In this document: positions 1 to 64,000 of the stretch, one piece after another
Numbering within the stretch: the first letter of the stretch is position 1
Layout: each line of letters begins with the position of its first letter
Source of the DNA: an uncultured Chlorobiota bacterium
Lineage (GTDB): Bacteria > Bacteroidota > Ignavibacteria > UBA10030 > UBA6906
Direction: 5' to 3'
DNA length: 64,000 nt
NCBI GenBank assembly: GCA_900696645.1
Contig: CAADGV010000024.1
Span: 64,912 to 128,911, forward strand
The notes under the pieces: generated by a model
Told to the model about the DNA's origin: nothing
What the model saw: only the letters and a program-made list of their open reading frames with translations
The model's database searches: none
Made by a program: the position numbers and the translations under genes

Positions 1-58
1 CGGTTCGATTTCAGTTGCAGATGCACAAGTACATCTGGGAGCCGGAGGCGAGAGGCGT

Positions 59-748
59 ATGAGCAAGCGACCCTTGGCTGTAATTCTTGCAAGCGGGGGA
101 ATGGACAGTTGTGTCACGGCGGCAATTGCTTCGCAGGAATTTGACCTTGCGTTCCTCCACCTGAACTACGGGCAACGAACGGAAGGCCGGGAGATGCGGG
201 CATTCAATGCGGCCGCCGATCATTTTCGTGCCGCACACAGACTTGTGGTTTCGATGGATCATCTCTCCAAAATCGGGGGGTCGAGCCTTACGGATGCTGC
301 CTTTCCTGTGACGAAGGCGGTTCTGCACAACACGTCAGTCCCGACATCGTACGTGCCGTTCCGGAATGCCAATATGCTGGCCGTTGCCGTAAGTTGGGCC
401 GAAGTGCTGGAGGCTGCTTCGATTTTCGTAGGAGCCGTACAGGAGGATTCCTCCGGATATCCTGATTGCCGGCGGGAGTTCTATGATGCCTTCGAAAAAG
501 TCATTGATGTCGGGACAAAGCCTTCTACTAACATAAAGATCAGCACGCCGATTATTCATCTCACAAAAATGGAGATCGTGCTGCGGGGAGTTGCATTAGG
601 CGCTCCGCTGCATCTGACATGGTCGTGTTATCAAAACGAAGAGGTTGCCTGCGGGGTGTGCGACAGTTGCGCGTTGCGGCTACGGGGCTTTCAACTTGCC
701 GGAGTTCCCGACCCGATTCCGTACGCACACCGTCCGGTATATGCCTGA
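59..748 (+). CDS. queC: 7-cyano-7-deazaguanine synthase QueC
   Basis: N-terminal PP-loop ASGGMDSCV; C-terminal zinc motif CGVCDSCALRLRGF typical of QueC; about 229 aa. Confidence 0.85.
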   Translation: MSKRPLAVILASGGMDSCVTAAIASQEFDLAFLHLNYGQRTEGREMRAFNAAADHFRAAHRLVVSMDHLSKIGGSSLTDAAFPVTKAVLHNTSVPTSYVPFRNANMLAVAVSWAEVLEAASIFVGAVQEDSSGYPDCRREFYDAFEKVIDVGTKPSTNIKISTPIIHLTKMEIVLRGVALGAPLHLTWSCYQNEEVACGVCDSCALRLRGFQLAGVPDPIPYAHRPVYA

Positions 749-795
749 CAAATTCTCATTCTCTTTCCAATCCAACAAGACAGACAAGGTGAATT

Positions 796-2319
796 ATGGA
801 ACAGTTCAAGGATAACATCTACAAACTCATTGTTGAGACATCCACCAACCTGCCGCCGGATGTACGCAGAGCTTTGGCCCGGACTATAGAAACGGAAAAA
901 CCGGACTCGCAATCGGGACTTGCGTTGCAGACCATCGCCATCAACGTTGACATGGCATGTGATACTCTTGCCCCGATTTGTCAGGATACCGGCATGTTGA
1001 CCTTTGAAATTCATTGCCCGGTCGGCGCAAATCAAATTATCATGAAACGGAAGATTTTAGAAGCAATAGCCGACGCAACGAAAAACGGCAAACTCCGCCC
1101 AAATTCTGTCAATTCTCTGACAGGAAAAAACAGCGGCAACAATCTCGGCGAAGGGACTCCTGTCGTTCACTTCGAGCAGTGGGAGAGGGATGAAGTTGAT
1201 GTTCGTCTGCTGCTCAAAGGGGGCGGGTGCGAGAACAAGAACATCCAGTATTCGCTTCCCGCTGAGTTGCCGAATCTCGGCCGGGCCGATCGAAGTCTCG
1301 AAGGAGTTCGTAAAGCCATCATGCACGCCGTGTTTCAGGCACAAGGTCAGGGTTGCAGTGTTGGCGCAATCGGTGTTGGTATCGGAGGCGATAGAACATC
1401 AGGCTATACGTTGGCGAAGAGACAACTCTTCCGGTCGTTGGATGATGTGAATTCGAATCCTGACCTGGCGAAGCTTGAGGCGAGAATTCTTGAAGATGCC
1501 AACAAGCTCGGCATCGGAACGATGGGCTTCGGCGGGCGAGCAACGCTGATTGGCTGTAAGATCGGCGCCTACAACCGCCTGCCCGCCAGTTTCTTCGTCA
1601 GCGTTGCGTATGACTGCTGGGCGTTTCGCAGGCTCGGTGTTGTTCTTGATGCAAGCACGGGTGCCATCAAGCGTTGGCTGTACAAAGACGAAACGCCGAC
1701 AGTCAAGATGGCGAAGAGTGGAGGGCTGCCCATTACCGGACGGGAGGTTTCATTGACAACACCCCTCTCCGAAGCGCAAGTCCGTTCACTCAAAGTCGGT
1801 GATGTTGTGCTGCTGAACGGCGAGATGCACATGGGCCGCGACATGATTCATCATCACTTGATGACGCATGACTCTCCCGTTGATCTCAACGGAGCAGCAT
1901 TGTACCATTGCGGTCCGGTGGCGCTGAAAGAAAACGCCAAATGGGTGATGGGAGCGGCCGGACCCACAACAAGTATTCGCGAAGAGCCGTATCAAGGCGA
2001 TATCATCAAGAAATTCGGCATCCGTGCGGTTATCGGAAAGGGAGGAATGGGGGCGAAAACGCTCGCGGCACTGAAAGATTTTGGTGCCGTGTATCTGAAC
2101 GCAATCGGCGGAGCGGCGCAATTCTATACAAAGTGTATCACAGAAGTAACAGGCGTTGACTTTCTCGAAGAGTTCGGTGTTCCCGAAGCAATGTGGCATA
2201 TTACCGTGAAGGATTTCCCTGCAATCGTTACGATGGACGCTCACGGCAACAGCCTGCACGCGGATGTGGAAAAAGCATCGGCCGCGGAGTTGAAGAAATT
2301 TGCTGAAGTGCCGGCATAG
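796..2319 (+). CDS. class I (Fe-S, oxygen-labile) fumarate hydratase, fused alpha/beta subunits
   Basis: CQDTGM signature and GGGCENKN motif of the Fe-S hydro-lyase family in the N half, beta-subunit-like C half, 507 aa. Confidence 0.8.
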   Translation: MEQFKDNIYKLIVETSTNLPPDVRRALARTIETEKPDSQSGLALQTIAINVDMACDTLAPICQDTGMLTFEIHCPVGANQIIMKRKILEAIADATKNGKLRPNSVNSLTGKNSGNNLGEGTPVVHFEQWERDEVDVRLLLKGGGCENKNIQYSLPAELPNLGRADRSLEGVRKAIMHAVFQAQGQGCSVGAIGVGIGGDRTSGYTLAKRQLFRSLDDVNSNPDLAKLEARILEDANKLGIGTMGFGGRATLIGCKIGAYNRLPASFFVSVAYDCWAFRRLGVVLDASTGAIKRWLYKDETPTVKMAKSGGLPITGREVSLTTPLSEAQVRSLKVGDVVLLNGEMHMGRDMIHHHLMTHDSPVDLNGAALYHCGPVALKENAKWVMGAAGPTTSIREEPYQGDIIKKFGIRAVIGKGGMGAKTLAALKDFGAVYLNAIGGAAQFYTKCITEVTGVDFLEEFGVPEAMWHITVKDFPAIVTMDAHGNSLHADVEKASAAELKKFAEVPA

Positions 2320-2397
2320 CATCAGCACGTGACTTTGCACATTTAATAGCTGTTCATTGACAATTCACATCATCAAACTAACATCAGGAGAAGCACT

Positions 2398-2892
2398 ATG
2401 CTCAGCAAAACAATCCTCAATGCGTTCGACACACAGATCAAGAATGAGCTTGAGGCTGCATACTTGTATCTATCGATGTCCTCGTATTGCAATGCGTTGA
2501 ATTTCCCCGGCTTCAGCAAGTGGCTTCGCACTCAAGCGCAGGAAGAGTTGGGACACGGGATGAAGCTGTTCGACTACGTTCATCACCGGGGAAGCAACGC
2601 AACATTACAGGCAATCGCAGAACCGAAGGCCTCATTCAAGGATATTGTCGAGGTGTTTGATGTTGTTTACGAGCATGAGAAAAAAGTCACCGCGCTGATT
2701 CACAAGCTCTACGAAGCGGCTCTAAAGGAGAACGACTATGCCAGCCAAATCGAGCTGCAATGGTTCATTACGGAACAGGTGGAAGAGGAACAAACCGCCT
2801 CGATGATTGTCGAACAACTGAAGATGATCGGAGACAACAAGGCAATGCTACTGATGATGGATCGGCAGATGGGTACCCGCGGCGTTGCATGA
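2398..2892 (+). CDS. non-haem ferritin
   Basis: ferritin-like four-helix ferroxidase motifs (ELEAAYLYLSMS..., QAQEELGHGMKLFDYV), 164 aa, RBS aggag upstream. Confidence 0.8.
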   Translation: MLSKTILNAFDTQIKNELEAAYLYLSMSSYCNALNFPGFSKWLRTQAQEELGHGMKLFDYVHHRGSNATLQAIAEPKASFKDIVEVFDVVYEHEKKVTALIHKLYEAALKENDYASQIELQWFITEQVEEEQTASMIVEQLKMIGDNKAMLLMMDRQMGTRGVA

Positions 2893-2919
2893 CCGGGTTA
2901 CTGCCTTGATGAGAATGGT

Positions 2920-2952
2920 AGAGACGTTCAGAATGAACGTCTCTTTTTTTTT
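2920..2952 (+). terminator. rho-independent terminator after ferritin
   Basis: perfect 10-bp stem agagacgttc/gaacgtctct with 5-nt loop followed by T8 run. Confidence 0.6.
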
Positions 2953-2974
2953 AGGGGGGGTATTGTTAAGTAAC

Positions 2975-3811
2975 CTAATACAACACAAGCTCAGGCGAGT
3001 TCGGAATCAATCCCTTCTCAAATCCTCTCTTGAACAACAACTCAAGGGCTTGCTTCCCCTTCTCGCCCATATCAATCGTCAAGTCGCTTACATACATCTT
3101 CACAAACTTCTCGCCGAGCGTGTAGTCAATTCCTCGTCCCCATTGCATAGCGTAGGGAATCGATTCGTCCTGGTGATTGTAGCCGTATGCAATACTTGCC
3201 TTCAAGCCTTCAGAAAGTTTCCTTGCCATCGCTTCGCCTAAATCCTTCCGTGCAACATCAAGTCCGAGGGGAAGAGGCAGCCCGTTGGTTTCTTTCTCCC
3301 AGAATTCGCCAAAGTCGAGAATCTTGTTATAGCCCAGTGATTGGTATGTGATCTGCCCCTCATGAATGAGCAGGCCGGCGTCAACATCGCCGCTATCGAC
3401 TGCTTCCATGATCTTGTCGAACGGCATGTCGATATTGTTGATGCCTTCGGTGAATGTTTTGAAGAGCAGTGTTGCCGTTGTAAGCGGGCCGGGCGTGCCA
3501 ACTGTCTTTCCCTTCAAGTCATTCAGGGACTTGTATTTGCGGGAGATGATCACCGGGCCGTATCCTTCCCCCATGCTTGCGCCGGTTTTCATGATCCAGT
3601 ATTTGTCGGCAACGTAAGGAAACGCATGAGCGGAAATCGCCGTCACTTCAAGTTCTGCTTTCATTGCGCGTTCGTTCAATGACTGAATATCTTCAAGAAG
3701 ATGTTCGATGACGATGCCGTCAAGCTTCACTTTGCCGCTGGCAAGTCCGTAGAACATGAATGCATCGTCGGGGTCGGGACTGTGTCCGACTTTGATTATT
3801 CTCTCTGCCAT
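2975..3811 (-). CDS. futalosine-pathway menaquinone biosynthesis protein, MqnA/MqnD family
   Basis: N-terminal VGHSPDPDDAFMFYGLASGK motif characteristic of MqnA/MqnD; start set at internal ATG 3811 (MAERIIKVGHSP); directly downstream of ubiE/menG on the same strand. Confidence 0.6.
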   Translation of the reverse strand: MAERIIKVGHSPDPDDAFMFYGLASGKVKLDGIVIEHLLEDIQSLNERAMKAELEVTAISAHAFPYVADKYWIMKTGASMGEGYGPVIISRKYKSLNDLKGKTVGTPGPLTTATLLFKTFTEGINNIDMPFDKIMEAVDSGDVDAGLLIHEGQITYQSLGYNKILDFGEFWEKETNGLPLPLGLDVARKDLGEAMARKLSEGLKASIAYGYNHQDESIPYAMQWGRGIDYTLGEKFVKMYVSDLTIDMGEKGKQALELLFKRGFEKGLIPNSPELVLY

Positions 3812-3854
3812 AAGTCTTGTTGATGGTTGAAGGAAATTGTCGAACTGATAGATG

Positions 3855-4547
3855 TTATTTCTTCGCGCCGCAATAAATCGTAACAATGCCGAATGTCAAT
3901 CTCTCCTCTTTCAACTCCGCAAATCCTACCTTCCGCAGGATGTTGAGAAAGTCATTTCCTTCGGGGAACTTCATCACTGTGTCCGGGAGATATGTGTAGG
4001 CTTCCTTGTGTCGGGAAACGATTCTGCCGACAAGCGGAAGAACCGACTTGAAATAGAAAAAATACAGTTGATTGAACGGAAACGTTCCCGGTCGTGAAAA
4101 CTCCAGCACAACAATTTTCCCTCCCGGACGGAGGATGCGGTTCATCTCCGCCAGGCCCTGCTCGAGATGCTCGAAGTTGCGAGCACCGAACGCAACAATC
4201 GCCGCGTCAAAGGAACCCGTCTCGAACCCGAGATGTTCGGCCTCGCCGGTTTGCAACGTAATCGTCGAGTCAAGCCCGCGCTTCTGCAGTTTCGCCCTGC
4301 CGATCTTCAGCATCTCTTCGGCAATATCAACCCCGATCACTTCCTGAGGGTTCAGCCGAAGCGTGGCGATGGCAAAATCTGCCGTTCCTGTTGCAACGTC
4401 GAGAATTCTTCTTGGCCGAATGTCCTTGAGATACTGCACCGCCCTGCGCCGCCAATAGAAATCAATTCCTCCGCTTAACAGGTGGTTGAGAAGATCGTAG
4501 CGATACGCGATAGAATCAAAAAGAGAACGGACGTACTGTTTTTCCAA
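3855..4547 (-). CDS. ubiE: demethylmenaquinone/ubiquinone C-methyltransferase UbiE/MenG
   Basis: SAM-MTase motifs ILDVATGTADFA, RPGGKIVVLEFS; N-terminus YDLLNHLLSGGIDFYWRR typical of UbiE; 230 aa. Confidence 0.8.
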   Translation of the reverse strand: MEKQYVRSLFDSIAYRYDLLNHLLSGGIDFYWRRRAVQYLKDIRPRRILDVATGTADFAIATLRLNPQEVIGVDIAEEMLKIGRAKLQKRGLDSTITLQTGEAEHLGFETGSFDAAIVAFGARNFEHLEQGLAEMNRILRPGGKIVVLEFSRPGTFPFNQLYFFYFKSVLPLVGRIVSRHKEAYTYLPDTVMKFPEGNDFLNILRKVGFAELKEERLTFGIVTIYCGAKK

Positions 4548-4677
4548 TGAAGGGCAAATCCAGATTGTTGAATGGCAAAAGATACGGAAGTTTCAGATTC
4601 GTTCAAACTTCTTCACCTGAGTTTTCTATTTTGCTTCCCGTTGGATATATTGACAAACAGAACATCAAGATATCTGC

Positions 4678-5778
4678 ATGTCAAAGATTACAGTTCATCT
4701 TGCGCAAACTGTCGACCGTTCGTACCGGATTGAAGTGAAGCCGGGGGCGCTTGATAGCCTCGCTGCGTTCATTCTACGCCAACGTCGCGGGTCGAAAGTC
4801 TTTATCATAACTGACTCCAACGTTGAGATGTTGGTGGGAAGAAAGATTCAGAGAAAGATGTATGAAGCGGGTCTCGAGACGCTGCTGCTGAGTTTTCCTG
4901 CAGGCGAGAAGTCAAAGAACCAGCGTATTGTTCATGCTCTGCATACGCAACTCCTTGCCGGTGATATTCGCCGGGATAGCCTCATTGTCGCCCTTGGTGG
5001 CGGCGTTGTGGGGGATGTTGCAGGTTACGTTGCCGCGACAATCTCGAGGGGAGTCGCCTTCATTCAAGTGCCGACAACGCTGCTCTCGCAAGTCGACAGC
5101 AGCGTCGGCGGCAAGGTTGGCATCAATCATCCTCGCGGAAAGAACCTGATCGGAGCATTTCATCAGCCGATGGCGGTATTTGTTGACCCCGATGTGTTGA
5201 GAACCCTGCCGCAACGCGAATTCTGCAGCGGCCTTGCTGAAGTGGTAAAGATTGCCGCCGCTCTTGACAGACGATTGTTTCAGTTTCTTGAACGAAATGC
5301 CCATCGTGTGTCGAAATCAAATCCGAAACTTCTGACAGAGATCATTTCGCGATGTGTTGCGCTCAAGGCGGCTGTTGTCGAGGCGGATGAGTTCGAATCA
5401 GGATTGCGAAGGTCGCTCAATCTCGGCCACACAATCGGCCACGCCATTGAATCGTCAACGAACTATTCCATCAATCACGGGGAAGCTGTGGCTATCGGCC
5501 TTGTTACGGAATCGACGGTTGCTCATCGGATGGGATTGCTTTCTTCACGTGAACTTGACAGACTCATCTCGCTTCTGAAAAAGCTGGGCCTGCCGACAGG
5601 TATGCCGCAGCTTCGCAACACAACGAAGTTTTTCTCTTCATTGTCTGCGGACAAGAAATCCGTCGGGGGGCGTGCAAAGTACGTGTTGCTCTCCGCAATC
5701 GGAAGCTGTGTTATAGGTGTCGACGTGTCGACGACTCTTGTTCAGAACGTGGTGATGGAAAGCAGGCGAGTTCGCTGA
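4678..5778 (+). CDS. aroB: 3-dehydroquinate synthase
   Basis: near-identical blocks to E. coli AroB (LGGGVVGDVAGYVAAT, VPTTLLSQVDSSVGGKVGINHPRGKNLIGAFHQP). Confidence 0.9.
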   Translation: MSKITVHLAQTVDRSYRIEVKPGALDSLAAFILRQRRGSKVFIITDSNVEMLVGRKIQRKMYEAGLETLLLSFPAGEKSKNQRIVHALHTQLLAGDIRRDSLIVALGGGVVGDVAGYVAATISRGVAFIQVPTTLLSQVDSSVGGKVGINHPRGKNLIGAFHQPMAVFVDPDVLRTLPQREFCSGLAEVVKIAAALDRRLFQFLERNAHRVSKSNPKLLTEIISRCVALKAAVVEADEFESGLRRSLNLGHTIGHAIESSTNYSINHGEAVAIGLVTESTVAHRMGLLSSRELDRLISLLKKLGLPTGMPQLRNTTKFFSSLSADKKSVGGRAKYVLLSAIGSCVIGVDVSTTLVQNVVMESRRVR

Positions 5779-7232
5779 TGATTATTGTGTCGATAACGGG
5801 ACCCGGAATGAAGGATGCGCTTGGACAGATTGCCGCCTCATCTCAATATGCGGACATGTTCGAATTGCGTCTTGATATGATTCAGGAGCCGCCTCTCGGC
5901 ATGCTGATGGCGGCAACCGGCAAGCCGATTATTGCCACATGTCGACCTGATTGGGAGGGCGGTGAATTTCGTGAAACGGAATCAGAACGGGCCGAAATTC
6001 TTCATGCAGCAGCGGAACTCGGCGCAGCGTACGTTGATATTGAACTGAATGCAGATGCAGGAATTATACGCAGACTTCACGGCGACGGGCGTCGTCTCAT
6101 TCTCTCCTATCATCACAACGGGAAAGGCAAGCTTGATATAGCAAGAATGTACAGGCGCATGAAATCGCCTCACGCACATGTATTGAAGCTTGCATACACT
6201 GCGGAAGATTGTGCTGATATAAAGTACGCATTCGAGTTTCTCCAACTTGCCAAACAGGACAAGCAAAGAGCTATAGCTATTGCCATGGGAGAATTCGGCG
6301 AGCCGACGAGAATTCTCTACAAGAAATTCGGAGGATGGGCAACGTACGCATCGGCGGGTATTGGCCTAAGTGCCGCTGCCGGACAAATTCCCGCTGCCGA
6401 ATTGAGAGAACTGTATCGATCTGAAAGAATCTCCGGCAAGACAAAGGTCTTCGGAGTGGTCGGTAATCCGTTGAAGCAAAGTAAAGGTATTTACCTGCAC
6501 AATCCGCTTTATCAGAAAGCTAAGAAGGATGCCGTGTATTGCAGATTTCAAGTGAGGGATCTGAATTCGTACATGAAGCGTGTGGCGCCGGTGTTGAACG
6601 GTTTCAGTGTTACAATTCCTCACAAGCAATCGATCATCAAGTATCTGGATCGAATTGATCCGACAGCTAAAGCCATCGGTGCCGTGAATACAGTTATGCG
6701 CAAAGCGGGCAGGTTGTATGGAACAAACACGGACGCTCCGGGCGCTCTTGATGCCATAGAAAACGTACTGAAGGTCAAAGGAAAGAGCATGCTGATTGCC
6801 GGGGCCGGCGGAGCGGCTCGTGCAATTGCATATGAAGCAAAACAACGCGGAGCAAAGATTTTCTTGACTAACAGAACCGAATCAACAGGACGGAAACTTG
6901 CTACGGAATTCAACGTGGATTTTGTTTCAAAGACCGAGCTTCTTCGTGCCGCACGAAAGGGTGTACGATATGATATTATTGTCAACGCCACATCAGTAGG
7001 TATGACGCCGCATGTGAATGCATCACCTCTTCCCAAATCTATTCTCAAAAAGGCAATCGTGTTCGATGCAGTGTACAATCCTCCTATGACGAAATTGTTA
7101 CGGGATGCAAAGAATGCAGGCGCTATGATTGTTCAAGGGACAGAGATGTATTTCAATCAGGCGGCGCTGCAGTTTGAATTGTACGCGGGCGTGAAGCCCG
7201 GAATCTCAACAATGAGGAAAATCCTTTCATAA
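5778..7232 (+). CDS. bifunctional 3-dehydroquinate dehydratase (type I) / shikimate dehydrogenase fusion
   Basis: 484 aa; N half resembles type I DHQase; C half has shikimate dehydrogenase signatures (VVGNPLKQSKGIYLHNPLY, Rossmann GAGGAARAIAYEA); 4-nt overlap with aroB stop. Confidence 0.75.
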   Translation: MIIVSITGPGMKDALGQIAASSQYADMFELRLDMIQEPPLGMLMAATGKPIIATCRPDWEGGEFRETESERAEILHAAAELGAAYVDIELNADAGIIRRLHGDGRRLILSYHHNGKGKLDIARMYRRMKSPHAHVLKLAYTAEDCADIKYAFEFLQLAKQDKQRAIAIAMGEFGEPTRILYKKFGGWATYASAGIGLSAAAGQIPAAELRELYRSERISGKTKVFGVVGNPLKQSKGIYLHNPLYQKAKKDAVYCRFQVRDLNSYMKRVAPVLNGFSVTIPHKQSIIKYLDRIDPTAKAIGAVNTVMRKAGRLYGTNTDAPGALDAIENVLKVKGKSMLIAGAGGAARAIAYEAKQRGAKIFLTNRTESTGRKLATEFNVDFVSKTELLRAARKGVRYDIIVNATSVGMTPHVNASPLPKSILKKAIVFDAVYNPPMTKLLRDAKNAGAMIVQGTEMYFNQAALQFELYAGVKPGISTMRKILS

Positions 7233-7240
7233 GGCGGGAA

Positions 7241-7543
7241 ATGCTGAAACACATTGTCATGTGGAAGTTCAAGGAAACGGCGGAAAGGACAAGCAAAGAG
7301 GAGAATCTGCGGAAGGCAAAAGAGCTTCTTGACTTGCTGCCGTCGCAGATTCCTGCCATCGGCGGCTTTGAAGTCGGGATTGATATACTGCATTCCGACT
7401 CGTCTTACGATTTGGTATTGAATTCGTCTTTCAAAAACAGAGACGATCTTGTCGCATATCAGACGCATCCGTCGCATGTGAAAGTGGTCGAGTTTCTTCG
7501 CAAAGTGCAAATTGGGAAAGCCGTCGTTGATTACGTCGTGTAG
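7241..7543 (+). CDS. Dabb-family stress-responsive alpha+beta barrel protein
   Basis: 100 aa, MLKHIVMWKFKE...AYQTHPSHVKVVEF pattern of the Dabb (dimeric alpha/beta barrel) family; embedded inside the aro operon. Confidence 0.6.
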   Translation: MLKHIVMWKFKETAERTSKEENLRKAKELLDLLPSQIPAIGGFEVGIDILHSDSSYDLVLNSSFKNRDDLVAYQTHPSHVKVVEFLRKVQIGKAVVDYVV

Positions 7544-8806
7544 ATGATTCGAGAAATCCATCCATTGAGGAGGCCGGTCAATGCCGGTATTCACGTGCCC
7601 GGCTCGAAAAGCCTGACAAACAGGGCACTCATCTGCGCAGCTTTGGCGAAAGGCGAATCTACGCTCAACAATGCATCGGACAGCGACGATACATCGCTGA
7701 TGCGAAACGGGCTGAATCAGCTTGGCGTACTCGTTCGAAAGAAGGATGATACACTCATTGTCGAAGGCACGGGCGGGAAAGTGTACGCGCCCAAATTCCC
7801 CATTCCCGTCGGTAACGCGGGAACGACACTACGGTTTCTGCTCTCGTTAGCCGCGCTTGCCCCAGGTAAGACAGTTCTCGACGGGAGTGAGCGGATGGCT
7901 GCGCGTCCAATTGATGATTTGACGAGTTCCCTTGCGGCACTCGGCACGGAGGTCGGGTTCTCGCCTCATCAAGCACGCTACGTCGTAAATGGCGGCTCGT
8001 TCGTCGGTGGCAAAACTAAACTTGATGCCTCAAGAAGTTCTCAGTTTCTGTCGTCGCTGTTGATGGTGGCACCGTATGCAACCGAGGACGTACAAATCGA
8101 AGTGGCGGGAGAGATTTCTTCTGCTCCGTATGTTCAGCTCACGTTGCAGGTTATGCGTGAGTTCGGGGTGAATGTGGAGCATTTAGCAGGCGACTGCTTT
8201 GTGGTCAGGGCAGGCCAGAGATATATCCCGACATCATTTGCAGTAGAGGCGGATGCATCGAGCGCGACGTACTTCCTTGCGGCAGCGGCACTGTGTAGCG
8301 GAGACATCCTTGTAGAGGGTGTCAGACGTGATACGTTGCAAGCGGATGCAAACTTTGTCAACATATTGCATCAGATGGGATGTAGGATCGAGCATGAGGA
8401 AAGGGGCGTTAGACTCAATAGCAACGGACGGCTTCAGGGTGTTGATGTTAGCATGAATTCCATGCCCGATGCCGTGCCAACGCTTGTTGTAACAGCATTG
8501 TTCGCCGAAGGGACGACGCGTATCAGAAACATTTCCCATCTTCGTCATAAGGAATCTGACAGGCTTCATGCAATGGAGACTGAACTGAAAAAACTCGGCG
8601 CTGAAATCAGTGTGTATGATGATCGGGTAGATATCAATCCCTCGATATTGTCGGGTGGTGTTCTGGATACGTACGATGATCATCGTTTGGCGATGGCCTT
8701 CGCGCTAATCGGTTTGAAGGTAGATGGCGTAAAGATAGATAATCCGGCTTGCGTGAGGAAATCTTTTCCGCAATTCTGGACGGAATTCGACAAGCTATAC
8801 TGTTAA
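7544..8806 (+). CDS. aroA: 3-phosphoshikimate 1-carboxyvinyltransferase (EPSP synthase)
   Basis: VPGSKSLTNRALICAALA N-terminal signature, 420 aa, contiguous with aroC. Confidence 0.9.
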   Translation: MIREIHPLRRPVNAGIHVPGSKSLTNRALICAALAKGESTLNNASDSDDTSLMRNGLNQLGVLVRKKDDTLIVEGTGGKVYAPKFPIPVGNAGTTLRFLLSLAALAPGKTVLDGSERMAARPIDDLTSSLAALGTEVGFSPHQARYVVNGGSFVGGKTKLDASRSSQFLSSLLMVAPYATEDVQIEVAGEISSAPYVQLTLQVMREFGVNVEHLAGDCFVVRAGQRYIPTSFAVEADASSATYFLAAAALCSGDILVEGVRRDTLQADANFVNILHQMGCRIEHEERGVRLNSNGRLQGVDVSMNSMPDAVPTLVVTALFAEGTTRIRNISHLRHKESDRLHAMETELKKLGAEISVYDDRVDINPSILSGGVLDTYDDHRLAMAFALIGLKVDGVKIDNPACVRKSFPQFWTEFDKLYC

Positions 8807-8812
8807 AAAGAC

Positions 8813-10168
8813 ATGGCTGGAAACACATACGGAACACAATTCAGAATCACAACGTTTGGCGAAAGCCACGGCCGTGCAATCGGCGTTGTTATGGATGGCG
8901 TACGGCCCGGACTGCCGATTGATACGGATTTCATTCAGAAGGAACTCGATCGTCGCCGCCCCGGACAAAGCAAGGTCACAACTGCGCGCAATGAGTCTGA
9001 TGCAGTTGAAATTCTCAGCGGGGTATTTGAAGGAAAAACTACCGGCACGCCGATCTGCATGATCATCTGGAACAAAGACCAGCAGTCAAAGCCGTATGAA
9101 AAGATCAAGGAGTTGTTTCGTCCCGGTCATGCCGGATACACGTATCTCGCCAAGTACGGAGTAAGCGATTATCGGGGCGGCGGACGTTCATCAGGCAGGG
9201 AAACAGCATCGCGGGTTGCCGCGGGAGCTGTTGCCAAATCTCTCCTCGCGAAGCGGGGCATTCATATTCTTGCGTACACAAAAGAAGTCGCGGGCATCGG
9301 AGGTCGAAGGATCAATCCCGACTTCATCGAGAAGAATCCACTTCGCGCCGCCGATCCTGAAGCAGCAAGAAAAATGGAGCGCAAAATCTTACAAGCGAAA
9401 ACAGACGGCGACTCGGTCGGCGGAATTGTTGAAATAATTGTGAAGAATGTTCCCGTCGGGCTCGGCGAGCCGGTGTTCGACAAGCTCGAAGCAGATCTCG
9501 CGAAAGCGCTTATGTCGATCGGGGCGATCAAGGGATTTGAAGTAGGGAATGGCTTTGAGGCTGCGCGCCTAAACGGGAGTGAGAACAACGACTCGATGTA
9601 TTTCGATAAGAAATCCCGTCGTGTACGCACAAGAACAAACAATGCCGGCGGTATTTCCGGTGGCATTTCCAACGGCGAAGACATTGTTCTGCGAATCGCC
9701 GTTAAACCTCCATCATCCATCCTCAAGAAACAGCGAACAGTCACGGTGAAAGGAAGGGCAGCGACAATTTCCGTTGAAGGCCGCCACGATCCGTGCATCT
9801 GTCCCCGCGTAGTGCCCGTTGCCGAATCAATGGTAGCCCTCACGCTACTCGACCATCTTACCCGCCAACAAATCTTGAGAAGCAAAACGACCTTGCAGGC
9901 GTTGAGGGATGATATCGATCTGCTTGACCATAACATCCTTTTGTTGATTGCCGAGCGGCAGAGATTTGTCGAGCAGGTTGGAATTCTGAAAAAGAAAAAA
10001 GGCAGGAACATTCACGATGCAGGGCGTGAGAAACAGATTCTTGCAAAACAGCTTGCTGCAGGCACCGCACTCGGGCTGGACCAAGAATTCGTGAGAGAAA
10101 TTTGTTCGGCTATCTTCAATCTTGCAAAATCGACACAGCGAAAGCTCAACGCCGGCTTGTTGAAGTAA
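8813..10168 (+). CDS. aroC: chorismate synthase fused to a C-terminal AroQ-type chorismate mutase domain
   Basis: N-terminal MAGNTYGTQFRITTFGESHGRAIG matches AroC; last ~90 aa (LQALRDDIDLLDHNILLLIAERQRFVEQVGILKKKKG...REKQIL) match the AroQ chorismate mutase helix pattern; 451 aa vs ~360 for AroC alone. Confidence 0.85.
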   Translation: MAGNTYGTQFRITTFGESHGRAIGVVMDGVRPGLPIDTDFIQKELDRRRPGQSKVTTARNESDAVEILSGVFEGKTTGTPICMIIWNKDQQSKPYEKIKELFRPGHAGYTYLAKYGVSDYRGGGRSSGRETASRVAAGAVAKSLLAKRGIHILAYTKEVAGIGGRRINPDFIEKNPLRAADPEAARKMERKILQAKTDGDSVGGIVEIIVKNVPVGLGEPVFDKLEADLAKALMSIGAIKGFEVGNGFEAARLNGSENNDSMYFDKKSRRVRTRTNNAGGISGGISNGEDIVLRIAVKPPSSILKKQRTVTVKGRAATISVEGRHDPCICPRVVPVAESMVALTLLDHLTRQQILRSKTTLQALRDDIDLLDHNILLLIAERQRFVEQVGILKKKKGRNIHDAGREKQILAKQLAAGTALGLDQEFVREICSAIFNLAKSTQRKLNAGLLK

Positions 10169-10376
10169 GGGAGAGCAGGAAAGTATTACGGCACACTATT
10201 CGCCACCTGTAAGTCGGCGGCGTTTGTTTTTTCGGGATTTCGCTACGGAATTTCACACGATTACGCAAATGTGTCGGTTGCAACGTGTAATACCCGGAAG
10301 AAAGTCTCGAATTTCCACCCGCTGCAAGATGTAATTTCTACAAATTTCCATACAGAGAGTTGGCACGCGAGTATCT

Positions 10377-11081
10377 ATGGCGATGATCGAGATTCAACAC
10401 ATCACGAAGAAGTTCGGGTCCTTCACGGCAGTCAATAATCTGAGCTTGAGCATCGAATCCGGACAACTGTTCGGATTTCTCGGTCCCAACGGGGCGGGAA
10501 AAACCACTACCATCAAGATGCTCACAGGCTTGTACGAGCCGACGTCGGGTCATTGTTTCATCAACGGTCATGATGTTCACTGGACTCCGCTCGAGGCGAA
10601 GCGAAGTTTCGGATATGTGCCGGATCAGCCGTTCCTGTATGACAAGCTCTCGGGGAGGGAGTTCCTGCACTTCGTCGGTGGGTTGTTCGGGATGCCGTAC
10701 GAATCGGTGAAAGCGAAGGTTGATGAAGTGAAAGACTACTTTGAGATCGGCTCGTTCATGGACAAGCGGGCTGAAGAATACTCGCAGGGAATGAAACAAC
10801 GCATTGTGCTTTCGGCGGCGCTGATGCACAATCCGCCTGTTCTGATTATCGACGAACCGATTGTAGGGCTGGATCCGCGCAGCGCCCGACTGGTAAAGGA
10901 TGTGTTGAAGCAGAAAACAAAAGAGGGATTGACGGTTTTCATGTCAACCCATCTGCTTGAGGTGGTGGAAGAATTGTGTGACCGCATTGCGATAATCAAG
11001 AATGGCAGGATTATCTACGAGGACGTACCTGCGCAGCGAAACGGCGACCTCGAAGAAATGTTCCTTGAGTTGACGAAATAA
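10377..11081 (+). CDS. ABC transporter ATP-binding protein
   Basis: Walker A GPNGAGKTT, ABC signature LSGREFLHF..YSQGMKQR, Walker B LIIDEP, 234 aa. Confidence 0.8.
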   Translation: MAMIEIQHITKKFGSFTAVNNLSLSIESGQLFGFLGPNGAGKTTTIKMLTGLYEPTSGHCFINGHDVHWTPLEAKRSFGYVPDQPFLYDKLSGREFLHFVGGLFGMPYESVKAKVDEVKDYFEIGSFMDKRAEEYSQGMKQRIVLSAALMHNPPVLIIDEPIVGLDPRSARLVKDVLKQKTKEGLTVFMSTHLLEVVEELCDRIAIIKNGRIIYEDVPAQRNGDLEEMFLELTK

Positions 11082-11083
11082 CT

Positions 11084-12772
11084 ATGCGGGAACTTCTTGT
11101 TGTTCTGAATACCCGGGCGCAGAGTTTCCTGAAGCATGCATTTGAGTTCCGGTGGCAGAGTCTTGTGCAAAACCTGTCGTCACTTCTCATCTTCGGCGGA
11201 TTCACTATCGCCGTGTTCTTCATATCACGGAGCGTAACCGACTACGCAATGTCGCAAGCACATATCGGTCTGTTTCTCTTTCACCGGTTTCTTTCGATGC
11301 TGCTGTATGTTTTCTTCGTGACCGTTAATGTCGGAAACATGATTGTCTCGTTCGGCACACTGTACCGCTCGCAAGAAGTCGGATTCCTGATGTCATTGCC
11401 AATCTCTCATGCCAAAATCTTTCTCATCAAATTCGTTGATAATTTCTTCTACAGCTCAAGCACGCTGACACTGATCGGGCTTGCCGTGCTGTTGGGCTAC
11501 GGCTCGTATTTCGACATGCCGTGGTATTTCTACTTTGTTGTAATTTTTCTTGTGATGCTCCCCTTCATGTTGATATCGGGAATTCTGGCTGTCACAGCAT
11601 TGATGCTTTTGATACGAATCGGAGCCCGCATCGGGTTTCGACTGCTGCTCATGCTTCTTGTTGGTGCGTATGGGGCTTCCGTGTATGCGTATTTTCGTAT
11701 CACCAACCCGATGGCGTTGGTGGAAGATGTGATGAAGCTATGGCCTAACGTCAACGACTATCTCGGTTATCTCGATCCGCAGTTTGTGAAGTTTCTGCCG
11801 AATCACTGGGTTGCGGAGTTTCTGTATTGGTCGATCAACGGTGATCCTGCACGTGCCGTACCGTACCTTGCGCTTCTTGTGTTAACGATGCTGGGTTTGA
11901 TTGCCGTCGCAGGACTAATGGCAAGAAAGTTCTACTACGAAAGCTGGCTTGCAGTTTCGAATTTGCAGGCGGCAAAAAACAATTCCGCTTCAAAGCCGCC
12001 AGGCCTGTTCAGACTTGACGGCAAGAACCTGTTTTCTCCAAAGCTTGACGCTTTGATGCGGAGGGACTTCTGGCTGTTCTTTCGGGAGCCGAGTCAATGG
12101 CTGCATCTTGTGCTGATGTTTGTTCTGCTTCTGATGTTCGTCGTGTCCGTTGCGACGATGAATATCCGGTTTGACAGTCCCGGGATGGAGACGAACGCAT
12201 TTCTCATTGTCTTTCTGTTCAACGGATTTCTGGTAGCTTCGATCTGTCTCAGGTTCATTTTTCCTTTAGTGAGTTTGGAGGGAGATGCTTTCTGGGTAAT
12301 CCGATCGGCTCCGATCGTGATGAACAGACTCTATTGGTACAAAGTTCTTGGATCGATGGGCGTTGTGCTGGCACTTGCGGAAACACTGACGATTAGTTCA
12401 GTTTTCTTGTTCTCGCAAAGCGTCTATCTTACCACTATCGCTGCAATCATGATGTTTTTTGTTGTCTTGACGCTCGTAGGGACCAACGTTGCTGCGGGTG
12501 GGTACTTCGCTGTGTTCAAAGAGAAGAATCCCATGCGCATCGCGTCGTCACAGGGTGCATCGCTTACGTTTCTTGGCAGTATGGTGTACCTTACGTTCGT
12601 GTCGACATTGCTCGTGATTCCCTTCAACCGGTATTTTCAGCAATCGGAGTTTGCCGGCATGGCAACCCCGCATTGGATGCACTGGTCCTTCATCCTGATC
12701 GGACTGATTTCGATGGCGATTTTTTTTCTTTCGTCGTTCATCGGGGTGAAGGCATTGCGGCGCAGCGGATAA
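11084..12772 (+). CDS. ABC-2 type transporter permease (polytopic membrane protein)
   Basis: 562 aa, at least 10 hydrophobic segments, starts 3 nt after the ATPase stop. Confidence 0.6.
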   Translation: MRELLVVLNTRAQSFLKHAFEFRWQSLVQNLSSLLIFGGFTIAVFFISRSVTDYAMSQAHIGLFLFHRFLSMLLYVFFVTVNVGNMIVSFGTLYRSQEVGFLMSLPISHAKIFLIKFVDNFFYSSSTLTLIGLAVLLGYGSYFDMPWYFYFVVIFLVMLPFMLISGILAVTALMLLIRIGARIGFRLLLMLLVGAYGASVYAYFRITNPMALVEDVMKLWPNVNDYLGYLDPQFVKFLPNHWVAEFLYWSINGDPARAVPYLALLVLTMLGLIAVAGLMARKFYYESWLAVSNLQAAKNNSASKPPGLFRLDGKNLFSPKLDALMRRDFWLFFREPSQWLHLVLMFVLLLMFVVSVATMNIRFDSPGMETNAFLIVFLFNGFLVASICLRFIFPLVSLEGDAFWVIRSAPIVMNRLYWYKVLGSMGVVLALAETLTISSVFLFSQSVYLTTIAAIMMFFVVLTLVGTNVAAGGYFAVFKEKNPMRIASSQGASLTFLGSMVYLTFVSTLLVIPFNRYFQQSEFAGMATPHWMHWSFILIGLISMAIFFLSSFIGVKALRRSG

Positions 12773-13026
12773 ATCATCGGCCTTTGCGTCCGTTTCCGTT
12801 TGAATTCAAATCCTTTTTTGTGTTACTTCATTCGGTGAGCAGGTTTCATCATCACATCTTGCATCATCGGTCGGCGACGAGTCAACGAAACTGTGCGTTC
12901 GCCGATTCATCCGGGCCAACTCGAACAATATTGCAAGGCTGCGTTGCGGGCCGCCAAGCGCCTGAGGCCGACATCCCGTCAATAATCGCAAGAATCACAC
13001 CGGGTCATCCGAAAAACGTTAATCGC

Positions 13027-15042
13027 ATGATTTTTGTTCTACACCACTTGAACTTCCTTCGACGCAGAATTCCGGGAATAGTTCTTCTGCTCATTGTGCT
13101 GTTTACCTCCGCCGAAAGTCAGCAAACGGTTGAGCGCTCGCAAGAGGTAGAGCAACTGTTCAAGAATGCGCTTTCGCTCTACACGAGCGGGAATTTTGCT
13201 GAAGCATCTACTGCATTTAATCGGCTCGCCGAGCGTTCGCCTCTGCATCATCGTACCACCGCAGCAATTGTGATGAAGGCAAAAGCTGACCTGTATGGCG
13301 GGCGATACAGTGACGCTGAAACTGCGCTGCAGAAACTCTTCACACAATTTCCGTCGAGTTCCTATAAGGGTGATGCCGAATACACCTTGGGACTTGTGCA
13401 ACTGAAAAAGCAATCATATTCCGATGCGCTACGGGAGTTCGTCAAGTGTTGGCGAACAATTGCCAACCGCCCGAATCACCTTCAGTTGTACAGATTATTG
13501 ATGGCAACGATTGATTCAACAATTGATGAATATGTTTCTCTGCAAGACTTGGAGCAAGTTATTGCCGAAACACCCGGCGGCAGCGAGCGAGAGTTTCTGT
13601 TGTTGGGATTGGCGAGAAGACAGTTTGATGAACGCAGATACGCGGAAGCAACCGCAACACTGATTCAGATAGAAAAATCCGGCCAAGCTCTTGTGTTCCC
13701 TGCGCGCCTGAAGGAACTTCAGCAAGTCCTTGCGGCGCCCAGGGAAGTCCGAATCGGCGTTCTTCTCCCGCTTATGAAAAGAAGCACTCAACCAACCCGG
13801 GAGAAGGAAGTGGGAACCGGATTGCTGGACGGCATTTCATTTGCAATGCAAGAATACTCACGGGGACATCATGCACGAAAGGTGACGCTGGATGTTCGCG
13901 ACACGGAAGGTGACCCTGCGACCGCCGCGGCAATGTTCAAAGAACTGGCCTCCGACGGCTCTCTGCTTAGCGTGATCGGGCCGGCATTTTCTTCGGAAGC
14001 CATTGCAGTGAGAAGATTAGCCAACGAATTCCGGATTCCCACCATTACTCCAACAGCAAATGCCAACGGCATTGCCGAGTCCGGTTTTTTCGTTTTTCAA
14101 GCAAATCCGGATTTTGATACGCGGGCCAAAGCAATGGCATCGTATGCAGTGAAAACGCTGCAGTTCAAACGACTTGCGGTATTGGCGCCGAAGGAACAAA
14201 CAAGCAAGAATCTGGCGGAAGCATTTGCCCGCGACGCGCAACAGTTGGGTGCCACTGTTATTACAACGGAATGGTACGACAGAGGCGCTGCCGACCTGAC
14301 GCAGCAATTGATCAGTGTTCGGAGGAAGGCGAACACGTTTGCGCAGGAACCGTATCTGAATTTTGAGAAACTCACACAGAAGGATATTGGCAAGCTGAGC
14401 AAACTCGGTGTCTCCGCAAAAGTAATGGATAGCTTGATAGTACGCCGCAGCGTTGCCAATGCTATTTCTCTGCTCGGGTCCGAAGCCCGGTCGGTCTTGA
14501 CCGAGAACGAAATTCAATATGTCCTGAGCGATCCCAGAATTGACAGCTTGCAGCGGATCGTTACGACGGTGGAGGGCTTATACTGTCCGATCAGTTCACC
14601 GGTGGAAATCGGCGTGATCTCTTCCCAGCTTGCATATTTCGGAATTGAAACGACACTGCTGGGTTCCGGCGAGTGGAACAGCATTGCCGAACTCAATGCA
14701 AACAAACGGTACGTGAGAAGTGTGCTGTTCGAGTCCGATTCATATATCGATACAAAAGATATGCGTGTTCGGGACTTCACGTACAAATTCTCAAATATGT
14801 TTGGCAGAATGCCGGGTAGGAATGACTTCTACGGCTATGATGTGACTCGACTTGTGCTCTCGGCGCTCGACCAAGGTTTGTCAACGCGGGAAGAGTTGCG
14901 CGATGCACTTGCGCAAGTCAGATCATTCCCCACTCTTCACGCAAAAATATCGCTTGCCCAGCGGCGAGTGAATTCCTGGCTGCATGTTCTGCAGTATGCA
15001 AATGAAACAATTCAACGGGTTGCCGAACTCGAAGTCGAATGA
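13027..15042 (+). CDS. secreted TPR + type I periplasmic-binding-fold protein (LpoA-like architecture)
   Basis: signal peptide (MIFVLHHLNFLRRRIPGIVLLLIVLFTSA), TPR-like helical N-terminal region, C-terminal LivJ/ANF-receptor-like fold; start placed at ATG 13027 because the upstream 118 codons overlap the permease and look like read-through. Confidence 0.5.
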   Translation: MIFVLHHLNFLRRRIPGIVLLLIVLFTSAESQQTVERSQEVEQLFKNALSLYTSGNFAEASTAFNRLAERSPLHHRTTAAIVMKAKADLYGGRYSDAETALQKLFTQFPSSSYKGDAEYTLGLVQLKKQSYSDALREFVKCWRTIANRPNHLQLYRLLMATIDSTIDEYVSLQDLEQVIAETPGGSEREFLLLGLARRQFDERRYAEATATLIQIEKSGQALVFPARLKELQQVLAAPREVRIGVLLPLMKRSTQPTREKEVGTGLLDGISFAMQEYSRGHHARKVTLDVRDTEGDPATAAAMFKELASDGSLLSVIGPAFSSEAIAVRRLANEFRIPTITPTANANGIAESGFFVFQANPDFDTRAKAMASYAVKTLQFKRLAVLAPKEQTSKNLAEAFARDAQQLGATVITTEWYDRGAADLTQQLISVRRKANTFAQEPYLNFEKLTQKDIGKLSKLGVSAKVMDSLIVRRSVANAISLLGSEARSVLTENEIQYVLSDPRIDSLQRIVTTVEGLYCPISSPVEIGVISSQLAYFGIETTLLGSGEWNSIAELNANKRYVRSVLFESDSYIDTKDMRVRDFTYKFSNMFGRMPGRNDFYGYDVTRLVLSALDQGLSTREELRDALAQVRSFPTLHAKISLAQRRVNSWLHVLQYANETIQRVAELEVE

Positions 15043-15048
15043 CAGTAT

Positions 15049-15750
15049 ATGGTCCACGAACCCTCTCCTCACCACACAAAAATCAAAGACTGGCCTGAAG
15101 CCGAACGGCCGCGCGAGAAACTCCTGCAACGCGGAGCACATGCGTTAAGTGATGCGGAACTGCTGGCCATTCTGATTCGTGTCGGTTCAGGGAAAGCGAC
15201 GGCAGTAGATCTTGCCCGATCCATCCTCGTTCAGGAAAAGAACCTGCATGCTATTGCAGGGAAAACACCGCAAGAGCTGATGCGAGTGAAGGGAATCGGC
15301 GAAGCGAAAGCTGTGGAACTGCTTGCCGCATTTGAGATTGGGAGGAGGGTGCAGGGAATGAACGGAGCGGAACGTATCATCGTTCATTCACCCGAGGATG
15401 TTGCCCGGTTCATGATTCCCCGACTCAGGGACAGGAAGTACGAGTCATTCTGGGTGTTGCTTCTGGATTCGAAGAACGGATTGATGCATGACAAGGAACT
15501 GACCGTGGGAACGCTGAACGCAAGCCTTGTTCATCCTCGTGAAGTGTTCAAGTTGGCGATTGATTGGGTGGCCGCGGCCGTCATCGTGGTGCACAATCAT
15601 CCAAGCGGGAACCGTGAACCAAGCTCGGAGGATTTGAGCATCACCCGGCAATTGGTGGAGGCAGGGAAGATTGTCGGCATTCCTCTTCACGATCATGTAA
15701 TTGTCGCGGGTGATGCATATACAAGTTTTGCAGAACGAGCCCTCTTGTAG
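15049..15750 (+). CDS. radC: RadC-family JAB/MPN domain protein
   Basis: N-terminal helix-hairpin-helix region (ELLAILIRVGSGK), JAMM motif HNHPSG..EPS.ED, 233 aa. Confidence 0.8.
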   Translation: MVHEPSPHHTKIKDWPEAERPREKLLQRGAHALSDAELLAILIRVGSGKATAVDLARSILVQEKNLHAIAGKTPQELMRVKGIGEAKAVELLAAFEIGRRVQGMNGAERIIVHSPEDVARFMIPRLRDRKYESFWVLLLDSKNGLMHDKELTVGTLNASLVHPREVFKLAIDWVAAAVIVVHNHPSGNREPSSEDLSITRQLVEAGKIVGIPLHDHVIVAGDAYTSFAERALL

Positions 15751-15784
15751 CGATAAAAGCCGTGATTGCCGTGCCCGAATCTTG

Positions 15785-15813
15785 TTGACATCGTAGGCCA
15801 TTTTGATTATTAT
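15785..15813 (+). promoter_or_regulatory. sigma70-type promoter TTGACA-17-TATTAT upstream of the lipoprotein gene
   Basis: consensus -35 and near-consensus -10 hexamers with 17-nt spacer, about 50 nt upstream of ATG 15865. Confidence 0.4.
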
Positions 15814-15864
15814 TGATACGAGAATTTACTGCTGCACCCTATCCCTAATAAATGGAGGTTTATC

Positions 15865-16140
15865 ATGAAGGAAAAAAGAGTCGGTCTTTCTGCTCTGTTG
15901 GTGGCTTTCCTTTTTGCCTCCTCATTGTTTGTCGCCGGCTGTTCAGGTAAAGCCGATGCCGAACAGATGAGGCAACTGAACAGTCTGAAAGAAGAGTATG
16001 CTGCTCTGCAACGTGAAGTGGCATCCAAGGAGCAGGCGAAATCCAATCTCCAGCGCGAGATTGCCGATGCCAATGCAAAACTGAAGAAATGCAGCGACGA
16101 TCAAGAGATCGTCAAGCAACGTCTCGCGAACTGGAAATAA
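15865..16140 (+). CDS. small coiled-coil outer-membrane lipoprotein (Lpp-like), C-terminal Lys
   Basis: lipobox LFVAGC, heptad-rich 60-aa helix, ends ...LANWK; strong RBS ggagg. Confidence 0.6.
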   Translation: MKEKRVGLSALLVAFLFASSLFVAGCSGKADAEQMRQLNSLKEEYAALQREVASKEQAKSNLQREIADANAKLKKCSDDQEIVKQRLANWK

Positions 16141-16152
16141 GGAGAACTGAAC

Positions 16153-16878
16153 ATGAAAACCATTAGAATGTATGCAATCCTTGTTCTCGTTGTCGTCTTC
16201 GCAGGCGTTTCGTTTGCACAGGAAATGTCAAAGAGTGAATGGGAACAGGAAGTCAACCGGTACACGCAATTGCGTAACGAACTACAGACAAAACTCCAGC
16301 AACTGAACAACGAGATCTCCGGTATGCAGGGTCAAGTAACGACTCTGAATGGTGATATTAACAAGTGTATGGACGCGTTGTATGCGCTTGTCGGTTCGGA
16401 CGCGACGCAGGCTGCCGCCTATCGTGCAGAGATTGAAGCGGCTGAACAAAAAGCTGCCGAATTGATGCGCCTCTCGGATGCGGATCTGTTTGCCCGAAAA
16501 AGCGAAGTAGATGCCCTTGCCGCGAAGGCGAAGCAATTTCGTACCAATAAGCTTTCGCTGATTCCCGAATTTTCCGATAAGCTCGATGGACTGGATCAGT
16601 CAATCGCAAGTCTGCAACGCACGATTGCAGGTTATGGACGCGGTGAATATACTGTTGTCAGGAATGATAATCTGTGGAACATCGCGAAGAAGCGTGATAT
16701 CTATAACAACGCATGGTTGTGGCCGAAAATCTGGCAGGCCAATACCGATAAGATCAAGAATCCAGATCTGATCTATCCGAACCAGCGATTCTCGGTTCCG
16801 GGTGGCAGCGCCCTTGATGCAAACGAAAAGGCTGCGGCAAACCGGTACTATGCGAAGAAACGGCAAGAGGGAGCTTAA
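16153..16878 (+). CDS. secreted coiled-coil protein with C-terminal LysM peptidoglycan-binding domain
   Basis: signal peptide, long coiled-coil, LysM motif YTVVRNDNLWNIAKK...IYPNQRFSVP; 13 nt after the lipoprotein gene. Confidence 0.65.
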   Translation: MKTIRMYAILVLVVVFAGVSFAQEMSKSEWEQEVNRYTQLRNELQTKLQQLNNEISGMQGQVTTLNGDINKCMDALYALVGSDATQAAAYRAEIEAAEQKAAELMRLSDADLFARKSEVDALAAKAKQFRTNKLSLIPEFSDKLDGLDQSIASLQRTIAGYGRGEYTVVRNDNLWNIAKKRDIYNNAWLWPKIWQANTDKIKNPDLIYPNQRFSVPGGSALDANEKAAANRYYAKKRQEGA

Positions 16879-16907
16879 GAATATTCTTGCTTGAGGATGT
16901 ACACACA

Positions 16908-16949
16908 ACCCTCTTTCCCTCGTCAAGCGGGGAAGGGGGTTTTGTATTT
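16908..16949 (+). terminator. probable rho-independent terminator after the LysM gene
   Basis: imperfect GC-rich hairpin ccctctttccct...ggggaaggggg followed by ttttgtattt. Confidence 0.45.
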
Positions 16950-16990
16950 GATGAGAGTAACATGAAGTTGAACACTGTCAAGGGAGTAGT

Positions 16991-17977
16991 TTGGTAGAAA
17001 AGAAAATACGTCTTGAAGGTGTCGATACACTGGGCCTGCTTGGCCTTCATGATGCAAATCTTCGAATTCTGGAGAACAAGTTCGACGCGACAATTCATAT
17101 ACGCGGGGAAGCGGTGACTGTACGTGGAAGCCAAGAGGAAGTAGAGCAAGTGGAGAAGGTGTTCAAGGAATTGATCTTCCTGCTGAACAGAAACAGCACG
17201 CTTTCTACAAACGATGTTGAGACGGTCGTGGATCTTGTCACTGCGAATGGAGAGCCCGCACTGCCCAAGAACATTGCATCGACCTTCAGCCGGGAAGAGC
17301 TTGATTCCGTCGTTCTCTACACAAAGAATCAGATCATCCGCGCGAAAACGCCGGGCCAGCGTGACTATCTCAAATCAATGCGGAAGAATGATATTGTTTT
17401 TGCGGTAGGGCCGGCCGGTACAGGTAAAACCTACCTTGGGGTGGCGCTCGCGGTGGCAAGCCTCAAGAACAATGAAATCACCAAGATTGTTTTGACGAGA
17501 CCGGCGGTCGAGGCCGGTGAAAGTCTTGGTTTTCTCCCGGGCGATCTTAAGGAGAAAATTGATCCGTACCTGCGCCCGTTGTACGATGCGCTTGACGATA
17601 TGATTCCCGGGGAGAAACTGAGGACGTATCTTGAGAAGCGAGTCATTGAAATTGCGCCGCTTGCGTACATGCGGGGCAGGACGCTCAACAATGCGTTTGT
17701 TATTCTCGACGAAGCGCAAAACGCCTCGGCAATGCAAATGAAAATGTTCCTGACGCGTCTCGGACCGAATTCACGCGCCATCATTACCGGTGATGTGACG
17801 CAGATAGACCTTCCGACAAAGTCCGCATCCGGTCTTGTGCAAATTCAGGAGGTGCTGCGGGGGGTTGAGGGAATCGGCTTCGTGTACTTCGACAGAAATG
17901 ATGTCGTGCGCCACCGTCTCGTCAAGGACATTATTGATGCGTACGACAAGTATCAGAATGGAGAAAAGCAGGTGTAA
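16991..17977 (+). CDS. phoH: PhoH-like ATPase
   Basis: Walker A GPAGTGKTYLGVALA, PhoH block RIILTRPAVEAGE..GFLPGD, 328 aa. Confidence 0.85.
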   Translation: MVEKKIRLEGVDTLGLLGLHDANLRILENKFDATIHIRGEAVTVRGSQEEVEQVEKVFKELIFLLNRNSTLSTNDVETVVDLVTANGEPALPKNIASTFSREELDSVVLYTKNQIIRAKTPGQRDYLKSMRKNDIVFAVGPAGTGKTYLGVALAVASLKNNEITKIVLTRPAVEAGESLGFLPGDLKEKIDPYLRPLYDALDDMIPGEKLRTYLEKRVIEIAPLAYMRGRTLNNAFVILDEAQNASAMQMKMFLTRLGPNSRAIITGDVTQIDLPTKSASGLVQIQEVLRGVEGIGFVYFDRNDVVRHRLVKDIIDAYDKYQNGEKQV

Positions 17978-17980
17978 GCC

Positions 17981-18859
17981 TTAGCGGGTTTTTCGAGTCG
18001 GAGTTCGCTTCGCGAGTTTCTTCTTTTTTGCTTCATTCCAAAGGCCATCCATCTCCTCCAGAGTCGAGTTGTGGATGTCTTTCTTCATGCGCTTCAACTC
18101 GCGCTCGATATATTGAAAGCGTCTCGTGAACTTCTCAACCGTGAGACGCAACGCTGTCTCCGGCTCAATGCCGATGAAGCGGGCGTAGTTGACGAGAGCG
18201 AAAAGGTAGTCCCCAAACTCTTCTTCCTGCTTCTTGCGTTTTCGACTCTTCAGCGCTTGATGCAGTTCTTCCCCCTCTTCCCGTACCTTTGACCATACAT
18301 CGTGTTCGTTCTTCCAATCAAACCCTATTTTGGCAGCCCTTTCCTGCACACGAAGTGCCCGTTGCAGTGCAGGAAGCCTTCTGGGAACACCATCAAGCAT
18401 TGATGATCTTCCCTCATCCATTTTCAACCGTTCCCAGTTTCGTTTCACTTCGTGGGTGTTGAGTACCTGTTTTGTTCCAAATACATGAGGGTGTCGGCGA
18501 ACGAGCTTGTCGCTGATCTCCTTAAGCACGTCTTTGAATGAAAATTCCTTCGCCTGCTCGGCAATGGTCGCATGCATAACAATGTGCAGCAACAAATCAC
18601 CCAATTCGACCTTCAACTCGTCCAGATTGTTCTCATCCAGTGCTTCGATCACTTCATATGTCTCTTCAATCAGGCTGTGCCGGATTGATTGATGAGTCTG
18701 TTGTCTGTCCCAGGGACATTCATCACGCAGTCGCCGCACAATAGCAACAAACTGTGCGATCTCACGCACAGGCACAGGTGGATAGCTCGTTCTTTTCACG
18801 TGATGGGAACTCCTTCGTTGGGATTTTGCGAATGTTGGACTCCAACTTAGAGATTTCAT
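17981..18859 (-). CDS. mazG: nucleoside triphosphate pyrophosphohydrolase MazG
   Basis: tandem MazG domains (LRDECPWDRQQT, EETYEV..A, RRHPHVF; second EE.EL motif); the N-terminal ~28 aa may be upstream of the true start. Confidence 0.75.
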   Translation of the reverse strand: MKSLSWSPTFAKSQRRSSHHVKRTSYPPVPVREIAQFVAIVRRLRDECPWDRQQTHQSIRHSLIEETYEVIEALDENNLDELKVELGDLLLHIVMHATIAEQAKEFSFKDVLKEISDKLVRRHPHVFGTKQVLNTHEVKRNWERLKMDEGRSSMLDGVPRRLPALQRALRVQERAAKIGFDWKNEHDVWSKVREEGEELHQALKSRKRKKQEEEFGDYLFALVNYARFIGIEPETALRLTVEKFTRRFQYIERELKRMKKDIHNSTLEEMDGLWNEAKKKKLAKRTPTRKTR

Positions 18860-18984
18860 ATCTGAGTTGCAATGCAGAAGTCCATTCTCTATATTTCTTT
18901 CGCTTCAAAGATCATGCGTTCCCCGCGGCATCGTTCATTTCGGTTCGCAGGCGAGTTGACCACAAGTACAATCAAGTTTTTCTC

Positions 18985-20676
18985 ATGAAAGCTCGAATCA
19001 TTGTTTCACTCGGCATTCTTCTGTTCGTTCTTGTCTTTATTGCCTACTACATGAGCGTATCATCAACAGCGACACTCATTCTCGTAAACGGGGTCGTGTA
19101 CACCGTCAATGACAAGCAGCCGACAGCACAGGCGATTGCTATCAGCGGCGACAGGATTCTTGCAGTGGGGGCGAACGAGGATATTACGTCGCGATACACG
19201 GCATCGAAGACAATTGATCTTCAGGGGAGTGCCGTGTACCCCGGCTTCACCGATGCACACGCACATCTTGAGGGCTTGGGCGCTTTACTGCTGAATATCA
19301 ATCTTAGCGGCACCAAATCAGTTGAGGAAATTCAGGCGCTTGTCGCCGAGCGCGTGACAACTGTTCCACCGGGAGGATGGATACGGGGACGTTCGTGGGA
19401 TCAGAACAAATGGGCAGGCAAGTCATTCCCCACTCATCAAATGCTTGATCAGGTTGCGAAACAGAACCCTGTCTATCTCACGCGGGTTGACGGACACGCA
19501 GTGTGGGTGAACAAGATAGCCCTTGATATGGCGGGAATTACAAACTCAACCCCCGATCCCGAAGGCGGGAAGATTCTTCGGGACGGGGACGGGAACCCGA
19601 CCGGTGTTCTGATTGACAATGCCATTGCACTAATCGATTCTGTGATGCCTGAGCCGTCGGAGTCGGAACGAACTGAAGCAATAGGTCTCGCGGTTGAAGC
19701 GTGTCTCGGCGTCGGCTTGACAGGCGTGCACGACATGGGAGCCGATCTTCAACTAATCGGCATCTACAAGAAGTTGATTGAACAGAAGAGGTTCCCTTTT
19801 CGGGTCTATGTTGCTATTGATGGTATCGGGAAGACGTGGGAACATTATCTGAACGCCGGACCCGAAACCGACGGATATGACAACCGGCTCACCGTTCGTG
19901 CGTTGAAATTGTATGCCGACGGCGCTTTGGGCTCACGCGGCGCGGCGCTTATCGAACCCTACTCCGACGACCCGACAAACCGCGGTTTAACGTTGACTCC
20001 GACAGATGCTCTGAAGCAGGCTTCGCTGGAAGCATTGCACAAAGGCTTTCAAGTCTGTACCCATGCTATCGGCGACCGCGCGAACCACATTGTACTAAAT
20101 ATGTATGAAGAAGTGCTGGCAAGCGACACAAGACGCGCAGGTAATGCCCGTTTCAGGGTTGAACATGCCCAGATTGTTGAGCCGAACGATATTCCGCGAT
20201 TTCACGCGTTGGGCGTTCTGCCCTCTATGCAACCAACTCACTGTACATCGGATATGTATTGGGCCGGGGACCGGGTTGGCTCGCACAGGCTGAAAGGCGC
20301 TTACGCATGGCGTTCGTTCATTGAGTCGGGCTCCATTATTCCCGGCGGCTCGGATTTTCCGGTCGAAAGCCCGAATCCGCTGTACGGATTTTTTGCAGCA
20401 ATCATGCGTGAGGATCATGATGGCTGGCCCGCCGGGGGCTGGATTCCCGAACAGCGAATGACAAGGGAAGAGGCTCTGAAAGCCTTTACCATCTGGGCCG
20501 CATATGCAGCATTCGAGGAGTCGAAACGCGGATCGATTGAAAAGGGAAAACTGGCAGATATTGTTGTGCTTTCAAACGACATCATGAAGTGTGAAGCTCG
20601 TGAGATTCTGAATACTCGCGTGCTCTTTACGATAGTCGGGGGAGAGATAGCGTATTCTTCTGTTCCAACACCGTAA
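18985..20676 (+). CDS. amidohydrolase-family metal-dependent hydrolase
   Basis: signal/TM N-terminus, VYPGFTDAHAHL metal-binding HxH motif, C-terminal GSDFPVE; start moved to ATG 18985 (MKARIIV). Confidence 0.7.
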   Translation: MKARIIVSLGILLFVLVFIAYYMSVSSTATLILVNGVVYTVNDKQPTAQAIAISGDRILAVGANEDITSRYTASKTIDLQGSAVYPGFTDAHAHLEGLGALLLNINLSGTKSVEEIQALVAERVTTVPPGGWIRGRSWDQNKWAGKSFPTHQMLDQVAKQNPVYLTRVDGHAVWVNKIALDMAGITNSTPDPEGGKILRDGDGNPTGVLIDNAIALIDSVMPEPSESERTEAIGLAVEACLGVGLTGVHDMGADLQLIGIYKKLIEQKRFPFRVYVAIDGIGKTWEHYLNAGPETDGYDNRLTVRALKLYADGALGSRGAALIEPYSDDPTNRGLTLTPTDALKQASLEALHKGFQVCTHAIGDRANHIVLNMYEEVLASDTRRAGNARFRVEHAQIVEPNDIPRFHALGVLPSMQPTHCTSDMYWAGDRVGSHRLKGAYAWRSFIESGSIIPGGSDFPVESPNPLYGFFAAIMREDHDGWPAGGWIPEQRMTREEALKAFTIWAAYAAFEESKRGSIEKGKLADIVVLSNDIMKCEAREILNTRVLFTIVGGEIAYSSVPTP

Positions 20677-20690
20677 CGCTTGAGCTATCG

Positions 20691-21962
20691 TTGGAACAGA
20701 GTGTTGACCGGCAGGGGGTCGAGCGCAAGAATTTCGTTCTCAACTTTGTAGAAGGTGCGTTTTTTTCGGCTTCCGGCTCGTTGATGTCGCCACAGACTGT
20801 GTTGCCCGTGATCGTGGCGATGCTTGGTGGCGGCAACATCGCCATCGGTGCATTGAGTGTTATTGTCTGGGTGGGATTGTTTCTTCCGCAGATTTTTGCG
20901 GCACGCTATGTCGAAACTCTCCCATGGAAAAAACCGTGGGCAATCAAGTTCGGCATAGCGCAACGGGTGACTGTGCTCTGCATCGGATTGGGATTGTTGC
21001 TCTTCGGCGCCGGGCAGCCGACATTCGCGTTGGTGTTGTTTTTTGTTTTCTATTCATTGTGTCAGATTCTGCTGGGAGTAACAACGCCCGGCTGGTTTGA
21101 CATGTTTGCGAAGATGGTTCCGACGCGTAAGCGCGGCCGTCTTGTTGGTATCCGAAGTTCATTGGGGGGAATCGGGGCCTTCTGTTGCGGCCTCATTTTG
21201 ACCTGGCTGCTCGCCCGTTTTTCATTCCCCCTTGGATTTGCGTTTGCGTTCTTTCTTGCGTTCGGCTTGCAGTCTGCATCCATTGTTGTTCAGATGGCGT
21301 TGATTGAAACCGAGCCGAGTCCGACGTCTGAGCGCCAACCGCTTGCGGCATACTTGCGGGATCTTCCGCGTGTGCTTCGCGAGAATGCGGCTTTCAAGCA
21401 CTTTCTCGTTGCATCAATGTTTCAGATTGTTGCCGCGATGCCGGTCGGCTTTTATGCCGTGTATGCAATGTCCAGGTTCAACCTAAGCAATGCTGCTGTC
21501 GGCACATTCACGTTGGCTATTGTTGGTGTGCAGGTGGCGACTTCACTTCTTATCGGATATCTGGCCGACAAGAAGGGAAACAAACTTACATTGATGATTG
21601 CCGCGGTAGCGTTGTTGTGCGCAAATGTTCTGGCGCTGTTTGCTCCGTCGGCGGAATGGTTCTTTGCAGTATTCCTGTTGCTCGGAATCAATCTCGGAAC
21701 TGAACTGCTTGCGCGCTACAATATAGCGGTGGAATACAGTCCGTTGCACCAGCGCTCACGATATGTCGGGTTAATGAACACCATCTTGGCTCCCTTCTAC
21801 ATTGTCGGGTTGCTGGGAGGAACGATAAGTGAAGTTTTCGGTTACTCCGCATTGTTTGCTGTAGGGACTGTTGCTTCGGTTGCCGGAGTCGCTATGACGA
21901 TGTTTCGCGTACAGGATCCGAGAAGATTGTTTCCAGAATCACAGACAGGCGAAGGCATATAA
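20691..21962 (+). CDS. MFS-type transporter
   Basis: 423 aa, about 12 predicted TM helices, MFS-like RKRGR loop between TM2 and TM3. Confidence 0.65.
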   Translation: MEQSVDRQGVERKNFVLNFVEGAFFSASGSLMSPQTVLPVIVAMLGGGNIAIGALSVIVWVGLFLPQIFAARYVETLPWKKPWAIKFGIAQRVTVLCIGLGLLLFGAGQPTFALVLFFVFYSLCQILLGVTTPGWFDMFAKMVPTRKRGRLVGIRSSLGGIGAFCCGLILTWLLARFSFPLGFAFAFFLAFGLQSASIVVQMALIETEPSPTSERQPLAAYLRDLPRVLRENAAFKHFLVASMFQIVAAMPVGFYAVYAMSRFNLSNAAVGTFTLAIVGVQVATSLLIGYLADKKGNKLTLMIAAVALLCANVLALFAPSAEWFFAVFLLLGINLGTELLARYNIAVEYSPLHQRSRYVGLMNTILAPFYIVGLLGGTISEVFGYSALFAVGTVASVAGVAMTMFRVQDPRRLFPESQTGEGI

Positions 21963-22006
21963 AAATTCATCATCAGAAGTAATCACGCACACATAAGGGG
22001 GTATGT

Positions 22007-22471
22007 ATGCAGGAAAATGAAAAAGTTGTTCACGTTCGTTTCGCGCCGAGCCGCGGCAGCCTCGAAGCGGGGTCGGGGCACAGAATACGCACGCTCACTG
22101 AACGGGAGATTTGCGAATGGCTGACCGAAAGGGGGGTAGCGCATAAACACGCAAGCGACGTATTCATTATCAAGTCCGCATCAAACGGATCGCCTTCGTT
22201 GTTTGTACCGGATATCGTGTTATCGAAGAAGAAGAGTCGCGACGGAAAAACGATTATCATCGAAACGCTGCACAGCTTCTCACCGAAACGGGGTGGATTA
22301 AGAACGTTCACGACCTTCTGTAAGCAATATCGGGATGAGTATTTCTCCATTCTCGTTGCAAGGAAATCCACACTCGAATCCATACCGAAAGGAGTATGTA
22401 ATGCCCGGGTGGAACTGGAGAACCTGGCCATCCTGACAAAGAAGTTCGGCATAGGCTCGGATCATCCCTGA
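22007..22471 (+). CDS. hypothetical protein (154 aa), no recognised family
   Basis: ORF with decent RBS context; a weak PD-x-D..E-x-K-like pattern (VPDIVL...IIIETLH) is a tentative nuclease-fold hint only. Confidence 0.4.
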   Translation: MQENEKVVHVRFAPSRGSLEAGSGHRIRTLTEREICEWLTERGVAHKHASDVFIIKSASNGSPSLFVPDIVLSKKKSRDGKTIIIETLHSFSPKRGGLRTFTTFCKQYRDEYFSILVARKSTLESIPKGVCNARVELENLAILTKKFGIGSDHP

Positions 22472-22539
22472 TTCGGTGTTACGAATTACATGTAGTCGTT
22501 GCATCTCAAGGCTCACGGATTTATATTTAAGTTCACGAC

Positions 22540-23433
22540 ATGCACCATACTGCTCCCACATCTCCGCCAACCGATCAGCGTTGGACTGTTCTTTCGCTTG
22601 TTGAATGGTCAACGAACTATCTTATCGAGCATGGATTCGATGAAGCCCGATTGCATGCTGAACTGCTGCTTGCTCATGTGCTTCAATGTACCCGCCTTCA
22701 GTTGTACATGAATTTCGATCGCCCGCTCACAGCGGACGAACTTTCCGCGTACCGCTCACTTTTCAAACGCCGCCTTACACACGAACCGCTGCAGTACATC
22801 ATCGGCGAAACGGAATTTATGGGCCTGCCGATCTCTATCAATCTCGAAGTACTCATCCCCCGTCCTGAAACGGAGCAACTCGTTGAACATGCCATCAGTA
22901 TCATTCGTGCAGTGGAAAAAGAGTCTGTTGATGTGTTGGATATCGGAACCGGTTCAGGCAATATTGCAATTGCTATCGCAAAGCTCGCTCCCAAAACGCT
23001 GGTTACTTCCCTTGAGGTAAGCACTGCAGCACTAAACCTGGCGCAACAGAATGTCGAACGTAATGCGGTCAAAAACGTCTCGCTGGTAAGGGGAGATGTG
23101 TTCGAGGCATTCCTGCCCGATCGGGTGTTCGATGTCATTATTTCAAATCCTCCATACATATCGATTGAGGAGCATAGTACGCTCGAACCCGAAGTACGGG
23201 ATTTTGAGCCGCATCTTGCTGTAACTGACGGGGCCGACGGATATCGTTTCATCCGTCGAATCTGTGATGTTGCGTTTCACAAACTGCGTGAGGGGGGATC
23301 ATTGCTCATGGAGATTGCGTACAACCAATCTGATCAGACGATAGCAATTGCGGAATCAGCGGGACTTGCCGAAGTACGGGTTCTTGCCGACTTTTCAGGC
23401 AATCCCCGGATTCTTGTTGCTGAGAAGAAATGA
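22540..23433 (+). CDS. prmC: release factor glutamine N5-methyltransferase PrmC/HemK
   Basis: NPPY motif (ISNPPYISIEE), SAM motif LDIGTGSGNIAIA, 297 aa. Confidence 0.8.
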   Translation: MHHTAPTSPPTDQRWTVLSLVEWSTNYLIEHGFDEARLHAELLLAHVLQCTRLQLYMNFDRPLTADELSAYRSLFKRRLTHEPLQYIIGETEFMGLPISINLEVLIPRPETEQLVEHAISIIRAVEKESVDVLDIGTGSGNIAIAIAKLAPKTLVTSLEVSTAALNLAQQNVERNAVKNVSLVRGDVFEAFLPDRVFDVIISNPPYISIEEHSTLEPEVRDFEPHLAVTDGADGYRFIRRICDVAFHKLREGGSLLMEIAYNQSDQTIAIAESAGLAEVRVLADFSGNPRILVAEKK

Positions 23434-23876
23434 GAGCAGTCATTCAACGGGTGAGCGAAGCGTGCGTGATGATTGATGGAACAATCCACGCAAGCATCGA
23501 AAAGGGTTGCGTGATACTGCTCGGAATTCGGACAGGCGACACGAGGGATGCCGCTCTCTTTCTTGCCGACAAATGTTCATCGCTTCGTGTGTTTGACGAT
23601 GCAAACGGAAAGATGAATCTCGGCCTGAACGATGTCGGCGGAAGCGTCATCGTCGTTTCCCAATTTACGTTGTACGGCGATGCACAAAAAGGGAACCGTC
23701 CCAGTTTCATCGAAGCTGCCCGTCCTGAAGAGGCAGAGCCGCTGTATGATATTTTTGTCGGGAGGATGAAATCGCTGCTCGGCAGCGATCGAGTGGCTAC
23801 AGGGATATTCCGCACAATGATGAAAGTGAAGATTGTGAATGATGGTCCGGTAACCATTCTGATTGAAAGCAAGTAG
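23430..23876 (+). CDS. dtd: D-aminoacyl-tRNA deacylase
   Basis: MRAVIQRVSEACV N-terminus and SQFTLYGD / NDGPVT motifs of Dtd, 148 aa, 4-nt overlap with prmC. Confidence 0.85.
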   Translation: MRAVIQRVSEACVMIDGTIHASIEKGCVILLGIRTGDTRDAALFLADKCSSLRVFDDANGKMNLGLNDVGGSVIVVSQFTLYGDAQKGNRPSFIEAARPEEAEPLYDIFVGRMKSLLGSDRVATGIFRTMMKVKIVNDGPVTILIESK

Positions 23877-23879
23877 GTC

Positions 23880-24797
23880 ATGGGCGTTCTCATGCTCTTT
23901 CTCGATGGGGTGGGGATTGGTACAGCGGATGCCTCGGTCAATCCTTTCTTTCAAGCAGAGCTTCCTTCGTTTCGCTCGTTGCTCGGCGGTGAACTGCCCG
24001 GCTTGAATCTTCCGTTTCTGCAAAACGGCACCGCCTCACTCATCCCTCTTGATCCCAACCTTGGAATTGAAGGACTTCCGCAAAGCGGAACAGGACAAAC
24101 CGCCCTTTTCACGGGAGTCAACGCCCCGCAGTTGATAGGAAAACATTTCGGCCCGTATCCCTACTCAACATTGCGTCCGGTTGTGCGGGAGAGGAACATC
24201 TTTCGCCAACTGATTGATGCCGGCAAGAGGGTGTATTTCGCCAACGCCTATCCGCAACGCTTCTTCGATTACTTCAAGGACAAGCAAACACGTCTCACCG
24301 TCACAACGCTATCGTGCAGCTATTGTGACATGCCGCTTCATCAGGCTACAGAGCTTGAAAAGGGCGTCGCCATTTCAGCCGACATTACGAACGCGGGGTG
24401 GCCGCGCATGGGATATTCTCACATTCTTCGCATAGAACCTGCCGAGGCCGGACGAAGACTCGTGCGCCTTTGCGCTGAATATGATTTCGTCCTGTTTGAG
24501 TATTGGAGAACTGACAAGGCGGGACATTCGGAAAAAATGAGTGAGGCCGTTGAGTCGCTTGAAGCCTTCGACGGAATGTTATGTGGCATTCTTGAATCAA
24601 TTGATACAGCAAGAACACTGCTGCTCATCACGAGTGACCACGGCAATATCGAGGACATGTCGACAAAGGTACATACGCGTAATCCTGTTCCTGTAATGTT
24701 GTTCGGCTGCCGTCATAACGAGGTTGCAAAGGCGTTGCAAGAGAAACCCGATCTTACGAGCGTTACGCCGGCGCTCATGCAGTATTTCGTTACTTAA
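23880..24797 (+). CDS. alkaline-phosphatase-superfamily metalloenzyme (short iPGM/phosphopentomutase-like)
   Basis: LFLDGVGIG N-terminus and ITSDHGN metal-binding motif of the PF01676-type metalloenzyme fold, 305 aa. Confidence 0.55.
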   Translation: MGVLMLFLDGVGIGTADASVNPFFQAELPSFRSLLGGELPGLNLPFLQNGTASLIPLDPNLGIEGLPQSGTGQTALFTGVNAPQLIGKHFGPYPYSTLRPVVRERNIFRQLIDAGKRVYFANAYPQRFFDYFKDKQTRLTVTTLSCSYCDMPLHQATELEKGVAISADITNAGWPRMGYSHILRIEPAEAGRRLVRLCAEYDFVLFEYWRTDKAGHSEKMSEAVESLEAFDGMLCGILESIDTARTLLLITSDHGNIEDMSTKVHTRNPVPVMLFGCRHNEVAKALQEKPDLTSVTPALMQYFVT

Positions 24798-24840
24798 GGG
24801 GGAAGAATAGCTTGTAAATAGTTCCACCTGTTCTTGTCCA

Positions 24841-27276
24841 ATGAAGAAGCGGACGATTCGTACAATTCCTGCTCTCATCGTTGCATTACTCTTCGCAATC
24901 GGCATTCTTCTCGGTAAAGCCAGCGGATTACCGTTCGAATTTCTATTTGTACTCTCCCTGTTTTTCCTCAACGCTGCGTTCTTTCTCTCTTTCAGAATGA
25001 AGAACGAATCCTTCCTCTTTTCGATTACACTGGGATTGCTTGTTGTTTGCGCGGGTGCCGCAAAAATTCAGTTCGATGTCCAATCCACGCCACCACCCAT
25101 CCAATCAAACAGAGTGATTGCGGTTCTGGGAAGAATCATCGAACCTCCCATACAACATGAGAACAAAACCCGATTCACTTTCGATGCGATATCGTATGCC
25201 GATTCGTCGGGTACACATTCCATCGATTCACGGATTCTCGTTACGGTTGTGCGGCGCAGGAAGGATACGCTTGATGTTCCGTTCCTGTACGCCGCCACGA
25301 TGGCACTGAAGGGGCAACTCGCCCGCCCCTCACCTCAACGGAATCCCGGAGAATTCGATGCCAGAAAATACTATGACGCTCAGGGTATTGCCTTCGTGAT
25401 GAGAGTTCGCGGATATGAAAACGTTGCGATTCTTGACTCGTCATCAATACGGAATGCATTTGAGTGGCTGATGCTGAATGCAGTCATTCCCGTTCGTCAC
25501 TACATAGTCAGGCTCTTTGATAATATCGTCGGAGGCGAAGAGGCCGAGCTATTGAAAGGAATTTTTGTCGGAGACCGGAGTGGAATTTCCTATTCAACCC
25601 GCAACGCGTTTGCAAACTCCGGCATCTCACATCTTCTGGCTGTCTCGGGGGCGCACGTAGTTATTGTGTGGGGAGTCGTCACGATGGTGTTGACGCTGGT
25701 TCGTCTTCCGAGGCAGATGGTGATTGTCGGAGCGCTGCTCGCGGTTACGTTCTACATGCTGCTTACAGGCAGCAACCCGCCGATTGTTCGGGCGACAATA
25801 ATGGGCGGAATCTTTCAAACGGCGAGACTATTGGGAGTGAAATCGGACGGACTCAATTCGCTGGGCTTTGCCGCATTGCTCATTCTGGGATACGATGCGC
25901 GCCAAATTTACGACGTGGGATTTCAGCTTTCCTTTGCAGCCGTGTTTTCACTCGTATATCTCTTTCCGATTGCCAGGAATCTCCTTCCGACAATCAAGCC
26001 GTCAGTGTGGTGGGGGAAGCTTGTTACTCGATCAATCGAGTTGTCGATGGTAACATTCGTTGCGACAGTCGGCACATTTCCCTTGATGGCCTTGTACTTT
26101 GGCAAAGTGTCGGTTGTCGGACTTCTGACGAACATTGTTGTTGTACCGGCAGTTGCCGGAAGCATTACGCTGGGATTTCTGTCGGCACTATTCGGGTGGC
26201 TCAGTCCGTTTGTTGCAGAGACATTTGCGCAGCCGAATATTTTGCTCTTGCGCTTCACGTTGTGGATGGCCGAATTCTCCGGCAGTTTGCCGTGGGCGTA
26301 CATCGACACGCTGCAGTTCAGGCCAATTCACACACTGCCGTTCTACGCAGCGCTTGGCGTTCTTTTCCATCTGCACATAACAGGCTACGCGAAGAAATTC
26401 GTGATTGGCTTCGTAGCATCGCTCAACATGCTGCTGATAGTTCCCGTCTCATCATTCGACAGGCCGCTCGAAGAACATCTCCGCGTAAGCTTCATCGATG
26501 TCGGGCAAGGTGATGCGGCGCTGATCGAGTTCCCTGACGGCCAAACGATGTTGATTGATGCAGGCCCGAAGAGTGAGGAGTATGATGCGGGCGAGCGTAT
26601 TGTTGCACCGTTTCTGAGGCGAAGAGGTATTTCATCGATTGACTACCTTGTTGCGTCGCATCCTCATGCCGATCATATCGGGGGATTCAAGTACATCTTC
26701 GACCGTTTCGAGGTAAGGGAAGTAATCGAAAGCGGCCAACCTGCACGAGATCCGATCTACATTGAATTTGCTGAAGCTGTCCGGAAAGAGCAAAGCAAAG
26801 TAAGCGTTGCACGGTCGCTCGATTCATCTATTCATATCGGAAAGGCAAAGTTGTACCTACTGTATCCGACAACGACATTCATCGATACCGACACGTCGCG
26901 CCGTCATCCCAATCTTAACAACACATCGGTTGTTTTCAAGTTGTGTTTTGGTGAGATATCGTTCCTGTTCACCGGCGACGCGGAAATGGATGCTGAACGC
27001 GAGATGGCGGGCATTCATGGAGAATTCTTACAATCCACATTACTCAAAGCAGGACATCATGGCAGCAAAACCAGCAGCACGCAGGAATTTCTCGACTATG
27101 TGAAACCGAGGTATGCCGTGATTTCTGCGGGTGTGAACAACAAGTTCAATCATCCTTCGGAGGATGTTGTTCGGCGGCTGCGAGAAATGAATGTTGAAAT
27201 ACTCCGCACCGACGAGGACGGGGCAATCCTGTTCGAGACGAACGGAAAAGAACTGCATCGCGTCGATTGGCGCTGA
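24841..27276 (+). CDS. comEC: DNA internalisation competence protein ComEC/Rec2
   Basis: 811 aa, polytopic competence domain plus C-terminal metallo-beta-lactamase domain (HPHADHIGG). Confidence 0.8.
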   Translation: MKKRTIRTIPALIVALLFAIGILLGKASGLPFEFLFVLSLFFLNAAFFLSFRMKNESFLFSITLGLLVVCAGAAKIQFDVQSTPPPIQSNRVIAVLGRIIEPPIQHENKTRFTFDAISYADSSGTHSIDSRILVTVVRRRKDTLDVPFLYAATMALKGQLARPSPQRNPGEFDARKYYDAQGIAFVMRVRGYENVAILDSSSIRNAFEWLMLNAVIPVRHYIVRLFDNIVGGEEAELLKGIFVGDRSGISYSTRNAFANSGISHLLAVSGAHVVIVWGVVTMVLTLVRLPRQMVIVGALLAVTFYMLLTGSNPPIVRATIMGGIFQTARLLGVKSDGLNSLGFAALLILGYDARQIYDVGFQLSFAAVFSLVYLFPIARNLLPTIKPSVWWGKLVTRSIELSMVTFVATVGTFPLMALYFGKVSVVGLLTNIVVVPAVAGSITLGFLSALFGWLSPFVAETFAQPNILLLRFTLWMAEFSGSLPWAYIDTLQFRPIHTLPFYAALGVLFHLHITGYAKKFVIGFVASLNMLLIVPVSSFDRPLEEHLRVSFIDVGQGDAALIEFPDGQTMLIDAGPKSEEYDAGERIVAPFLRRRGISSIDYLVASHPHADHIGGFKYIFDRFEVREVIESGQPARDPIYIEFAEAVRKEQSKVSVARSLDSSIHIGKAKLYLLYPTTTFIDTDTSRRHPNLNNTSVVFKLCFGEISFLFTGDAEMDAEREMAGIHGEFLQSTLLKAGHHGSKTSSTQEFLDYVKPRYAVISAGVNNKFNHPSEDVVRRLREMNVEILRTDEDGAILFETNGKELHRVDWR

Positions 27277-27308
27277 TGCATGCTTGTATAACGCCGATCA
27301 CGCGAAGA

Positions 27309-27337
27309 ACCCCGTTGCTTGCATCTCCTCATTGTCT
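27309..27337 (+). promoter_or_regulatory. sigma70-type promoter TTGCAT-17-TATTAT upstream of the methylmalonyl-CoA mutase gene
   Basis: near-consensus hexamers with 17-nt spacer, about 45 nt upstream of ATG 27382. Confidence 0.4.
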
Positions 27338-27381
27338 TGGTTATTATTTTCTACATCCCATTCATCAGCTCTGGAAAAATT

Positions 27382-29025
27382 ATGCCTTCATCATTAGAAA
27401 ATAAGAAACGCGCGTGGAACGAGAAGCGAGTTAAGCCCGTTCTTGACAGGTTCGGCGAACGGCGAACGCATTTTGCGACAGATTCAGGAATTCCGATTGA
27501 CCGGCTGTACATCCCTCCGGCGGAAGATCACTATGACACGATAGGTTTTCCCGGAGAATATCCGTTCACACGAGGCGTCTACCCGACAATGTATCGGGGG
27601 AAATTCTGGACGATGCGCCAGTATGCCGGATTTGGTACGCCGGAGGAATCCAACAAACGTTATCGCTTCTTGCTCAGTCAGGGAACAACAGGTCTCTCCG
27701 TTGCATTTGATTTGCCCACGCAAATCGGGTACGACTCCGACCACAAGCTTGCGGAAGGCGAAGTAGGGAAAGTCGGCGTTGCCATTGATACCCTCGCGGA
27801 TATGGAAGTAGCGTTCGACGGAATCCCTCTGGACAAGGTTACCACTTCCATGACGATCAATGCAACAGCGGGCGTTTTGTTGTGCATGTACGTTGCACTG
27901 GCGAAGAAGCAAGGCGTGGACCTTAAGAAGATTTCCGGTACGATCCAGAATGATATTCTGAAGGAATACATTTCACGCGGCACGTACATCTATCCGCCCG
28001 TTCCGTCGATGCGTCTTGTGACGGATATTTTTCAGTGGTGCAGCCAACATGTGCCGAAGTGGAACACGATCTCCATCAGCGGATATCATATCCGTGAGGC
28101 AGGGGCGACAGCCGTTCAAGAAGTGGCGTTCACGCTTGCGAACGGCATCGCCTACGTTCAGGCTGCCGTGGATGCCGGACTCGACATCGATACATTCGGC
28201 TCAAAGTTGTCGTTCTTTTTTAACGCTCACAATAATTTCTTTGAGGAGATTGCCAAGTTTCGTGCAGCACGCAGGCTCTGGGCCCGTATCATGAAGGAAC
28301 GATTCGGAGCAAAAAACGACGAGACTCTCAAACTCCGCTTTCATGCACAAACGGGCGGCGCAACGCTTACTGCCCAGCAAATCGACAACAATGTTGTGAG
28401 AGTAACGATGCAGGCTCTTGCCGCCGTGCTTGGCGGTTGCCAGTCGTTGCACACCAATGGGAGGGACGAGGCTCTGGCGCTTCCGACCCAACAATCAGCG
28501 GCGCTTGCATTGCGAACACAGCAGATAATAGCCCACGAATCCGGCGTTGCAGATACCATTGATCCCATCGGAGGATCCTATTTTGTCGAATCACTCACAG
28601 ATGACATTGAAGTGAAGGCACAGGAACTTATTGACAAGATCGATACGCTTGGCGGAGCGGTGTCGGCGATCGAGCAGAAATTCTTTCAGCAGGCGATTGC
28701 AGAAAGTGCATACCGGTATCAGCTGGCAATTGAGCGGAAGGAAAAGATCATCGTTGGTGTGAATGAATTTCTTTCCGACGATGTCAGTGATGTTGACATT
28801 CTGAGAATAGGAGATTCCGCGTCGAAACGTCAACTCGAACGGCTTCAGGCGGTTCGTTCCCGGAGAAACAATGACGACGTTCGGCGTGAGCTGAATGCCT
28901 TGCGAGTTGCAGCAGACAGTACGGAAAATCTCATTCCGCATATTCTCTCTTGTGTCGAAGTGTATGCCTCGATAGGCGAAATATCGGATGTTCTCAGACA
29001 AACGTGGGGCGAGTACGCTGAATGA
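27382..29025 (+). CDS. methylmalonyl-CoA mutase, catalytic (TIM-barrel) domain only, split-type large subunit
   Basis: strong match to the MCM N-terminal domain ([35 protein letters not shown]); stops before any B12-binding domain; start at ATG 27382. Confidence 0.8.
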
Positions 29026-29069
29026 CGGGGGCGGCCATTCAAACCAATTCTCACAATGGAGGTGAGAAG

Positions 29070-29861
29070 ATGACATTGACCAGGGCAAAAATCAAATCGT
29101 TGAAACATCTTGCCGACAAGAAACATCGCGACAACGAAAGGAAGTTTCTTGTGGAAGGCATCAGGTTCGTGCAGGAAGCGGCAAGTTCTGATTTTCACAT
29201 CATCGAAGCGTTCTATACAGAAGAAGTCGAGAAGGATGCCGGTGGCAAGATCGCGCTTGAGGCATTGAGGAAGAAATGCCATGATCTTCACAAAGTGGCG
29301 GCGAGAGAGCTTGACGCTATATCGGATACGGTGAACGCACAGGGCATTGTAGCGGTTCTGCAGCAACGGGAATTTTCTGCCGAGTCGTTACTGCATTGCC
29401 CGGATGGCCAGTGTACCATTGTTGCATTCGACGGCGTATCCGATCCGGGGAACGTCGGTTCAATGGTGAGAACGTGCGATTGGTTTGGAGTAGATGGAAT
29501 TTTGATCGGGCGGAATTCCGTCGAGCTCTATAATCCGAAAGTCCTGCGCGCAACAATGGGCGGCGTCTTCCATCTGCCTATTGTTGAAGAGGTGGATTTA
29601 CTCTCAGTTATTTCGCAGGCCAAAGAACTGGGGTACCGCATCTATGTTACCGACCCGAACGGTGAAACACATTTCGATCATGTCACCTACGAAAGCAAGT
29701 CGATCATCGTATTCGGCAACGAAGCATGGGGTGTTTCCGATCAGGTGAGGCACTTAGCCGATGCCCGGCTCGTTATTCGCAGATACGGGGCCGGCGAATC
29801 ACTCAATGTCAGTGTGGCGTGCGGAATCGTCCTTTCGGCCCTGCATCGCTTGTATGACTGA
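29070..29861 (+). CDS. TrmH/SpoU-family RNA 2'-O-methyltransferase
   Basis: SpoU motifs (IVAFDGVSDPGNVGSMVRTCDWFG, IVFGNEAWGVS, SLNVSVACGIVL); start at ATG 29070 preceded by SD ggaggtgag. Confidence 0.7.
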   Translation: MTLTRAKIKSLKHLADKKHRDNERKFLVEGIRFVQEAASSDFHIIEAFYTEEVEKDAGGKIALEALRKKCHDLHKVAARELDAISDTVNAQGIVAVLQQREFSAESLLHCPDGQCTIVAFDGVSDPGNVGSMVRTCDWFGVDGILIGRNSVELYNPKVLRATMGGVFHLPIVEEVDLLSVISQAKELGYRIYVTDPNGETHFDHVTYESKSIIVFGNEAWGVSDQVRHLADARLVIRRYGAGESLNVSVACGIVLSALHRLYD

Positions 29862-29993
29862 CAGTTTCTGATATCCGAATCGTTGATTCGGAAACCCGGT
29901 GCTTTCCGGAATCGGACTTTCTTCTCAGTTGATTCGTTTTAGAGTTTCTTCGCGTGATGTTCAGCAACCCTGATTCAAGCGGACATCTTTTCG

Positions 29994-30980
29994 TTGCTAA
30001 TCAGGCGCGCTTTCTGTAAATTTGTTCGGTTTTTTACTTCCTCAAAGTCAAATCGGAGAGATCAATTGGGTGTACTCGTTGTTGGTTCTGTTGCGTTGGA
30101 TTCAATAGAAACGCCGTTCGGCTCTGCAAAAAATGCTCTCGGTGGCTCTGCTACATATATTGCTGCCGCGGCAAGTTACTTCACTGCGCCCATCCGGCTT
30201 GTGGGAGTGGTTGGGGGAGATTTCCCCAAATCGGGAATGGAGTTCCTCGAATCACGTGGCATTGATCTGGACGGCCTCGAAGTAGTGAAAGAAGGGAAGA
30301 CATTTCATTGGGCCGGAAAATATCACTACGACCTCAACAATCGTGACACGCTTGCGACACATTTGAATGTGTTCGAAAAGTTCAATCCGAAAATCCCGGA
30401 GAAGTACAAGAAGAGCAGGTATGTCTGCCTGGGGAATATCGATCCCGTGTTGCAGCGGCGTGTGCTTGAGCAGATTGACAAGCCGCGTCTTGTCATTTGC
30501 GACACGATGAACTTCTGGATTGAGGGGAAGAATGCCGAGTTGAAGAAAACTCTCGAACTGATCGATGTGATTGTGCTGAACGATTCGGAGGCGCGCCTGC
30601 TTTCGCGAGAACCCAATCTGATCAAGGCGGCACGCGTCATACGGGCAATGGGTCCGAACATCGTGATCATCAAAAAAGGTGAACATGGCGCAATGCTGAT
30701 AACCGAGCAAACGATCTTCACAGCGCCGGCCTATCCGATGGAAAATATCTTTGATCCGACGGGAGCAGGCGATACATTCGCGGGAGGATTTGTCGGGTGG
30801 CTGGGCAAGACAGATGATTTTTCGGAAGAGAATTTGAAACGCGCCGTCATTTACGGCAGCGCAATGGCATCATTCTGTGTTGAGAAGTTCAGTGTAGAAG
30901 GGCTGGCAGATCTCACATACCTTCAGGTTCAGGATCGGTTCCGGGCATTTCGAGAACTCTCCCGTTTCGACGGCGACTGA
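29994..30980 (+). CDS. PfkB-family carbohydrate/nucleoside kinase
   Basis: ribokinase-fold motifs (GGSATYIAAAAS, DPTGAGDTFAGGFV); true start may be the in-frame TTG at 30066 (LGVLVVGS). Confidence 0.7.
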   Translation: MLIRRAFCKFVRFFTSSKSNRRDQLGVLVVGSVALDSIETPFGSAKNALGGSATYIAAAASYFTAPIRLVGVVGGDFPKSGMEFLESRGIDLDGLEVVKEGKTFHWAGKYHYDLNNRDTLATHLNVFEKFNPKIPEKYKKSRYVCLGNIDPVLQRRVLEQIDKPRLVICDTMNFWIEGKNAELKKTLELIDVIVLNDSEARLLSREPNLIKAARVIRAMGPNIVIIKKGEHGAMLITEQTIFTAPAYPMENIFDPTGAGDTFAGGFVGWLGKTDDFSEENLKRAVIYGSAMASFCVEKFSVEGLADLTYLQVQDRFRAFRELSRFDGD

Positions 30981-31004
30981 CACATCTTATTCGGAGACCA
31001 CACG

Positions 31005-32090
31005 ATGGTATCGGTTGAGTGGCGCAACGGCGTTGTTCGCTTCATCGATCAGACAAAACTCCCTCACGAAGAAGTATACGTTGAAACATCGGACTATCGC
31101 GTAGTAGGGGAGGCGATCCGCAAGCTTCAGATTCGAGGGGCGCCTGCCATCGGGGTTGCTGCTGCATACGGACTGGTTCTCGTGGCGCATGCAAGTTCCG
31201 TAACGACGATGCAGGAGTTGTCCGAAGAATTCTACTCTGCCATTAACTACTTCTCTCAAACTCGTCCCACAGCGGTCAATCTTTTCGGTGCCCTTGAGCG
31301 AGTCCGCCGGACATTCGATCTGAATGCTCGAGCGGAAATACCCGACATACGGCGATATCTGCTCAATGAAGCAAAGATGATGCAGGAAGAAGATGCTGAT
31401 GCCTGCAGGAAGATAGGAGAATTCGGCGCAGGCCTGATCCAGATTCCCTCTTCAATACTCACACATTGTAACACCGGCGCGCTTGCAACCACCGGCAGCG
31501 GCACGGCGCAAAGCGTGATTACGACTGCGGCAAAGCAGGGCAACGTCCTCCGTGTGTTTGCTGATGAGACACGCCCGCTTTTCCAGGGTTCCCGGTTGAC
31601 GGCGTGGGAATTGCTTCGTGCAGGCATTGACGTTACCGTGATAACAGACGGTACGGCAGGACTGCTGATGCAAAACCGTGAAGTTGATTTGGTGATTGTC
31701 GGCGCCGACCGGATTGCTGCGAACGGAGACACAGCCAACAAGATCGGGACCTACGTTCTTGCCGTTCTTGCACGCCAACACGGAGTTCCATTTTATGTTG
31801 CTGCCCCGACAACAACCATTGACTTCAAATCACGCAACGGCAGGAACATACCGATTGAGGAGCGCGACCCAAGAGATGTGACGCACATAGGCAATCTGCG
31901 AATTGCTGCCGAAGGTGTGGGGGTCTTTGCGCCTGCCTTTGATGTTACCCCGAACGAATTCATTCATGGGATTGTTACAGAAGTAGGCGTGCTGCGGCCT
32001 CCGTTTGTCAAATCCATTGCAGCGCTGCGAACAGATGGCGGAGCACCCGATGGGAACCAGCCCGCCGTACCGAGAGGGCAACGAGCATAG
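31005..32090 (+). CDS. eIF-2B alpha/beta/delta family isomerase (MtnA-like: methylthioribose-1-P or ribose-1,5-bisP isomerase)
   Basis: VRFIDQTKLPHEEVYVE N-terminus, RGAPAIGVAAAYG, GADRIAANGDTANKIGTY blocks typical of MtnA/e2b2 proteins, 361 aa. Confidence 0.75.
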   Translation: MVSVEWRNGVVRFIDQTKLPHEEVYVETSDYRVVGEAIRKLQIRGAPAIGVAAAYGLVLVAHASSVTTMQELSEEFYSAINYFSQTRPTAVNLFGALERVRRTFDLNARAEIPDIRRYLLNEAKMMQEEDADACRKIGEFGAGLIQIPSSILTHCNTGALATTGSGTAQSVITTAAKQGNVLRVFADETRPLFQGSRLTAWELLRAGIDVTVITDGTAGLLMQNREVDLVIVGADRIAANGDTANKIGTYVLAVLARQHGVPFYVAAPTTTIDFKSRNGRNIPIEERDPRDVTHIGNLRIAAEGVGVFAPAFDVTPNEFIHGIVTEVGVLRPPFVKSIAALRTDGGAPDGNQPAVPRGQRA

Positions 32091-32094
32091 CGAC

Positions 32095-32859
32095 ATGATT
32101 GTCAAGACAGAAGGTATTGTTCTTTCCAAAATGAAATACCGGGATACGAGCAAGATCCTTCGCTTGTACACTCGTGAGTTTGGCAAAGTATCCGTCATTG
32201 CAAAAGGGGCTCGTGAAACGAAAAGCAAATTCAGGGCTGCCCTTGAGCCGATGAACCATGTTGCATGCGTTATTTACAGGAAAGACAACCGGGACTTGCA
32301 GCTGCTGTCGCAATGTGATGTCATAACCCCGTTTCGCCATCTGTCGGAAGATATGGGGAAAATGCGGGTAGGCCTTTCCGTCGTTGAGCTGGTGGATATT
32401 GCAAGCCATGCAGAGGAGGGGAATGAGATTTTGTTTTCATTGCTTGTTGATGTTCTGCAGACAGTCAACTCTGCAACAAAAAACCCCGTTTCTGCGTTAT
32501 ATTACTTTGAAATGAAGTTGTCAGGCATTATGGGGTTCAATCCTCAACTCGAACGTTGCGTGCACTGCAATGCCGGAATTCCGAATGGTTTGGAGGAAAC
32601 CGGAAGATGTGTCATCACGCATGACGGGATTCTTTGCAATAATTGCTCGGACAATACCGGGCGCAAAGGTATTTCGGCCTCCGCGGTACGCTCGCTGCAA
32701 CAGATGCAACGCGCTACAACTTCAGAGTCAGTGTTGCATATGAACCTGTCACCGTTAGTGAATGAAGAAGTGCAATGTTCGTTGCTTCGTCACTTGCAGC
32801 ATCATATTGAAGGATTTCGAGGACTTCGTTCCGAGGAGGTGTTTGCAACACTTTTGTAA
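32095..32859 (+). CDS. recO: DNA repair protein RecO
   Basis: OB-fold N-terminus (TEGIVLSKMKYRDTSKILRLYTREFGK), C-terminal zinc motif CVHCN...CNNC; start at ATG 32095. Confidence 0.75.
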   Translation: MIVKTEGIVLSKMKYRDTSKILRLYTREFGKVSVIAKGARETKSKFRAALEPMNHVACVIYRKDNRDLQLLSQCDVITPFRHLSEDMGKMRVGLSVVELVDIASHAEEGNEILFSLLVDVLQTVNSATKNPVSALYYFEMKLSGIMGFNPQLERCVHCNAGIPNGLEETGRCVITHDGILCNNCSDNTGRKGISASAVRSLQQMQRATTSESVLHMNLSPLVNEEVQCSLLRHLQHHIEGFRGLRSEEVFATLL

Positions 32860-32918
32860 CCGCTGTTGTGCGCAGTTGATTGTGTGAAATGTCTATTAAC
32901 AATATGTAGGGAGAAGAA

Positions 32919-34445
32919 ATGACGAAGAAATCAGTTTTTGTATCGCTGTTCCTGATTACCATCGGGATCATCTTCGGTGCGTTACTTGTGTCGAATTCCG
33001 GCTTGGGTGTTGGTCCGGGCGTTGCAGGCAGCAAGGACGACATCAAGCTTGGTGCGGCGGCTCCGCCCGTGGTGAACAATGTGGATCTTAAGGCCGCGAG
33101 CAACAACTTTACTGCTGTCTCAAAGGCAGTGACGCCGACCGTTGTGTCCATCACCGTAACGACAACAGCCCGCGGTGACCGCGGTGGTATGCCGCAGGAC
33201 TTCTGGCATTTTTACGGCCCGGAGCGACGTGAATCTCCGCGATCACAAGGGGCGGGATCGGGAGTTATTGTCACCGCTGACGGTTATATCGTGACCAACA
33301 ACCATGTGGTCGAGAATGCCGATCCGAACGGCATTAAGGTTCTGCTTGATAATCAGAAGGCAACATATGATGCAAAGTTGATCGGTACCGATCCGACAAC
33401 TGATCTTGCCGTCATCAAGATTGAAGGCAAGGACTTTCCGGTTGCAGCCCTCGGCAACTCCGAGAATGTGCAGGTTGGTGAATGGGTACTTGCTATTGGC
33501 AATCCTTTGGGCTTGACCTCCACCGTTACGGCCGGAATTGTCAGCGCGTTGGGCCGCAACATTCGCATCATCAATGACCAGTACGGTATCGAAAACTTCA
33601 TTCAAACCGATGCTGCCATCAATCCGGGCAACAGCGGTGGCGCCCTGGTAAACATGAACGGCGAAGTTATTGGCATCAACACTGCCATCGCCACGACGAA
33701 TATGCGATATCAGGGATACGGCTTTGCTGTTCCGATCAATATCGTCAAAACCGTTGCTATGGATCTGATTCAGGACGGAAAGATCCGCCGAGGATATATC
33801 GGCGTTACGATTCGTGCGGTAGATCAGACAATGGCGAACGCTATCGGGTTGGATAGGGCGCGGGGAGTCTTGGTGAATGAACTGCGCAAAGGCGGCGCAG
33901 CCGAAACTGCCGGCATTAAGCCGGGCGATGTCATTCTCTCCATCGACGACAAGGAAGTGAATGAGCCGAATGAATTGCAGAGCTATATCGCAACTAAGCG
34001 TGCAGGCGTTGTTGTCGCCCTGAAGATTTTCCGGGACGGCAAGAACATCGAACGAAAAGTCACGCTGAAAGAACTTGAGGAGGAGAAGACAACAGTCAAA
34101 GCATCCGACAAAAAGGAAGAAGCCGACAGGGGGAGTGAACGAAAGCCATCGGTTGTCACATTCGACAAGTTGGGGATGACGGTTCGCCCGATGACCCAGG
34201 AAGAGAAGAAGGTAAGCGAAACGGAAAACGGCGTTATCGTGTCGGAAGTAACCCGCTTCAGTGAGGCGTCGAACCAGGGTATTGCAGAAAATGATATCAT
34301 CATCGAAGCTGATAGGAAGAGCATCAGTAGTCCGTCCGAGTTTCAAAAATTGGTGGATGCAAAGAAACCCGGCGATGCATTACTTCTGCGAGTAAAGAAG
34401 CAGCAAGGCGTATCAATGTATATTGCAGTTCAGATTCCCAGATAG
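32919..34445 (+). CDS. htrA: HtrA/DegP-family periplasmic serine protease with two PDZ domains
   Basis: trypsin-like catalytic motifs (TNNHVV, DLAVIKI, GNSGGALVN), two PDZ-like segments, 508 aa, TM anchor. Confidence 0.85.
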   Translation: MTKKSVFVSLFLITIGIIFGALLVSNSGLGVGPGVAGSKDDIKLGAAAPPVVNNVDLKAASNNFTAVSKAVTPTVVSITVTTTARGDRGGMPQDFWHFYGPERRESPRSQGAGSGVIVTADGYIVTNNHVVENADPNGIKVLLDNQKATYDAKLIGTDPTTDLAVIKIEGKDFPVAALGNSENVQVGEWVLAIGNPLGLTSTVTAGIVSALGRNIRIINDQYGIENFIQTDAAINPGNSGGALVNMNGEVIGINTAIATTNMRYQGYGFAVPINIVKTVAMDLIQDGKIRRGYIGVTIRAVDQTMANAIGLDRARGVLVNELRKGGAAETAGIKPGDVILSIDDKEVNEPNELQSYIATKRAGVVVALKIFRDGKNIERKVTLKELEEEKTTVKASDKKEEADRGSERKPSVVTFDKLGMTVRPMTQEEKKVSETENGVIVSEVTRFSEASNQGIAENDIIIEADRKSISSPSEFQKLVDAKKPGDALLLRVKKQQGVSMYIAVQIPR

Positions 34446-34468
34446 CTCAACATCCCTGCATTCTGACG

Positions 34469-34502
34469 AAAGCCCCGGCGGTAACGCCGGGGCTTTTCGT
34501 TT
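34469..34502 (+). terminator. rho-independent terminator after htrA
   Basis: 12-bp GC-rich stem aaagccccggcg/cgccggggcttt with gtaa loop followed by a T-rich run. Confidence 0.6.
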
Positions 34503-34543
34503 GTGGTACACGAAAGAGGCTTGCAGCTTAAACCTCATGTTGC

Positions 34544-34572
34544 TTGACAATCCTTCCCTTTAGTGCTATATT
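34544..34572 (+). promoter_or_regulatory. consensus sigma70 promoter TTGACA-17-TATATT upstream of the HNH gene
   Basis: perfect -35 hexamer, 17-nt spacer, TATATT -10; predicts a ~95-nt leader before ATG 34674. Confidence 0.5.
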
Positions 34573-34673
34573 TTTCCAGATAATAGTTCACGGCGATCGA
34601 TTAACTAATTGCGACAGCAAGGAGGTAGGTCAACTTCAGCGCATACGCGGCACAGCGGACGGCTCTTGGTAAG

Positions 34674-35177
34674 ATGAACGCAAAAGTTCTGATCTTAAAT
34701 CAGAATTACGAGCCAATGAGTGTGATTAACGTGAAGAAGGCAATCATCCTGTTGTATCTCGGGAAAGCGGAATTGATCGAAGCGTACGACGGACGGGCCG
34801 TACATTCCGTGTCGACCACGATGCCCTTTCCAAGCATCGTGAAGTTGTCGTTCTATGTCAAAGTCCCGTTCAAGCGAATCATTCTCTCGCGGAAAAACAT
34901 CCTCCGGCGTGACGGACACAGATGCCAGTATTGCGGCCGGGGTGACCTGACGCTCACACTCGATCATGTGTGGCCGGTTTCCCGTGGAGGCGAAGACGCC
35001 TGGGAGAATCTCGTCTGCGCATGCGTGAAGTGTAACAACAAGAAGGGCGACCGGACTCCGGATGAAGCCGGCATGCCGTTGTTGCGCAAACCCATGAGGC
35101 CGAATCACGTCTCGTTCATCAGCCACTTTGTCGGAAGGATGGATGAACGATGGAAGCCGTATCTCTTTCTCCAATAA
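34674..35177 (+). CDS. stand-alone HNH endonuclease family protein
   Basis: HNH motif with zinc ligands (CQYCG...LDHVWPVSRGG..WENLVCACVKCNNKK), 167 aa. Confidence 0.7.
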   Translation: MNAKVLILNQNYEPMSVINVKKAIILLYLGKAELIEAYDGRAVHSVSTTMPFPSIVKLSFYVKVPFKRIILSRKNILRRDGHRCQYCGRGDLTLTLDHVWPVSRGGEDAWENLVCACVKCNNKKGDRTPDEAGMPLLRKPMRPNHVSFISHFVGRMDERWKPYLFLQ

Positions 35178-35240
35178 CCCGTCTGCAAAAGACGGGTTCT
35201 TTGTTCTATTTCGTATACCGGGATTTGCAGGGAATATCTA

Positions 35241-36221
35241 TTGACTACGAAAAAAACGATTTTGAGCGGCATGCGGCCTACCGGCAAGTTGCATCTCGGC
35301 CATCTTGTGGGCGCGCTGGAAAATTGGGTTTCTCTCCAACACGAATTCAACAACTACCACCTCATTGCTGATTACCATGCTCTGACGACAAAGCTGGATT
35401 CGTCTGAGATCTATCAGAATTCAATCGATATGTTGATTGATTGGCTTGCCGCGGGAATTGATCCTGCGAAAAGCCCGATGTTCCGCCAGTCGCAAATCAA
35501 GGAGCATACGGAGTTGCATCTCATCTTCTCAATGTTGATTACGCAGGCGCGGCTTGAGAGAAACCCTGCCGTGAAAGATCAGGTGAGAGATCTGAATATC
35601 GAAAGCGTGAGCTACGGTCACCTTGGCTACCCCGTGCTGCAGGCGGCGGATATCCTCTTGTACAAAGGCGATTATGTTCCTGTTGGAGAAGATCAGGTTC
35701 CGCACGTTGAAATCACCCGGGAGATTGCCCGCAAGTTCAACAGCGAATACGGGCAGGTCTTTCCCGAACCCGAAGTAAAGTTGACGAAGTTCGCCCGCTT
35801 GACCGGATTGGACGGCAAGCGCATGAGCAAATCCATCGGCAACACGATTCTTCTTGCAGATTCTCCCGACGAGATACAGAAGAAGATGCAAACAGCGGTA
35901 ACAGACCCGCAGAAAGTGCGGAAGAATGATCCGGGCCGGCCGGAGATTTGTCTCGTGTTTACCTACCATCAAAAATTCAATCCAACTGAAGCCCCGCAAA
36001 TTGAAACTGATTGCAGGAGCGGGGCCTTGGGATGTGTCGATTGCAAAAAGCGTGCAGCAACACGAATTACCGACTGGTTGGCTCCGAACCGCGAGAAGCG
36101 AGCCTACTACGAATCACACATGGATAAAGTACAAGCCATCCTTGCCGACGGCGAAGCAAAAGCCCGCACGCGGGCACAAGCAACGATGCACGAAGTACGA
36201 ACAGCAATGAAGTTGGGATAA
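35241..36221 (+). CDS. trpS: tryptophanyl-tRNA synthetase
   Basis: class I HIGH-like (TGKLHLGH) and KMSKS motifs, 326 aa. Confidence 0.85.
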   Translation: MTTKKTILSGMRPTGKLHLGHLVGALENWVSLQHEFNNYHLIADYHALTTKLDSSEIYQNSIDMLIDWLAAGIDPAKSPMFRQSQIKEHTELHLIFSMLITQARLERNPAVKDQVRDLNIESVSYGHLGYPVLQAADILLYKGDYVPVGEDQVPHVEITREIARKFNSEYGQVFPEPEVKLTKFARLTGLDGKRMSKSIGNTILLADSPDEIQKKMQTAVTDPQKVRKNDPGRPEICLVFTYHQKFNPTEAPQIETDCRSGALGCVDCKKRAATRITDWLAPNREKRAYYESHMDKVQAILADGEAKARTRAQATMHEVRTAMKLG

Positions 36222-36964
36222 TGTACCGAGTCAAACTTACAGACTTTGAAGGCCCGCTTGACTTGCTTCTTTTTTTCATCAAGAGAGATGAGCTGGATAT
36301 CTACAACATCCCCATCTCGAAGATCACGCAGGAGTTTCTCGAGTATCTTCATTTGATGGCGACTCTTGATCTGGAGATTGCAGGGGATTTCATCGTCATG
36401 GCGGCTTCGTTGATGCAAATAAAAGTGAAGATGTTACTGCCTCGTGAAATCGGCCCCGATGGTGAGGAAGAAGACCCGCGTGCCGAACTCGTTCGTCGTC
36501 TGATCGAGTACAAGCGGTACAAGGAAATGTCGTTGGAACTCTCCAAGTTTGAGGATGAGCAACGCAAAGTCTATTATCGCAGGTTTTTTCAGGCCGATCC
36601 GATTGTCTATGCTGAAGAAGAAGAGAAGGATTTTCTCAAGGAGATTACACTCTTCAATCTGATTGCGGCCTATAAGAAGGCGCTGGACAGCATGCCAAAA
36701 AAAGTGGTGCATGAGGTACAACTGTTCAACGTGACGATCGAAGAGCAGATGAGTTACACGTTGGATTACTTGCGTGTCAACAAGAATGTGACGTTGTTAA
36801 AGCTTGTCGGCCACATGACGGAGAAGATGCGAATCATTGTAACCATCATTGCTTTGCTGGAAATGACGAAGAACAAAGTCATTTCCCTTTTGCCGATGGA
36901 ATCCGAAGACGATATTATCATTGCGCCAGTTACTTCGCAGAGTACCGTGCCGGAGAATGCATGA
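36221..36964 (+). CDS. scpA: segregation and condensation protein A
   Basis: FEGPLDLLLFFIKRDELDIYNIPISKIT ScpA N-terminus, 247 aa, overlaps trpS stop. Confidence 0.8.
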   Translation: MYRVKLTDFEGPLDLLLFFIKRDELDIYNIPISKITQEFLEYLHLMATLDLEIAGDFIVMAASLMQIKVKMLLPREIGPDGEEEDPRAELVRRLIEYKRYKEMSLELSKFEDEQRKVYYRRFFQADPIVYAEEEEKDFLKEITLFNLIAAYKKALDSMPKKVVHEVQLFNVTIEEQMSYTLDYLRVNKNVTLLKLVGHMTEKMRIIVTIIALLEMTKNKVISLLPMESEDDIIIAPVTSQSTVPENA

Positions 36965-37695
36965 CGGGGGAACAACCGACGACCATACGGCAAATCATTG
37001 AAGCGTTGCTGTTTGCAACGGATGAGCCGCTCTCTGTCAAGGAAATGATCGCGATATTCGGTGAGTTTCAATCCGGCGAACTTCCGCTCAAACGCATCAC
37101 CGAACAGGTCATTCTTGATAGCATCGAACAGTTGAACAAGGAGTATGAATCCTCAGGACGCTCGATGCATATTGTGAGAGTGGCAGGCGGCTACCAGTTT
37201 GCCACGCTTCCGCTGTACGCGGAATGGCTCGGCAAGATGATGAAGGAAAAATCGAAACGAAAGCTCTCGCCGTCTGCCCTGGAGAGTCTTGCCGTAATCG
37301 CATACAAGCAGCCGGTCACCAAGCCTGAAATTGAGTCCATTCGCGGCGTCAATGCTGATTACATCATCCGTTCGCTGTTGGAGCGGAATATGATCACGAT
37401 TGTGGGAAGAGCCGCGACTCCCGGTCGTCCGTTGTTGTATGGCACGACAGCAGAATTCCTCAAACATTTCGGACTGAATGACCTGTCGGAACTTCCCAAG
37501 CCTCGTGAGATTGACGAACTATTGGCGGAAGCGGAGTTTGAAGTCGAGAAACAACTGTTGAAGGAACAGGAAGCGAAAGCCGCGGCCAACGAAGAGACGG
37601 ACGATGACGATGATGTCCGCATTGTCGTGAGTGAAGATGGAAGATTGCGTGAAGTTGATCCCGACGAGGGTACGGAGAAATCCGACCCCCACTGA
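36961..37695 (+). CDS. scpB: segregation and condensation protein B
   Basis: IIEALLFATDEPLS ScpB winged-helix N-terminus, acidic C-tail, 4-nt overlap with scpA. Confidence 0.8.
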   Translation: MTGEQPTTIRQIIEALLFATDEPLSVKEMIAIFGEFQSGELPLKRITEQVILDSIEQLNKEYESSGRSMHIVRVAGGYQFATLPLYAEWLGKMMKEKSKRKLSPSALESLAVIAYKQPVTKPEIESIRGVNADYIIRSLLERNMITIVGRAATPGRPLLYGTTAEFLKHFGLNDLSELPKPREIDELLAEAEFEVEKQLLKEQEAKAAANEETDDDDDVRIVVSEDGRLREVDPDEGTEKSDPH

Positions 37696-37735
37696 CTGAC
37701 AACGCCGTTCAGCCCGGTCCGTACGGAATCCTGCC

Positions 37736-38494
37736 ATGAAGAGAACTCTGAAACAAAGCCCTAAAGAACTCATCCGCATCAACCGCTACATCAGCATGTG
37801 TGGCGTGGCATCAAGACGCAAGGCGGATGACCTTGTGCTCGAAGGTAAGGTGGAAGTCAATGGCAAAGTGTTGAAAGATCTCGGCGCGAAGATCGACCCG
37901 CGCAGAGATAAAGTGTTTGTCGATGGCAAACAGGCTGCTCGAGTGCATGACTATCTCTACCTGGTCATGAACAAGCCCAAAGATGCCATCACAACTCTCA
38001 ACGACGAAAAAGGGAGAACAACGGTGATGAGTCTCGTGAAAACGAAACAGCGCGTCTATCCCATCGGCCGTCTTGATCGAAACACGACAGGCGTATTGCT
38101 GCTGACGAATGACGGCGAGTTTGCGCACCATTTGATGCATCCGAAATTCGAGATTCCGAAGTCGTATCAAGTTGCCTTGGAAACGCCGTTGACGCCGGAC
38201 CATGCTGCTCAACTCAGAAAAGGGGTGAAACTTCAGGACGGCAAGACTGCGCCCGCGGAAGTGTACATCATCCCTCATGGCAAGGGGAAAGATGTCGGCG
38301 TCACTATTCATGAAGGACGCAACCGGCAGGTACGCCGTATGTTCGAATCCCTCGGTTACGAAGTGAAGAAGCTCGACCGGGTTGCGTACGGGCCCGTTAC
38401 GAAGGAAGGGCTGAGCAGAGGCGAAGTACGCAGCTTAACCCGTCCCGAAATCCGAACACTGAAACAGATGGCAGGAATGCCTGAAGAATTCTGA
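37736..38494 (+). CDS. rluB: RluB/RsuA-family rRNA pseudouridine synthase
   Basis: S4 domain (RINRYISMCGVASRRKADDLV), catalytic motif PIGRLDRNTTGVLLLTNDG, 252 aa. Confidence 0.8.
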   Translation: MKRTLKQSPKELIRINRYISMCGVASRRKADDLVLEGKVEVNGKVLKDLGAKIDPRRDKVFVDGKQAARVHDYLYLVMNKPKDAITTLNDEKGRTTVMSLVKTKQRVYPIGRLDRNTTGVLLLTNDGEFAHHLMHPKFEIPKSYQVALETPLTPDHAAQLRKGVKLQDGKTAPAEVYIIPHGKGKDVGVTIHEGRNRQVRRMFESLGYEVKKLDRVAYGPVTKEGLSRGEVRSLTRPEIRTLKQMAGMPEEF

Positions 38495-38543
38495 TACATC
38501 CGCTCGTTGTACAGTTCATATTGGTTAAAGATTTGGAGAAACT

Positions 38544-40058
38544 TTGGAAGTAAAGCAGGAACATCAGGATATCAACGAACTCATACTTCGCCGTCGGGAA
38601 GAACTTGACGAACTGAAGAAGCTCGGCGTCAATCCCTATCCGTATCAGTTTCCGCGTAATGCATTCTCGAAGGAGATCATCGACTCGTTCAGGGACGATG
38701 CGCCGCAGAGAACTGTCGCTATAGCCGGTCGAATCATGTCCATCCGAAAGATGGGCAAAGCATCCTTCTGTCATATTCAAGATTCGCGGGGAAAAATTCA
38801 GATCTATCTGAAGAAGGATGATCTCGGCGCAATGTACGACGCGTTCAAGCTCTTCGACATCGGTGACATTGTTGGAGTAGAAGGTTTCGTCTTCAGAACG
38901 AAAATGGGCGAGGTTTCCGTTCATGCCCGGAAGATCGAGATGCTGGCGAAATCCCTCCGCCCGTTGCCGATAGCAAAAGAGACGAAAGACGAGCAAGGAA
39001 ACGTTGTCGTTCACGATCCGTTTTCAGACAAAGAACTACGCTACCGGCAACGCTATGTTGACCTGGTTGTCAACACGCAGGTGAGGGATGTGTTCATCAA
39101 ACGGTCGAAAATCATTTCGACCATGAGGACTTTCTTTGAGGAGAGGGGATATCTTGAAGTGGAAACCCCGATTCTTCAGCCGCAATACGGCGGAGCGTTC
39201 GCACGCCCGTTCACCACGCATCACAACACGTTGGATGTGCCGATGTATTTGCGTGTTGCAAACGAATTGTATCTGAAGCGACTGATTGTCGGCGGCTTCG
39301 ACGGTGTGTTTGAGTTTGCAAAGGATTTCCGCAATGAGGGAATGGACCGGACGCACAATCCTGAATTCACGATGCTTGAAGTATACGTTGCCTACAAGGA
39401 CTACGTCTGGATGATGGAAATGGTCGAGCAGGTGATCAGCCGGGTCGCGATGGCAATCAACGGCTCGATGAAAACTGTCGCGGGAAAGAGCGAAATTGAC
39501 TTCACTCCACCCTGGACACGGCTGACGATGTTTGATGCAATCGAAAAGTACACCGGAAAGAAACTCAGGGGAAAAAGCGAGGAACAACTCCGCCAAATTG
39601 CGAGAGAGATGCATCTCGATATTCCGCCCGGCGACGGTTCCGGCGCGATTATCGATGAGATTTTCAGTGAAAAGGTCGAGCATCATCTCATCCAACCGAC
39701 ATTCATCACCGACTATCCTCTCGAAATGTCGCCGTTGGCAAAGAAACACCGTTCGGAGGAGGGACTCGTCGAGCGATTTGAGGCAATTGTCAACGGGCAG
39801 GAAATCTGCAACGCATTCAGTGAGTTGAACGACCCGCTCGATCAGCGGGCCCGCTTTGAGGAACAGATGAAGGCTCGTGCCCGCGGACAAGAAGAAGTTC
39901 AGCCGCTCGATGAGGATTTCCTGCGGGCGCTCGAGTACGGCATGCCGCCGACAGCAGGACTCGGCATCGGCATTGATCGCCTGACGATGCTGCTTACCGG
40001 ACAGGAATCCATTCGCGACGTGATTTTCTTCCCGCAGATGAAGCCGGAGAAATCATGA
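38544..40058 (+). CDS. lysS: lysyl-tRNA synthetase, class II
   Basis: OB-fold anticodon-binding N-terminus, class II motifs ([19 protein letters not shown]), 504 aa. Confidence 0.9.
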
Positions 40059-42568
40059 GTCGCGTTTTTTTATTCCTTGCATGTCTCTCATTCGTCTCGC
40101 AATCATTTGCCGGCACAAACGGCATCCTCGAAGGTGTTGTGCGTGATAAGAAAACAAACGAGAAACTTCCCGGCGTTATTGTTCTGGTTGTCGGAACACA
40201 ACAGGGCTCAACCAGCGATGTCGAGGGATATTTTCAGGTACAGAATATCCGGGCCGGCACGTATGATATCCGATTCAGCCACGTCGGCTATCAAACACTG
40301 ATCGTAAAGAATGTCGTCATCAATCCGGACTTGCGCACGAAGCTGAATCCCCAACTTGATGCGGCCGATGTTCAAATGAATGAGATCATTGTTATTCAAG
40401 AAAGACCGCCGATACAACGTGACGTTACCGGAACAACATTCTCATTCAGCAGCGAAGACGTAACGCTTCTGCCCGTTACCAAAGTTGCGGATGTCGTTAC
40501 CTATAAAGCGGGCGTGACGGCCGAGGGAAATATCAGGGGGGGGAAAACGACCGAAGTTGTGTATCTCGTTGACGGGCTTCCCGTGCAGGATGTTCTTTCG
40601 GGAGGATTAAAAACCGAGTTGCCCAACAGTTCGATTTCGGGACTAAGCTTGTACACCGGCGGCTTTGAACCCGAATACGGCAATGCACTTTCCGGCGTTG
40701 TGAACATTGTCACTAAAACCGGAACAGAGGATCATCGCTTTCTGGTCAAGGGCTCGAAAGATAACTTGTTCGGCGGAAAGCAATCCAGCAAGACGAATGA
40801 GATAGAAATTGCTGCTTCAGGGCCTGTTCTGGAGGAAAAACTCTATTACTTCGCATCCGGCAGCGGCGTTCTTTCCGATACACGGTGGTGGCAGGACTTG
40901 CAGCATTTCTTCAAGAGTCCCGTCGAAAAATCTTTCAGCGGGTTCGGCAAATTGGATTACATTGTTTCGCCCAGCATGCGGTTCGGCGTTCAACTCCTGT
41001 ATGCTGATCGTGATTGGCGTGATTATGAATTCAACTGGCGCTACAACCTTGCGGGATTGCCGCCGCAACACAGGACATCGTACAGATTAGCGGCTATTCT
41101 TTCTCAAACTCTTTCCGACAATTTCTTTTATACAGCAAGTCTCAGCCGGTTCTCCCTCAAATCACAAATCGGTGGAGGCTCGAAAGAGAGTATTCCTGCG
41201 GATGATCCTTACCAGTACGATTTCTATCTGCAGTACATTGTAAGTGGGCAACGGGCGTGGTGGAGCAGAACCGAGCAGGAAAATTACACGGCGAAGTTCG
41301 ACGCCACCTACAAGGTGAGCAGCGCGCATCTGCTGAAAGTGGGGGCTGAGATGAATTTCTACGACGTGAACTCCGATATTGTGAAGTACGAGCCGCGCAA
41401 AACCTTTTTCGGAAAACCGCTTGTCAATGAGCCGCAGTTGAATTTCAGTTCTTCCTACAATTACAAACCGAGAACGGGGGCGGTGTACATACAAGACAAG
41501 TATGATGTACCGGAAAGCGGCATACTTCTCAATTTCGGCGTTCGGTATGATTTCCTCGACCCGACGGCAAGCAGACCGGCGATTGAGGCAATTCCGTCGA
41601 GCGACACGGCATTCACGTTTGCCATTAAGCAGGATGTTCCGGCAAAGTTGAAGCAACAGTTCAGTCCGCGCATCGGCGCGGCAACACAGCTTGCGGAAAA
41701 CGGCTATCTCTTTCTCAATATCGGCTGGTATTTCCAGTATCCGCTGTTCGATTATCTCTACAGCGGATTGGATCGTGTTTCGATCGCCCGCGGGCTGAGT
41801 GCCGTAACAGGTAATCCCGATCTTGAACCCGAACGAACAAAATCATACGAGATCAGCGTGAAGTATAGTTTCGACTACAATATCGTTGGTTCTATAACGT
41901 ACTTCAAAAAGGAGACGACGAATCTCATCGATACAAAAACATTCGTGCCCGGCGACAGTAAACTTGCCGGCACGTACGGTTTTGCAGAGTACGTGAACAC
42001 ACCATTTGCGGACGCTTCGGGATTTGAAATTATCATCAGCCGTGACCGGGGGGATTGGATTACAGGCGAAGTGTCCTACACCTTCATGACGGCCGAGGGA
42101 GTTAGCGGCAGTGCCGATGACGGATTCTACATTGCGCAATTCGGGCTTCCTCCTGCAACGCGTGTGTATCCGCTCAGTTGGGATCAGCGTCACACATTCA
42201 AGGCAACGGCCTCGCTGGCATTGCCATGGGATTTCACGTTCAATCTTTTTGCGCAATATCATTCCGGCAGACCGTACACGAATTATCCCACCGCGACCGG
42301 ATTCGAGCCTGTGAGTCAAAAGGCATTCTCGCAAAACAACAGCCGGATGCCGCGCTATTTCAACCTTGATCTTCGGGCGACGCAACGGCTAAAATTCGAC
42401 TGGTGGCCGAATTCGTTGATCAGCCTGTACTTGGACGTTCGCAACGTGTTCAATGAGAACAATGTGAAATGGATCGATTCCAACGGCCGAATCGGCGGCG
42501 AGCTAAGTGATCCGGGCGGATATTACATCGGAAGAAGAACAACCTTGGGAATGCAAGTTGACTTTTAG
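40055..42568 (+). CDS. TonB-dependent outer-membrane receptor with N-terminal carboxypeptidase-regulatory-like domain
   Basis: signal peptide, CarbopepD_reg-like beta-sandwich, plug, long beta-barrel with C-terminal aromatic residue (QVDF); 4-nt overlap with lysS. Confidence 0.75.
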
Positions 42569-43178
42569 ACTAAGATATTTGCCGGCATTCCTGCTCGTGA
42601 TGCTGGCTTTCGGAGGCTGTGATGAATCGTTGCCGCCGCGTATCGAACCTGAAAGGTTTCTCAAGGCATCAGTCTATGTCGCTCCGAACAGCGTCGTGAA
42701 TGTGTTCATCGATTCGAATGCATCGGGTTTCCCGATTACGATTAACGGCTCGTCCGGGAGTCTCGGCCTTGTTCTCAAGAGTTTCTTCAATGAAGTCTTG
42801 GAGGATAAGCCCTTCATCAAAGGCGAGATTGATGTATGGTTGACAAGCCAGCCGACGATACGAACCTCAGTGTTACTAACGGAGATCAATGTTGATTATC
42901 CGTACATCGAACCGGGCGGATTTCTCACACTTTTGCCGGGTGACTCGGTGTCGATGTCGAAACAATGGAACCACATCGCAGACGTCGGAAGAGGGTTTTG
43001 GAATTTTGTCCAGTTGCGGGGAAGGGTGGATGGAACCGGGCGGTTCTATTTCGAATCGGCGCCGGTACGGTTTACTGCAACTGCCTCAATGCAGATCTAT
43101 GAGAATGTTCCCGCCGAAAAAACCGCGGCGTACGAATTCGAACTCATCTATCATGTGTATGTCCGCTACCCGCCGTAG
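42507..43178 (+). CDS. lipoprotein of unknown function downstream of the TonB-dependent receptor
   Basis: lipobox AFGGC after a short hydrophobic segment; start uncertain (ATG 42507 overlaps the receptor by 62 nt; alternative in-frame TTG 42579). Confidence 0.4.
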   Translation: MIRADITSEEEQPWECKLTFRLRYLPAFLLVMLAFGGCDESLPPRIEPERFLKASVYVAPNSVVNVFIDSNASGFPITINGSSGSLGLVLKSFFNEVLEDKPFIKGEIDVWLTSQPTIRTSVLLTEINVDYPYIEPGGFLTLLPGDSVSMSKQWNHIADVGRGFWNFVQLRGRVDGTGRFYFESAPVRFTATASMQIYENVPAEKTAAYEFELIYHVYVRYPP

Positions 43179-43184
43179 CCTTCG

Positions 43185-46100
43185 CTAAAACCCGTTAGGG
43201 TTTTCCTTTCCCTGTATCACGATGAGCTTCAGTGTCTTCGTCGCGCCGAATTCCGGCAACTCGATGTGGGCGATGTACACACCGCTGCCAACTTGCAGCC
43301 CGAATTCATTCTGTAAATCCCACTCAACAAACTGCGAGCCTTCTGCTCCGTCGTCCTTCACCAGCGTTCGTACAAGCTGCCCCGCAAGATTGAAGACGCG
43401 GATCGTCGCCTTCGCAGGAAGCCGGGTGAACGTCACGCGGCGTTTCGATAATCCTGTCGGCGTAACGGCTTCTCCGTAGTAGGGATTGGGAACAACGTTG
43501 ATTGCAGCAATATCAGCGCGGATTTGATTCTTATCGTTGAAAACAGGGCCTTGCGGCGTTATTTCTTTGATGTCACCGTGCCTGATTTCATGGAATTTGA
43601 TGAACTTGATCACAGTTCCTACAGGAGGAGGTAGGCCGTCGTTGTCTTTGTCGGCGATCTGAATTCCCCACAAAGCATTCCCTTGCTCATCGGGACTTTG
43701 TGATGCTCTGAAGACTTCCGTCAGAAGGCCTGATACTCCTATCGAATCATTTCCGCCAACCGGATAGCGAATATCCGTAACGTGAATCGGCTCGAAGATC
43801 TTGAACAGCGTGTCCGTGTACAGCACGCCGTACGGCGTCACGTTCCACGTGTCGGGAGTATTACCCGAATCCCTAAACGACGCAATTACCTGAACCGGAA
43901 CATCATCCGGTCCGCGCCCGACATCCCACACCGAAAACGGAACCTTCACTGCCTTCGATTGGATATTGAGAACAATCATCCGCACAGCATAACTTCCCAC
44001 ACCGTCAAACCTGATCTCATAATCCCGCTGCGTAGTGCCGACACCGTTCAACGAGCGAAGTGTTCGCCGCTGACTGAGAACCGTGTAGTTCGAATTCGGA
44101 TTGTCGGGGCCGTACGCGTTGTTGCCCCGTTCATCCAGCACATAGCGCAACCCTACGGGCGGAATGCCGATTGTGACATCAAATCCCCCTTCTGCAACCT
44201 TATAAGGAACCCTGCCGCTGAGGTCGGTAATGTTGGAGTAGATGGATTTTCCGCTTGTGGCGTTGATGATGCTCCACTTGTACGATTTGCTTGATGTTGT
44301 TGTGTCGAAACGAACATGATACGAGCTACCAGTTTGCCCCCGCGGATTGTAGATAACAGGAACAACAACCGCGTCGCTGTTGCCGACGATATTCTTGACG
44401 AGAACCGTATCTCCAACATTGTAGGGGTAGAGGGCTCCAGGCGTTTTTGATTGGGGGATGACAGTGATAATCTCAGGGGCACTTTCTATACTGCGGATGA
44501 TGGTTGTGTTATCCGTTGTGTAGTTGTAGGCCGTTACCGCAAAATGGTACTGCTGGCCGTTGACAAGCGATCTGTTCCAGATTGCATCCTGAGTGATCAG
44601 CAGACTCCGCTGAATGCCGCTATCAGTTCCGTATTGTACAGGCCTGAAGTAGATATCGCCTGCCTGTTCATCAAACACTTCTTGAGAAATGGTTTTGACA
44701 TTATTTGCGAGATCAAACGTTACAAGTCGCTTCGCGTTCGTCAGATCCGTTGCACCATCGGGGACCTGATATATATTGTATCCCTCAAACCTGTATCCTC
44801 CGAAGAGGAGAGGGACTTCGGTTTCGGCAATGCTCGCCGAATCCAAACTCCAATCCAGCAATACCTGCCGGTCAAGTCCGAATGCCTTGACCTTCGGCGG
44901 GGCCGGGGCTTTCGGCTGATTGAAGCCGTTGTTGTAAGCGAGTTGCGCCGCTTTGTCGTTGTACTTCATGACTTTGATGCTGGAGATGTTGTCGGTTCCC
45001 AGCCCGCCGACAACAGCAAGCACAACCTCCTGTGTGTCGCCCAACGCCATTGTGAAGGGACCCGACGAGAGCGTAACTTCCCTGTCTCCGGGAAGCAGCG
45101 GCGATCCATCAAGCCAGCCGTAATTCAGAACCGGGTCGCCGTGAGCCCAATACTTCGAGGCTGTTTGAGTTGTCGGATTGATAAGCGGAGCAGGATCCGG
45201 CGGCCCGACAGGTGACGGCGGCAACCCGCGGAGTACCTGATACCATCCATTCGCCGCAAAATTCCCGCCTCCCGGTGGTTGATAGCGTGAACCATTTCGT
45301 ACATGCCGGTCGTAATAAACGAATGATGTCATCGGGAGATTGATGTAGCCCGGACCTTTTGTTTTCAGATTGACGATGGCAAAATCCGACGCGTCATCAA
45401 TTCCATTCTTATTCCGATCCTGACCTGCAACACCGGGAACTACAGGGCCATGAATGAAATCAAAACCAACTGCCGGAGGAGGAAGGAGGAAGTTGTTGAA
45501 CAAACGATCTGTTACGGCAGCGTTGTACACATAGCCAAGATTCAGCAGCGTATCGCAAGCGGCATAATCGTCGGTGGCGTCGCCGATATCCGGGTCCGAC
45601 ATTTGCGCGATGTACATGCTGTCGATCCGGGCCGCGGCAGACGTTGATGACAAGCCTTTGTAAATGAGCCGGAACCGCTTGTACACGACGTTCGCCAATG
45701 CGTCTGTACGGTTGTAGCCCCAGACTGTTCCCTGCAACTCCATACCGACGGGCTGTGAAGAGAACGGCCGCGAAGCAATCACGTCGTTACATACATACCA
45801 CAATACCATATCGGCATCGGCGTAACCGGGAGTCTCGCCATCGAGTTTGCCATTGCGGTTCAGGTCTTCGCCGGGGTCAAGCACACCGTTGCGGTTGACA
45901 TCTTCGCCCCAATCAAGCACGCCATTGTTTGCGCCGACAAGCTGGCCGTTCTGATCAAGATAGCCGGTGTCATAAAACGGAGCGCCGAATTCCCACGGCC
46001 ATTCCGCCCAATCCTTTTGGTAGGCGTTCCGAAGCGCGATGATGTCGGCTGTTGTCACGTTAGTTGGGATTTTTCGGTAGGTTTCTGCCGCATCCTGCCG

Positions 46101-46529
46101 CAAATCTGTTTTACGAAAATCGCGCCGAATTCTATACATGCGAACAGTACTGTCATTAGGATTCTGCACGCTGCTTGTCCGAAGTCCGAGAATTGCTCCC
46201 TGCCGCATTCCGCTTGTGAAGTACTGTCCGTTCACGTGAAGCCGGTTGATGTTGCCGTCACGCAATCTTCCTCCCCAAATCAGTCCCGAGGCAAACACAA
46301 TGTTCGATGTTCCTTTCGGGTAGAACATCCCTGCGCCGGAGAACAGGCCGCCGGGATATTCCTGATTGCCGTTTGAATTGTACCATCCGATCATTCTGTT
46401 GATGTTCAACGGAACAATTGTCGGAGTGCCGGCAATCCCCTCAGTCCCCGTCGGCAGAAATGGTTTGTCTTGCGAGATAAGAGTGAACGGCAGGATGAAC
46501 ACTACAGCTACAACAAGTAATCGCTTCAT
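43185..46529 (-). CDS. large secreted protein (1114 aa) with a T9SS C-terminal sorting domain
   Basis: signal peptide MKRLLVVAVVFILPF; calcium-binding-like D-rich repeats (DWGEDVNRNGVLDPGEDLNRNGKLDGE); C-terminal ~80 aa match the Por/T9SS CTD pattern (ATIRVFNLAGQLVRTL...GSGVYIAHIEL...KLIVIQ). Confidence 0.7.
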   Translation of the reverse strand: MKRLLVVAVVFILPFTLISQDKPFLPTGTEGIAGTPTIVPLNINRMIGWYNSNGNQEYPGGLFSGAGMFYPKGTSNIVFASGLIWGGRLRDGNINRLHVNGQYFTSGMRQGAILGLRTSSVQNPNDSTVRMYRIRRDFRKTDLRQDAAETYRKIPTNVTTADIIALRNAYQKDWAEWPWEFGAPFYDTGYLDQNGQLVGANNGVLDWGEDVNRNGVLDPGEDLNRNGKLDGETPGYADADMVLWYVCNDVIASRPFSSQPVGMELQGTVWGYNRTDALANVVYKRFRLIYKGLSSTSAAARIDSMYIAQMSDPDIGDATDDYAACDTLLNLGYVYNAAVTDRLFNNFLLPPPAVGFDFIHGPVVPGVAGQDRNKNGIDDASDFAIVNLKTKGPGYINLPMTSFVYYDRHVRNGSRYQPPGGGNFAANGWYQVLRGLPPSPVGPPDPAPLINPTTQTASKYWAHGDPVLNYGWLDGSPLLPGDREVTLSSGPFTMALGDTQEVVLAVVGGLGTDNISSIKVMKYNDKAAQLAYNNGFNQPKAPAPPKVKAFGLDRQVLLDWSLDSASIAETEVPLLFGGYRFEGYNIYQVPDGATDLTNAKRLVTFDLANNVKTISQEVFDEQAGDIYFRPVQYGTDSGIQRSLLITQDAIWNRSLVNGQQYHFAVTAYNYTTDNTTIIRSIESAPEIITVIPQSKTPGALYPYNVGDTVLVKNIVGNSDAVVVPVIYNPRGQTGSSYHVRFDTTTSSKSYKWSIINATSGKSIYSNITDLSGRVPYKVAEGGFDVTIGIPPVGLRYVLDERGNNAYGPDNPNSNYTVLSQRRTLRSLNGVGTTQRDYEIRFDGVGSYAVRMIVLNIQSKAVKVPFSVWDVGRGPDDVPVQVIASFRDSGNTPDTWNVTPYGVLYTDTLFKIFEPIHVTDIRYPVGGNDSIGVSGLLTEVFRASQSPDEQGNALWGIQIADKDNDGLPPPVGTVIKFIKFHEIRHGDIKEITPQGPVFNDKNQIRADIAAINVVPNPYYGEAVTPTGLSKRRVTFTRLPAKATIRVFNLAGQLVRTLVKDDGAEGSQFVEWDLQNEFGLQVGSGVYIAHIELPEFGATKTLKLIVIQGKENPNGF

Positions 46530-46659
46530 TCGTTGATGAGTATTTGAGAATCGGGTTTTGCCGGTGATTCAATGTACGCACACAACGAAAAAGTTGCAAT
46601 GAACGTGGTTGCATCTCAGATGATTCTTTTGTTGTTTTTCGGAGTCGTTTTTGTAACGA

Positions 46660-48798
46660 ATGAGACTTTCTGACAAAATGAAAACCATCAACACGGTCTT
46701 TGCGGTTCACAATCATCAACCCATCGGCAATTTTGAGAAGGTGTTTGAGGAAGCATATCAACATTCCTACAAACCATTCCTTGATGTTCTTTCAGGGCAT
46801 CCAGCAATCAAGATCACGCAGCATTGGACCGGAACGCTGCTTGAATGGCTTGTTGCGAAGCATCCCGAGTTGGTTGAGAAGATGAGGGAAATGGTGAAGC
46901 GCGGGCAGTTGGAACTGCTGACCGGCTCGTACTATGAGGCGATTCTTGCCATCATTCCCGAATCTGACCGGATCGGGCAGATCAATAAACTCTCGGACTA
47001 TATCCATAAAATCTTCGATTACGAACCGCGGGGAATGTGGCTCGCCGAACGGGTCTGGGAACAGCAGCTTGTTGCTTCGTTAGCGAAAGCCGGCGTTGAG
47101 TTTGTGACTGTTGACGATACCCATTTCCGTCACGTTGGGTTGCATGATGAGGAATTGCTCGGCTACTACATCACGGAAGAGCAAGGGCAAACGCTACGTG
47201 TTCTGCCGATCGACAAAATGTTGCGCTACACGGTTCCATTTCGACCGCTCGAAGAGACATTACATTATCTCCAAAACGTCTCGTTCGAGAACGGCATGCG
47301 AGTCGTCATCAACGCCGATGATGGAGAGAAGTTCGGCGTGTGGCCCAAAACCTATGACACAGTGTACACGAACGGCTGGCTTGAATCTTTCTGCAAGATG
47401 GTTGAAGAGAATGCGTGGATCAGAATGCTGCATCTTTCCGACGTTGTCGACACATTTCCGCCGCAAGGAAGAATTTATCTTCCAACGGCTTCATACCCCG
47501 AGATGTTGAAATGGGCGCTGAACCCCACGGCATTTCTTCAGCTCGAAAATTTTGAAAGGGAGCTGAAGGAACGTCATCACGACGAAGAACATATGATGTT
47601 CGTTCGGGGAGGATATTGGAGAAATTTTCTGGCAAAATACCCCGAATCGAATCACATGCACAAGAAAATGCTGCGCATTGCTAAACGTGCCGAGAGATTG
47701 TCCGGCAAACAGCTATTGCCGCAGGATGTTCTCGACAATATCTGGGCCGGACAGTGCAATGATCCGTACTGGCACGGCGTATTCGGCGGATTGTACTTGC
47801 CGAACCTGCGGTTTCCCGTGTACCGGAGTCTGCTTCAAGCAGAAAGCAAACTCGATGCAATAGAGAAACTCCCTCCGATCAGAGTGGAAGAATCAGACTT
47901 TGATTGTGACGGAATGAATGAAATTCTGCTCGAATCAGATATTATGAATTTGTATTTCAAGCCTGAAGTTGGAGGGAGTCTCGTCGAATTCGATTACAAA
48001 CCTGCCGCATTCAATCTTCTCGATATTCTCAGCAGAAGGGAGGAAGGCTATCACCGCCGCCTGATGGCGCAGGGCGGCAAGTTAGAAGACGCGGCGAATA
48101 TCCATGACAGTGTGCTGGTAAAGGAGTTAGGACTCGAGAATCATCTGCACTTCGACTGGTACCGTCATGCTTCGCTGATTGATCATTTTTTCGGCCCAGA
48201 TACGACACTCGAGCAATATGCACAATGCAAGTATCTTGAGTTGGGGGATTTCGTCAACCAACCGTACACGCACAAAGTTTCTGTTGGAAAAGACGGAGTC
48301 AAGATAACGATGAGACGAGACGGGGCGTTGTGGTTTGGCGAGAAACCTCACCGCATAACTGTCCAGAAAGTTGTGACGGTTAAGAAAGGAGATTCGGGAT
48401 TCACAGTTGATTATACGATATCGAACCGCGAGCAGAATGCTGTTGATATCTGGTTCGGGGCAGAGTTTTGCGTCGGCATGATGGCGGGCGATGCACATGA
48501 TCGCTACTACGAAATCGAAAAGCGGCCACTTGAGGATAAGCGGCTTCGGAGTACCGGCGTGGAAGAGAATGTCAAACGCTTCGGGCTGGTTGATGAATGG
48601 CTCGGCATAGAGACGACATTTGTGCTAAAGCAACCTGCCGCCTTGTGGCGTCATCCAATTGAGACAGTCTCACTCTCCGAAGCCGGATTCGAGCGGATCT
48701 ACCAATGCTCGGTTGTCACGCCAACGTGGAAGACGACGCTGTTGAAGGAAGTAAAATATCAGGTCGTCCAGAAAGTGAGGTTGTTGAGTCCCGCATGA
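46660..48798 (+). CDS. glycoside hydrolase family 57 enzyme (alpha-amylase / 4-alpha-glucanotransferase type)
   Basis: N-terminal FAVHNHQP GH57 signature, conserved acidic residues in the (beta/alpha)7 barrel, 712 aa. Confidence 0.7.
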   Translation: MRLSDKMKTINTVFAVHNHQPIGNFEKVFEEAYQHSYKPFLDVLSGHPAIKITQHWTGTLLEWLVAKHPELVEKMREMVKRGQLELLTGSYYEAILAIIPESDRIGQINKLSDYIHKIFDYEPRGMWLAERVWEQQLVASLAKAGVEFVTVDDTHFRHVGLHDEELLGYYITEEQGQTLRVLPIDKMLRYTVPFRPLEETLHYLQNVSFENGMRVVINADDGEKFGVWPKTYDTVYTNGWLESFCKMVEENAWIRMLHLSDVVDTFPPQGRIYLPTASYPEMLKWALNPTAFLQLENFERELKERHHDEEHMMFVRGGYWRNFLAKYPESNHMHKKMLRIAKRAERLSGKQLLPQDVLDNIWAGQCNDPYWHGVFGGLYLPNLRFPVYRSLLQAESKLDAIEKLPPIRVEESDFDCDGMNEILLESDIMNLYFKPEVGGSLVEFDYKPAAFNLLDILSRREEGYHRRLMAQGGKLEDAANIHDSVLVKELGLENHLHFDWYRHASLIDHFFGPDTTLEQYAQCKYLELGDFVNQPYTHKVSVGKDGVKITMRRDGALWFGEKPHRITVQKVVTVKKGDSGFTVDYTISNREQNAVDIWFGAEFCVGMMAGDAHDRYYEIEKRPLEDKRLRSTGVEENVKRFGLVDEWLGIETTFVLKQPAALWRHPIETVSLSEAGFERIYQCSVVTPTWKTTLLKEVKYQVVQKVRLLSPA

Positions 48799-49445
48799 AT
48801 GCATTTTCCGGCGAGCAAAGACGGCCGCAACTCCACAACCGGGCTTTTGCCCTTGCCATCTTCACAATCATTTACAATATCATTGAGGGGCTAATCTCAA
48901 CGTATCTGGGATACGAGGATGAAACGCTGGTGTTGTTCGGCTTCGGACTGGACAGTTACATTGAGGCGATTTCGGGGCTGGGAATTGCACACATGGTACT
49001 GCGCATCAGGCAGAATCAGAATGTTGTGCGCGACGACTTTGAGCGGACAGCGTTGCGCATTACCGGCTCGGCATTCTACGGCCTTACGATTGTTTTGGCA
49101 GCGATGGCAATCAACAACATTGTTATCGGGCACGTGCCGGCGACAACATTCTGGGGTGTTGTAATTTCGTGCATTTCCATTCTTGTGATGATTGGATTGA
49201 TGCGGGCGAAAAACACTGTGGGTCGTGAACTCGGATCGGATGCAATAATGGCCGACGCACGGTGCACGATGATCTGCATCTACATGTCCATTGTGTTGCT
49301 CGCAGCCAGCGCGATCTACGAGCTGACCCATATTGCGTATGTTGATGCTCTCGGCACGGCGGGTCTTGCGTACTTTTCCTTTACCGAGGGGAAAGAATGT
49401 TTCGAGAAGGCGAAATCGGATGCGCTGTGCGGATGCGAGCACTGA
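48795..49445 (+). CDS. cation-diffusion-facilitator-like membrane protein lacking the cytoplasmic domain
   Basis: five or six TM helices, CDF-like motif GSDAIMADARCT, C-terminal CGCEH; start at ATG 48795 overlapping the GH57 stop. Confidence 0.45.
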   Translation: MNAFSGEQRRPQLHNRAFALAIFTIIYNIIEGLISTYLGYEDETLVLFGFGLDSYIEAISGLGIAHMVLRIRQNQNVVRDDFERTALRITGSAFYGLTIVLAAMAINNIVIGHVPATTFWGVVISCISILVMIGLMRAKNTVGRELGSDAIMADARCTMICIYMSIVLLAASAIYELTHIAYVDALGTAGLAYFSFTEGKECFEKAKSDALCGCEH

Positions 49446-49530
49446 AACTTCTTGTTCGGCTCAATCTTGACCGGGTTTTGTTTGTTTGGCTTTTTCGCGA
49501 TATTTAATGCAGTTAGACGACTGAGGATAT

Positions 49531-49743
49531 ATGGACTCTCCCAAAATACAAGATAGATTTGACAGGTTGCCAGAATCTGCCAAGAAACAAGTATTGGAAT
49601 TGATCGATTCCTTGGCGGTAGCTGCTGTGGAACGGACAAACCGTAACGGCGGCTTCTCGTTCTCATGGGAGGGCGGCCTTGCTGACTTGAAAACGAAATA
49701 CACTTCAGTTGAGCTTCAGCATAAAATCAACGACTTCAGGTGA
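49531..49743 (+). CDS. DUF2281-like antitoxin candidate
   Basis: 70 aa, LPESAKKQVLELIDSLAV helix typical of small antitoxins; 4-nt overlap with the PIN-like ORF. Confidence 0.4.
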   Translation: MDSPKIQDRFDRLPESAKKQVLELIDSLAVAAVERTNRNGGFSFSWEGGLADLKTKYTSVELQHKINDFR

Positions 49744-49988
49744 TGTTTCTCGTTGATACGAACGTCTTTCTTGAAATTCTGCTTGCGCAGGACGGGAAAG
49801 AGAAATGCAAAGCCTTCCTAAAGGATCATAGCGATAGTATTCACATCTCTGACCTCTCGCTGCACTCCATTGGAATAATACTCTTTCGTGAGAAACAGGC
49901 GGCAGTATTTCACCGCTTCATCCTGATTGTTACTCTTGATGCCGATTTTAGGAGAGTCGAAAGCACAGGAGCAATGCTGTTCCTCTGA
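49740..49988 (+). CDS. PIN-domain (VapC-like) protein, internally shortened (82 aa)
   Basis: canonical PIN N-terminus MMFLVDTNVFLE and C-terminal ..LIVTLDADFRRVE, but ~45 aa of the central region with the other catalytic acidic residues are missing. Confidence 0.45.
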   Translation: MMFLVDTNVFLEILLAQDGKEKCKAFLKDHSDSIHISDLSLHSIGIILFREKQAAVFHRFILIVTLDADFRRVESTGAMLFL

Positions 49989-50074
49989 ATCTTGACGAAG
50001 GGCCTTCTCTGTACACTCAACCTCATATCAGCGTCATAATTCCCGCCCTCAACGAGGAAAAGCTTCTCGAAGGG

Positions 50075-50746
50075 ATGTTGAAACAGTTCACGCCTGACAT
50101 CATCCGGCAATACAACATTGAACTTGTTGTCAGCGATGGCGGCAGCACCGACCGCACGCTGGACATTGCCCGGAACTATGCTCACGTGATTGTTGAGAAT
50201 ACCGCGAACGTGAAACAAACTATTTCGCTCGGCAGGAACGAAGGCGCCAAACATGCCTCCGGCGAGATATTTGTGTTCCTGAATGCCGATACGCTTGTCA
50301 AGGATGTTCCGTATTTCTTTCGCCGCATCAACGAAGAGATTCAAGCGGAACGCCTTGCTGCAATTACATGCAGCGTTGAGATTTATCCGCATGAGAGAAG
50401 GACGATCGACAAGTATTATCACGGCTTCTACAACCGGTTTTTCTATATGATGAATGTTGTGGGAATGGGCATGGGCCGGGGCGAGTGTCATATCATGAAA
50501 CGTGAGGTGTTTGAGCAGGTGAACGGCTATGCAGCCAAAATTGCGGCCGGCGAGGATTATGATATGTTTCGTCGTCTAGAGAAGATCGGTCGTATTAAGT
50601 TCCTGAAAGATGTAGTTGTATATGAATCTCCCCGCCGCTACCGCAAGTACGGCTATGCATACGTTACGGCATCCTGGTTCATGAACTTCCTTGCTGTGCA
50701 ATTCCTTCGCCGATCCATTCTTGACGAGTGGAAACCGGTGCGGTAA
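50075..50746 (+). CDS. family 2 glycosyltransferase; conserved N-terminus upstream of the first ATG
   Basis: GT2 motifs (ELVVSDGGSTDRT, FVFLNADT); the conserved ISVIIPALNEEK block lies in-frame upstream (from ~50027) with no ATG/GTG/TTG before it. Confidence 0.65.
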   Translation: MLKQFTPDIIRQYNIELVVSDGGSTDRTLDIARNYAHVIVENTANVKQTISLGRNEGAKHASGEIFVFLNADTLVKDVPYFFRRINEEIQAERLAAITCSVEIYPHERRTIDKYYHGFYNRFFYMMNVVGMGMGRGECHIMKREVFEQVNGYAAKIAAGEDYDMFRRLEKIGRIKFLKDVVVYESPRRYRKYGYAYVTASWFMNFLAVQFLRRSILDEWKPVR

Positions 50747-50834
50747 GCGGCAGCATTGCAACTGAGCCGCGCATTCGCTATTCTTCTTGCAACATCCCCT
50801 CACTGTACGCTTTCAGTTCTTTCCTCAATCATCT

Positions 50835-52598
50835 ATGTCAACGAACAACACAGCCGAGCTTGCCGCGCAAATAGTCTTGAAAGCATTTGAAGCCTTTGAT
50901 GCCGCATTCCGCTCCATCACGCGCCGGGCAAAGCGCCGGTTCGAACAGCGCGACTGGCAGGGAGGGAGGCATGATTCAATCGAGCGGCTTGATTCGTACG
51001 AGCGTTCGCTCGATCAAGTCGTCAGGAAGCTTGATACTTCAATCGGGTCGCCGGCGCGTGAAGCGTCGTTGTGGATTGCTGCCAAGCCCAAGTTTGCTGC
51101 GCTTCTGGCACTGCGCCACGACATCGGCCGCGGAGAAACGTACTTTAATTCTGTAACGAGAAGGATGCTGCGAACAGTCGGACTGAACCGTGATGTCGAA
51201 TTCTTCTACCTCCATCCGAAACCGCACGCGCCGTACGCCGAGGAGTCGGTGTACAGAAGGTACACGAAATCTGATGACACCGAAGTGTTGGTGAAAAGCA
51301 TCCTTGATGATTGTTCCTTCAGTGTTGCATTCGAGAATCTTGATCGTGACGCTGGCTTGGTCGCGCAGGAAATCGACCTGCATCTCTGGCCGGTTATCGG
51401 CGTCGAGAACTCCGGCACAATCGATGTCGTGAAAGCAATCTTCTATCGGAACAAGGAAGCGTACATCGTCGGGAGGATTAGCGCTGCCGACAAATCCTTC
51501 CCGCTTATCATTCCACTTGTCAACGGCGGGTCGGGAATTTATGTTGACACGGTTCTTTTGGAGAGCGCGGAGGCCGGTATCGTTTTCAGCTTTGCCTATT
51601 CCTATTTCTTTGTCGATATCGAACGATATGATGCGCTGATTCAATTTCTTCGTTCGATAGTACCGCAATCGCAAACGTCGGAATTGTACATCTCGCTCGG
51701 CTACAATCATCACGGCAAAACGGGATTCTATCGTGATCTTCACAGATACGTTCACGTCTCGAAAGAACAATTCGTGATTGCGCCCGGCTTGGAAGGAGCG
51801 GTCATGAATGTGTTCACGCTGCCGAATTACGGCTTCGTGTTCAAAGTCATTAAAGATCGTCCCTGCTTTCTTCGATCGAACAATCAAACCTCTAAGGTCA
51901 TCACACAGGAAAGAGTCCGCTACCAGTACGGATTTGTTTCACACCGCGACCCGGCAGGAAGAATGGTAAATACTCAGGAATTTGAGAATCTGCGCTTCAG
52001 AAAGAAGCGTTTCGCAAGCCAGGTGTTGGATGAATTTCAACAGGCGGTGACAAGAAACGTGACGATTCTTGAAGACTATGTCATCATCAAGCATGTTTAT
52101 GTGCAAAGAAAGGTAGTCCCTTTGCCTCTGTATTTTCGCAACGAAAGAAATCCTGAAGCTATTCGTCATGTGTTGATTGATTTCGGGTACTTTCTGAAGG
52201 ATCTGGCTGCGAGCGGTGTTTTCCCCAGCGATTTGTTCAACACGTGGAACTACGGCGTTACGCAATGGGGGCGTGTTGTTCTGTACGATTACGACGATGT
52301 GTTGCCCATCGAACGCATCAGGTTTCGCGAGAAGCCGCAGCCCCGGGACGAATTGCAGGAAACCGAGCCTGAGGAAAACTGGATTCTTGCAACCGAAGAT
52401 GATTTTTTCATGGATGAGATCGAGCGCTACTCCGGCATTCCACATCCGCTCAGAGGTGTGTTCAAGTCGGTTCACGGCGACCTCTACAAACTCACATTCT
52501 GGAAGAATCTGACCGAGAATCTTCGCAAGGGCGTGATCTTTGACGTCATTCCATACGATAGAGTCAAGCGCTTCCGGGAGCATGAGAGAATTATCTAA
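50835..52598 (+). CDS. aceK: isocitrate dehydrogenase kinase/phosphatase homologue
   Basis: multiple blocks matching E. coli AceK (FEQRDWQGG, AIFYRNKEAYIVGR, VFKVIKDRP, GRMVNTQEFENL, HVYVQRKVVPL, WGRVVLYDYDD); start set at ATG 50835. Confidence 0.8.
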   Translation: MSTNNTAELAAQIVLKAFEAFDAAFRSITRRAKRRFEQRDWQGGRHDSIERLDSYERSLDQVVRKLDTSIGSPAREASLWIAAKPKFAALLALRHDIGRGETYFNSVTRRMLRTVGLNRDVEFFYLHPKPHAPYAEESVYRRYTKSDDTEVLVKSILDDCSFSVAFENLDRDAGLVAQEIDLHLWPVIGVENSGTIDVVKAIFYRNKEAYIVGRISAADKSFPLIIPLVNGGSGIYVDTVLLESAEAGIVFSFAYSYFFVDIERYDALIQFLRSIVPQSQTSELYISLGYNHHGKTGFYRDLHRYVHVSKEQFVIAPGLEGAVMNVFTLPNYGFVFKVIKDRPCFLRSNNQTSKVITQERVRYQYGFVSHRDPAGRMVNTQEFENLRFRKKRFASQVLDEFQQAVTRNVTILEDYVIIKHVYVQRKVVPLPLYFRNERNPEAIRHVLIDFGYFLKDLAASGVFPSDLFNTWNYGVTQWGRVVLYDYDDVLPIERIRFREKPQPRDELQETEPEENWILATEDDFFMDEIERYSGIPHPLRGVFKSVHGDLYKLTFWKNLTENLRKGVIFDVIPYDRVKRFREHERII

Positions 52599-52662
52599 CA
52601 GTCATGTGTTATTCCTTGTCCAGGGTCAAGGATACAATCTCTACTCGAAGGAGGGCATAGAC

Positions 52663-55099
52663 ATGGTTCGGAACGTTCTTTTTACTGTATCGTTGGTTCT
52701 CTTCTTCTCGCCGCTTTCTTCCCAAGTCAGGGGGGATACTACGCTCACCTCATTTACCCGTTTTCCTCATCAGGATTCCACACGATCGGTTTCGGAAGCG
52801 TTTCCTGTTGTTCTTCCAGATCAATCCATTCTTCTCTTCTGGGCGGATTCGACGGGAATTCGATCTTCCAAAAGTTCTGACAGGGGACAGTCATGGAATA
52901 CTCCCGTTCTTCTCGCCACGCCGGCCCGATTTGCAGTTGCGTTAACCGGCATCAGGACTTTTGCGGGGCGTTTCCTTGTATTCTGGAGAGACAGTCTCGG
53001 CATTCGCCTCACCCAATCTGATGACGCGCTGAACTGGTCTGTGCCCGTTTCTCTTGGCACAAGTTTCGGGGGGCTCAGTGTTTCTCAAACGCTTGATGGG
53101 AAAATCTGGTTGTTTGTCATTCGCATTACGAGCACAGATAATGGGTTCAGTTGGTCGCCTCCTGATACGGTAATAATCAAAGGAGGGCGACCGAGAATCG
53201 CCAGAACGTCAAACGGCACGATGGTAATGGTCTACGAAAAGCAACGGACAGATTCCATCCCTCTCTACTACAGTGCACTCGACATCTGCTACTCGACAAG
53301 CACTGATGGTGGATTTGGTTGGAGTTCTCCGGTGCAGGCCACCCGATTTGTTGGAAACGACATGTCACACAATGTGGCGATGTTGAACGACAAACCGTTG
53401 TTTACGTTTGCATCAGATCGGGGAAGAACCGGGCCCGCGTGGGAGACCATTCAAAAGCAAATCTGGTACGGGATAATCGGCGAGTCTTTGGACGAAAGTC
53501 CTCCTCCGATTCTCCTTTCAGCTTCTTCATATCACACCTTGAGTGGATTGGAGAATTGGATTCAGGCGCTTGTCGATGATGAAGCAGGCATAGCCTCGGT
53601 ACTATGCACATACTCTATTGACGGAGTCCCGCAGCCGCCCGTATACTTGCACGACGACGGAAGGAACTTCGATGTTAGTCCGGGAGACAATATCTGGGGT
53701 AGTCCCATTCCTCCGCTTTCCGTCGGCACCATTGAAGCCCGTTTCACCATTACTGATGTTGAAGGCATCAGGTTAAATAATGCGCTCGGTTTCACAACAG
53801 CAGTCACGGAACCATCGGCCTCGGCTCATGTAACCCAAGGAACCTCGATGAAAGTCGTGCTTGATGGAAGAGGCGTTTTTGGAAGGGCGGTATTTCCGAA
53901 CAACTATGCCGGAATCGGATTGCGCTATCTGGTGAACTCGACGATCGAGCATCTGTACGGCGCGGGAATCTGGATTGGCGGGATGATTGACACGACGTCC
54001 GGAGGAACCGGCCAGAAAATCAAGAGAGTTTCAACAGCCTACGAGGTTGGACCGGTCCGCTCTTCGAATTTTACCCCGGCACCAATCCTGCGGATTCTGT
54101 TTGGCGAGTGTTTGGCAGGAATGCGCCGAAGCCCGCCGGCTGGGATGCTTACTGGGGAAATTCTCTTCCATTTCGTGTCGTCGCGGACGAGAACTTTTTC
54201 TGCCAGTATAACGACTACACGCAGACTGTGTCAAGTCATGTGCCGATGGGGGTAAAAGTGATTCAACGTTCACTTATGTGGAATGACCCTGCGGCGGAAG
54301 GGATACAACTCCTTCAATTCCGTGTCATGAACACCACCACACGCACAATCGACAGCGCGTATCTTGGTTTTTTCATGGATGCCGATATCGGGCCAATCGA
54401 AGCGCCGGCTTCGATTGCATTCAACCGATCAGGATTTGTTGCTCTCAATACCGGATATACCGAAAACCCTGTCAGTTTCGGTGCAACTCCGGTCGGGGTT
54501 GCAGTACTGAATACGTATAAGCCGCTGGACTCGCTAAGATTCACCTTTGCATGGTATTCCGGGGCTGTGAGTCCGGCAACCGATAGTGAACGATATGCGC
54601 TTATGAGTCTGGATACTGTTTTTGTAAATCAGCTTCAGTTATTCGATACGCGGTTTCTTCTTTCATTCGGGCCGTTGACACTTCAACCCTACACCTCGTC
54701 AAATCCGGATACGCTTGATGTCGCCTTTGCGATTCTTGCGGCGATGGATTTGAATCAACTCAAGAGTCGTGCAGCGACTGCCCGGAATATCTACCAAACA
54801 ATTACGGGTGTCAAACTGCTGGATGATTTCGCCCCTCGGGAATTTGCTTTGGAGCAGAACTTCCCCAATCCATTCAATCCAACAACAGCCATCAGATTTC
54901 ACATTGCACAACCTTCTCATGCTGTGGTGGAGGTGTTCGATTTGCTCGGCAGACACGTGCAACCCTTGTGAATGAAGAGCGAACGGCGGGTTCGTATGAA
55001 ACGACACTCAATGCAAGCTTACTATCGAGCGGTATTTACATTTACAGACTCAAGGCAGGCAACTATGTGAGCACAAAGAAGGCCCTACTTCTGAAATAA
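52663..55099 (+). pseudogene. BNR/sialidase-repeat secreted protein with T9SS C-terminal domain, split by two frameshifts
   Basis: signal peptide, several S-x-D-x-G-x-S/W-W BNR repeats; reading continues in a second frame from ~54108 and a third from ~54968, the last giving the remainder of a T9SS CTD (FPNPFNPTTAIRF...VNEERTAGSYETTLNASLLSSGIYIYRLKAGNYV). Confidence 0.55.
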
Positions 55100-55130
55100 T
55101 CTCTTGTCTAACTAGCGGGTTCATTCACCG

Positions 55131-55168
55131 AAAGCCCCACAATCTTGCGAGAAGTGGGGCTTTTCATT
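55131..55168 (+). terminator. rho-independent terminator after the BNR/T9SS gene
   Basis: stem aaagccccac/gtggggcttt with 13-nt loop followed by ttcatt. Confidence 0.55.
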
Positions 55169-55284
55169 GACTTTGTAGGCATATTTGAATATACTCGCTT
55201 GAGAACTCAAGCTTCGATTTGAATGTTAGAAGAAGTGTGGGCGAACAACATTCTTCAGTTTTTAGTACTCTTTTGGGGATTCTT

Positions 55285-56901
55285 ATGAGAAAGCGATTTT
55301 CGCTGTTGAGCGTGGGTTTGTTGGTGGTGATGAGTCTGGTGGCGGGAGCGTGGCTCAACCAGCTTATTTCGGGAGACAACATCTACGAACAGATCAACAA
55401 GTTCAAGGATGTGCTGAGCATGGCCCAGAAGAGCTATGTTGAGGATGTTGATACGAAGAAGCTGACGGAATCGGCAATACGCGGAATGTTGAATGATCTT
55501 GATCCTCACTCGGTGTACATCCCCGCGTCGGAAATGCAGACAATCAAGGAACAATTCCAAGGCAGCTTTGAAGGAATCGGAATTGAGTTTGTTGTTCTCA
55601 ACGATACATTGATGGTGGTTACTCCTATTGTCGGCGGACCCAGCGAAGCGCTCGGCATTGAAGCGGGCGACAAGATTGTGAAGATCAATGACACGTCTTC
55701 GGTCGGGATTTCGCAGGATGCCGTTCCGAAAAAGCTACGCGGACCAAAGGGAACAAAGGTGAAAGTGTCCATTGCACGAACCGGCATTGCGAACCTGCTC
55801 GATTTTGAAATTACCCGCGACAAAATTCCGCTTTACACCGTCGATGCAGCCTTCATGGTGAACGAAGAAGTCGGCTACGTAAGCGTTACACGCTTTGCCT
55901 CGACAACACACTCCGAATTTGTAGAGGCTGTGAGCAAGTTGAAGCAGGAGGGGCTCAAGCGGCTCGTGCTCGACCTCCGTTACAACGGCGGCGGCTACCT
56001 GGATCAGGCTTTCAAAATGGTAGATGAGTTGTTGCCGAGAGGAAAGAAGGTGGTGTACACGAAAGGCCGTTTGCCGCAATTCAATGAAGAGTATCTCTCC
56101 TCCGGCTCTGCCAAGTTCGCCGATGTGTCATTAGTGGTTTTGGTGAACAACGTCTCAGCCTCGGCGAGCGAAATTGTTTCCGGTGCGGTTCAGGATTGGG
56201 ATAGGGGATTGGTTGTTGGCGAAACAACGTTCGGCAAGGGGCTTGTGCAGCGGCAGTTCGACCTTTCAGACGGTTCGGGCTTCAGGCTGACGACTGCACG
56301 ATACTATACACCGAGCGGACGGTTGATCCAACGTCCCTATTCTCAAGACAAGGCGAAGTACCAGCGGGAAGCATTCGAGCAGAATGAGGAAGAGGGCGAG
56401 AACATAACGCACACGGCAGAAAAGGATACCAACCGACCGAAGTACAAAACGGCAGGGGGCAGGGTTGTGTACGGCGGCGGTGGAATTACACCCGATTACA
56501 TTATCAAGGCCGAGCGACTTGGCGAATATGCTGTACAACTTCGCAGCCGTCAGGTGTACCTCGACTATGCCAACAAGTACATGGATGGCAAAGGGGCTGA
56601 ATTGCGGAAAACCTATGGCAACGACAGCAGGAGGTTCGCCCGCAACTTTGAAGTAGGAGTTGATATGCTTGAGGGGCTGCTCAGGGTTGCAAAGGCCAAG
56701 GGTATTGAATTCAAGCAAGAATCCTACGAAAAGGATCTCCATTACATCAAGGCCTTCACGAAAGCGAACATCGCAAGGGCAATCTGGGGGAATGTTGGCT
56801 CATCGCGTGTGATGCTGCAGGAAGACAATCAGTTTGCAAAAGCCATGAGCTTGTTTCCCGAAGCCGAAAGAATCTCAAAGAATCTGACAAGCTTGAAGTA
56901 G
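55285..56901 (+). CDS. C-terminal processing peptidase, S41 family
   Basis: PDZ domain (GIEAGDKIVKIND), S41 catalytic region (LDLRYNGGGYL, SASASE), signal/TM N-terminus; start at ATG 55285. Confidence 0.8.
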   Translation: MRKRFSLLSVGLLVVMSLVAGAWLNQLISGDNIYEQINKFKDVLSMAQKSYVEDVDTKKLTESAIRGMLNDLDPHSVYIPASEMQTIKEQFQGSFEGIGIEFVVLNDTLMVVTPIVGGPSEALGIEAGDKIVKINDTSSVGISQDAVPKKLRGPKGTKVKVSIARTGIANLLDFEITRDKIPLYTVDAAFMVNEEVGYVSVTRFASTTHSEFVEAVSKLKQEGLKRLVLDLRYNGGGYLDQAFKMVDELLPRGKKVVYTKGRLPQFNEEYLSSGSAKFADVSLVVLVNNVSASASEIVSGAVQDWDRGLVVGETTFGKGLVQRQFDLSDGSGFRLTTARYYTPSGRLIQRPYSQDKAKYQREAFEQNEEEGENITHTAEKDTNRPKYKTAGGRVVYGGGGITPDYIIKAERLGEYAVQLRSRQVYLDYANKYMDGKGAELRKTYGNDSRRFARNFEVGVDMLEGLLRVAKAKGIEFKQESYEKDLHYIKAFTKANIARAIWGNVGSSRVMLQEDNQFAKAMSLFPEAERISKNLTSLK

Positions 56902-56908
56902 TCTACAC

Positions 56909-57754
56909 TTGTTACAACTCCTCCAAAACAGTATCGGATGTACCGTCAACGGCCCTGCGCTTGGTCGCATTGCCGTTGTTTTATTAGTGCTCCATCTGCT
57001 CCCATCCCCCTCATCCAGCCAGCATCACTCTCCGGCATCGGAGGTTCTTGTGGAAGGCGAAGAGCTGGTTTATAATGTGAGGTATGGAATATTCGACCTC
57101 GGCCAGGTGAGAATTAAGACCACAAAAAAGTTGAATTCGAGCGGCTCAGTTGCATACAAGGCAATAGCTTACATCGATTCATACAAGAAAGTACCTTTCG
57201 TTAAGTTGAATGCTGTTTTTGAGAGTCTGATAGACAGTGGTGTTTTTTCTCGGTTCTTCGTTGGGAAGAGCAGGGATGGCGATTACTGGAATTTTGGCCG
57301 TTATACCTATGACTACGAGAAGAAGCTCGCCTACCTCGAATCCGGAAGCAAGGATACGCTTGTTGAGAAGCGGGACACACTCGCTCTCGACGGGAGCACG
57401 CAAGACGGCCTCTCGCTGTTCTTCTACGCACGTGATCAGTTGTATTCCGGCAAGAGGCAAGTCATTCCCGCCATAGTCAAAGAGAAGAAAGTCTATACAA
57501 CAATCCAATTTCACGGCAGGTCGCGAGCTGTCGAGTACGACCTCATTGACTATCCGGTTGATGCAATTGGATTCGAGGGGACAATGGAGTTTACCGGAAT
57601 TTTCGGGCTTACCGGAGATTTTGAGGGTTGGTTCAGTAATGACAGGGCCCGCGTCCCCATTGTTGCGAAAATGAAAGTCATTCTCGGAAGCGTAACGATT
57701 GAGCTAATGCAATGGAAAAGGGATGGCTGGAAGCCTCCTAAAGCGAAGAGTTGA
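56909..57754 (+). CDS. secreted hypothetical protein (DUF3108-like beta-rich protein)
   Basis: signal peptide, beta-strand-rich composition; 8 nt after the S41 peptidase gene. Confidence 0.4.
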   Translation: MLQLLQNSIGCTVNGPALGRIAVVLLVLHLLPSPSSSQHHSPASEVLVEGEELVYNVRYGIFDLGQVRIKTTKKLNSSGSVAYKAIAYIDSYKKVPFVKLNAVFESLIDSGVFSRFFVGKSRDGDYWNFGRYTYDYEKKLAYLESGSKDTLVEKRDTLALDGSTQDGLSLFFYARDQLYSGKRQVIPAIVKEKKVYTTIQFHGRSRAVEYDLIDYPVDAIGFEGTMEFTGIFGLTGDFEGWFSNDRARVPIVAKMKVILGSVTIELMQWKRDGWKPPKAKS

Positions 57755-57757
57755 CGC

Positions 57758-58264
57758 ATGACCATCATTCCCTACAAAGGTATCTCACCCAAAATTGATA
57801 AGACATCATTTGTTGCCGAAGGAGTCCGGCTTATCGGAGATGTGAGGCTTTCCAAGGACTCAGGCATTTGGTTCAATTCGGTGCTCCGCGGTGACATCAA
57901 TCGTGTTGAAATTGGCGAGAGAACCAACATACAGGATTGCTCAGTTCTCCATGTTACAGAAGAGTATCCCGTGATTGTCGGGAATGATGTAACGGTCGGA
58001 CATCGGGCGATTATTCACGGCTGTACAGTCGGCAATTGTTGTTTGATTGGAATGGGTTCGGTAATCCTGGATAATGCAATAGTTGGGTCACATTCGCTGG
58101 TCGCGGCCGGGGCTGTGGTGCTTCAGAATTTTGTTGTGCCAGAAGGAATGCTTGTTGCGGGAGTGCCCGCGAAAGTCATCCGTCCCTTGACGGAAGAGGA
58201 GAAGCGGCAGATACAAGAATCGGCACTGCATTACGTGGAGTACGCAAGGGGATATCGTTCATGA
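57758..58264 (+). CDS. gamma-class carbonic anhydrase family (hexapeptide-repeat) protein
   Basis: left-handed beta-helix hexapeptide repeats, His ligands (SVLHV, HRAIIHGC), 168 aa. Confidence 0.75.
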   Translation: MTIIPYKGISPKIDKTSFVAEGVRLIGDVRLSKDSGIWFNSVLRGDINRVEIGERTNIQDCSVLHVTEEYPVIVGNDVTVGHRAIIHGCTVGNCCLIGMGSVILDNAIVGSHSLVAAGAVVLQNFVVPEGMLVAGVPAKVIRPLTEEEKRQIQESALHYVEYARGYRS

Positions 58265-59157
58265 AACTGAAATTCTGGGGGACCCGCGGTTCGATACCAA
58301 CTCCCGGCAAAGATACCGTCCGATACGGCGGCAACACGCCGTGCGTTGAAGTCCGGTTGAAGAACGACAAGTTGGTTATATTCGACGCCGGCTCGGGTAT
58401 TCGCAGTCTCGGCGAAGCACTGATGGCAAAAGGGGAATCGGTAAACGCATACCTGATCATTGGACATCCGCATTGGGATCATATACAGGGATTTCCGTTC
58501 TTCAAGCCTGCTTTTATTTCCGGTAACGAGCTGACGATTATGGGCGCCCAGTCGAAGGACGTAACCTTGCGGCGGATGGTTGCCGACCAGATGAACAAAA
58601 TCTACTTTCCTGTTCAACTCAACGAACTGAAAGCAAAGATAAACTTCCGTCCCCTCAGGGAAGGGAAGACGCAGATCTTTGACGCCGAGCTGACATCGAT
58701 CTATGTAAACCACCCTTCGTTTGCTCTCGGCTACCGTCTTGACGTAGGAGGGCGATCGCTTGTCTACATCAGCGACAACGAGCCGTTCGATCGTGAAGTC
58801 GCACGCTCGCTCAAGAACGTCGAGAAAGTTATCACAGACAAGTACTCCGAAAGCAAGGGCGACCCAAACCAACGGATTTTTGATTTCGCCCGCGGTGCGG
58901 ATATTCTGATTCATGATGCGACATACACGCCGGAAGAATACGTGAATCGTGTGGGCTGGGGACATTCACACTATCTCTTCACGCTGAAGGTTGCGGCAGA
59001 GGCTCAGGTAAAAAAACTGATCCTCTTCCATCACGATCCTTCACACAGCGACGAAAAGATTGACGAGATTGTCGAGACGTGCATGAAGGAAGTGAAGAAC
59101 CGCGGCTACAAGTTCGAATGCTTCGCGGCAGAGGAGGGGATGGAGTTGCAGTGGTGA
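58261..59157 (+). CDS. MBL-fold metallo-hydrolase
   Basis: beta-lactamase-fold motif HPHWDHIQG, 298 aa, 4-nt overlap with the upstream gene. Confidence 0.7.
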   Translation: MKLKFWGTRGSIPTPGKDTVRYGGNTPCVEVRLKNDKLVIFDAGSGIRSLGEALMAKGESVNAYLIIGHPHWDHIQGFPFFKPAFISGNELTIMGAQSKDVTLRRMVADQMNKIYFPVQLNELKAKINFRPLREGKTQIFDAELTSIYVNHPSFALGYRLDVGGRSLVYISDNEPFDREVARSLKNVEKVITDKYSESKGDPNQRIFDFARGADILIHDATYTPEEYVNRVGWGHSHYLFTLKVAAEAQVKKLILFHHDPSHSDEKIDEIVETCMKEVKNRGYKFECFAAEEGMELQW

Positions 59158-59202
59158 TGAGTACTCAGGCTTCGGGTTGCATCGGGGTTTCCGAGAAAAA
59201 TC

Positions 59203-59231
59203 TTGACAATCGCTCCAATGCTGTTTATATT
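59203..59231 (+). promoter_or_regulatory. consensus sigma70 promoter TTGACA-17-TATATT upstream of csp
   Basis: perfect -35, 17-nt spacer, TATATT -10; leaves a ~50-nt 5' UTR as is typical for cold-shock genes. Confidence 0.5.
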
Positions 59232-59284
59232 GCCGCAAGTTCACAACGGCACTTCGCAAACCCTCACATCATTCCGGAACGCTG

Positions 59285-59485
59285 ATGGAACGCGGCAAAG
59301 TCAAGTGGTTCGACGAGAAAAAGGGGTATGGCTTCATCGAAAAAGAGTCGGGAGGAGATGTATTCGTGCACGTGAGCGGCCTGCAGAACATCGAGTTGAA
59401 GACTCTGCAACCGGGTGCCGTTGTCGAATTTGAAATCAAGACCGGTAAGAAAGGTCCCCAGGCAATGAATGTCGTTCTCGTATGA
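59285..59485 (+). CDS. cold-shock protein (CspA family)
   Basis: GKVKWFDEKKGYGFI RNP1 and VFVHVS RNP2 motifs, 66 aa. Confidence 0.9.
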   Translation: MERGKVKWFDEKKGYGFIEKESGGDVFVHVSGLQNIELKTLQPGAVVEFEIKTGKKGPQAMNVVLV

Positions 59486-59511
59486 GAAACGTTCAGTCCC
59501 AGATTGTCATG

Positions 59512-59553
59512 AACCCCGAGTATTGATGCTGCGTCGGGGTTTTGTTGTTTTTT
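59512..59553 (+). terminator. rho-independent terminator after csp
   Basis: stem aaccccga/tcggggtt followed by ttgttgtttttt. Confidence 0.6.
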
Positions 59554-59566
59554 CGATGAGAGAACC

Positions 59567-60082
59567 ATGTCGTTTACATTTTCACCGGCCGACTTTAGAA
59601 GAATCGGCAAGTTACTGAACACGCGTCCGAAAGTGATGGGTACAAACTATCGCTATGAAGTGGGTGGAATGGACCCGCATCGAAGACTTGCCCTTGAGAT
59701 TTTTCCGCACATCCGCATCGGCAATGAAAAGGGGAATCTGGTTTCCGTGTACACAGAATCGTCTCATCTGCAGTTGCATTTCTGTTCAGGCTTTGTGGTG
59801 AGCGAAATGCTCGGCGAGGTGACATTCATCGGGGAACACAACGGAAAACTCTCGGGCCTGATTATTGAAAAAGGAGGAGGCTGTTCCTTGTACGCAAACG
59901 TCGATCGTGAATTGCTGTCGGGGGATTTCACAAAACTCGGCCCCGAAGTAATGTTGTCGGGAATTGCCCTCTCCTTGACGGACAGTATTTTGGAGGGGCC
60001 TGTCACCCCACCGGCGAAATCACGATCAAACCGGACTTCTGCCCGAAACAAGAGAAGCAAGTCAGGAAAGAGCAGGGTGTGA
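59567..60082 (+). CDS. hypothetical protein (171 aa) with basic C-terminal tail
   Basis: ORF 13 nt after the csp terminator, 4-nt overlap with ybeY; no recognised motifs; Lys/Arg-rich last 25 aa. Confidence 0.4.
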   Translation: MSFTFSPADFRRIGKLLNTRPKVMGTNYRYEVGGMDPHRRLALEIFPHIRIGNEKGNLVSVYTESSHLQLHFCSGFVVSEMLGEVTFIGEHNGKLSGLIIEKGGGCSLYANVDRELLSGDFTKLGPEVMLSGIALSLTDSILEGPVTPPAKSRSNRTSARNKRSKSGKSRV

Positions 60083-60513
60083 GTGCTGCGGTTACTGTGA
60101 TTAACGCGCATCGCAGGTACCGGAATCCGAAGAAGCGGATAGCGCGGTACGTACAACGGGTTATTGGGAAGAAGAAGGCGAACATCACTGTCATTTTCAT
60201 CGATTCACGCTACAGCAAGGCCATCAACAGGCGCTATCTGAACCATAATTTCACAACTGACGTTATAAGTTTTGCTCTCGAATCAACGCCTGTGTTGGAG
60301 GGCGAAATCTACGTTAATCTCGACAGGGCAAAAATGCAGGCGCGTGAATACGGCGTAAGCTTCTCCAATGAGGCTGCCCGGCTTGTTATTCATGGCGCGC
60401 TTCACTTGATCGGGTATGATGATACGACAACGCGAAAACGGCGGGTAATGAAGAACATAGAAGATATGCACGTACAGCATTGGTTTCCTTTGCAGAAGGG
60501 AAATGCGATATGA
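60079..60513 (+). CDS. ybeY: rRNA maturation endoribonuclease YbeY
   Basis: TDVISF and HGALHLIGYDD metal-binding region of the YbeY/UPF0054 family (third His position is Asp), 144 aa. Confidence 0.75.
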   Translation: MSAAVTVINAHRRYRNPKKRIARYVQRVIGKKKANITVIFIDSRYSKAINRRYLNHNFTTDVISFALESTPVLEGEIYVNLDRAKMQAREYGVSFSNEAARLVIHGALHLIGYDDTTTRKRRVMKNIEDMHVQHWFPLQKGNAI

Positions 60514-60965
60514 AAGAACGTGTCGTGGAAATATTGGTGATTCTCATGTCGGAGATTGAAGCGAACAAACGTCTCAGCGACATCGACGTCGAGGTGTTGA
60601 AGAGGAGAGGATACACGCAAACCGAGATCAGTGCTGCATTCAGTTGGTTGTACGACAATATGCCTGTTCAAGACGGCATTGTTGTACGCGGCGCGCTTGC
60701 AGCAAAAGAATCTCACCGCATTCTGCATGAAGCGGAAAAAATGATGATGTCCACCGAAGCGCAGGGCTACTTGATGCAACTCTGCGAAGTAGGATTGCTC
60801 GACAATCGTGATTTGGAAAATGTTATCGAACGGGCAATGATGTCCGGATTGGAACAGCTTACCATGTACGAAGTGCGGGAGATTGCAGCTTCAGTGCTGT
60901 TCGCGCGTCCAAGCAAGTGGCATGAAAGCCGTTCGATTCTTGATAACAACGACACTGTTCATTAA
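60510..60965 (+). CDS. smg: Smg (DUF494) family protein
   Basis: alignable throughout with E. coli Smg (VVEILVILMSEIE..., ISAAFSWL, RILHEAE...L.NVIERAM); start at ATG 60510. Confidence 0.7.
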   Translation: MKERVVEILVILMSEIEANKRLSDIDVEVLKRRGYTQTEISAAFSWLYDNMPVQDGIVVRGALAAKESHRILHEAEKMMMSTEAQGYLMQLCEVGLLDNRDLENVIERAMMSGLEQLTMYEVREIAASVLFARPSKWHESRSILDNNDTVH

Positions 60966-63340
60966 TGGTAAAACGCAAAGCAGCAGTACCCTCAAACGGC
61001 GAAGCGCAGGTTGAGGAGAAGAAGAAGAAAACCGTGAGGGCTCGTACAAAGAAAGCTCAGCCGGAACCCGAAGCCGGCACGTCGCTGATTATTGTAGAAT
61101 CCCCCTCGAAAGCAAAAACAATCAACAAATACCTCGGCAAGAATTATTTCGTCGAGGCATCGGTTGGCCATATCAAGAACCTTCCCAAGAGCAAACTGGG
61201 TGTTGATGTAGAAAACGGTTTTGCCCTTTCTTACGAAACAATCAAAGGCAAAGACGAAGTGTTGGTCAAGCTGCGGCATCACGCGGCAAAAGCCTCAACA
61301 ATTTATCTTGCGACCGACCCTGACCGCGAGGGGGAAGCCATTGCATGGCATCTGGCAAAGGAAATTGAAGACGTCAACACGAATGTCTACAGAGTGTTGT
61401 TTCACGAAATCACCGAGCGCGGTATTACCGAAGCGATGGAGAATCCGAGCAAAATCAACAAGAGACTTGTGGATTCGCAACAAGCCCGCCGTGCTATGGA
61501 TCGGCTCGTCGGATACAAGGTGACGCCGTTTCTCTGGAAGACAATGTTCTTCGGAGTTCTCTCGGCGGGCCGTGTACAATCTGTTGCAGTCAGGCTTGTC
61601 TGTGAGCGTGAAGAGGCAATACGGTCGTTTATTCCTGAAGAATACTGGTCAATCGTTGGCGAGTTTGAAGTACAGGGAAGCGAGCCGTTTCTTGCCAAGC
61701 TCTTCAAAGTGGCGGGCGCGGATCCAAAAATCGGCGATACCAAAACTGCCGAAGGGTATGTCAACGACATCACCAAGCAGAAGTACCGCATTGCCGATGT
61801 TCAACGCAAGCCTGTCAAACGCAATCCTCCCGCACCATTCATTACCAGTACGCTGCAACAGGAAGCCGCCCGCCGTCTCCGGTTCAACGCAAAGCGAACG
61901 ATGATGTTCGCACAGAAATTGTACGAAGGTCAGGACCTCGGTGATGAAGGCCGGGTCGGTTTGATCACGTATATGAGAACGGATTCAACCCGGTTAAGCG
62001 ATGATGCCGTTCGGGATGTTCGTGAGTACATTTTTTCCAACTACGGCAAGGAATACGTTCCGGATGCGCCCAGACAATTCAAGAAAGGGAAGAGTTCGCA
62101 GGATGCGCACGAGGCAATCCGCCCGACATCAATCAAATACACACCAAAGTTTGTGAAGCGCTTTCTTGACAAGGAGATGTACGAGCTGTACGAGTTGATT
62201 TGGAACCGGTTTGTTGCATGCCAGATGAATCCTGCCGTATTCGAGCAAACGACAGTCGATGTTGCGGGGGGAGACTATCTTTTCCGCGCTACAGACTCTA
62301 TTCCGAAGTTCCGCGGATTCCTGCAAGTGTATGACGACATTGTCGATGAGTCGGAGAAAGATGCAGAGAGCGACGAAGATCCGAAATCAAGACTCCCTGA
62401 AAACTTAAGGCCGGACGTTACCGCAATACTGACAAACATTCTTCCCAATCAACACTTCACAAAACCTCCGGGACGCTTTACCGACAGTTCTCTTATTAGG
62501 GAACTGGAAGCTCTCGGCATAGGACGGCCAAGCACGTATGCATTGATAGTCGACACCATTCAGGCAAGAAAATATGTCGAATCGAAAGAGAGACGCCTGT
62601 ATCCGACTGAACTTGGTATGACGGTGAACAGGATTCTGACCCGGAGTTTTCCTCATCTCTTCAACGTCGAGTTCACGGCAAAGATGGAGGATGAGTTGGA
62701 AACGGTTGCGACAGGCGAACAATCCTACCAACAAGTGATGGAGGATTTCTATCATCCGTTTATGGATGATCTTGCCGCTGTCGACAAGACTGCCGGAGAG
62801 ATCAAGAAATCACTTCAGGAATCCACCGATGAGTTGTGCGAAGTGTGCGGTAAGCCGATGATTATCAAATGGGGGCGAAACGGCAGGTTCATGGCGTGCA
62901 GCGGCTATCCGAAATGCAAAACCACAAAGCCGCTCAAGGAAGATCAGGACGCGCTCAAACACGCGATTGGCGTCAAGTGTGACGTGTGCGGCGGGGATAT
63001 GGTGGTAAAGGGAGGAAAATTCGGGGCGTTTCTCGGTTGTTCGCAATACCCGACCTGTACCAATACGCGACCGATTGGCATTGGTGTGAAATGTCCGAAG
63101 TGCAAGGAAGGTGATGTGATTGAGCGGAAGACGAAACGAAAGCGTTCCTTTTTTGGATGTTCGAAGTATCCGAATTGTGACTTTGCATCGTGGGACAGGC
63201 CAATTCTCCGCCCCTGCGATACGTGCGGAAACCCCTATATGGTTCAGAAGTTCACGCAAACCCGGGGCGACTTCCTGTTGTGTCCTGCTTGCAAAGCCGA
63301 AGTAGCAAGAGAAGAAGTCAGCGAAGAGGTTGCCGGTTAA
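60965..63340 (+). CDS. topA: DNA topoisomerase I with C-terminal zinc-ribbon repeats
   Basis: Toprim (LIIVESPSKAKT), catalytic Tyr region, three C4 zinc ribbons (CEVCGKPM..CSGYPKC etc.), 791 aa. Confidence 0.9.
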   Translation: MVKRKAAVPSNGEAQVEEKKKKTVRARTKKAQPEPEAGTSLIIVESPSKAKTINKYLGKNYFVEASVGHIKNLPKSKLGVDVENGFALSYETIKGKDEVLVKLRHHAAKASTIYLATDPDREGEAIAWHLAKEIEDVNTNVYRVLFHEITERGITEAMENPSKINKRLVDSQQARRAMDRLVGYKVTPFLWKTMFFGVLSAGRVQSVAVRLVCEREEAIRSFIPEEYWSIVGEFEVQGSEPFLAKLFKVAGADPKIGDTKTAEGYVNDITKQKYRIADVQRKPVKRNPPAPFITSTLQQEAARRLRFNAKRTMMFAQKLYEGQDLGDEGRVGLITYMRTDSTRLSDDAVRDVREYIFSNYGKEYVPDAPRQFKKGKSSQDAHEAIRPTSIKYTPKFVKRFLDKEMYELYELIWNRFVACQMNPAVFEQTTVDVAGGDYLFRATDSIPKFRGFLQVYDDIVDESEKDAESDEDPKSRLPENLRPDVTAILTNILPNQHFTKPPGRFTDSSLIRELEALGIGRPSTYALIVDTIQARKYVESKERRLYPTELGMTVNRILTRSFPHLFNVEFTAKMEDELETVATGEQSYQQVMEDFYHPFMDDLAAVDKTAGEIKKSLQESTDELCEVCGKPMIIKWGRNGRFMACSGYPKCKTTKPLKEDQDALKHAIGVKCDVCGGDMVVKGGKFGAFLGCSQYPTCTNTRPIGIGVKCPKCKEGDVIERKTKRKRSFFGCSKYPNCDFASWDRPILRPCDTCGNPYMVQKFTQTRGDFLLCPACKAEVAREEVSEEVAG

Positions 63341-63361
63341 CCACGTACACTTCGCAAGGTG

Positions 63362-64000
63362 ATGCAAGAACACGTCCGCACATTTCTATCCTCGCTCGGG
63401 GGAGAGCGTAACTACTCGCCCCATACTGTTGCGTCGTACGAAGACGATCTCCGGCAGTTTGCCGATTTTCTGATGAGACATTTTTCCGATTCCGGTTTCG
63501 CATTAACAAAGGTTGATCAGGTCACGATCCGGTTGTTTCTTCACGATTTGGTAGAACAGGGATTTTCACGGCGTAGCATTGCAAGGAAGCTCGCTTGTCT
63601 GAAGTCCTTCTTCCGATATTTGCGCAAGCAGAAGATTGTTCCGACAAACCCGGCGACATCGGTTCAATCACCAAAATTGAGCAAGCCGCTTCCTTCTATT
63701 CTGAGCGAAGCGGATGTGTCCGCATTGATGGATCAGCCGGACACCTCCACGCCGGAAGGAGTGCGTGATCGTGCGATACTTGAGTTATTCTATGGATCGG
63801 GAATACGCTTGAGCGAGTTGATCGGCTTGGATTGGAAGGATGTGAATCTCTCCGATGCAACACTCAAGGTAACGGGCAAAGGAAGCAAACAGCGAATTAT
63901 TCCGCTGGGGCGGAAAGCAAAGCAGTCATTGAAGCAGTACTCGAAGACCCGTCATCACATTTTGCATGAAAAGTTTCACGACGAAACGGAAGGGGTTGCC
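63362..64000 (+). CDS. tyrosine recombinase XerC/XerD (3'-truncated by the window end)
   Basis: N-terminal core-binding domain (YSPHTVASYEDDLRQF), catalytic-domain start (RDRAILELFYGSGIRLSEL); runs off the window. Confidence 0.75.
   Translation, partial: MQEHVRTFLSSLGGERNYSPHTVASYEDDLRQFADFLMRHFSDSGFALTKVDQVTIRLFLHDLVEQGFSRRSIARKLACLKSFFRYLRKQKIVPTNPATSVQSPKLSKPLPSILSEADVSALMDQPDTSTPEGVRDRAILELFYGSGIRLSELIGLDWKDVNLSDATLKVTGKGSKQRIIPLGRKAKQSLKQYSKTRHHILHEKFHDETEGVA

Follow-up and report, generated by a model that had tools for sequence, protein, structure and literature searches.

Aromatic metabolism branches mainly at chorismate, and the locus studied here raises the question of whether one polypeptide of an uncultured Chlorobiota bacterium both makes chorismate and converts it to prephenate. 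The window (i.e., the whole 64,000-nucleotide stretch of contig CAADGV010000024.1 that was analysed) contains a complete aroC.aroQ fusion ORF at positions 8813..10168 (+), which starts with ATG and encodes 451 aa plus a stop codon. A sequence-only reading had proposed that the product is a chorismate synthase (AroC) with a C-terminal AroQ chorismate mutase (CM) domain, and the coordinates, N-terminus and tail that it quoted are correct. The extra length of ~90 aa over stand-alone AroC that it pointed out is real, because the unfused AroC proteins of related genomes are 356–375 aa long. The fused AroC-CM protein consists of the Pfam domains Chorismate_synt and CM_2 only, without prephenate dehydratase (PDT), prephenate dehydrogenase (PDH) or ACT domains. 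At the level of sequence, the combination of AroC and a C-terminal E. coli-type AroQ domain in one ORF is confirmed as a natural fusion. Independent assemblies from many samples yielded the identical 451-aa fused protein, which occurs in 59 indexed assembly blocks. Of the 120 top-ranking 90%-identity clusters (69–100% identity), 119 have both Pfam domains in one protein of ~450 aa. The fused ORF is also present in the named MAGs L007, L008, L009, and L010.

The chorismate synthase domain covers residues 10–349 (8840..9859, +). It matches PF01264 with 480 bits (cut-off 27, E 3.4e-144, profile positions 1–326 of 327) and exceeds the cut-offs of two NCBIfam equivalogs, NF003793 (483 bits vs 321) and TIGR00033 (465 bits vs 212). 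The stretches GESHG, GGGRSSGRET, and GRHDPC, which we take to be the chorismate synthase signatures of PROSITE, are all present in the ORF and are invariant in 55 family members. All 28 best Foldseek matches in the PDB are chorismate synthases (E 1e-18 to 3e-26), as searched with an AF2 monomer prediction of the whole protein that is mediocre, with a moderate mean pLDDT of 66.7. The N-terminal 350 residues are predicted to act as an FMN-dependent AroC that converts EPSP to chorismate.

The AroQ (CM_2) domain covers residues 364–442 (9902..10138, +). For PF01817, whose gathering cut-off is 27 bits, the score is 64.1 bits when the complete protein is searched and 68.6 bits (E 5e-19) for the isolated tail, and the match covers profile positions 1–79 of 80. 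The tail aligns without gaps in phmmer to EcCM, the CM domain of the E. coli P-protein (1ecm, E 1.5e-8), and the catalytic residues are the same. The five active-site residues singled out in the sequence-only reading all have equivalents: Arg11 is R365 (codon 9905–9907), Arg28 is R382 (9956–9958), Lys39 is K393 (9989–9991), Glu52 is E406 (10028–10030), and Gln88 is Q442 (10136–10138), all on the plus strand. Asp48 and Arg51 correspond to D402 and R405. The sole change among the active-site positions compared is at Ser84, which is Ala438 in the window; this position is Ala in 52/55 close family members and Ser in 28/31 junction sequences, a set that comprises the window and 30 distant fusion representatives from 50% clustering. 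R365, R382, K393, R405, and Q442 are kept in all 55 close members, and E406 in 52 of them (Gln in the other three). In the 31-junction alignment, R11, R28, K39, and E52 are present in every sequence and Q88 in 28. The mean identity across the 55 close members is 56% for the CM part vs 78% for AroC, and the near invariance of the catalytic residues despite this divergence indicates that the active site of the tail is under purifying selection. None of the NCBIfam chorismate mutase equivalogs, at least 20 models, was reached; the best was TIGR01791, with 53.5 bits against 66.95, and PRK10622, PRK11199, and PRK12595 match CM segments only, far below their cut-offs. As judged from these profiles, the tail lies outside every curated NCBIfam CM sub-clade, which does not deny its membership in AroQ.

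The junction between the two domains (residues 350–363, 9860..9901, +) was delimited from predicted helices and the family alignment. In the AF2 model, the last AroC helix spans residues 333–355 and CM helix 1 begins at residue 360, leaving a break of ~4 residues without a long linker. The tail is modelled as three helices (360–396, 403–420, and 424–446) with a pLDDT of about 80–89. It superposes in Foldseek on 1ecm_A with a TM-score of 0.96 and an rmsd of 0.8 Å, and on 2d8d with TM-scores of 0.93–0.94. The close-family alignment has no indels at the junction, and the spacing varies by ~19 residues among distant fusions. The CM score below all NCBIfam equivalogs, the Ser84 to Ala change, the short interdomain break, and the mediocre whole-protein model were counted against a bifunctional reading of the protein.

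The fusion gene closes an operon with the order aroB-aroD.aroE-(Dabb)-aroA-aroC.CM, which is conserved in Ignavibacteria-like Bacteroidota MAGs. The first gene, aroB (3-dehydroquinate synthase; 4678..5778, +; PF01761 and PF24621), also lies upstream in L008, L010, and L011. Its stop codon is overlapped by 1 nt by the start of an aroD.aroE fusion (type I dehydroquinase and shikimate dehydrogenase; 5778..7232, +; PF01487, PF08501, and PF01488), whose product scores 236 bits in the aroE model TIGR00507 (cut-off 200) and which is conserved in L007, L008, L010, and L011. A Dabb-domain ORF of 100 aa follows within the operon (7241..7543, +; PF07876, E 3e-24); it has no NCBIfam match, is shared by the window and L008, and is absent from L007, L010, and L011. 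The aroA gene (EPSP synthase; 7544..8806, +; PF00275, E 4e-120) is separated from the fusion ORF by 6 nt, and its product makes the substrate of the first domain of the fusion. Next to the operon, two genes are transcribed divergently: a PF02621 gene (MqnA/MqnD family; ORF 2975–3886), for which no NCBIfam match distinguishes MqnA from MqnD, and a MenG/UbiE methyltransferase gene. Across ~84 kb of the contig, no second CM, PDT, PDH, DAH7P synthase (DAH7PS), AroK, or trp genes were recorded. A shikimate kinase was sought in the ~460-nt gap between aroB and aroDE of L008 and L010; on reading, the gap holds a small lipoprotein-like ORF and no aroK. The hairpin and T-run at 10200–10232, considered as a terminator after the stop codon, do not stand out from shuffled sequence (z 0.58) and were absent from the output of the terminator scan.

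The fusion is not unique to the organism of the window, and is common in public sequence data from many uncultured bacteria. The nearest non-identical relatives have only ~80% protein identity, a distance at which synonymous positions would be expected to reach saturation, and more distant AroC-CM fusions are present in Clostridia and Myxococcota MAGs. Other lineages have extended forms, namely AroC-CM-PDT, which combines three consecutive steps (e.g., P0228 from Clostridia), and AroC-CM-AroE-AroK. The sequence-only reading did not know the fusion as a described architecture. This holds insofar as no describing paper was found in the full-text literature, a search largely outside subscription journals; it does not hold for the databases, where the protein is common and precomputed Pfam annotation shows both domains. 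The NCBI and JGI records name the fusion proteins only 'chorismate synthase'. On the basis of such names, automated pathway reconstruction may treat these MAGs as lacking CM and predict Phe/Tyr auxotrophy in error.

The ORF likely encodes a bifunctional chorismate synthase/chorismate mutase that would catalyse two consecutive steps. The analysis shows the domain identities, the conserved catalytic residues, the fold, the conservation in a large family, and the operon setting; that both domains are active, that the CM tails pair, and that the fusion brings a selective advantage are inferred. For the C-terminal 90 residues, the predicted activity is that of an EcCM-type AroQ enzyme, which rearranges chorismate into prephenate and thereby starts the committed route to Phe and Tyr. 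Two chains contribute to the AroQ active site, Arg11 coming from the partner chain, so the CM tails of two protomers would have to pair; tails of two protomers in the AroC oligomer may thus form a six-helix CM dimer. The gene stands last in an aro operon that is translationally compact, and the likely gain from the fusion would be obligatory co-expression and a fixed 1:1 stoichiometry of the two activities, together with co-localisation of the last step of the common pathway and the first Phe/Tyr step. The existence of AroC-CM-PDT and AroC-CM-AroE-AroK argues that the CM domain acts as a pathway enzyme. True channelling would be no part of this favoured explanation.

Among known systems, the E. 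coli P-protein (PheA: AroQ CM-prephenate dehydratase-ACT) and T-protein (TyrA: AroQ CM-prephenate dehydrogenase) have, like the window fusion, a cytoplasmic EcCM-type (AroQ alpha-like) CM joined to an enzyme that catalyses a neighbouring step of the pathway. In these proteins the CM domain is N-terminal and attached to the next downstream enzyme, whereas in the window it is C-terminal and attached to the preceding enzyme, AroC. The Clostridia protein P0228 resembles a P-protein preceded by an N-terminal AroC. DAH7PS-CM fusions likewise place an AroQ domain on a shikimate enzyme of the common pathway, N-terminally in Bacillus, Listeria, and Geobacillus and C-terminally in Porphyromonas, Prevotella, and Bacteroides. 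The Bacteroidia examples belong to the same broad phylum and have the CM domain at the C-terminus of the partner, as in the window; they include the listed aroA-aroQ fusion of Bacteroides thetaiotaomicron (PMC1173090) and the P. gingivalis DAH7PS with a C-terminal CM (PMC12202928). However, the partner in DAH7PS-CM is the first pathway enzyme, the two steps are not consecutive, and CM serves allosteric or inter-domain control; in the window, the partner is the last enzyme of the common pathway and the steps are consecutive. The exported CM-CDT and CDT-CM proteins reported by the Kast lab, for which both activities were demonstrated, are also natural fusions, recognised only recently, of an AroQ CM to a neighbouring pathway enzyme (PMC10520331). 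These secreted, monomeric proteins belong to AroQ gamma and, with nine species, are extremely rare, whereas the window fusion resembles EcCM, is cytoplasmic, and abounds in metagenomes. All AroQ CM partners found in the literature are downstream enzymes (PDT, PDH, and CDT) or the first pathway enzyme (DAH7PS). Chorismate synthase adds a new partner to the fusions of this familiar enzyme type.

A more elaborate arrangement, which we hold to be unlikely, is that the AroC oligomer scaffolds two AroQ dimers near the chorismate exits and provides the sole CM of the cell as a genuine branch-point device, with either kinetic channelling toward prephenate or a reciprocal allosteric link between the synthesis of chorismate and its use for Phe and Tyr. 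If true, this arrangement would take the place of the P- and T-proteins or DAH7PS-CM enzymes through which other bacteria exert feedback regulation, and a recurrent selective advantage would lie behind the fusion having apparently arisen repeatedly, in Ignavibacteria-like Bacteroidota, Clostridia, and Myxococcota. Slightly more doubtful is channelling or branch-point control as such, in which the chorismate made by AroC is passed preferentially to the tethered CM and flux is biased to Phe and Tyr, as the sequence-only reading had also imagined. Points in favour of such a transfer are the direct succession of the two steps, the very short linker in the AF2 model, the retention of the fusion over deep divergence, and its recurrence in several lineages. 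However, chorismate is the starting compound of the futalosine route to menaquinone, and since a PF02621 gene adjoins the operon, along with MenG/UbiE, free chorismate is probably still required. Furthermore, CM-CDT, the only natural CM fusion examined for channelling, showed neither channelling nor a kinetic benefit from tethering in crystal structures and knockout-mixing experiments (PMC10520331). The AroC-CM fusion offers a natural test case for whether tethering at the branch point alters flux partitioning, a question that also bears on the metabolic engineering of aromatics derived from Phe and Tyr.

AroC is not known to be regulated allosterically, and this weighs against another improbable role of the tail, in which it mainly senses chorismate or prephenate and modulates AroC, CM catalysis being incidental. 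The retained catalytic residues are compatible with a sensor, because the CM-like domains of DAH7PS in Bacillus, Listeria, and Geobacillus, which act allosterically (PMC12202928), also keep the AroQ fold, and these domains are among the structural matches of the model (5gmu, 5go2, and 5j6f). Against a purely regulatory tail, the full catalytic set is conserved in each lineage examined, and the P0228-type extension into prephenate dehydratase is sensible only if prephenate is made on the same protein. Regulatory and catalytic roles of the tail are not mutually exclusive.

A bifunctional synthase/mutase also accounts for the tail better than a different reaction of the AroQ family, i.e., that of an isochorismate-pyruvate lyase (PchB-like) or a 4-amino-4-deoxychorismate mutase, which is very unlikely. 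Such AroQ-fold enzymes have most active-site residues in common, and both a weak match to the isochorismate lyase model NF005475 and PchB structures appeared in the searches. However, NF005475 gives only 21–23 bits on the tail against a cut-off of 126, while the CM models give 35–53 bits, and in Foldseek the PchB structures (TM 0.72–0.81, 18–22% identity) fall behind the CM structures (TM 0.89–0.96, 29–32%). The operon is one of the common shikimate pathway, and no isochorismate synthase or pab/pap genes were recorded in the ~84 kb of contig.

Least credible is an artefact in which a frameshift or misassembly joined aroC to a separate downstream aroQ gene, a worry raised in the sequence-only reading; nature has examples of aroC next to a separate CM-containing gene, 6–13 nt apart in Nitrososphaeraceae, but the recurrence of the fused protein across assemblies, clusters, and MAGs excludes this explanation, and the shorter 'split' cluster members are contig-end fragments, N-terminally truncated, with the junction still inside. 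Two apparent natural split versions, a 'chorismate mutase' of 108 aa and a 'chorismate synthase' of 366 aa, are such truncated fragments spanning the junction. An apparent fusion in Nitrososphaeraceae, in which query residues 1–426 to 1–447 were matched, was also rejected: aroC stops there at 365–375 aa, and the extra match is a separate downstream CM-aminotransferase gene. In these genomes (L015 and L038), aroA, aroC, and the CM domain directly downstream follow the same order as in the window, whereas they are separate ORFs and the CM domain is fused to a class I/II aminotransferase without AroC. The unfused Nitrososphaeraceae AroC proteins have 47–55% identity to the AroC domain of the window.

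We identified a single ORF at 8813–10168 (+ strand, ATG start) that encodes a 451-aa protein with a complete chorismate synthase (AroC) domain (residues 10–349; Pfam PF01264, E = 3.4e-144) and a complete type II chorismate mutase (CM) domain (residues 364–442; PF01817, profile positions 1–79 of 80). The sequence-only reading had proposed this fusion; its position, length and quoted N-terminal and tail sequences are borne out exactly, and profile searches of both parts match full domains. The PF01817 score is 64 bits for the full-length protein and 68.6 bits when the tail is searched alone (gathering score, 27). In NCBIfam, the AroC part reaches equivalog level (NF003793, 483 bits, cut-off 321; TIGR00033, 465 bits, cut-off 212). 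The tail is matched by more than 20 chorismate mutase models and lies below the sub-clade cut-offs of all of them (best TIGR01791, 53.5 versus 66.95). GC3 is alike in the two halves (0.545 and 0.551).

A search of solved structures aligned the tail without gaps to the E. coli chorismate mutase (EcCM) domain, 1ecm, over 90 residues (E = 1.5e-8), with a numbering offset of +354. The equivalents of Arg11, Arg28, Lys39, Glu52 and Gln88, which the sequence-only reading had singled out for comparison, are all present (R365, R382, K393, E406 and Q442), as are those of Asp48 (D402) and Arg51 (R405), while Ser84 is changed to A438. All 55 full-length family members have R365, R382, K393, R405 and Q442. 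D402 occurs in 54 of them and E406 in 52, with Gln in the remaining three. Mean identity to the window protein in these members is 78% for the AroC part and only 56% for the CM part. Conservation of the catalytic residues despite this divergence is the pattern expected of a working active site.

An AlphaFold2 model built from the 55 family sequences has moderate overall confidence (mean pLDDT 66.7). The tail, in contrast, is confidently predicted as three long helices (360–396, 403–420 and 424–446; pLDDT approximately 80–89), separated from the last AroC helix (333–355) by a break of about four residues. When PDB structures were searched with Foldseek, the body hit chorismate synthases (E down to 3e-26), and the tail fitted best on 1ecm_A (TM 0.96, rmsd 0.8 Å), followed by other AroQ chorismate mutases; PchB-type lyases are poorer matches. 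No match covering both domains is present among the PDB matches listed.

The fusion is the last gene of a tightly packed, same-strand aro cluster: aroB (4678–5778, +), aroD.aroE (5778–7232, +; start overlapping the aroB stop by 1 nt), a Dabb-domain ORF (7241–7543, +) and aroA (7544–8806, +), which ends 6 nt ahead of it. A 208-nt gap, in which no support for a terminator was found, separates it from an unrelated ABC transporter. The same operon order is present in MAGs labelled Ignavibacteriales, Bacteroidota and "Chitinophagales" (loci L007, L008, L010 and L011), where AroC-CM is the most conserved operon member (73–80% identity versus 49–63% for the others). The aroD.aroE gene is a second fusion in the operon, of type I 3-dehydroquinate dehydratase and shikimate dehydrogenase (484 aa), and is kept in all four loci. 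It scores 195 bits, far below the cut-off of 598 for the bifunctional AroD/AroE equivalog NF006802, and thus belongs to a lineage distinct from the curated bifunctional family. The Dabb ORF (100 aa; PF07876, stress-responsive alpha/beta barrel) ends 1 nt before aroA, has no NCBIfam family match, and is found in the window and L008 but is absent from that position in L007, L010 and L011. No second chorismate mutase, prephenate dehydratase (PDT), prephenate dehydrogenase (PDH), DAH7P synthase (DAH7PS), shikimate kinase or trp gene is recorded in approximately 84 kb of the contig.

An assembly artefact is rejected, since the identical 451-aa product occurs in 59 blocks of independent assemblies (contigs up to 223 kb) and both Pfam domains are present in 119 of the 120 best 90%-identity clusters (69–100% identity, protein of about 450 aa), the sole exception being a 400-aa truncation. 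Short cluster members with separate "chorismate mutase" or "chorismate synthase" calls are fragments from contig ends, truncated at the N-terminus and with the AroC-CM junction still inside. The window protein's own cluster includes members named "Bacteroidetes bacterium" and "Sphingobacteriales bacterium CHB3". T9SS Por_Secre_tail proteins are encoded nearby, consistent with the FCB group.

A junction-spanning query (residues 290–451) against 1.84 billion 50%-identity representatives gave 325 matches at E ≤ 1e-10. The best 150 of these include approximately 30 full-length proteins of 419–486 aa that match across the junction at 30–42% identity, and all ten junction-spanning proteins checked have Chorismate_synt followed by CM_2 in Pfam. 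Named members belong to Clostridia, Anaerovoracaceae and Myxococcota MAGs. Four of the ten are longer, and two such extended forms exist. AroC-CM-AroE-AroK, in some Clostridia MAG proteins (P0135/P0327, 866 aa; P0219 and P0244, 852 aa; P0260, 863 aa; overall 852–866 aa), unites four activities whose steps are non-consecutive, and AroC-CM-PDT (P0228, 732 aa, a 93-member Anaerovoracaceae cluster) covers the route from EPSP to phenylpyruvate in three consecutive steps. All these distant fusions, extended forms included, are named just "chorismate synthase". AroC-CM is abundant among uncultured lineages, where its annotation is systematically incomplete. In an alignment of 31 junctions (the window and 30 distant representatives), Arg11, Arg28, Lys39 and Glu52 (EcCM numbering) are kept in all and Gln88 in 28. 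Spacing between the GRHD motif and Arg11 spans 36–55 residues, and hence the fusions are not all joined in the same way.

The window AroC domain shares 47–60% identity with unfused AroCs from Bacteroidota and Nitrososphaeria, compared with 34–52% for the AroC domain in most other fusion lineages, and CM domains share only 24–37% identity between fusion lineages. This similarity ranking, which is not a tree, points to multiple independent fusion events or to repeated loss. Other Bacteroidota (Parabacteroides, Prevotellaceae and Weeksellaceae) have plain AroC of 356–367 aa. Apparent archaeal fusions proved to be two adjacent genes. Ammonia-oxidising archaea of the Nitrososphaeraceae, Ca. Nitrosocosmicus agrestis among them, have aroA and aroC and, 6–13 nt further downstream, a gene for a 458–509-aa protein (2465–3841 in locus L015; 9123–10652 in L038) with an N-terminal CM_2 domain (47–52 bits) and a class I/II aminotransferase domain (PF00155, E = 1e-59 to 1e-61), possibly a chorismate mutase/prephenate aminotransferase fusion.

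We propose, as the best-supported reading, a bifunctional enzyme in which one polypeptide is predicted to convert EPSP to chorismate (AroC) and then chorismate to prephenate (CM). AroC is oligomeric, typically a tetramer, and EcCM-type AroQ enzymes form obligate intertwined dimers with Arg11 supplied by the partner chain; the CM tails of two protomers would therefore have to pair. The benefit of fusion would most likely be co-expression, fixed stoichiometry and co-localisation. A mainly regulatory CM tail is also conceivable on sequence grounds, with CM-like domains on DAH7P synthases as a parallel (PMC12202928), but this fits the AroC-CM-PDT relatives less well. Channelling of chorismate, the mechanism proposed in the sequence-only reading, is possible but unsupported. 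In the exported AroQ fusion CM-CDT, the only natural CM fusion tested for it, structures and knockout-mixing kinetics gave no channelling and no catalytic gain by tethering (PMC10520331). The adjoining genes also argue against it. Upstream and divergent from the aro operon are a MenG/UbiE methyltransferase gene (3855–4547, −) and a PF02621 gene (2975–3886, −) of the MqnA/MqnD family of futalosine-type menaquinone synthesis, which the NCBIfam search did not separate into MqnA or MqnD. They overlap by 32 nt in the ORF listing; the contig gene caller places a later start for the PF02621 gene (product, 278 aa). This arrangement is kept in L011 and partly in L008. The futalosine route begins at chorismate, so these neighbours, assigned at MqnA/MqnD family level only, suggest that the cell needs free chorismate beyond Phe and Tyr. 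The pair likely represents a chorismate-consuming pathway sharing an intergenic region (4548–4677) with chorismate synthesis.

Documented AroQ fusions comprise CM-PDT and CM-PDH (P- and T-proteins), TyrA-AroQ-PheA-ACT in Archaeoglobus, DAH7PS-CM in either order and exported CM-CDT, and chorismate synthase is unmentioned as a partner in these sources (PMC10520331, PMC1173090, PMC12202928). The sequence-only reading had regarded the architecture as undescribed; a full-text literature search, with most subscription journals outside its scope, found no description, but the two-domain architecture already exists in public precomputed Pfam annotations. AroC-CM unites well-known domains through a well-known kind of event, the fusion of pathway neighbours; its partner and orientation are undescribed. 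It will not surprise specialists. As a natural system, it would allow a clean test of what tethering does at the chorismate branch point, and it may lead MAG metabolic reconstructions to score chorismate mutase falsely as missing.

Elsewhere in the window, an ORF at 43185–46529 (−; 1114 aa) lacks any recorded Pfam family and occurs on at least 24 contigs. An AceK homologue (isocitrate dehydrogenase kinase/phosphatase; AceK_regulatory and AceK_kinase) is encoded at 50787–52598 (+); AceK is mainly a proteobacterial protein, and the genome here seems to belong to an Ignavibacteria-like member of the Bacteroidota.

Follow-up and report, generated by a model that had tools for sequence, protein, structure and literature searches.

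A conserved lipoprotein-LysM gene pair of Ignavibacteria and Kryptonia as a possible two-polypeptide link between membrane and peptidoglycan

We found that two adjacent genes in the window (the whole 64-kb stretch of DNA analysed here), which encode a small helical lipoprotein (ORF1) and a secreted LysM protein (ORF2), are an obligate gene pair with coupled gain and loss of cysteines and in-register covariation between the two proteins. From these sequence comparisons we judge it somewhat probable that the products are subunits of one periplasmic membrane-to-wall complex, held together by a parallel coiled coil that in most lineages is stapled by a disulfide, and attached to the wall non-covalently by LysM. 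More tentatively, and as a plausible reading rather than a probable one, we suggest that Ignavibacteria and Kryptonia, class-level lineages of Bacteroidota with at least 460 species-level genomes within the scope of this reading, use a previously undescribed two-polypeptide outer-membrane-to-peptidoglycan tether based on a coiled coil and an interchain disulfide.

An ORF check of the window located both genes where the original prediction had placed them. ORF1 (15865..16140, + strand, as are all features given below) encodes a lipoprotein precursor of 91 residues, and ORF2 (16153..16878) encodes a predicted secreted protein of 241 residues, characterized here by domain and structure searches. 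The ORF1 stop codon and the ORF2 start are separated by 12 nt, the ATG being the 13th base downstream, and both genes are in one reading frame. Upstream of ORF1 there is a promoter-like site, TTGACA-17 nt-TATTAT (15785..15813), recognized by consensus match only, which agrees with the consensus at 11 of 12 positions and is the sole such site within 15000-17200. The Shine-Dalgarno sequence of ORF1 as read from the sequence, GGAGG (15854..15858), ends 6 nt before the ATG, and ORF2 has its own (AGGAG). ORF2 is followed by an intrinsic terminator (16910..16949), composed of a strong hairpin (16910-16939; 11-bp stem, 8-nt loop) with a T-run behind it, the stem and loop being followed by TTTTGTATTT. 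Exactly these two genes, and no other, appear to make up one promoter-to-terminator unit.

The pairing is conserved in every locus compared. A small lipoprotein ORF built like ORF1 immediately precedes the ORF2 homologue in 80/80 related loci, taken from genomes of Ignavibacteria and Kryptonia with ORF2 identity down to 32%; the upstream ORF is complete in 79 of these loci and cut by a contig end in the remaining one. This recurrence places the pairing far beyond chance. One MAG carries the pair twice (loci L071 and L080), the additional copy comprising these two genes alone in a different genomic context, and homologue clusters number at least 628 for ORF1 and at least 1468 for ORF2.

ORF1 starts with a signal peptide (aa 1-25), in which a basic n-region (MKEKR) leads into a hydrophobic core. 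The lipobox reads L-F-V-A-G-C, and its Cys26 (codon 15940..15942) is the predicted lipidated N-terminal residue of the mature protein. The lipobox is present in all 80 orthologues with its Gly-Cys conserved, G25, C26 and S27 are invariant in our alignment (A1), and the mature length is 63-68 aa in 79/80 orthologues. AlphaFold2 (AF2) modeling shows a disordered linker (residues 25-31) followed by one unbroken helix (residues 32-90), along which the heptad phase is continuous, and the protein ends in ...LANWK, followed by TAA. The internal cysteine, Cys76 (codon 16090..16092; mature position 51, heptad d), is the residue that we propose, from covariation, as a partner in an interchain disulfide; wherever an internal Cys is present (64/80 orthologues), it is always at mature position 51.

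The mature part of ORF2 is predicted to follow a signal-peptidase-I type signal peptide (aa 1-22), with cleavage between ...VSFA and QE. Helices occupy residues 27-160, comprising a long helix (helix 1, aa 27-79; 16231..16389), which we propose as the coiled-coil partner of the ORF1 helix, and a three-helix bundle (84-160); these are followed by the LysM domain (aa 164-216; 16642..16800) and a C-terminal helix (223-239). The LysM domain, a predicted peptidoglycan-binding module, matches Pfam PF01476 at aa 166-216 (32.0 bits against a cut-off of 20.9, E 1.2e-7), and in the AF2 model it has the beta-alpha-alpha-beta fold (E164-167, H174-179, H187-196, E212-215). Both parts of the original description are thus confirmed: a 91-residue ORF with a lipobox, a single helix (59 residues) and a ...LANWK end with its terminal Lys, and an adjoining secreted helical protein with a C-terminal LysM domain.

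By both sequence and fold, the ORF2 LysM domain matches those of Kbp/YgaU, TsaP, SafA and intimin in the PDB. Of these, Kbp/YgaU, a protein that does not serve as a wall tether, has the LysM domain nearest in sequence. LysM domains can also bind chitin oligomers, a role that we set aside for ORF2 because of the housekeeping context and the dedicated lipoprotein partner. PDB searches with both proteins yielded nothing beyond generic coiled coils, three-helix bundles (BAG, spectrin) and LysM domains, and no full-length analogue of either protein by fold or sequence. Cys72 of ORF2 (codon 16366..16368; mature position 50, heptad d), invariant in alignment A2, is the sole Cys of the mature protein in this genome. 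Each mature protein encoded here has one free Cys, apart from the lipobox Cys26 with its predicted lipid.

The two cysteines, ORF1 Cys76 and ORF2 Cys72, are gained and lost together. Both are present in 63 of the 80 loci and neither in 16, while one locus has only the ORF1 cysteine and none has only that of ORF2 (Fisher p = 6e-16). Loci without the two cysteines fall in at least four distinct branches of the ORF2 tree, and joint presence or absence extends across at least five lineages. In the single discordant locus (L011), ORF1 keeps its Cys and ORF2 has Ser instead (TCT codon). Two predictions made in advance held: next to an ORF1 from a further lineage with Leu in place of Cys (P0172), ORF2 has Ala at its Cys site, and next to an ORF1 with Met at this position (P0176), ORF2 has Gly. 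The replacement pairs at the two sites (A/T, A/V, L/T, V/G, L/A, M/G) are small or hydrophobic, as expected of a shared core layer. Since ∼20% of orthologous pairs have no Cys at these sites, a disulfide would not be essential to function. Joint Cys loss could partly reflect a lineage-wide loss of periplasmic disulfide formation and not a direct bond.

The geometry of the two helices is also matched. Counted from the mature N-termini, Cys76 lies at a distance of 50 residues and Cys72 at 49; both occupy heptad position d without a break, and the ORF1 helix and ORF2 helix 1 have the same heptad phase. An hhalign comparison of ORF1 with the ORF2 N-terminus (probability 95%) aligns Cys on Cys. To quantify covariation between the proteins, we used MI-APC on 70 non-redundant pairs, a sample with incomplete control for phylogeny: the Cys-Cys pair came out on top of ∼15,900 inter-protein column pairs, and 13 of the top 50 covarying pairs fall in a parallel, in-register band, compared with 1.9 expected (p = 3e-8). 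When the Cys columns are left out, 10/46 top pairs still lie in this band. A second covariation band fits ORF2 helix 2 running antiparallel.

These observations suggest the following arrangement. ORF1 would be exported and lipidated on Cys26, and thereby held in a membrane, probably in the inner leaflet of the outer membrane. Its 59-residue helix and the N-terminal helix (53 residues) of soluble, periplasmic ORF2 would form a parallel, in-register pair, presumably with 1:1 stoichiometry, and the ORF1 helix would also touch the ORF2 return helix. In most lineages, this genome included, an interchain Cys76-Cys72 disulfide would lock the pairing. Beyond the three-helix bundle, the LysM domain would grip the glycan strands of peptidoglycan non-covalently, so that the membrane would be tied to the sacculus; this is the job of Pal or Lpp, with the lipid anchor and the wall-binding module divided between separate polypeptides. 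The original prediction of an outer membrane-peptidoglycan tether survives here in part: its general idea is strengthened by the obligate pairing, the covariation and the overall look of a membrane-to-wall connector, and its Lpp-type covalent link is the part that is not supported.

It is conceivable, albeit unlikely, that the complex is real and carries no mechanical load, regulating or positioning peptidoglycan-remodelling or division enzymes in the manner of NlpD, EnvC or DipM. Several hydrolase regulators are built from a LysM domain and a coiled coil, the ORF2 three-helix bundle could be a protein-binding module, and two genes upstream of the pair lies a gene for a TPR and LpoA/LppC-like lipoprotein that is syntenic in 54/80 loci. 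However, the synteny of the neighbourhood, which is strong, covers unrelated housekeeping genes as well (ABC transporter, RadC, PhoH and MazG alongside the LpoA-like gene) and thus says little about the function of the pair. ORF1 and ORF2 also give weak, sub-threshold matches to EzrA, ZapB, DivIC, EnvC and TolA_bind_tri, but matches to division proteins so far below threshold are typical coiled-coil noise. The alignment with EnvC (PDB 8hd0, E 1.8e-4) sets the signal peptide, lipobox and helix of ORF1 against EnvC residues 16-90 and includes no LytM/M23 domain. Against a regulatory role, neither protein contains an amidase or other enzyme-related domain, and searches with Pfam and NCBIfam models gave no LytM/Peptidase_M23 match in either of them.

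The same complex could instead have ORF1 in the inner membrane, where the pair would connect the cytoplasmic membrane to the wall or keep the two at a distance. No sequence feature proves Lol-dependent transfer of ORF1, and the length of its helix, ∼8-9 nm, suits either gap. Nevertheless, we regard this location as decidedly unlikely. At position +2, nearly all ORF1 orthologues have Ser or Thr and none has Asp, and the Lol pathway is general in Gracilicutes; these two points make the outer membrane the likelier site. In E. coli, a non-Asp residue at +2 directs a lipoprotein to the outer membrane, a rule that stems from outside this phylum. The size and design of ORF1, moreover, are like those of known outer-membrane tethers. 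The acidic stretch after the lipid-bearing Cys (CSSxPD/SxEE) bears a faint likeness to the Bacteroidota surface-export signal; export of ORF1 to the surface would be incompatible with a periplasmic partner.

The original prediction went further, in proposing that ORF1 is an analogue of Braun's lipoprotein with its C-terminal Lys cross-linked to peptidoglycan by an L,D-transpeptidase, ORF2 then being an accessory wall-binding partner. The design of ORF1 is indeed that of Lpp (an LLAGC|SS-like lipobox, a short linker, one ∼60-residue helix and, in this genome, a terminal Lys), and Lys is the commonest final residue in the family. The proposal fails, however, on how the orthologues end. Conservation of the terminal Lys (Lys91 here; codon 16135..16137) was the check that had been called for, and Lys is the last residue in just 39/80 species-level orthologues, the others ending in Gln (18), Met (13) or Asn (10); in a second, more redundant set the count is 85/121. 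Even the nearest relatives of ORF1 (72-76% identity) end in ...LAN, ...LSN or ...LANQ, and in one clade the NWK motif is followed by G[NMK], as in ...NWKGN, where the Lys is not terminal.

Profile and structure searches also speak against an Lpp-type protein. ORF1 scores 23.2 bits against NF040598 Ala_zip_lipo (cut-off 43) and 15.3 bits against NF011925/PRK15396, the major outer membrane lipoprotein (cut-off 108); Pfam LPP (PF04728) gives no match to it at E <= 1; and in a PDB sequence search designed coiled coils and EnvC rank above Lpp (E 0.03). An hhalign comparison of the ORF1 family with E. coli Lpp did yield a probability of 96%, with ...QRLxN... aligned near the C-terminus. We did not accept this as evidence of membership, since the alignment requires a 13-residue gap and owes its score to the signal peptide and lipobox, and since neither the curated models nor the PDB ranking bear it out. 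JGI pipelines automatically name some ORF1 members 'Lpp'; neither this label nor the label 'EnvC' found on some members of the families is supported by the comparisons above.

In a search that covered the window and the flanks of related loci, no L,D-transpeptidase (YkuD/ErfK) gene or catalytic motif came up within the window, and one loose match to the L,D-transpeptidase motif occurred in another locus (L020). Lpp itself has been reported only in a subclade of Gammaproteobacteria (bioRxiv 10.1101/2021.05.31.446380). With the Lys not conserved, the scores below the cut-offs of the Lpp models and no YkuD in the window, the link to peptidoglycan is most likely non-covalent, through the ORF2 LysM domain. 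We consider the Braun-type reading very unlikely for the family as a whole, a covalent attachment being at most conceivable in the Lys-terminated lineages. The absence of any ORF1-ORF2 bond, with disulfides homotypic or missing and the joint Cys loss due to a lineage-wide loss of oxidative-folding machinery, is barely credible: a common redox environment could account for co-loss (many of the MAGs come from anoxic sediments or groundwater) and one locus, L011, is discordant, but Cys-less lineages retain the other ORF2 Cys, that of the LysM domain, close relatives that do contain the Cys surround the Cys-less L017, L030 and L081 in the tree, and the shared heptad layer, the complementary replacements and the in-register pairs that persist outside the Cys columns point to direct contact.

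We found no paper on this pair in the literature on LysM, coiled-coil and lipoprotein genes of Ignavibacteria or on disulfide-linked lipoprotein/peptidoglycan-binding complexes. To our knowledge, detailed accounts of how diderm bacteria attach the outer membrane to the wall are limited to Lpp, Pal, OmpA, OmpM/SlpA and covalently attached barrels. If the two-polypeptide tether proposed here is correct, it would join Lpp, Pal, OmpA and OmpM as a tether of a fifth type, and it would be a new solution used throughout a class, in which two chains meet at a coiled-coil junction, a disulfide staple is optional and LysM grips the wall; the length of the lipoprotein helix (64-68 residues across the group) could then set periplasmic width, as length variants of Lpp are known to do. 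It would also imply that covalent attachment is dispensable for small helical 'Lpp-like' lipoproteins outside proteobacteria. The prediction is directly testable, as it names two residues (ORF1 C76 and ORF2 C72), a parallel in-register orientation and a shift on non-reducing gels.

It is instructive to compare the pair with known systems. Like Lpp of E. coli and OprI of Pseudomonas, ORF1 is a small lipoprotein in which a short linker leads to one helix of ∼56-60 residues with continuous heptads, of a length suited to the membrane-to-wall gap, and the pair shares with them the operon look of abundant proteins (strong promoter, Shine-Dalgarno, terminator). In contrast to both, ORF1 has no detectable membership in their family, and its C-terminal Lys and YRK motif are not conserved. 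Lpp forms a homotrimer, has no counterpart of the conserved internal core Cys and has no equivalent of the LysM partner gene that always accompanies ORF1, which is predicted to be part of a heteromer with a non-covalent wall link. In predicted function the pair matches Pal, which combines a lipid anchor with a non-covalent peptidoglycan-binding domain in Gracilicutes. Pal, however, works with Tol and consists of one chain, its binding domain being OmpA-like, whereas here the anchor and the LysM domain would sit on two chains connected through a coiled coil, with a disulfide added in most lineages; Pfam and NCBIfam models gave no OmpA-family match in ORF1 or ORF2.

NlpD of E. coli and LipL71/LruA of Leptospira likewise combine a lipoprotein anchor with a periplasmic LysM domain, but in them lipobox and LysM share a polypeptide, and NlpD has a further LytM domain that this pair lacks. 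ORF2 scores 49.1 bits against the LipL71/LruA model NF033163 (cut-off 600), and the match is confined to LysM (aa 166-217 against model positions 406-460). Against TolA_bind_tri of CpoB/YbgF (PF16331), ORF2 scores 17.2 bits (cut-off 30.1), and it has no TPR. TsaP, whose LysM domain fixes an outer-membrane secretin to peptidoglycan, and Kbp/YgaU, a K+-binding BON-LysM protein, have LysM domains homologous to that of ORF2 in sequence and fold; the rest of their architecture is unrelated, and neither has a lipoprotein partner. In AtaA-TpgA of Acinetobacter (PMC12523085), a separate periplasmic protein that binds peptidoglycan ties an outer-membrane-anchored protein to the wall, a precedent for the arrangement that we propose for ORF1 and ORF2. 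AtaA and TpgA assemble as an A3B3 hexamer through electrostatic and hydrophobic contacts, and the N-terminal contact domain of TpgA is BamE-like; the anchor is a trimeric autotransporter barrel and not a lipoprotein (PMC12523085). The junction is not the disulfide-stapled coiled coil that we predict for the present pair.

The ORF1-ORF2 pair is most likely a two-chain membrane-to-wall connector. The two genes form an operon on the forward strand: ORF1 (15865-16140) encodes a 91-residue lipobox protein that reads MKEKRVGLSALLVAFLFASSLFVAGC followed by SGKADAEQ...LANWK, and ORF2 (16153-16878), encoding 241 residues, starts 12 nt past the ORF1 stop codon. Each is preceded by a strong Shine-Dalgarno sequence, and they are the sole genes between a promoter-like sequence match (TTGACA-17-TATTAT, 15785-15813, forward) and a terminator with an 11-bp stem and T-run in the sequence (16910-16949, forward). 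In the AlphaFold2 models, the signal helix of ORF1 leads through a disordered linker (residues 25-31) into a single helix (32-90); ORF2 (mean pLDDT 85) has, after its signal helix, one of 53 residues (27-79), three shorter ones (84-105, 109-131, 133-160), the LysM fold (164-215) and a last helix at the C-terminus (223-239). The LysM domain exceeds the Pfam cut-off (32 bits vs 20.9). Since these folds and the LysM match agree with it, the original prediction's description of a single-helix lipobox protein followed by a secreted coiled-coil LysM protein is accurate. Beyond LysM, neither protein has an above-threshold match in Pfam or the curated family models. The two ORFs also share a reading frame across window positions 15865-16878, with only TAA and the four codons GGA GAA CTG AAC between them; in other loci the gap ranges from -4 to 106 nt and is often no multiple of three, so the common frame looks incidental.

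We scanned one genome per species, found 462 ORF2 relatives, and fetched the loci of the best 80, which lie in Ignavibacteria and Kryptonia (ORF2 identity 60% down to 32%). In 80/80 of these loci a small ORF for a lipoprotein built like ORF1 (79 complete, one broken off at a contig end) lies directly upstream of the ORF2 homologue on the same strand, and the mature ORF1 length is 63-68 residues in 79/80. The flanking order ABC-ABC-LpoA-like-RadC-pair-PhoH-MazG is also kept, with the pair outside this synteny at three loci (L076, L077 and L080). One metagenome-assembled genome (MAG), DATJXA01, carries two copies, one in the usual RadC/PhoH context (L071) and the other elsewhere as the pair alone (L080); both genes therefore move as a unit. 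Homologue clusters number at least 628 for ORF1 and at least 1468 for ORF2. ORF1 and ORF2 are thus an obligate, conserved module.

In the databases, the closest copies belong to Bacteroidota/Ignavibacteria MAGs. The window covers a chromosomal block of housekeeping genes, with shikimate pathway and ABC transporter genes, RadC, PhoH, MazG, tRNA synthetases, ScpAB and topoisomerase I; the 64-kb window holds no Pal or OmpA-family gene. Two genes upstream of the pair, with synteny kept in 54/80 related loci, lies a gene (12673-15042, forward) for a large lipoprotein joining TPR repeats (BamD/YbgF-like) and a periplasmic-binding-protein fold; its LppC/LpoA match is sub-threshold, and the protein is perhaps PBP-activator-like and part of the envelope. 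The shikimate cluster comprises a chorismate synthase-type II chorismate mutase fusion with the mutase C-terminal (8813-10168, forward), DHQ synthase, a DHQase-shikimate dehydrogenase fusion and EPSP synthase. A small stand-alone HNH endonuclease gene (34674-35177, forward) is flanked by genes for an HtrA-like protease and a tRNA synthetase of class I (W/Y). An 1114-residue ORF (43185-46529, reverse) has no Pfam family; its C-terminus alone (residues 1038-1085, E 6e-4) weakly resembles FlgD_ig, and this part could serve a large, uncharacterised cargo protein as its C-terminal sorting domain for type IX secretion. This Ignavibacteria-type genome also encodes a full-length AceK, the isocitrate dehydrogenase kinase/phosphatase (50787-52598, forward; both domains, E 6e-87 and 4e-73); AceK is mostly known from Proteobacteria.

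What might the module do other than connect membrane and wall? Coiled-coil matches, all sub-threshold, point to a scaffolding role for enzymes that remodel the wall or act in division; the pair lacks a LytM or enzyme domain, and we give this reading a minor share of the probability. The complex might also be anchored in the inner membrane, which we consider unlikely: residue +2 is Ser or Thr in nearly all ORF1 orthologues, never Asp, and for this reason an outer-membrane location is favoured. The acidic motif after the putative lipid Cys may faintly resemble the Bacteroidota surface-export signal.

The original prediction likened ORF1 to Lpp, whose C-terminal Lys is cross-linked to peptidoglycan, and counted a lack of that residue in orthologues as refuting. 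The 80 species-level orthologues end in K (39), Q (18), M (13) or N (10), and 85/121 database proteins end in K. The nearest relatives of the window ORF1 (72-76% identity) end in ...LAN, ...LSN or ...LANQ, and one clade adds GN, GM or GK after ...LANWK. Lys is the commonest ending, yet it is no conserved functional terminus, and a covalent Lys link would not be a conserved property of the family. That such a link operates in the Lys-terminated lineages is unsupported and very unlikely; gene annotation and a motif scan revealed no YkuD-type L,D-transpeptidase in the 64-kb window. ORF1 is alike in design but does not belong to the Lpp family: it falls short of the curated Lpp/OprI models (23.2 vs 43 bits and 15.3 vs 108), Pfam LPP gives no match, and against the PDB the family profile places designed coiled coils and EnvC ahead of Lpp (E 0.03). 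An hhalign comparison with the E. coli Lpp sequence reaches a probability of 96%, but only across a 13-residue gap and on the strength of lipobox and signal peptide; as the curated models and the PDB ranking disagree with it, we rejected it as evidence of family membership.

Unexpectedly, two cysteines of the pair co-evolve. The one internal Cys of mature ORF1 (C76) is present in 64/80 orthologues, always at mature position 51; mature ORF2 of the window genome has a single Cys (C72), within ...D(I/Y)xKC(M/L)D(E/A)LYALVG, 49 residues past the mature N-terminus and invariant among 38 aligned sequences. Over the 80 paired loci, both are present in 63, neither in 16, ORF1's alone in 1 and ORF2's alone in 0 (Fisher p = 6e-16). 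The only discordant locus, L011, combines an ORF1 (5685-5954) that has the core Cys and an ORF2 with Ser (TCT, 6199-6201), one transversion away from TGT; either an assembly error or an intermediate stage of evolution could account for this. The ORF2 tree has at least four separate Cys-less branches (a large clade ending in ...LKSQQ, Kryptonia, L030 and L017), and both DATJXA01 copies lack the Cys pair. Among seven newly retrieved ORF1 proteins without Cys, we checked the contigs of two, having forecast before look-up that their partners would also lack it: P0172 belongs to a further lineage and has Leu instead of Cys, and its partner, which reads ...DIKKAYDDLYALVG, has Ala at the site; the partner of P0176 reads ...DYKSGIDELYAMVG, with Gly. 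The replacing pairs are small or hydrophobic (A/T, A/V, L/T, T/A, V/G, L/A, M/G), as expected of two residues in one shared core layer.

Each helix keeps one unbroken heptad phase with its Cys at 'd', and the two phases are offset by one residue, as are the Cys positions (51 vs 50). In parallel coiled coils, cysteines at matching 'd' positions point towards one another and are easily joined by interchain disulfides. When the profile of mature ORF1 is aligned to that of the mature ORF2 N-terminus, Cys falls on Cys (probability 95%, E 3e-8). We calculated mutual information with APC for all ORF1 x ORF2 columns in 70 non-redundant pairs, a small and phylogenetically structured sample, in which Cys-Cys ranks first among ~15,900 column pairs. 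The parallel in-register diagonal (±4 residues) holds 13/50 top pairs vs 1.9 expected (p = 3e-8), and 10/46 with the Cys columns taken out; a second band (i+j ≈ 116-120) fits ORF2 helix 2 running antiparallel. Joint loss through redox ecology, without direct bonding, is very improbable given this covariation among non-Cys columns, the nesting of Cys-less loci among Cys-containing relatives, and the retention of a LysM Cys. That second Cys lies in most ORF2 homologues within 'RDCLWNI' (NDNLWNI in the window, 16663-16683, with Asn instead); it is kept even in lineages without the coiled-coil Cys pair, and is therefore probably a buried free thiol.

In the connector that we propose, ORF1 would be lipidated and fixed in the membrane, its helix zipping in parallel onto the ORF2 N-terminal helix and also contacting the ORF2 return helix. 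A C76-C72 disulfide would staple the junction in about 80% of lineages, and the LysM domain would grip peptidoglycan non-covalently. The outcome, at the predicted 1:1 stoichiometry, would be a two-chain membrane-to-wall connector with a helical part of about 8-9 nm, a sharp prediction that is easily tested at the single-residue level. Full-text literature searches found no published description of the pair; its proteins are named 'hypothetical' or 'LysM domain-containing' in databases, and 'Lpp', 'EnvC' or 'YgaU' by automatic pipelines. What we rate as new is the proposed build: a link between membrane and peptidoglycan that is split over two chains, is joined by a coiled coil and a disulfide, and holds the wall by LysM. 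In a published survey of tethers, Lpp is confined to one subclade of Gammaproteobacteria, and Gracilicutes have Pal and OmpA (bioRxiv 10.1101/2021.05.31.446380). The proposed function of the ORF1-ORF2 connector would be like that of Pal and Lpp, and the AtaA-TpgA complex provides a precedent for a membrane anchor and a peptidoglycan binder residing on two proteins (PMC12523085).

What the first reader, a model, noticed from the sequence alone, without database searches (positions are those of the whole stretch)
29994..32090. PfkB kinase directly upstream of an eIF2B/MtnA-family isomerase: methionine salvage or pentose-bisphosphate route
MtnA normally partners with MtnK, which has a different kinase fold. 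Here it is preceded instead by a ribokinase-fold PfkB kinase. That pairing (PfkB ribose-1-phosphate kinase plus e2b2-family ribose-1,5-bisphosphate isomerase) is what defines the archaeal-type nucleoside pentose-bisphosphate pathway feeding form III RuBisCO. It also occurs in 5-deoxyribose disposal shunts. The isomerase therefore may not be a true methylthioribose-1-P isomerase.
Basis: partly seen in the sequence, partly recalled or inferred. Interest (0 to 1): 0.5.

Follow-up and report, generated by a model that had tools for sequence, protein, structure and literature searches.

The report
MtnA isomerase beside an unassigned PfkB kinase
The two genes are real and probably co-transcribed, but the isomerase is an ordinary methylthioribose-1-phosphate isomerase rather than an archaeal-type ribose-bisphosphate isomerase, and the kinase belongs to a widespread, uncharacterised ribokinase-like family that repeatedly sits next to methylthioadenosine-salvage and purine genes.

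Summary
A PfkB kinase (30066-30980, 304 aa; the listed ORF starts at 29994) lies 24 nt upstream of an eIF2B/MtnA-family isomerase (31005-32090). recO and htrA follow tightly, and a strong terminator comes after htrA.

The pentose-bisphosphate reading is not supported. The isomerase passes the curated MtnA model and fails the ribose-1,5-bisphosphate isomerase model. It carries the MtnA motif THCNTG, not the C-x-S-K-A 5-phosphate site. The kinase passes no ribose-1-phosphate kinase, ribokinase or other equivalog model. No RuBisCO, AMP phosphorylase, MtnP or class II aldolase was found in the 64 kb, and the rest of the genome could not be read.

The kinase belongs to a conserved orthologous family with no published function. 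Its solved member is PDB 3KD6, titled "nucleoside kinase" from Chlorobium tepidum. Across 162 related loci:
- mtnA lies directly downstream in 52/75 Ignavibacteria-type loci.
- A bona fide mtnP lies directly upstream in 42/53 Nitrospirota/Acidobacteria/Deltaproteobacteria-type loci.
- purM is adjacent in 10 loci and fused to the kinase in Gemmatimonadota.

My best reading is a ribofuranosyl 5-kinase, most likely a purine nucleoside (adenosine) kinase, working alongside MTA salvage. Ribose-1-phosphate kinase or an MtnK replacement remain possible. Interest is moderate.

The parts
30066..30980 (+). PfkB (ribokinase-fold) kinase of an uncharacterised orthologous subfamily (PDB 3KD6 family), 304 aa. 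The mechanical ORF starts at 29994.
   Evidence: PF00294, E 6.5e-30. No NCBIfam equivalog cutoff is reached. 3KD6 scores 432 bits, 61% identity, TM 0.93. Homologues are about 304 aa. TTG start with an upstream GGAGAG. The GG, NxxE and DPTGAGD motifs are invariant across 162 orthologues.
31005..32090 (+). MtnA-type S-methyl-5-thioribose-1-phosphate isomerase (eIF2B-related family), 361 aa
   Evidence: TIGR00512 427 bits against cutoff 279. TIGR00511 (R15P isomerase) 217 bits against cutoff 314. Best PDB matches are 1T9K, 6A34 and 2YRF, all MtnA. The catalytic Cys (THCNTGALAT) and Asp (GADRIA), and the Asn-Lys pair, are conserved.
32095..32859 (+). recO, 4 nt after mtnA. It belongs to the same tightly packed gene string and is not thought to be functionally related.
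   Evidence: RecO_N and RecO_C Pfam hits starting at residue 31 of ORF 32005-32859. ATG at 32095. It follows mtnA in 45 related loci.
32919..34445 (+). htrA/degP-type serine protease, the last gene of the string
   Evidence: Identified by eye from the translation. It is conserved after recO in 39 related loci.
34468..34497 (+). Terminator-like hairpin (13-bp stem, 9 G-C pairs, T-rich tail) that closes the kinase-mtnA-recO-htrA unit
   Evidence: It is much the strongest + strand terminator-like site between 29000 and 34700; the other two (31537-31549 inside mtnA, 5-bp stem; 32960-32979 inside htrA, 7-bp stem) each have only 3 G-C pairs. A near-consensus promoter-like site follows at 34544-34572.
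29994..30024 (+). TTG-N20-TAAATTTG, a match to the Bacteroidetes-type promoter pattern upstream of the 30066 start. This is weak evidence.
   Evidence: Only 2 such matches occur on the + strand of the window. However, only 1 of 40 gene starts has TAnnTTTG upstream, so the motif is not clearly used by this organism.

Best explanation
The window carries an ordinary MtnA. This enzyme isomerises methylthioribose-1-phosphate, and probably 5-deoxyribose-1-phosphate, to the ribulose-1-phosphate form. It appears to be co-transcribed with a ribokinase-fold kinase in a kinase-mtnA-recO-htrA string that is typical of Ignavibacteria-like bacteria.

The kinase belongs to one conserved orthologous family. 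The family occurs in Ignavibacteria-type genomes, Chlorobiaceae, Rhodothermales, Gemmatimonadota, Nitrospirota, Acidobacteria, Deltaproteobacteria/Desulfobacterota, Calditrichota and Chloroflexota. Its substrate has never been established.

I propose that it phosphorylates the 5-hydroxyl of an uncharged ribofuranosyl compound. The most likely substrate is a purine nucleoside such as adenosine, formed from S-adenosylhomocysteine, or inosine. On this view it works in parallel with MtnP and MtnA to recycle the nucleoside by-products of S-adenosylmethionine and to feed the purine nucleotide pool. It is not a step between MtnP and MtnA.

Shown: the gene identities, the family memberships, the conserved neighbourhoods and the fusion. 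Inferred: co-transcription, the kinase substrate and the physiological role.
For: Isomerase is MtnA-type:
- It passes the curated MtnA cutoff and fails the R15P isomerase cutoff.
- Its PDB ranking places it among MtnA enzymes.
- It has the THCN[TA]G motif, as do nearly all of the 52 kinase-linked isomerases; 4 read THCHTG.

The kinase is linked to MTA and purine salvage:
- mtnA lies directly downstream in 52/75 genome loci, with a median gap of 21 nt.
- mtnP lies directly upstream in 42/53 metagenome loci, and in L072, L074, L079 and L081.
- That phosphorylase passes the MTAP equivalog TIGR01694, at 309-332 bits against a cutoff of 275.
- purM lies downstream in 10 loci. A 669-aa kinase-PurM fusion occurs in 8 full-length copies on independent contigs.
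- rdgB, a purine nucleoside phosphorylase, maf and miaA are other recurrent neighbours.

One family: mtnA-linked and mtnP-linked kinases are 53% identical on average, with a minimum of 44%. The nearest characterised structures are only 17-23% identical.

Nucleoside-kinase-like character:
- The only solved member is titled 'Nucleoside kinase from Chlorobium tepidum in complex with AMP'.
- With a family profile, the best characterised PDB relative over the full length is the M. jannaschii nucleoside kinase MJ0406, at 94 bits.
- The nearest folds are ribokinase, nucleoside, pseudouridine and aminoimidazole-riboside kinases.
- No Arg or Lys is invariant in the substrate/lid half. The invariant lid residues are aromatic (F80, W82, Y86). 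This fits an uncharged substrate better than a sugar phosphate.

A kinase is chemically unnecessary between MtnP and MtnA, because MtnP already makes the 1-phosphate (established pathway knowledge; PMC5893883).
Against: - No member of the kinase family has a published assay. The 'nucleoside kinase' title comes from an unpublished structural-genomics deposit, and I could not see where the AMP sits.
- The substrate-binding half resembles no characterised kinase convincingly. Scans of the N-terminal half gave only weak hits that differed between members. For the window protein the top two were, weakly, the two R1P-kinase models (21.6 and 12 bits).
- Both neighbourhoods are embedded in longer conserved strings of housekeeping genes: recO-htrA, and mutL-miaA-hfq...TPR-rodZ. 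Part of the adjacency may therefore be inherited synteny rather than functional coupling.
- The gene order phosphorylase-kinase and kinase-isomerase mirrors the haloarchaeal nucleoside phosphorylase / R1P kinase / R15P isomerase operon.
- The rest of this genome could not be inspected. Whether it has mtnP, mtnN, ahcY or another adenosine kinase is unknown.
Confidence: 0.42

Rival explanations
1. A bacterial pentose-bisphosphate-type route. An MTAP-family phosphorylase makes ribose-1-phosphate from nucleosides. The PfkB kinase converts it to ribose-1,5-bisphosphate. In Ignavibacteria-like genomes the adjacent MtnA-clade isomerase makes ribulose-1,5-bisphosphate. Alternatively the bisphosphate goes to PRPP.
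For: - The gene order is phosphorylase-kinase in 42/53 loci and kinase-isomerase in 52/75 loci. This is colinear with the haloarchaeal operon of nucleoside phosphorylase, PfkB R1P kinase and R15P isomerase (PMC9700705).
- The Thermococcus adenosine and guanosine phosphorylases are listed among that pathway's enzymes. That they belong to the MTAP family is from my own recollection.
- One archaeal R1P kinase also accepts cytidine and uridine, so nucleoside and R1P kinases lie close together.
- A purine nucleoside phosphorylase is also encoded near the kinase in several loci.
- The N-terminal half of the window kinase hits the two R1P-kinase models weakly.
- The authors of PMC9700705 expect unidentified bacterial R1P kinases.
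Against: - The isomerase fails the R15P isomerase model and passes the MtnA model. It lacks the Ser-Lys-Ala 5-phosphate site. At the position expected for Lys240 it has the MtnA-typical APTTTID (this mapping rests on conserved spacing from the Asp/Asn-Lys anchor).
- The kinase is far below both R1P-kinase cutoffs.
- No Arg or Lys is invariant in the kinase's substrate half.
- No RuBisCO, AMP phosphorylase, RuBP phosphatase or aldolase was found in the window or in any of the 162 loci.
- The kinase-PurM fusion and the stand-alone kinase in Chlorobiaceae are not explained.
Confidence: 0.18
2. Non-orthologous replacement of MtnK. The PfkB kinase phosphorylates methylthioribose and/or 5-deoxyribose at O1. 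It would supply MtnA in organisms that cleave MTA and 5'-deoxyadenosine with a nucleosidase.
For: - The kinase-mtnA pairing is tight and conserved, with a median gap of 21 nt.
- The invariant lid residues are hydrophobic or aromatic.
- The window encodes a futalosine-pathway gene (PF02621). Organisms using that pathway often carry an MTA-type nucleosidase (my own knowledge).
- PfkB-fold enzymes can phosphorylate an anomeric hydroxyl, as in HldE/RfaE domain I (my own knowledge; a weak hit to that model appears).
- No MtnK or MtnP was seen near mtnA.
Against: - In most non-Ignavibacteria relatives the same orthologous kinase sits directly after MtnP, which already yields the 1-phosphate. An MTR kinase would be redundant there.
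- The purM fusion and the purine-gene neighbours are not explained.
- The nearest characterised relatives are 5-OH kinases.
- The kinase also occurs in lineages with no mtnA within 10 kb.
Confidence: 0.12
3. There is no functional link. The kinase is a housekeeping sugar kinase with an unrelated substrate, and its position beside mtnA or mtnP reflects inherited gene order within two large clades.
For: - Both pairs lie in long conserved strings of unrelated housekeeping genes: Nudix-kinase-mtnA-recO-htrA-aroC, and mutL-miaA-hfq-mtnP-kinase-TPR-rodZ.
- TPR and rodZ are nearly as conserved downstream as mtnP is upstream, in 34 and 27 loci.
- Other lineages show quite different neighbours: an LsrF-like aldolase plus Zn-dehydrogenase, folB, or an amylase with a symporter.
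Against: Two different enzymes of the same short pathway, mtnP and mtnA, are the immediate neighbours in two separate clades. A third clade has adjacency and fusion with purM. That is unlikely if the positions were functionally neutral.
Confidence: 0.15

Closest known systems
Canonical methionine-salvage entry steps (MtnP, or MtnN+MtnK, then MtnA)
   Same: The isomerase is an MtnA by curated model, by structure-sequence ranking and by active-site motif. Relatives of the kinase sit next to a bona fide MtnP.
   Different: No MtnK-fold kinase is present, and a PfkB kinase has no assigned step in this pathway. No MtnB/C/D, MtnP or MtnN was found in the window.
Non-carboxylating and carboxylating pentose-bisphosphate pathways of Halobacteria and Thermococcales (nucleoside phosphorylase, PfkB R1P kinase, R15P isomerase)
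   Same: The same three protein superfamilies are involved: phosphorylase, PfkB kinase and an eIF2B-related isomerase. The relative gene order is also the same.
   Different: The isomerase here belongs to the MtnA clade, not the e2b2/R15P isomerase clade. The kinase is not a member of either R1P-kinase family. The phosphorylase and the isomerase are never found together beside the kinase. No RuBisCO, RuBP phosphatase or Ru1P aldolase was seen.
PDB 3KD6, 'nucleoside kinase' from Chlorobium tepidum (structural genomics, no paper found)
   Same: It is an orthologue of the window kinase: 61% identity, full-length alignment, 432 bits, and TM 0.93 to the predicted model.
   Different: In Chlorobiaceae the gene is not next to mtnA or mtnP. 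Its neighbours there are an amylase-family gene, a sodium:solute symporter, maf and miaA.
Methanocaldococcus jannaschii nucleoside kinase MJ0406 (PDB 2C49) and other ribokinase-like riboside kinases
   Same: It is the best characterised relative of the family profile over the full length (94 bits). It shares the fold and the GG, NxxE and GAGD motifs.
   Different: Identity is only about 22%. The lid segment T79-F80-x-W82-x-G84-x-Y86 and the D146-T-M-N-x-W151 motif are family-specific.
5-Deoxyribose disposal cluster DrdK-DrdI-DrdA and the DHAP shunt
   Same: Both use an MtnA-family isomerase acting on a 5-substituted ribose-1-phosphate.
   Different: Those clusters use an MtnK or MTAP homologue and always include a class II aldolase. 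Here the kinase has the PfkB fold and no aldolase is nearby.

Membership tests
MtnA / M1Pi (S-methyl-5-thioribose-1-phosphate isomerase, TIGR00512) | Score above the curated equivalog cutoff | tested here: met
   426.8 bits against cutoff 279. NF004326 gives 440 bits against cutoff 271.
MtnA / M1Pi | Catalytic Cys and Asp (B. subtilis Cys160/Asp240) in the motifs T-x-C-N-[AT]-G and G-A-D-R-I | tested here: met
   THCNTGALAT and VGADRIAANGDTANKIGTY align with the same motifs in 1T9K, 6A34 and 2YRF. THCN[TA]G is kept in nearly all of the 52 kinase-linked orthologues; 4 read THCHTG. The B. subtilis residue numbers are from my own recollection.
MtnA / M1Pi | Isomerase activity on MTR-1-P, and a genomic source of MTR-1-P (MtnP, or MtnN+MtnK) | not testable with these tools
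   Only 64 kb of the genome is available. No mtnP, mtnN or mtnK was found in it.
Ribose-1,5-bisphosphate isomerase (e2b2, TIGR00511) | Score above the curated equivalog cutoff | tested here: not met
   217.1 bits against cutoff 314.1. Solved R15P isomerases score 168-150 bits, against 347-296 bits for MtnA structures.
Ribose-1,5-bisphosphate isomerase | 5-phosphate site: Ser137, Lys138 and Ala139 after the catalytic Cys135, plus Lys240 (P. horikoshii numbering, PMC5789824) | tested here: not met
   The window has C-N-T-G-A after the Cys. At the spacing expected for Lys240 it has APTTTID, as the MtnA structures do. The Lys240 position was mapped by conserved spacing, not by a direct alignment to an R15P isomerase sequence.
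Pentose-bisphosphate pathway (system level) | Co-occurring form III RuBisCO or RuBP phosphatase/Ru1P aldolase, and AMP or nucleoside phosphorylase | tested here: inconclusive
   None was found in the window or in the 162 related loci. The rest of the genome is not available.
Ribose-1-phosphate kinase (NF053626 ATP-dependent; NF041134 ADP-dependent) | Score above the curated equivalog cutoff | tested here: not met
   69.4 bits against 330, and 26.9 bits against 500. The N-terminal half alone gives 21.6 and 12 bits.
Ribokinase (TIGR02152) | Score above the cutoff, and the ribose ligands Asn14, Lys43 and Asn46 (E. coli numbering, from my own recollection) | tested here: not met
   70.7 bits against 299.65, matching the C-terminal half only. 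By my own motif mapping the corresponding positions are A10, S28 and Y31.
PfkB superfamily (PF00294) | Pfam gathering score, di-Gly motif, NxxE motif, and the DPTGAGD anion hole with catalytic Asp | tested here: met
   104.9 bits against 25.8. G26-G27, N172/E175 and D230-D236 are at least 98% conserved in 162 orthologues.
MtnK (methylthioribose kinase, protein-kinase-like fold) and the DrdK/DrdI/DrdA cluster | Kinase homologous to MtnK, with a class II aldolase in the cluster (PMC6079011) | tested here: not met
   The only Pfam domain in the kinase is PfkB. No class II aldolase was found in the window or the loci.
3KD6 subfamily of PfkB kinases | Full-length orthology to 3KD6 and the family motifs (TF-W-G-Y lid segment, D146-T-M-N-x-W151) | tested here: met
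   432 bits across residues 2-302. TM 0.91-0.93. The motifs are conserved.
Adenosine / purine nucleoside kinase (function) | ATP-dependent 5'-phosphorylation of adenosine or other purine ribosides | not testable with these tools
   Support is indirect only: the 3KD6 title, the MJ0406 profile hit, the neighbourhoods and the PurM fusion.

The most novel reading that the evidence does not exclude
The kinase is the missing bacterial ribose-1-phosphate 5-kinase, or alternatively a PfkB-fold methylthioribose/5-deoxyribose 1-kinase. Together with an MTAP-type phosphorylase and an MtnA-clade isomerase it would form a previously unrecognised, RuBisCO-independent pentose-bisphosphate-like or MTA-disposal route. 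That route would be spread across Ignavibacteria-type genomes, Nitrospirota, Acidobacteria, Gemmatimonadota and other phyla.
Probability: 0.2. Interest if true: 0.7.

Novelty: new member of a known kind. Interest (0 to 1): 0.4.

Why it matters
The isomerase itself is routine. The kinase matters more. It belongs to a family with thousands of members in at least eight bacterial phyla, conserved at 43-97% identity among the 162 sampled orthologues. A crystal structure has existed since 2009, yet I found no published function for it.

Its repeated placement beside mtnP or mtnA, and its fusion to purM, gives a concrete and cheap hypothesis to test. Cultured hosts are available: Melioribacter, Ignavibacterium and Chlorobaculum tepidum.

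Each possible outcome would be informative:
- Adenosine or purine nucleoside kinase: this fills a gap in how bacteria that use SAH hydrolase and MTA phosphorylase recycle adenosine.
- Ribose-1-phosphate or methylthioribose kinase: this would be the first bacterial example of a step so far known only from archaea, or a new analogue of MtnK.

The result also warns against annotating MtnA-family genes as R15P isomerases from gene context alone.

Tried and rejected
- **R15P isomerase identity of the isomerase.** Rejected on curated HMM cutoffs, PDB ranking and 5-phosphate-site residues.
- **Direct alignment to a Thermococcus R15P isomerase sequence.** Not possible. The PDB tool prints only the five best alignments, all of them MtnA, and PMC3375503 is not held. 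I used published residue numbers instead.
- **Nudix hydrolase as a shared third partner.** A Nudix gene precedes the kinase in about 40 Ignavibacteria loci and in L081. The two Nudix groups are not detectably orthologous, and the window lacks one. I dropped this lead.
- **Family assignment of the kinase's N-terminal half.** The hits were weak and differed between members.
- **Literature.** No paper mentions 3KD6, a PfkB-MtnA pairing, or a Chlorobium nucleoside kinase.
- **AlphaFold-database fold search.** The library was not available.
- **Bacteroidetes-type promoter upstream of the kinase.** There is one match, but the motif is not generally found upstream of genes in this window.
- **P0388, a 662-aa 'fusion'.** Its C-terminal part has no domain hit and looks like a mis-called gene, so I ignored it.
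Full report
**Observation**

ORF 29994-30980 is a PfkB-family kinase (PF00294, E 6.5e-30). ORF 31005-32090 is an eIF2B-related isomerase (PF01008, E 2.6e-89).

Nearly all close homologues of the kinase are about 304 aa. That length corresponds to the TTG at 30066, which is preceded by GGAGAG. I therefore place the gene at 30066-30980.

The kinase stop and the isomerase start are 24 nt apart, with a GGAGA in between. The isomerase stop (TAG, 32088-32090) is followed 4 nt later by the ATG of recO. An htrA-type protease gene comes next.

After htrA there is a 13-bp G+C-rich hairpin with a T-rich tail at 34468-34497. It is much the strongest terminator-like site on this strand between 29000 and 34700. 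The only other + strand sites, at 31537-31549 inside mtnA and 32960-32979 inside htrA, have 5- and 7-bp stems with 3 G-C pairs each. A near-consensus promoter-like site follows the strong hairpin. The four genes therefore look like one transcription unit. This is an inference from spacing, not a demonstration.

**The isomerase**

Against NCBIfam the protein scores 426.8 bits on the MtnA equivalog TIGR00512, whose cutoff is 279. It scores 440 bits on NF004326, whose cutoff is 271. On the ribose-1,5-bisphosphate isomerase equivalog TIGR00511 it scores only 217.1 bits, below the cutoff of 314.1.

Among solved structures the best matches are MtnA-type:
- Thermotoga maritima (1T9K), 347 bits.
- Pyrococcus horikoshii PH0702 (6A34), 315 bits.
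- Bacillus subtilis (2YRF), 299 bits.
- 1T5O, deposited as eIF2B subunit delta but in my reading an MtnA-like protein, 296 bits.

The Thermococcus and Pyrococcus R15P isomerases score 168-150 bits.

The residue-level alignments show the catalytic cysteine in THCNTGALAT and the catalytic aspartate in VGADRIAANGDTANKIGTY, as in the three MtnA structures.

The crystallographic description of P. horikoshii R15P isomerase gives these ligands (PMC5789824):
- The 5-phosphate is held by the side chains of Ser137 and Lys240.
- It is also held by the backbone of Ala24, Gly25, Lys138 and Ala139.
- Cys135 and Asp204 are catalytic.
- Asn214 and Lys215 bind the sugar and the 1-phosphate.

In the window protein the Asp, Asn and Lys have the same spacing (D235, N245, K246). 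The residues after the cysteine are Asn-Thr-Gly-Ala rather than x-Ser-Lys-Ala. At the spacing expected for Lys240 the sequence is AAPTTTID, the same P-x-[ST]-[ST]-x-D stretch seen in the MtnA structures. The Lys240 mapping rests on spacing, because I could not obtain an R15P isomerase sequence for direct alignment.

Nearly all of the 52 isomerases that follow an orthologous kinase in other genomes keep THCN[TA]G; four read THCHTG. I conclude that the isomerase is an MtnA-type enzyme.

By established knowledge of this family it would act on MTR-1-P. As shown for DrdI and other homologues, it would probably also act on 5-deoxyribose-1-phosphate (PMC6079011).

**The kinase**

It passes no NCBIfam equivalog:

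| Model | Score (bits) | Cutoff (bits) |
|---|---|---|
| Ribokinase | 70.7 | 300 |
| Haloarchaeal ATP-dependent R1P kinase | 69.4 | 330 |
| Thermococcales ADP-dependent R1P kinase | 26.9 | 500 |

Most of these matches cover only the ATP-binding C-terminal half.

The one close solved structure is 3KD6, at 432 bits over the full length. A predicted model (pLDDT 84.8) superposes on 3KD6 with TM 0.91-0.93. The entry title is 'Crystal structure of nucleoside kinase from Chlorobium tepidum in complex with AMP'. No paper mentions it.

The next structural neighbours, at 17-23% identity, are ribokinases, the M. jannaschii and Burkholderia nucleoside kinases, pseudouridine kinase and aminoimidazole riboside kinase. 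A profile of 82 diverse family members ranks the M. jannaschii nucleoside kinase MJ0406 first among characterised proteins, at 94 bits over the full length. E. coli YdjH comes next. M. tuberculosis adenosine kinase reaches 51 bits.

The family is large. In the 50%-identity representative library, 891 representatives match at E <= 1e-30.

**Neighbourhoods of the kinase family**

A scan of one genome per species returned 80 loci. A metagenome scan seeded with the Nitrospirota-type kinase returned 80 more. Two further loci came from exact look-ups.

The 162 kinases form one family:
- Pairwise identity is never below 43%.
- mtnA-linked and mtnP-linked members are 53% identical on average.

Three contexts dominate.

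1. **mtnA downstream.** In Ignavibacteria-like genomes, including Melioribacter, Ignavibacterium and Kryptoniota, mtnA follows the kinase directly in 52 of 75 loci with enough downstream sequence. The median gap is 21 nt. The pair sits inside a string: large protein, Nudix, kinase, mtnA, recO, htrA, chorismate synthase, metallo-beta-lactamase.

2. **mtnP upstream.** In Nitrospirota-, Acidobacteria- and Deltaproteobacteria-type loci a phosphorylase precedes the kinase directly in 42 of 53 metagenome loci with enough upstream sequence. The same holds in L072, L074, L079 and L081.
   - This phosphorylase passes the MTAP equivalog TIGR01694, at 309-332 bits against a cutoff of 275.
   - The surrounding string is often mutL, miaA, hfq, (Nudix), mtnP, kinase, a TPR protein, rodZ.
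   - A purine nucleoside phosphorylase sometimes lies further downstream.

3. **purM downstream.** In Gemmatimonadota-type loci purM follows the kinase in 10 loci, overlapping it by 4 nt in L077. A 669-aa kinase-PurM fusion exists in at least eight full-length copies on independent contigs from four data sources.

mtnP and mtnA never flank the same kinase gene.

Minor contexts are:
- rdgB downstream (L067, L076).
- folB downstream (Rhodothermales, Salinibacteraceae).
- An LsrF-like DhnA-family aldolase plus a zinc dehydrogenase upstream (L082, L085, L087, L122).
- In Chlorobiaceae: an amylase-family gene, then the kinase, a sodium:solute symporter, maf and miaA.

**What the kinase most likely does**

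Three points guide the choice.

First, the chemistry of the known pathway leaves no place for a kinase between MtnP and MtnA. MtnP already produces the 1-phosphate that MtnA isomerises. An MtnK-like role would also be redundant in the many genomes where the kinase is paired with MtnP.

Second, every recurrent neighbour with a defined function handles purine nucleosides or nucleotides, or their SAM-derived relatives. These neighbours are MtnP, MtnA, PurM, a purine nucleoside phosphorylase, RdgB and Maf. The fusion with PurM ties the kinase to the purine nucleotide pool.

Third, the family's conserved positions in the substrate/lid half are Asp12, the di-glycine, and aromatic or hydrophobic residues (F80, W82, Y86). 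No arginine or lysine is invariant there. This fits an uncharged riboside better than a sugar phosphate. It is only an argument from sequence, because I could not obtain model coordinates.

These points agree with the depositors' title for 3KD6 and with the profile hit to MJ0406. Together they make a purine nucleoside kinase the best-supported reading, with adenosine the most likely substrate. Such an enzyme would remove adenosine released by SAH hydrolase. I give this whole explanation a confidence of about 0.4.

**Rivals**

In haloarchaea a PfkB gene forms operons with R15P isomerase and a nucleoside phosphorylase, and it encodes an ATP-dependent R1P kinase. The authors suspect unidentified R1P kinases in bacteria (PMC9700705).

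The gene orders found here, phosphorylase-kinase and kinase-isomerase, are colinear with that pathway. For this reason I keep the rival at about 0.18. Against it stand the MtnA identity of the isomerase, the missed R1P-kinase cutoffs, and the absence of any RuBP-consuming enzyme in the sequence I could read.

An MtnK replacement, meaning a methylthioribose or 5-deoxyribose 1-kinase, would fit the Ignavibacteria pair on its own. It does not fit the MtnP-linked or PurM-fused orthologues. I put it at about 0.12.

Both pairs sit inside longer strings of housekeeping genes. A purely historical gene order therefore cannot be dismissed, and I put it at about 0.15. Even so, having two enzymes of the same two-step segment as immediate neighbours in two different clades is hard to credit as coincidence.

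**Limits**

- Only 64 kb of this genome is available. No RuBisCO, AMP phosphorylase, MtnP, MtnN, MtnK, MtnB/C/D, class II aldolase or Apt was found in it.
- Those negatives say little about the genome as a whole.
- The organism is an uncultured Ignavibacteria-like member of the Bacteroidota/Chlorobiota group, judging from the names of its closest relatives.

**Novelty and interest**

The isomerase is an ordinary MtnA. The kinase is a new member of an already crystallised but functionally unassigned PfkB subfamily. I found no literature on the pairing with mtnA or mtnP, or on the PurM fusion.

The finding is moderately interesting, at 0.4. The pairing it noticed does, however, point to a widespread kinase whose role in methylthioadenosine and purine nucleoside salvage can be settled with simple enzyme assays.

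Noticed in passing
P0300 and cluster members P0394-P0402 (not in the window); loci L077, L139, L142, L145, L150-L152, L154, L156, L161: A 669-aa fusion of the orthologous PfkB kinase with PurM (AIR synthetase). At least 8 full-length copies lie on independent Gemmatimonadota-type contigs. In 10 loci kinase and purM are separate adjacent genes, with a 4-nt overlap in L077.
   Followed up: partly
L082:4153-5998, also L085, L087, L122: An LsrF-like DhnA-family aldolase/thiolase (NF006081, 358 bits against cutoff 297) and a zinc alcohol dehydrogenase sit directly upstream of the orthologous kinase in a Deferribacteres-like clade. This could mark a different substrate or pathway context for the same family.
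   Followed up: partly
Loci L003-L066, directly upstream of the kinase (e.g. L003:9303-9929); L081:4635-5033: A Nudix hydrolase precedes the kinase in about 40 Ignavibacteria-type loci. It is weakly NudB-like, at 53 bits against a cutoff of 103. An unrelated ADP-ribose-pyrophosphatase-like Nudix precedes mtnP-kinase in L081. The window has no Nudix gene here, and SpoU is the upstream neighbour.
   Followed up: partly
window 2975-3886 (-) and 3855-4547 (-): A futalosine-pathway menaquinone gene (PF02621, MqnA/MqnD family) lies next to a UbiE/MenG methyltransferase. Organisms with this pathway often carry an MTA-type nucleosidase. This bears on where methylthioribose might come from.
   Followed up: partly
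window 4678-10168 (+): A run of shikimate-pathway genes: aroB, an aroD/aroE-like fusion, aroA and aroC. They were identified by eye from the translations. In most related Ignavibacteria loci a chorismate synthase gene instead follows htrA downstream of the kinase-mtnA pair.
   Followed up: no
window 34468-34572 and 34674-35177 (+): A strong terminator-like hairpin is followed by an 11/12 sigma-70-type promoter match with an extended TG. Both lie just upstream of a small HNH endonuclease gene that is inserted between htrA and trpS.
   Followed up: no
window 29994-30024 (+): TTG-N20-TAAATTTG matches the Bacteroidetes promoter pattern 42 nt upstream of the probable kinase start. The motif is otherwise rare upstream of genes in this window (1 of 40).
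   Followed up: yes
window 46660-48798 (+): A GH57-family alpha-amylase/4-alpha-glucanotransferase with all three characteristic domains. Separately, an amylase-family gene is the upstream neighbour of the orthologous kinase in Chlorobiaceae.
   Followed up: no
window 23880-24797 (+): A metalloenzyme-superfamily protein (PF01676). It reaches no phosphoglycerate mutase or phosphopentomutase cutoff, and only its C-terminal part matches. The ORF start is unclear, because it overlaps a minus-strand ORF.
   Followed up: partly

Follow-up and report, generated by a model that had tools for sequence, protein, structure and literature searches.

The locus examined here raises the question of what an AceK-type gene does in an Ignavibacteria/Bacteroidota-like lineage, and whether its product still acts as the isocitrate dehydrogenase (ICDH) kinase/phosphatase known from E. 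coli. Within the window (the whole 64-kb stretch of DNA that was analysed), an AceK-family coding sequence of 587 aa occupies positions 50835 to 52598 of the forward strand, with an ATG at 50835 and a TAA at 52596-52598; an in-frame TTG at 50787 is used as a start by no homologue. The encoded protein comprises an N-terminal AceK regulatory domain (aa 11-309, 50865-51761, forward strand; Pfam PF20423, 5.5e-87, profile positions 1-301 of 302) followed by a C-terminal kinase/phosphatase domain (aa 311-575, 51765-52559, forward strand; PF06315, 4.1e-73, profile positions 1-255 of 256). A phmmer search of the PDB aligned it with E. coli AceK 3eps_A over nearly the entire length (E=1.1e-91, residues 9-581 to 8-570). 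The motifs VFKVIKDRP, GRMVNTQEFENL and WGRVVLYDYDD were all found in the open reading frame, and the sequence-only reading of a full-length AceK homologue with regulatory N-domain and kinase core was therefore confirmed.

The protein scored 554.6 bits against the AceK equivalog model NF002804 of NCBIfam (cutoff 488), a modest margin that is consistent with a divergent member of the family. An identical protein (100%) is present in NCBI nr as MDL1893398.1, named 'bifunctional isocitrate dehydrogenase kinase/phosphatase [Sphingobacteriales bacterium]', and a 92% identical AceK in a Bacteroidota MAG carries the same NCBI annotation. The identification is correct and was already known to annotation pipelines. 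An AlphaFold2 model built on an alignment of 36 sequences from the same clade reached a mean pLDDT of 67, and all ten of its best Foldseek matches were AceK, with E values from 1e-23 to 1e-30. The regulatory domain was mostly modelled at a pLDDT of 80-94; residues 292-423, which form the kinase N-lobe, fell below 50, so that the model is unusable for placing the insertion and the remodelled catalytic loop described below. Comparison of the window gene with that of the 92% relative (L038) gave a dN/dS of 0.075, and the 36-sequence alignment showed a mean column identity of 70% with invariant active-site residues. The gene is under purifying selection.

As AceK has historically been assigned to Proteobacteria, or to Gram-negative bacteria (PMC4999502, PMC9138534), a recent horizontal transfer from Proteobacteria, or contamination by their DNA, had to be considered, and both had been raised in the sequence-only reading. 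This historical view was the sole point in favour. The AceK gene has a GC content of 0.503 and a GC3 of 0.597, and its codon-usage distance is close to the median, all within the middle of the range of 23 window genes. Its tetranucleotide profile correlates with that of the window at 0.847, which equals the mean across the window (0.831 ± 0.043). Several samples yielded identical contigs. Synteny was retained in a relative with 92% AceK and 96% TopA identity (GCA_019637975.1, contig JAHBUR010000003.1), in the order TonB-receptor, 1114-aa protein, GH57, GT2, AceK, S41 peptidase, DUF3108 and, further on, topA, and the divergence of AceK paralleled that of TopA. Moreover, the closest relatives of the protein are all non-proteobacterial, and proteobacterial AceKs, only 34-38% identical to it, fall in another clade. 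Together with the dN/dS value, composition, synteny and parallel divergence led us to reject recent transfer or contamination, which we regard as extremely improbable. The AceK gene is native to the chromosome.

The flanking genes agree with this conclusion. The window is ordinary chromosome, with genes for a class I fumarase, shikimate-pathway enzymes, methylmalonyl-CoA mutase, ComEC and TopA, and the AceK gene is flanked by housekeeping genes and genes with T9SS tails. T9SS sorting domains are present on several AceK neighbours. The window TopA matches a partial 'Sphingobacteriales bacterium CHB3' protein at 100% identity, that of a Bacteroidota MAG at 96% and those of Ignavibacteria MAGs at ~74%. 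Both observations are in line with the FCB-type genome proposed earlier. The UTCHB3 MAG of Lawson et al., at 42% GC compared with 50% here, represents a different organism; a CHB3 bin also appears in the work of Speth et al., which covers neither the TCA cycle nor the shunt. The immediate surroundings were also as first described, with a glycosyltransferase on one side and a T9SS-cargo pseudogene on the other. A GT2 glycosyltransferase gene lies upstream (50075-50746), and downstream a BNR-like/T9SS-tail gene is broken by at least two frameshifts at ~54250 and ~54960, the open reading frames 52582-54255 and 54246-54971 and a stretch to ~55100 in the third frame being what is left of a single BNR-like T9SS cargo gene. 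These remains and a DUF2281/PIN toxin-antitoxin pair at ~49531-49988 are missing in the 92% relative, which indicates lineage-specific insertions. An Rfam search of the window gave no match, and a scan for sigma-70 promoters and terminators around the AceK gene returned counts near the shuffle expectation and was uninformative.

To place the protein within its family, 2,887 AceK homologues were collected among the scored candidates of a protein search, and an exhaustive search of representatives gave 343 clusters at 50% identity (E≤1e-30). More than 120 metagenome clusters were 62-76% identical to the window protein. In a genome scan, in which taxon labels are the depositors' own, AceK loci occurred in MAGs labelled Ignavibacteria/Ignavibacteriota, Calditrichota, Bacteroidota/Chitinophagales/Saprospiraceae, Bryobacterales, other Acidobacteriota, Planctomycetota, Gemmatimonadales (Gemmatimonadota), Caldilineaceae/Chloroflexi (Chloroflexota), Actinomycetes (Actinomycetota), Acidimicrobiia and Gammaproteobacteria. 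The assumption that AceK is essentially confined to Proteobacteria thus does not hold, and its occurrence outside that phylum is no surprise. Reviews place AceK in Gram-negative bacteria (PMC4999502, PMC9138534), a statement with which an FCB host does not conflict; our literature searches on AceK outside Proteobacteria and on AceK subfamilies returned nothing relevant. A neighbour-joining tree placed the window protein in a tight group, here called clade A, apart from all other AceK sequences (clade B). Members of clade A come from MAGs labelled Ignavibacteriota, Calditrichota, Bacteroidota and Bryobacterales. In a sister lineage (L064, on the 144.6-kb contig OBEQ010095056.1), the AceK unit forms part of a reading frame that runs for more than 7,200 codons without a stop.

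The genetic context was analysed with isocitrate lyase (ICL), malate synthase and ICDH queries that were drawn from related loci and verified with Pfam; Prosite-style motifs served as a first screen only and were superseded by these queries. No tblastn match to icd, aceA or aceB was obtained within the 64-kb window, as the sequence-only reading had stated, and none of the three was present among the Pfam-annotated genes 10 kb past each window end (84 kb in total). In E. coli, AceK is encoded in the aceBAK operon, whereas the window gene lies outside such an operon. The same separation was found throughout clade A, in which 0 of 44 distinct loci were linked to icd, aceA or aceB, although many of these contigs are short, 29 of the 44 loci extending 1.5 kb or more upstream and the flanks examined amounting to ~0.5 Mb. 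By contrast, 20 of the 30 clade-B loci were linked to icd or aceBA, with icd ending just upstream of aceK or aceB-aceA adjacent to it, an arrangement that connects the AceK family in general with ICDH and the glyoxylate shunt. The difference between the clades was significant by Fisher's exact test (p=5e-11), in which the entries are not independent, as a single gammaproteobacterial lineage supplies many of the clade-B loci. Non-linkage to aceBA is nevertheless weak evidence about the genome, because shunt genes could sit elsewhere. An all-vs-all BLAST of open reading frames from 14 and then 44 clade-A loci revealed no recurring neighbour; the only recurrent matches were anti-sense shadow ORFs inside AceK and unrelated proteins sharing nothing but a T9SS tail. 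The Pfam neighbourhoods of four loci (P0086, P0041, P0007 and P0008) likewise contained unrelated genes.

The residues on which catalysis by E. coli AceK depends were located by transferring its numbering through an alignment of 33 AceK sequences. Lys336, Asp457, Asn462, Asp475 and Asp477, whose roles are ATP binding (for Lys336 see also PMC9138534), catalytic base/proton donor and ligands of the metals M1 and M2 (PMC3747045, PMC6591243), correspond to K337, D466, N472, D485 and D487 of the window protein and are invariant in all 33 sequences, the window protein included. The ATP-binding Lys337 is encoded at 51843-51845 and the Gly-rich ATP loop APGLEGAVM (APGIRGMVM in E. coli) at 51780-51806, both on the forward strand. 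Loss of the metal-binding aspartates or of the ATP loop, which would have spoken against an AceK function, was therefore not observed, and the enzyme appears catalytically competent as far as these residues indicate. The same invariant catalytic residues are present in clade B (Gammaproteobacteria, Planctomycetota, Acidobacteriota, Gemmatimonadales, Chloroflexi and Actinomycetota MAGs), whose members are 34-41% identical to the window protein.

Around these retained positions, clade A exhibits a distinctive signature. Its catalytic loop, DLFNTWN in the window protein (52230-52250, forward strand), keeps Asp466 and Asn472 but replaces Lys461; one residue has been added, a Trp is invariant, and Lys and Arg are both absent, whereas the E. 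coli loop reads DMLFKN. The clade-A form DLFNxWN contrasts with DxxxK461N elsewhere, the Lys being present in all 18 clade-B sequences. Of the 150 best family representatives, ~115 span the region and 104 of these have DxxxKN; the seven-residue DLFNxWN was found in only five, every one a clade-A relative. [quoted passage not shown] The clade-A loop hence differs not only from that of E. coli AceK but also from eukaryotic-type kinase catalytic loops, which have such a basic residue.

A second element of the signature is PCFLRS, a clade-specific insertion of six residues at the start of loop beta3-alphaC (51861-51878, forward strand). It sits after VIKD(R), that is, after the strand with the ATP-binding lysine, and within the part of the N-lobe that was modelled at low pLDDT. 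At least 134 of the 137 clade-A sequences carry the insertion, as does every full clade-A locus, and none of the 18 other AceK sequences does; its P343 and R347 show no variation in the 36-sequence clade alignment. Loop beta3-alphaC shields the ATP bound in E. coli AceK (PMC6591243). It is speculation that another residue, such as the invariant Arg347, may stand in for the missing loop lysine. In the Gly-rich loop, R319 is changed to E and M321 to A across all of clade A. In the metal-binding DYDD (52287-52298, forward strand), Asp485 and Asp487 are followed by Asp488 at the position of Glu478, a conservative change. All 137 clade-A sequences have this Asp and all 18 others have Glu, so that clade B keeps DYDE. 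Glu478 adjoins the DxD motif, and the E478A substitution reduced phosphatase activity (PMC6591243). Further changes fixed between the 137 clade-A and 18 clade-B sequences include E416Q, H468W and R254Y, and the fixed differences cluster in the active site.

The putative equivalent of the substrate recognition loop (SRL), defined as residues 484-510 of E. coli AceK (PMC9138534), was aligned to RIRFREKPQPRDELQETEPEENWILATE (52314-52397, forward strand). It is one residue longer than that of E. coli and has the FR[DE]xPxPR...W motif common to other AceK; it is also the least conserved region between the clades, with an identity of 28% versus 37% overall. Compared with E. coli AceK (PDB 3EPS, 3LCB, 6K5L), the window protein thus has the same two-domain architecture over its whole length, the same base and metal residues, a Gly-rich loop and an SRL-like segment, and yet it is only ~32% identical. 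The absence of Lys461 weakens the view that it is isofunctional with the E. coli enzyme and leaves the homology untouched.

Taken together, the locus is best explained as a functional, chromosomally native clade-A AceK that is most likely an ICDH kinase/phosphatase with altered catalytic detail, a reading that we hold with somewhat more belief than doubt. It is favoured because homology extends over the full length, regulatory domain and SRL included, and because the base and metal residues are intact. By homology, the enzyme would consist of a regulatory and a protein-kinase-like catalytic domain, and a single ATP/ADP site would serve the kinase, phosphatase and ATPase reactions. It would most likely act on the active-site serine of a homodimeric ICDH and reach it through the retained substrate-recognition loop. 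Metabolite and adenylate signals would then throttle ICDH activity, either at the branch between the TCA cycle and a glyoxylate shunt encoded elsewhere or for another purpose. That ICDH is the substrate is probable from homology, and that both activities survive the loss of Lys461 may be supposed. The replacement of Lys461 by a seven-residue loop with no basic residue, and the Asp at the position of Glu478, argue against this reading, as does the complete non-linkage of the 44 clade-A loci to icd, aceA and aceB.

Other AceK enzymes show that the function is maintained in different hosts and with different types of IDH. In P. aeruginosa, AceK targets ICD and not the monomeric-type IDH (bioRxiv 10.1101/318345), and AceKs of Xanthomonas and Stenotrophomonas phosphorylate an NAD-IDH despite 13 differences in the SRL (PMC12707098). 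These enzymes, set beside clade A by description, differ from it in being proteobacterial and in having hosts with a glyoxylate shunt.

As a special case of the ICDH kinase/phosphatase reading, the same enzyme might regulate ICDH in a host that has no glyoxylate shunt at all, in a non-classical role, for example to choose between oxidative and reductive or branched TCA flux or to adjust the supply of 2-oxoglutarate or NADPH. The missing aceA and aceB within 84 kb and the unlinked clade-A loci are in keeping with this idea, and the literature lends it circumstantial support. Ignavibacterium album was reported to lack the glyoxylate cycle and to possess PFOR and KFOR (PMC3362086), and in an anammox community ICL and malate synthase were found together in a single betaproteobacterial MAG and in no Ignavibacteria MAG (PMC5460018); the window organism belongs to an Ignavibacteria/Bacteroidota-like lineage from such anammox samples. 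With Ignavibacteria of this kind lacking the cycle, the classical physiological role may not apply. However, shunt genes could lie elsewhere in the genome, and the genomes cited are not known to carry a clade-A AceK. A shunt-less host is accordingly conceivable, and we put it forward tentatively.

Another alternative is neofunctionalisation, in which the AceK-like enzyme would act on another protein or would be mainly a phosphatase or ATPase rather than a kinase. The signature offers arguments for it: the gamma-phosphate lysine is lost from a lengthened loop with an invariant Trp, PCFLRS enters the ATP-shielding loop, and E478D, E416Q and H468W are fixed across the clade. The weak conservation of the SRL between clades, the absence of icd linkage and the giant reading frame of the sister lineage point the same way. 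Against this, the regulatory domain, the length and motif of the SRL and all metal and base residues are kept, no alternative conserved neighbour hints at another substrate, and SRL variation of a similar extent occurs in the IDH-phosphorylating enzymes of Xanthomonas and Stenotrophomonas. We consider neofunctionalisation improbable. The altered active site and the completely lost linkage make it somewhat more plausible than it would otherwise be that the enzyme has another substrate or controls ICDH in a shunt-less host. There is a limited chance that clade A constitutes a functionally distinct, shunt-uncoupled AceK without the gamma-phosphate lysine, devoted either to ICDH control in the absence of ICL and malate synthase or to a new substrate. 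One example of its role could, with the same reserve, be to switch the direction in which the TCA cycle runs or the way it branches, and such an enzyme would then perhaps be widespread in Ignavibacteriota, Calditrichota, Bacteroidota and Bryobacterales.

Reviews still describe AceK as an enzyme of Gram-negative bacteria, mostly enterics and pseudomonads. What is new here is the clade-A signature and the absent association with icd and aceBA across 44 clade-A loci; no description of this signature and uncoupling was found in the literature searched, although they may have been published elsewhere. If clade A simply regulates ICDH in genomes with unlinked shunt genes, it would represent an ordinary extension of a known family. 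The interest would be greater if complete genomes proved to lack the shunt, or if biochemistry revealed an altered activity or substrate. Clade A provides a natural experiment on which residues are truly needed for the kinase and for the phosphatase reaction, and it makes testable a role for ICDH phosphorylation beyond growth on acetate.

Among the window ORFs scanned, the only recognised central-carbon enzymes were a class I fumarate hydratase (796-2319) and a methylmalonyl-CoA mutase (27319-29025), and a search of the window for glyoxylate shunt and ICDH genes found none. An HPr kinase/phosphorylase gene is located about 12 kb downstream of the AceK gene, on the window's own contig about 3 kb past the right end of the window (L090 13699-14709). 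This gene, which places a further bifunctional serine kinase near AceK, is common to the window contig and the syntenic AceK-bearing locus of the Bacteroidota MAG GCA_019637975.1, hereafter the 92% relative.

Two features flanking the window AceK are not shared with that relative. Upstream, a small DUF2281/PIN-like toxin-antitoxin pair (49531-49988) lies between a cation-efflux-like gene and a GT2 gene; it is missing from the corresponding position in the 92% relative, which marks it as an insertion. Downstream, at least two frameshifts interrupt a BNR-like T9SS cargo gene (52582-55100) that the 92% relative does not have. There is a 17-nt overlap between the gene's first ORF and the AceK stop, and its T9SS C-terminal domain is split at ~54960, with the continuation in another frame ending in '...SGIYIYRLKAGNYVSTKKALLLK' and a stop. 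The two called ORFs of this gene (to 54971) were matched at 100% identity in the other assemblies covering them, three for the first and two for the second.

Across the wider family, AceK-like units were also found inside very long reading frames. Locus L064 (1-21725, corresponding to 60445-82169 of metagenome contig OBEQ010095056.1) spans 21.7 kb. One of its frames is free of stops over the entire length of 7,241 codons, and the remaining five contain 265-559 stops each. The stop-free frame looks like a giant ORF extending past both ends of the locus. It includes a complete AceK-like unit sharing 49% identity with the window protein, with the loop DLFNIWNYA, the insertion PMYVRS and a hydrophobic tail, followed about 2,500 codons later by an HD_4 domain; the rest is unrecognised, with numerous hydrophobic stretches. 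An exhaustive search of the family representatives likewise identified predicted proteins of 2,461 to 6,037 aa with internal AceK-like units (P0189, P0216, P0227, P0242, P0244, P0255, P0273 and P0201). The loop of P0216, DIFNTAN, resembles that of clade A, the subfamily of the window protein. P0201 (4,875 aa) joins AceK, malate synthase, isocitrate lyase and an aldo-keto reductase, and is therefore probably a merged gene call. Listed alongside these, P0129 (1,228 aa) carries two AceK units in tandem, the second with degenerate motifs. Another AceK-like protein, P0130 (581 aa, 46% identical), runs from the catalytic Asp (GIFVGD) straight to the end of the substrate recognition loop and lacks N462, D475 and D477 (E. 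coli numbering). This sequence represents a degenerate AceK or else a product of misassembly.

The genome scan also revealed classical-type AceK genes (L013, L014, L017 and L030) in contigs from MAGs deposited under the labels Caldilineaceae, Actinomycetes, Acidimicrobiia and Chloroflexi, and in L030 the AceK gene is adjoined by aceB-aceA. AceK has been stated to exist in Gram-negative bacteria only (PMC4999502); with the MAG labels taken as deposited, the range of these four loci goes beyond that statement.
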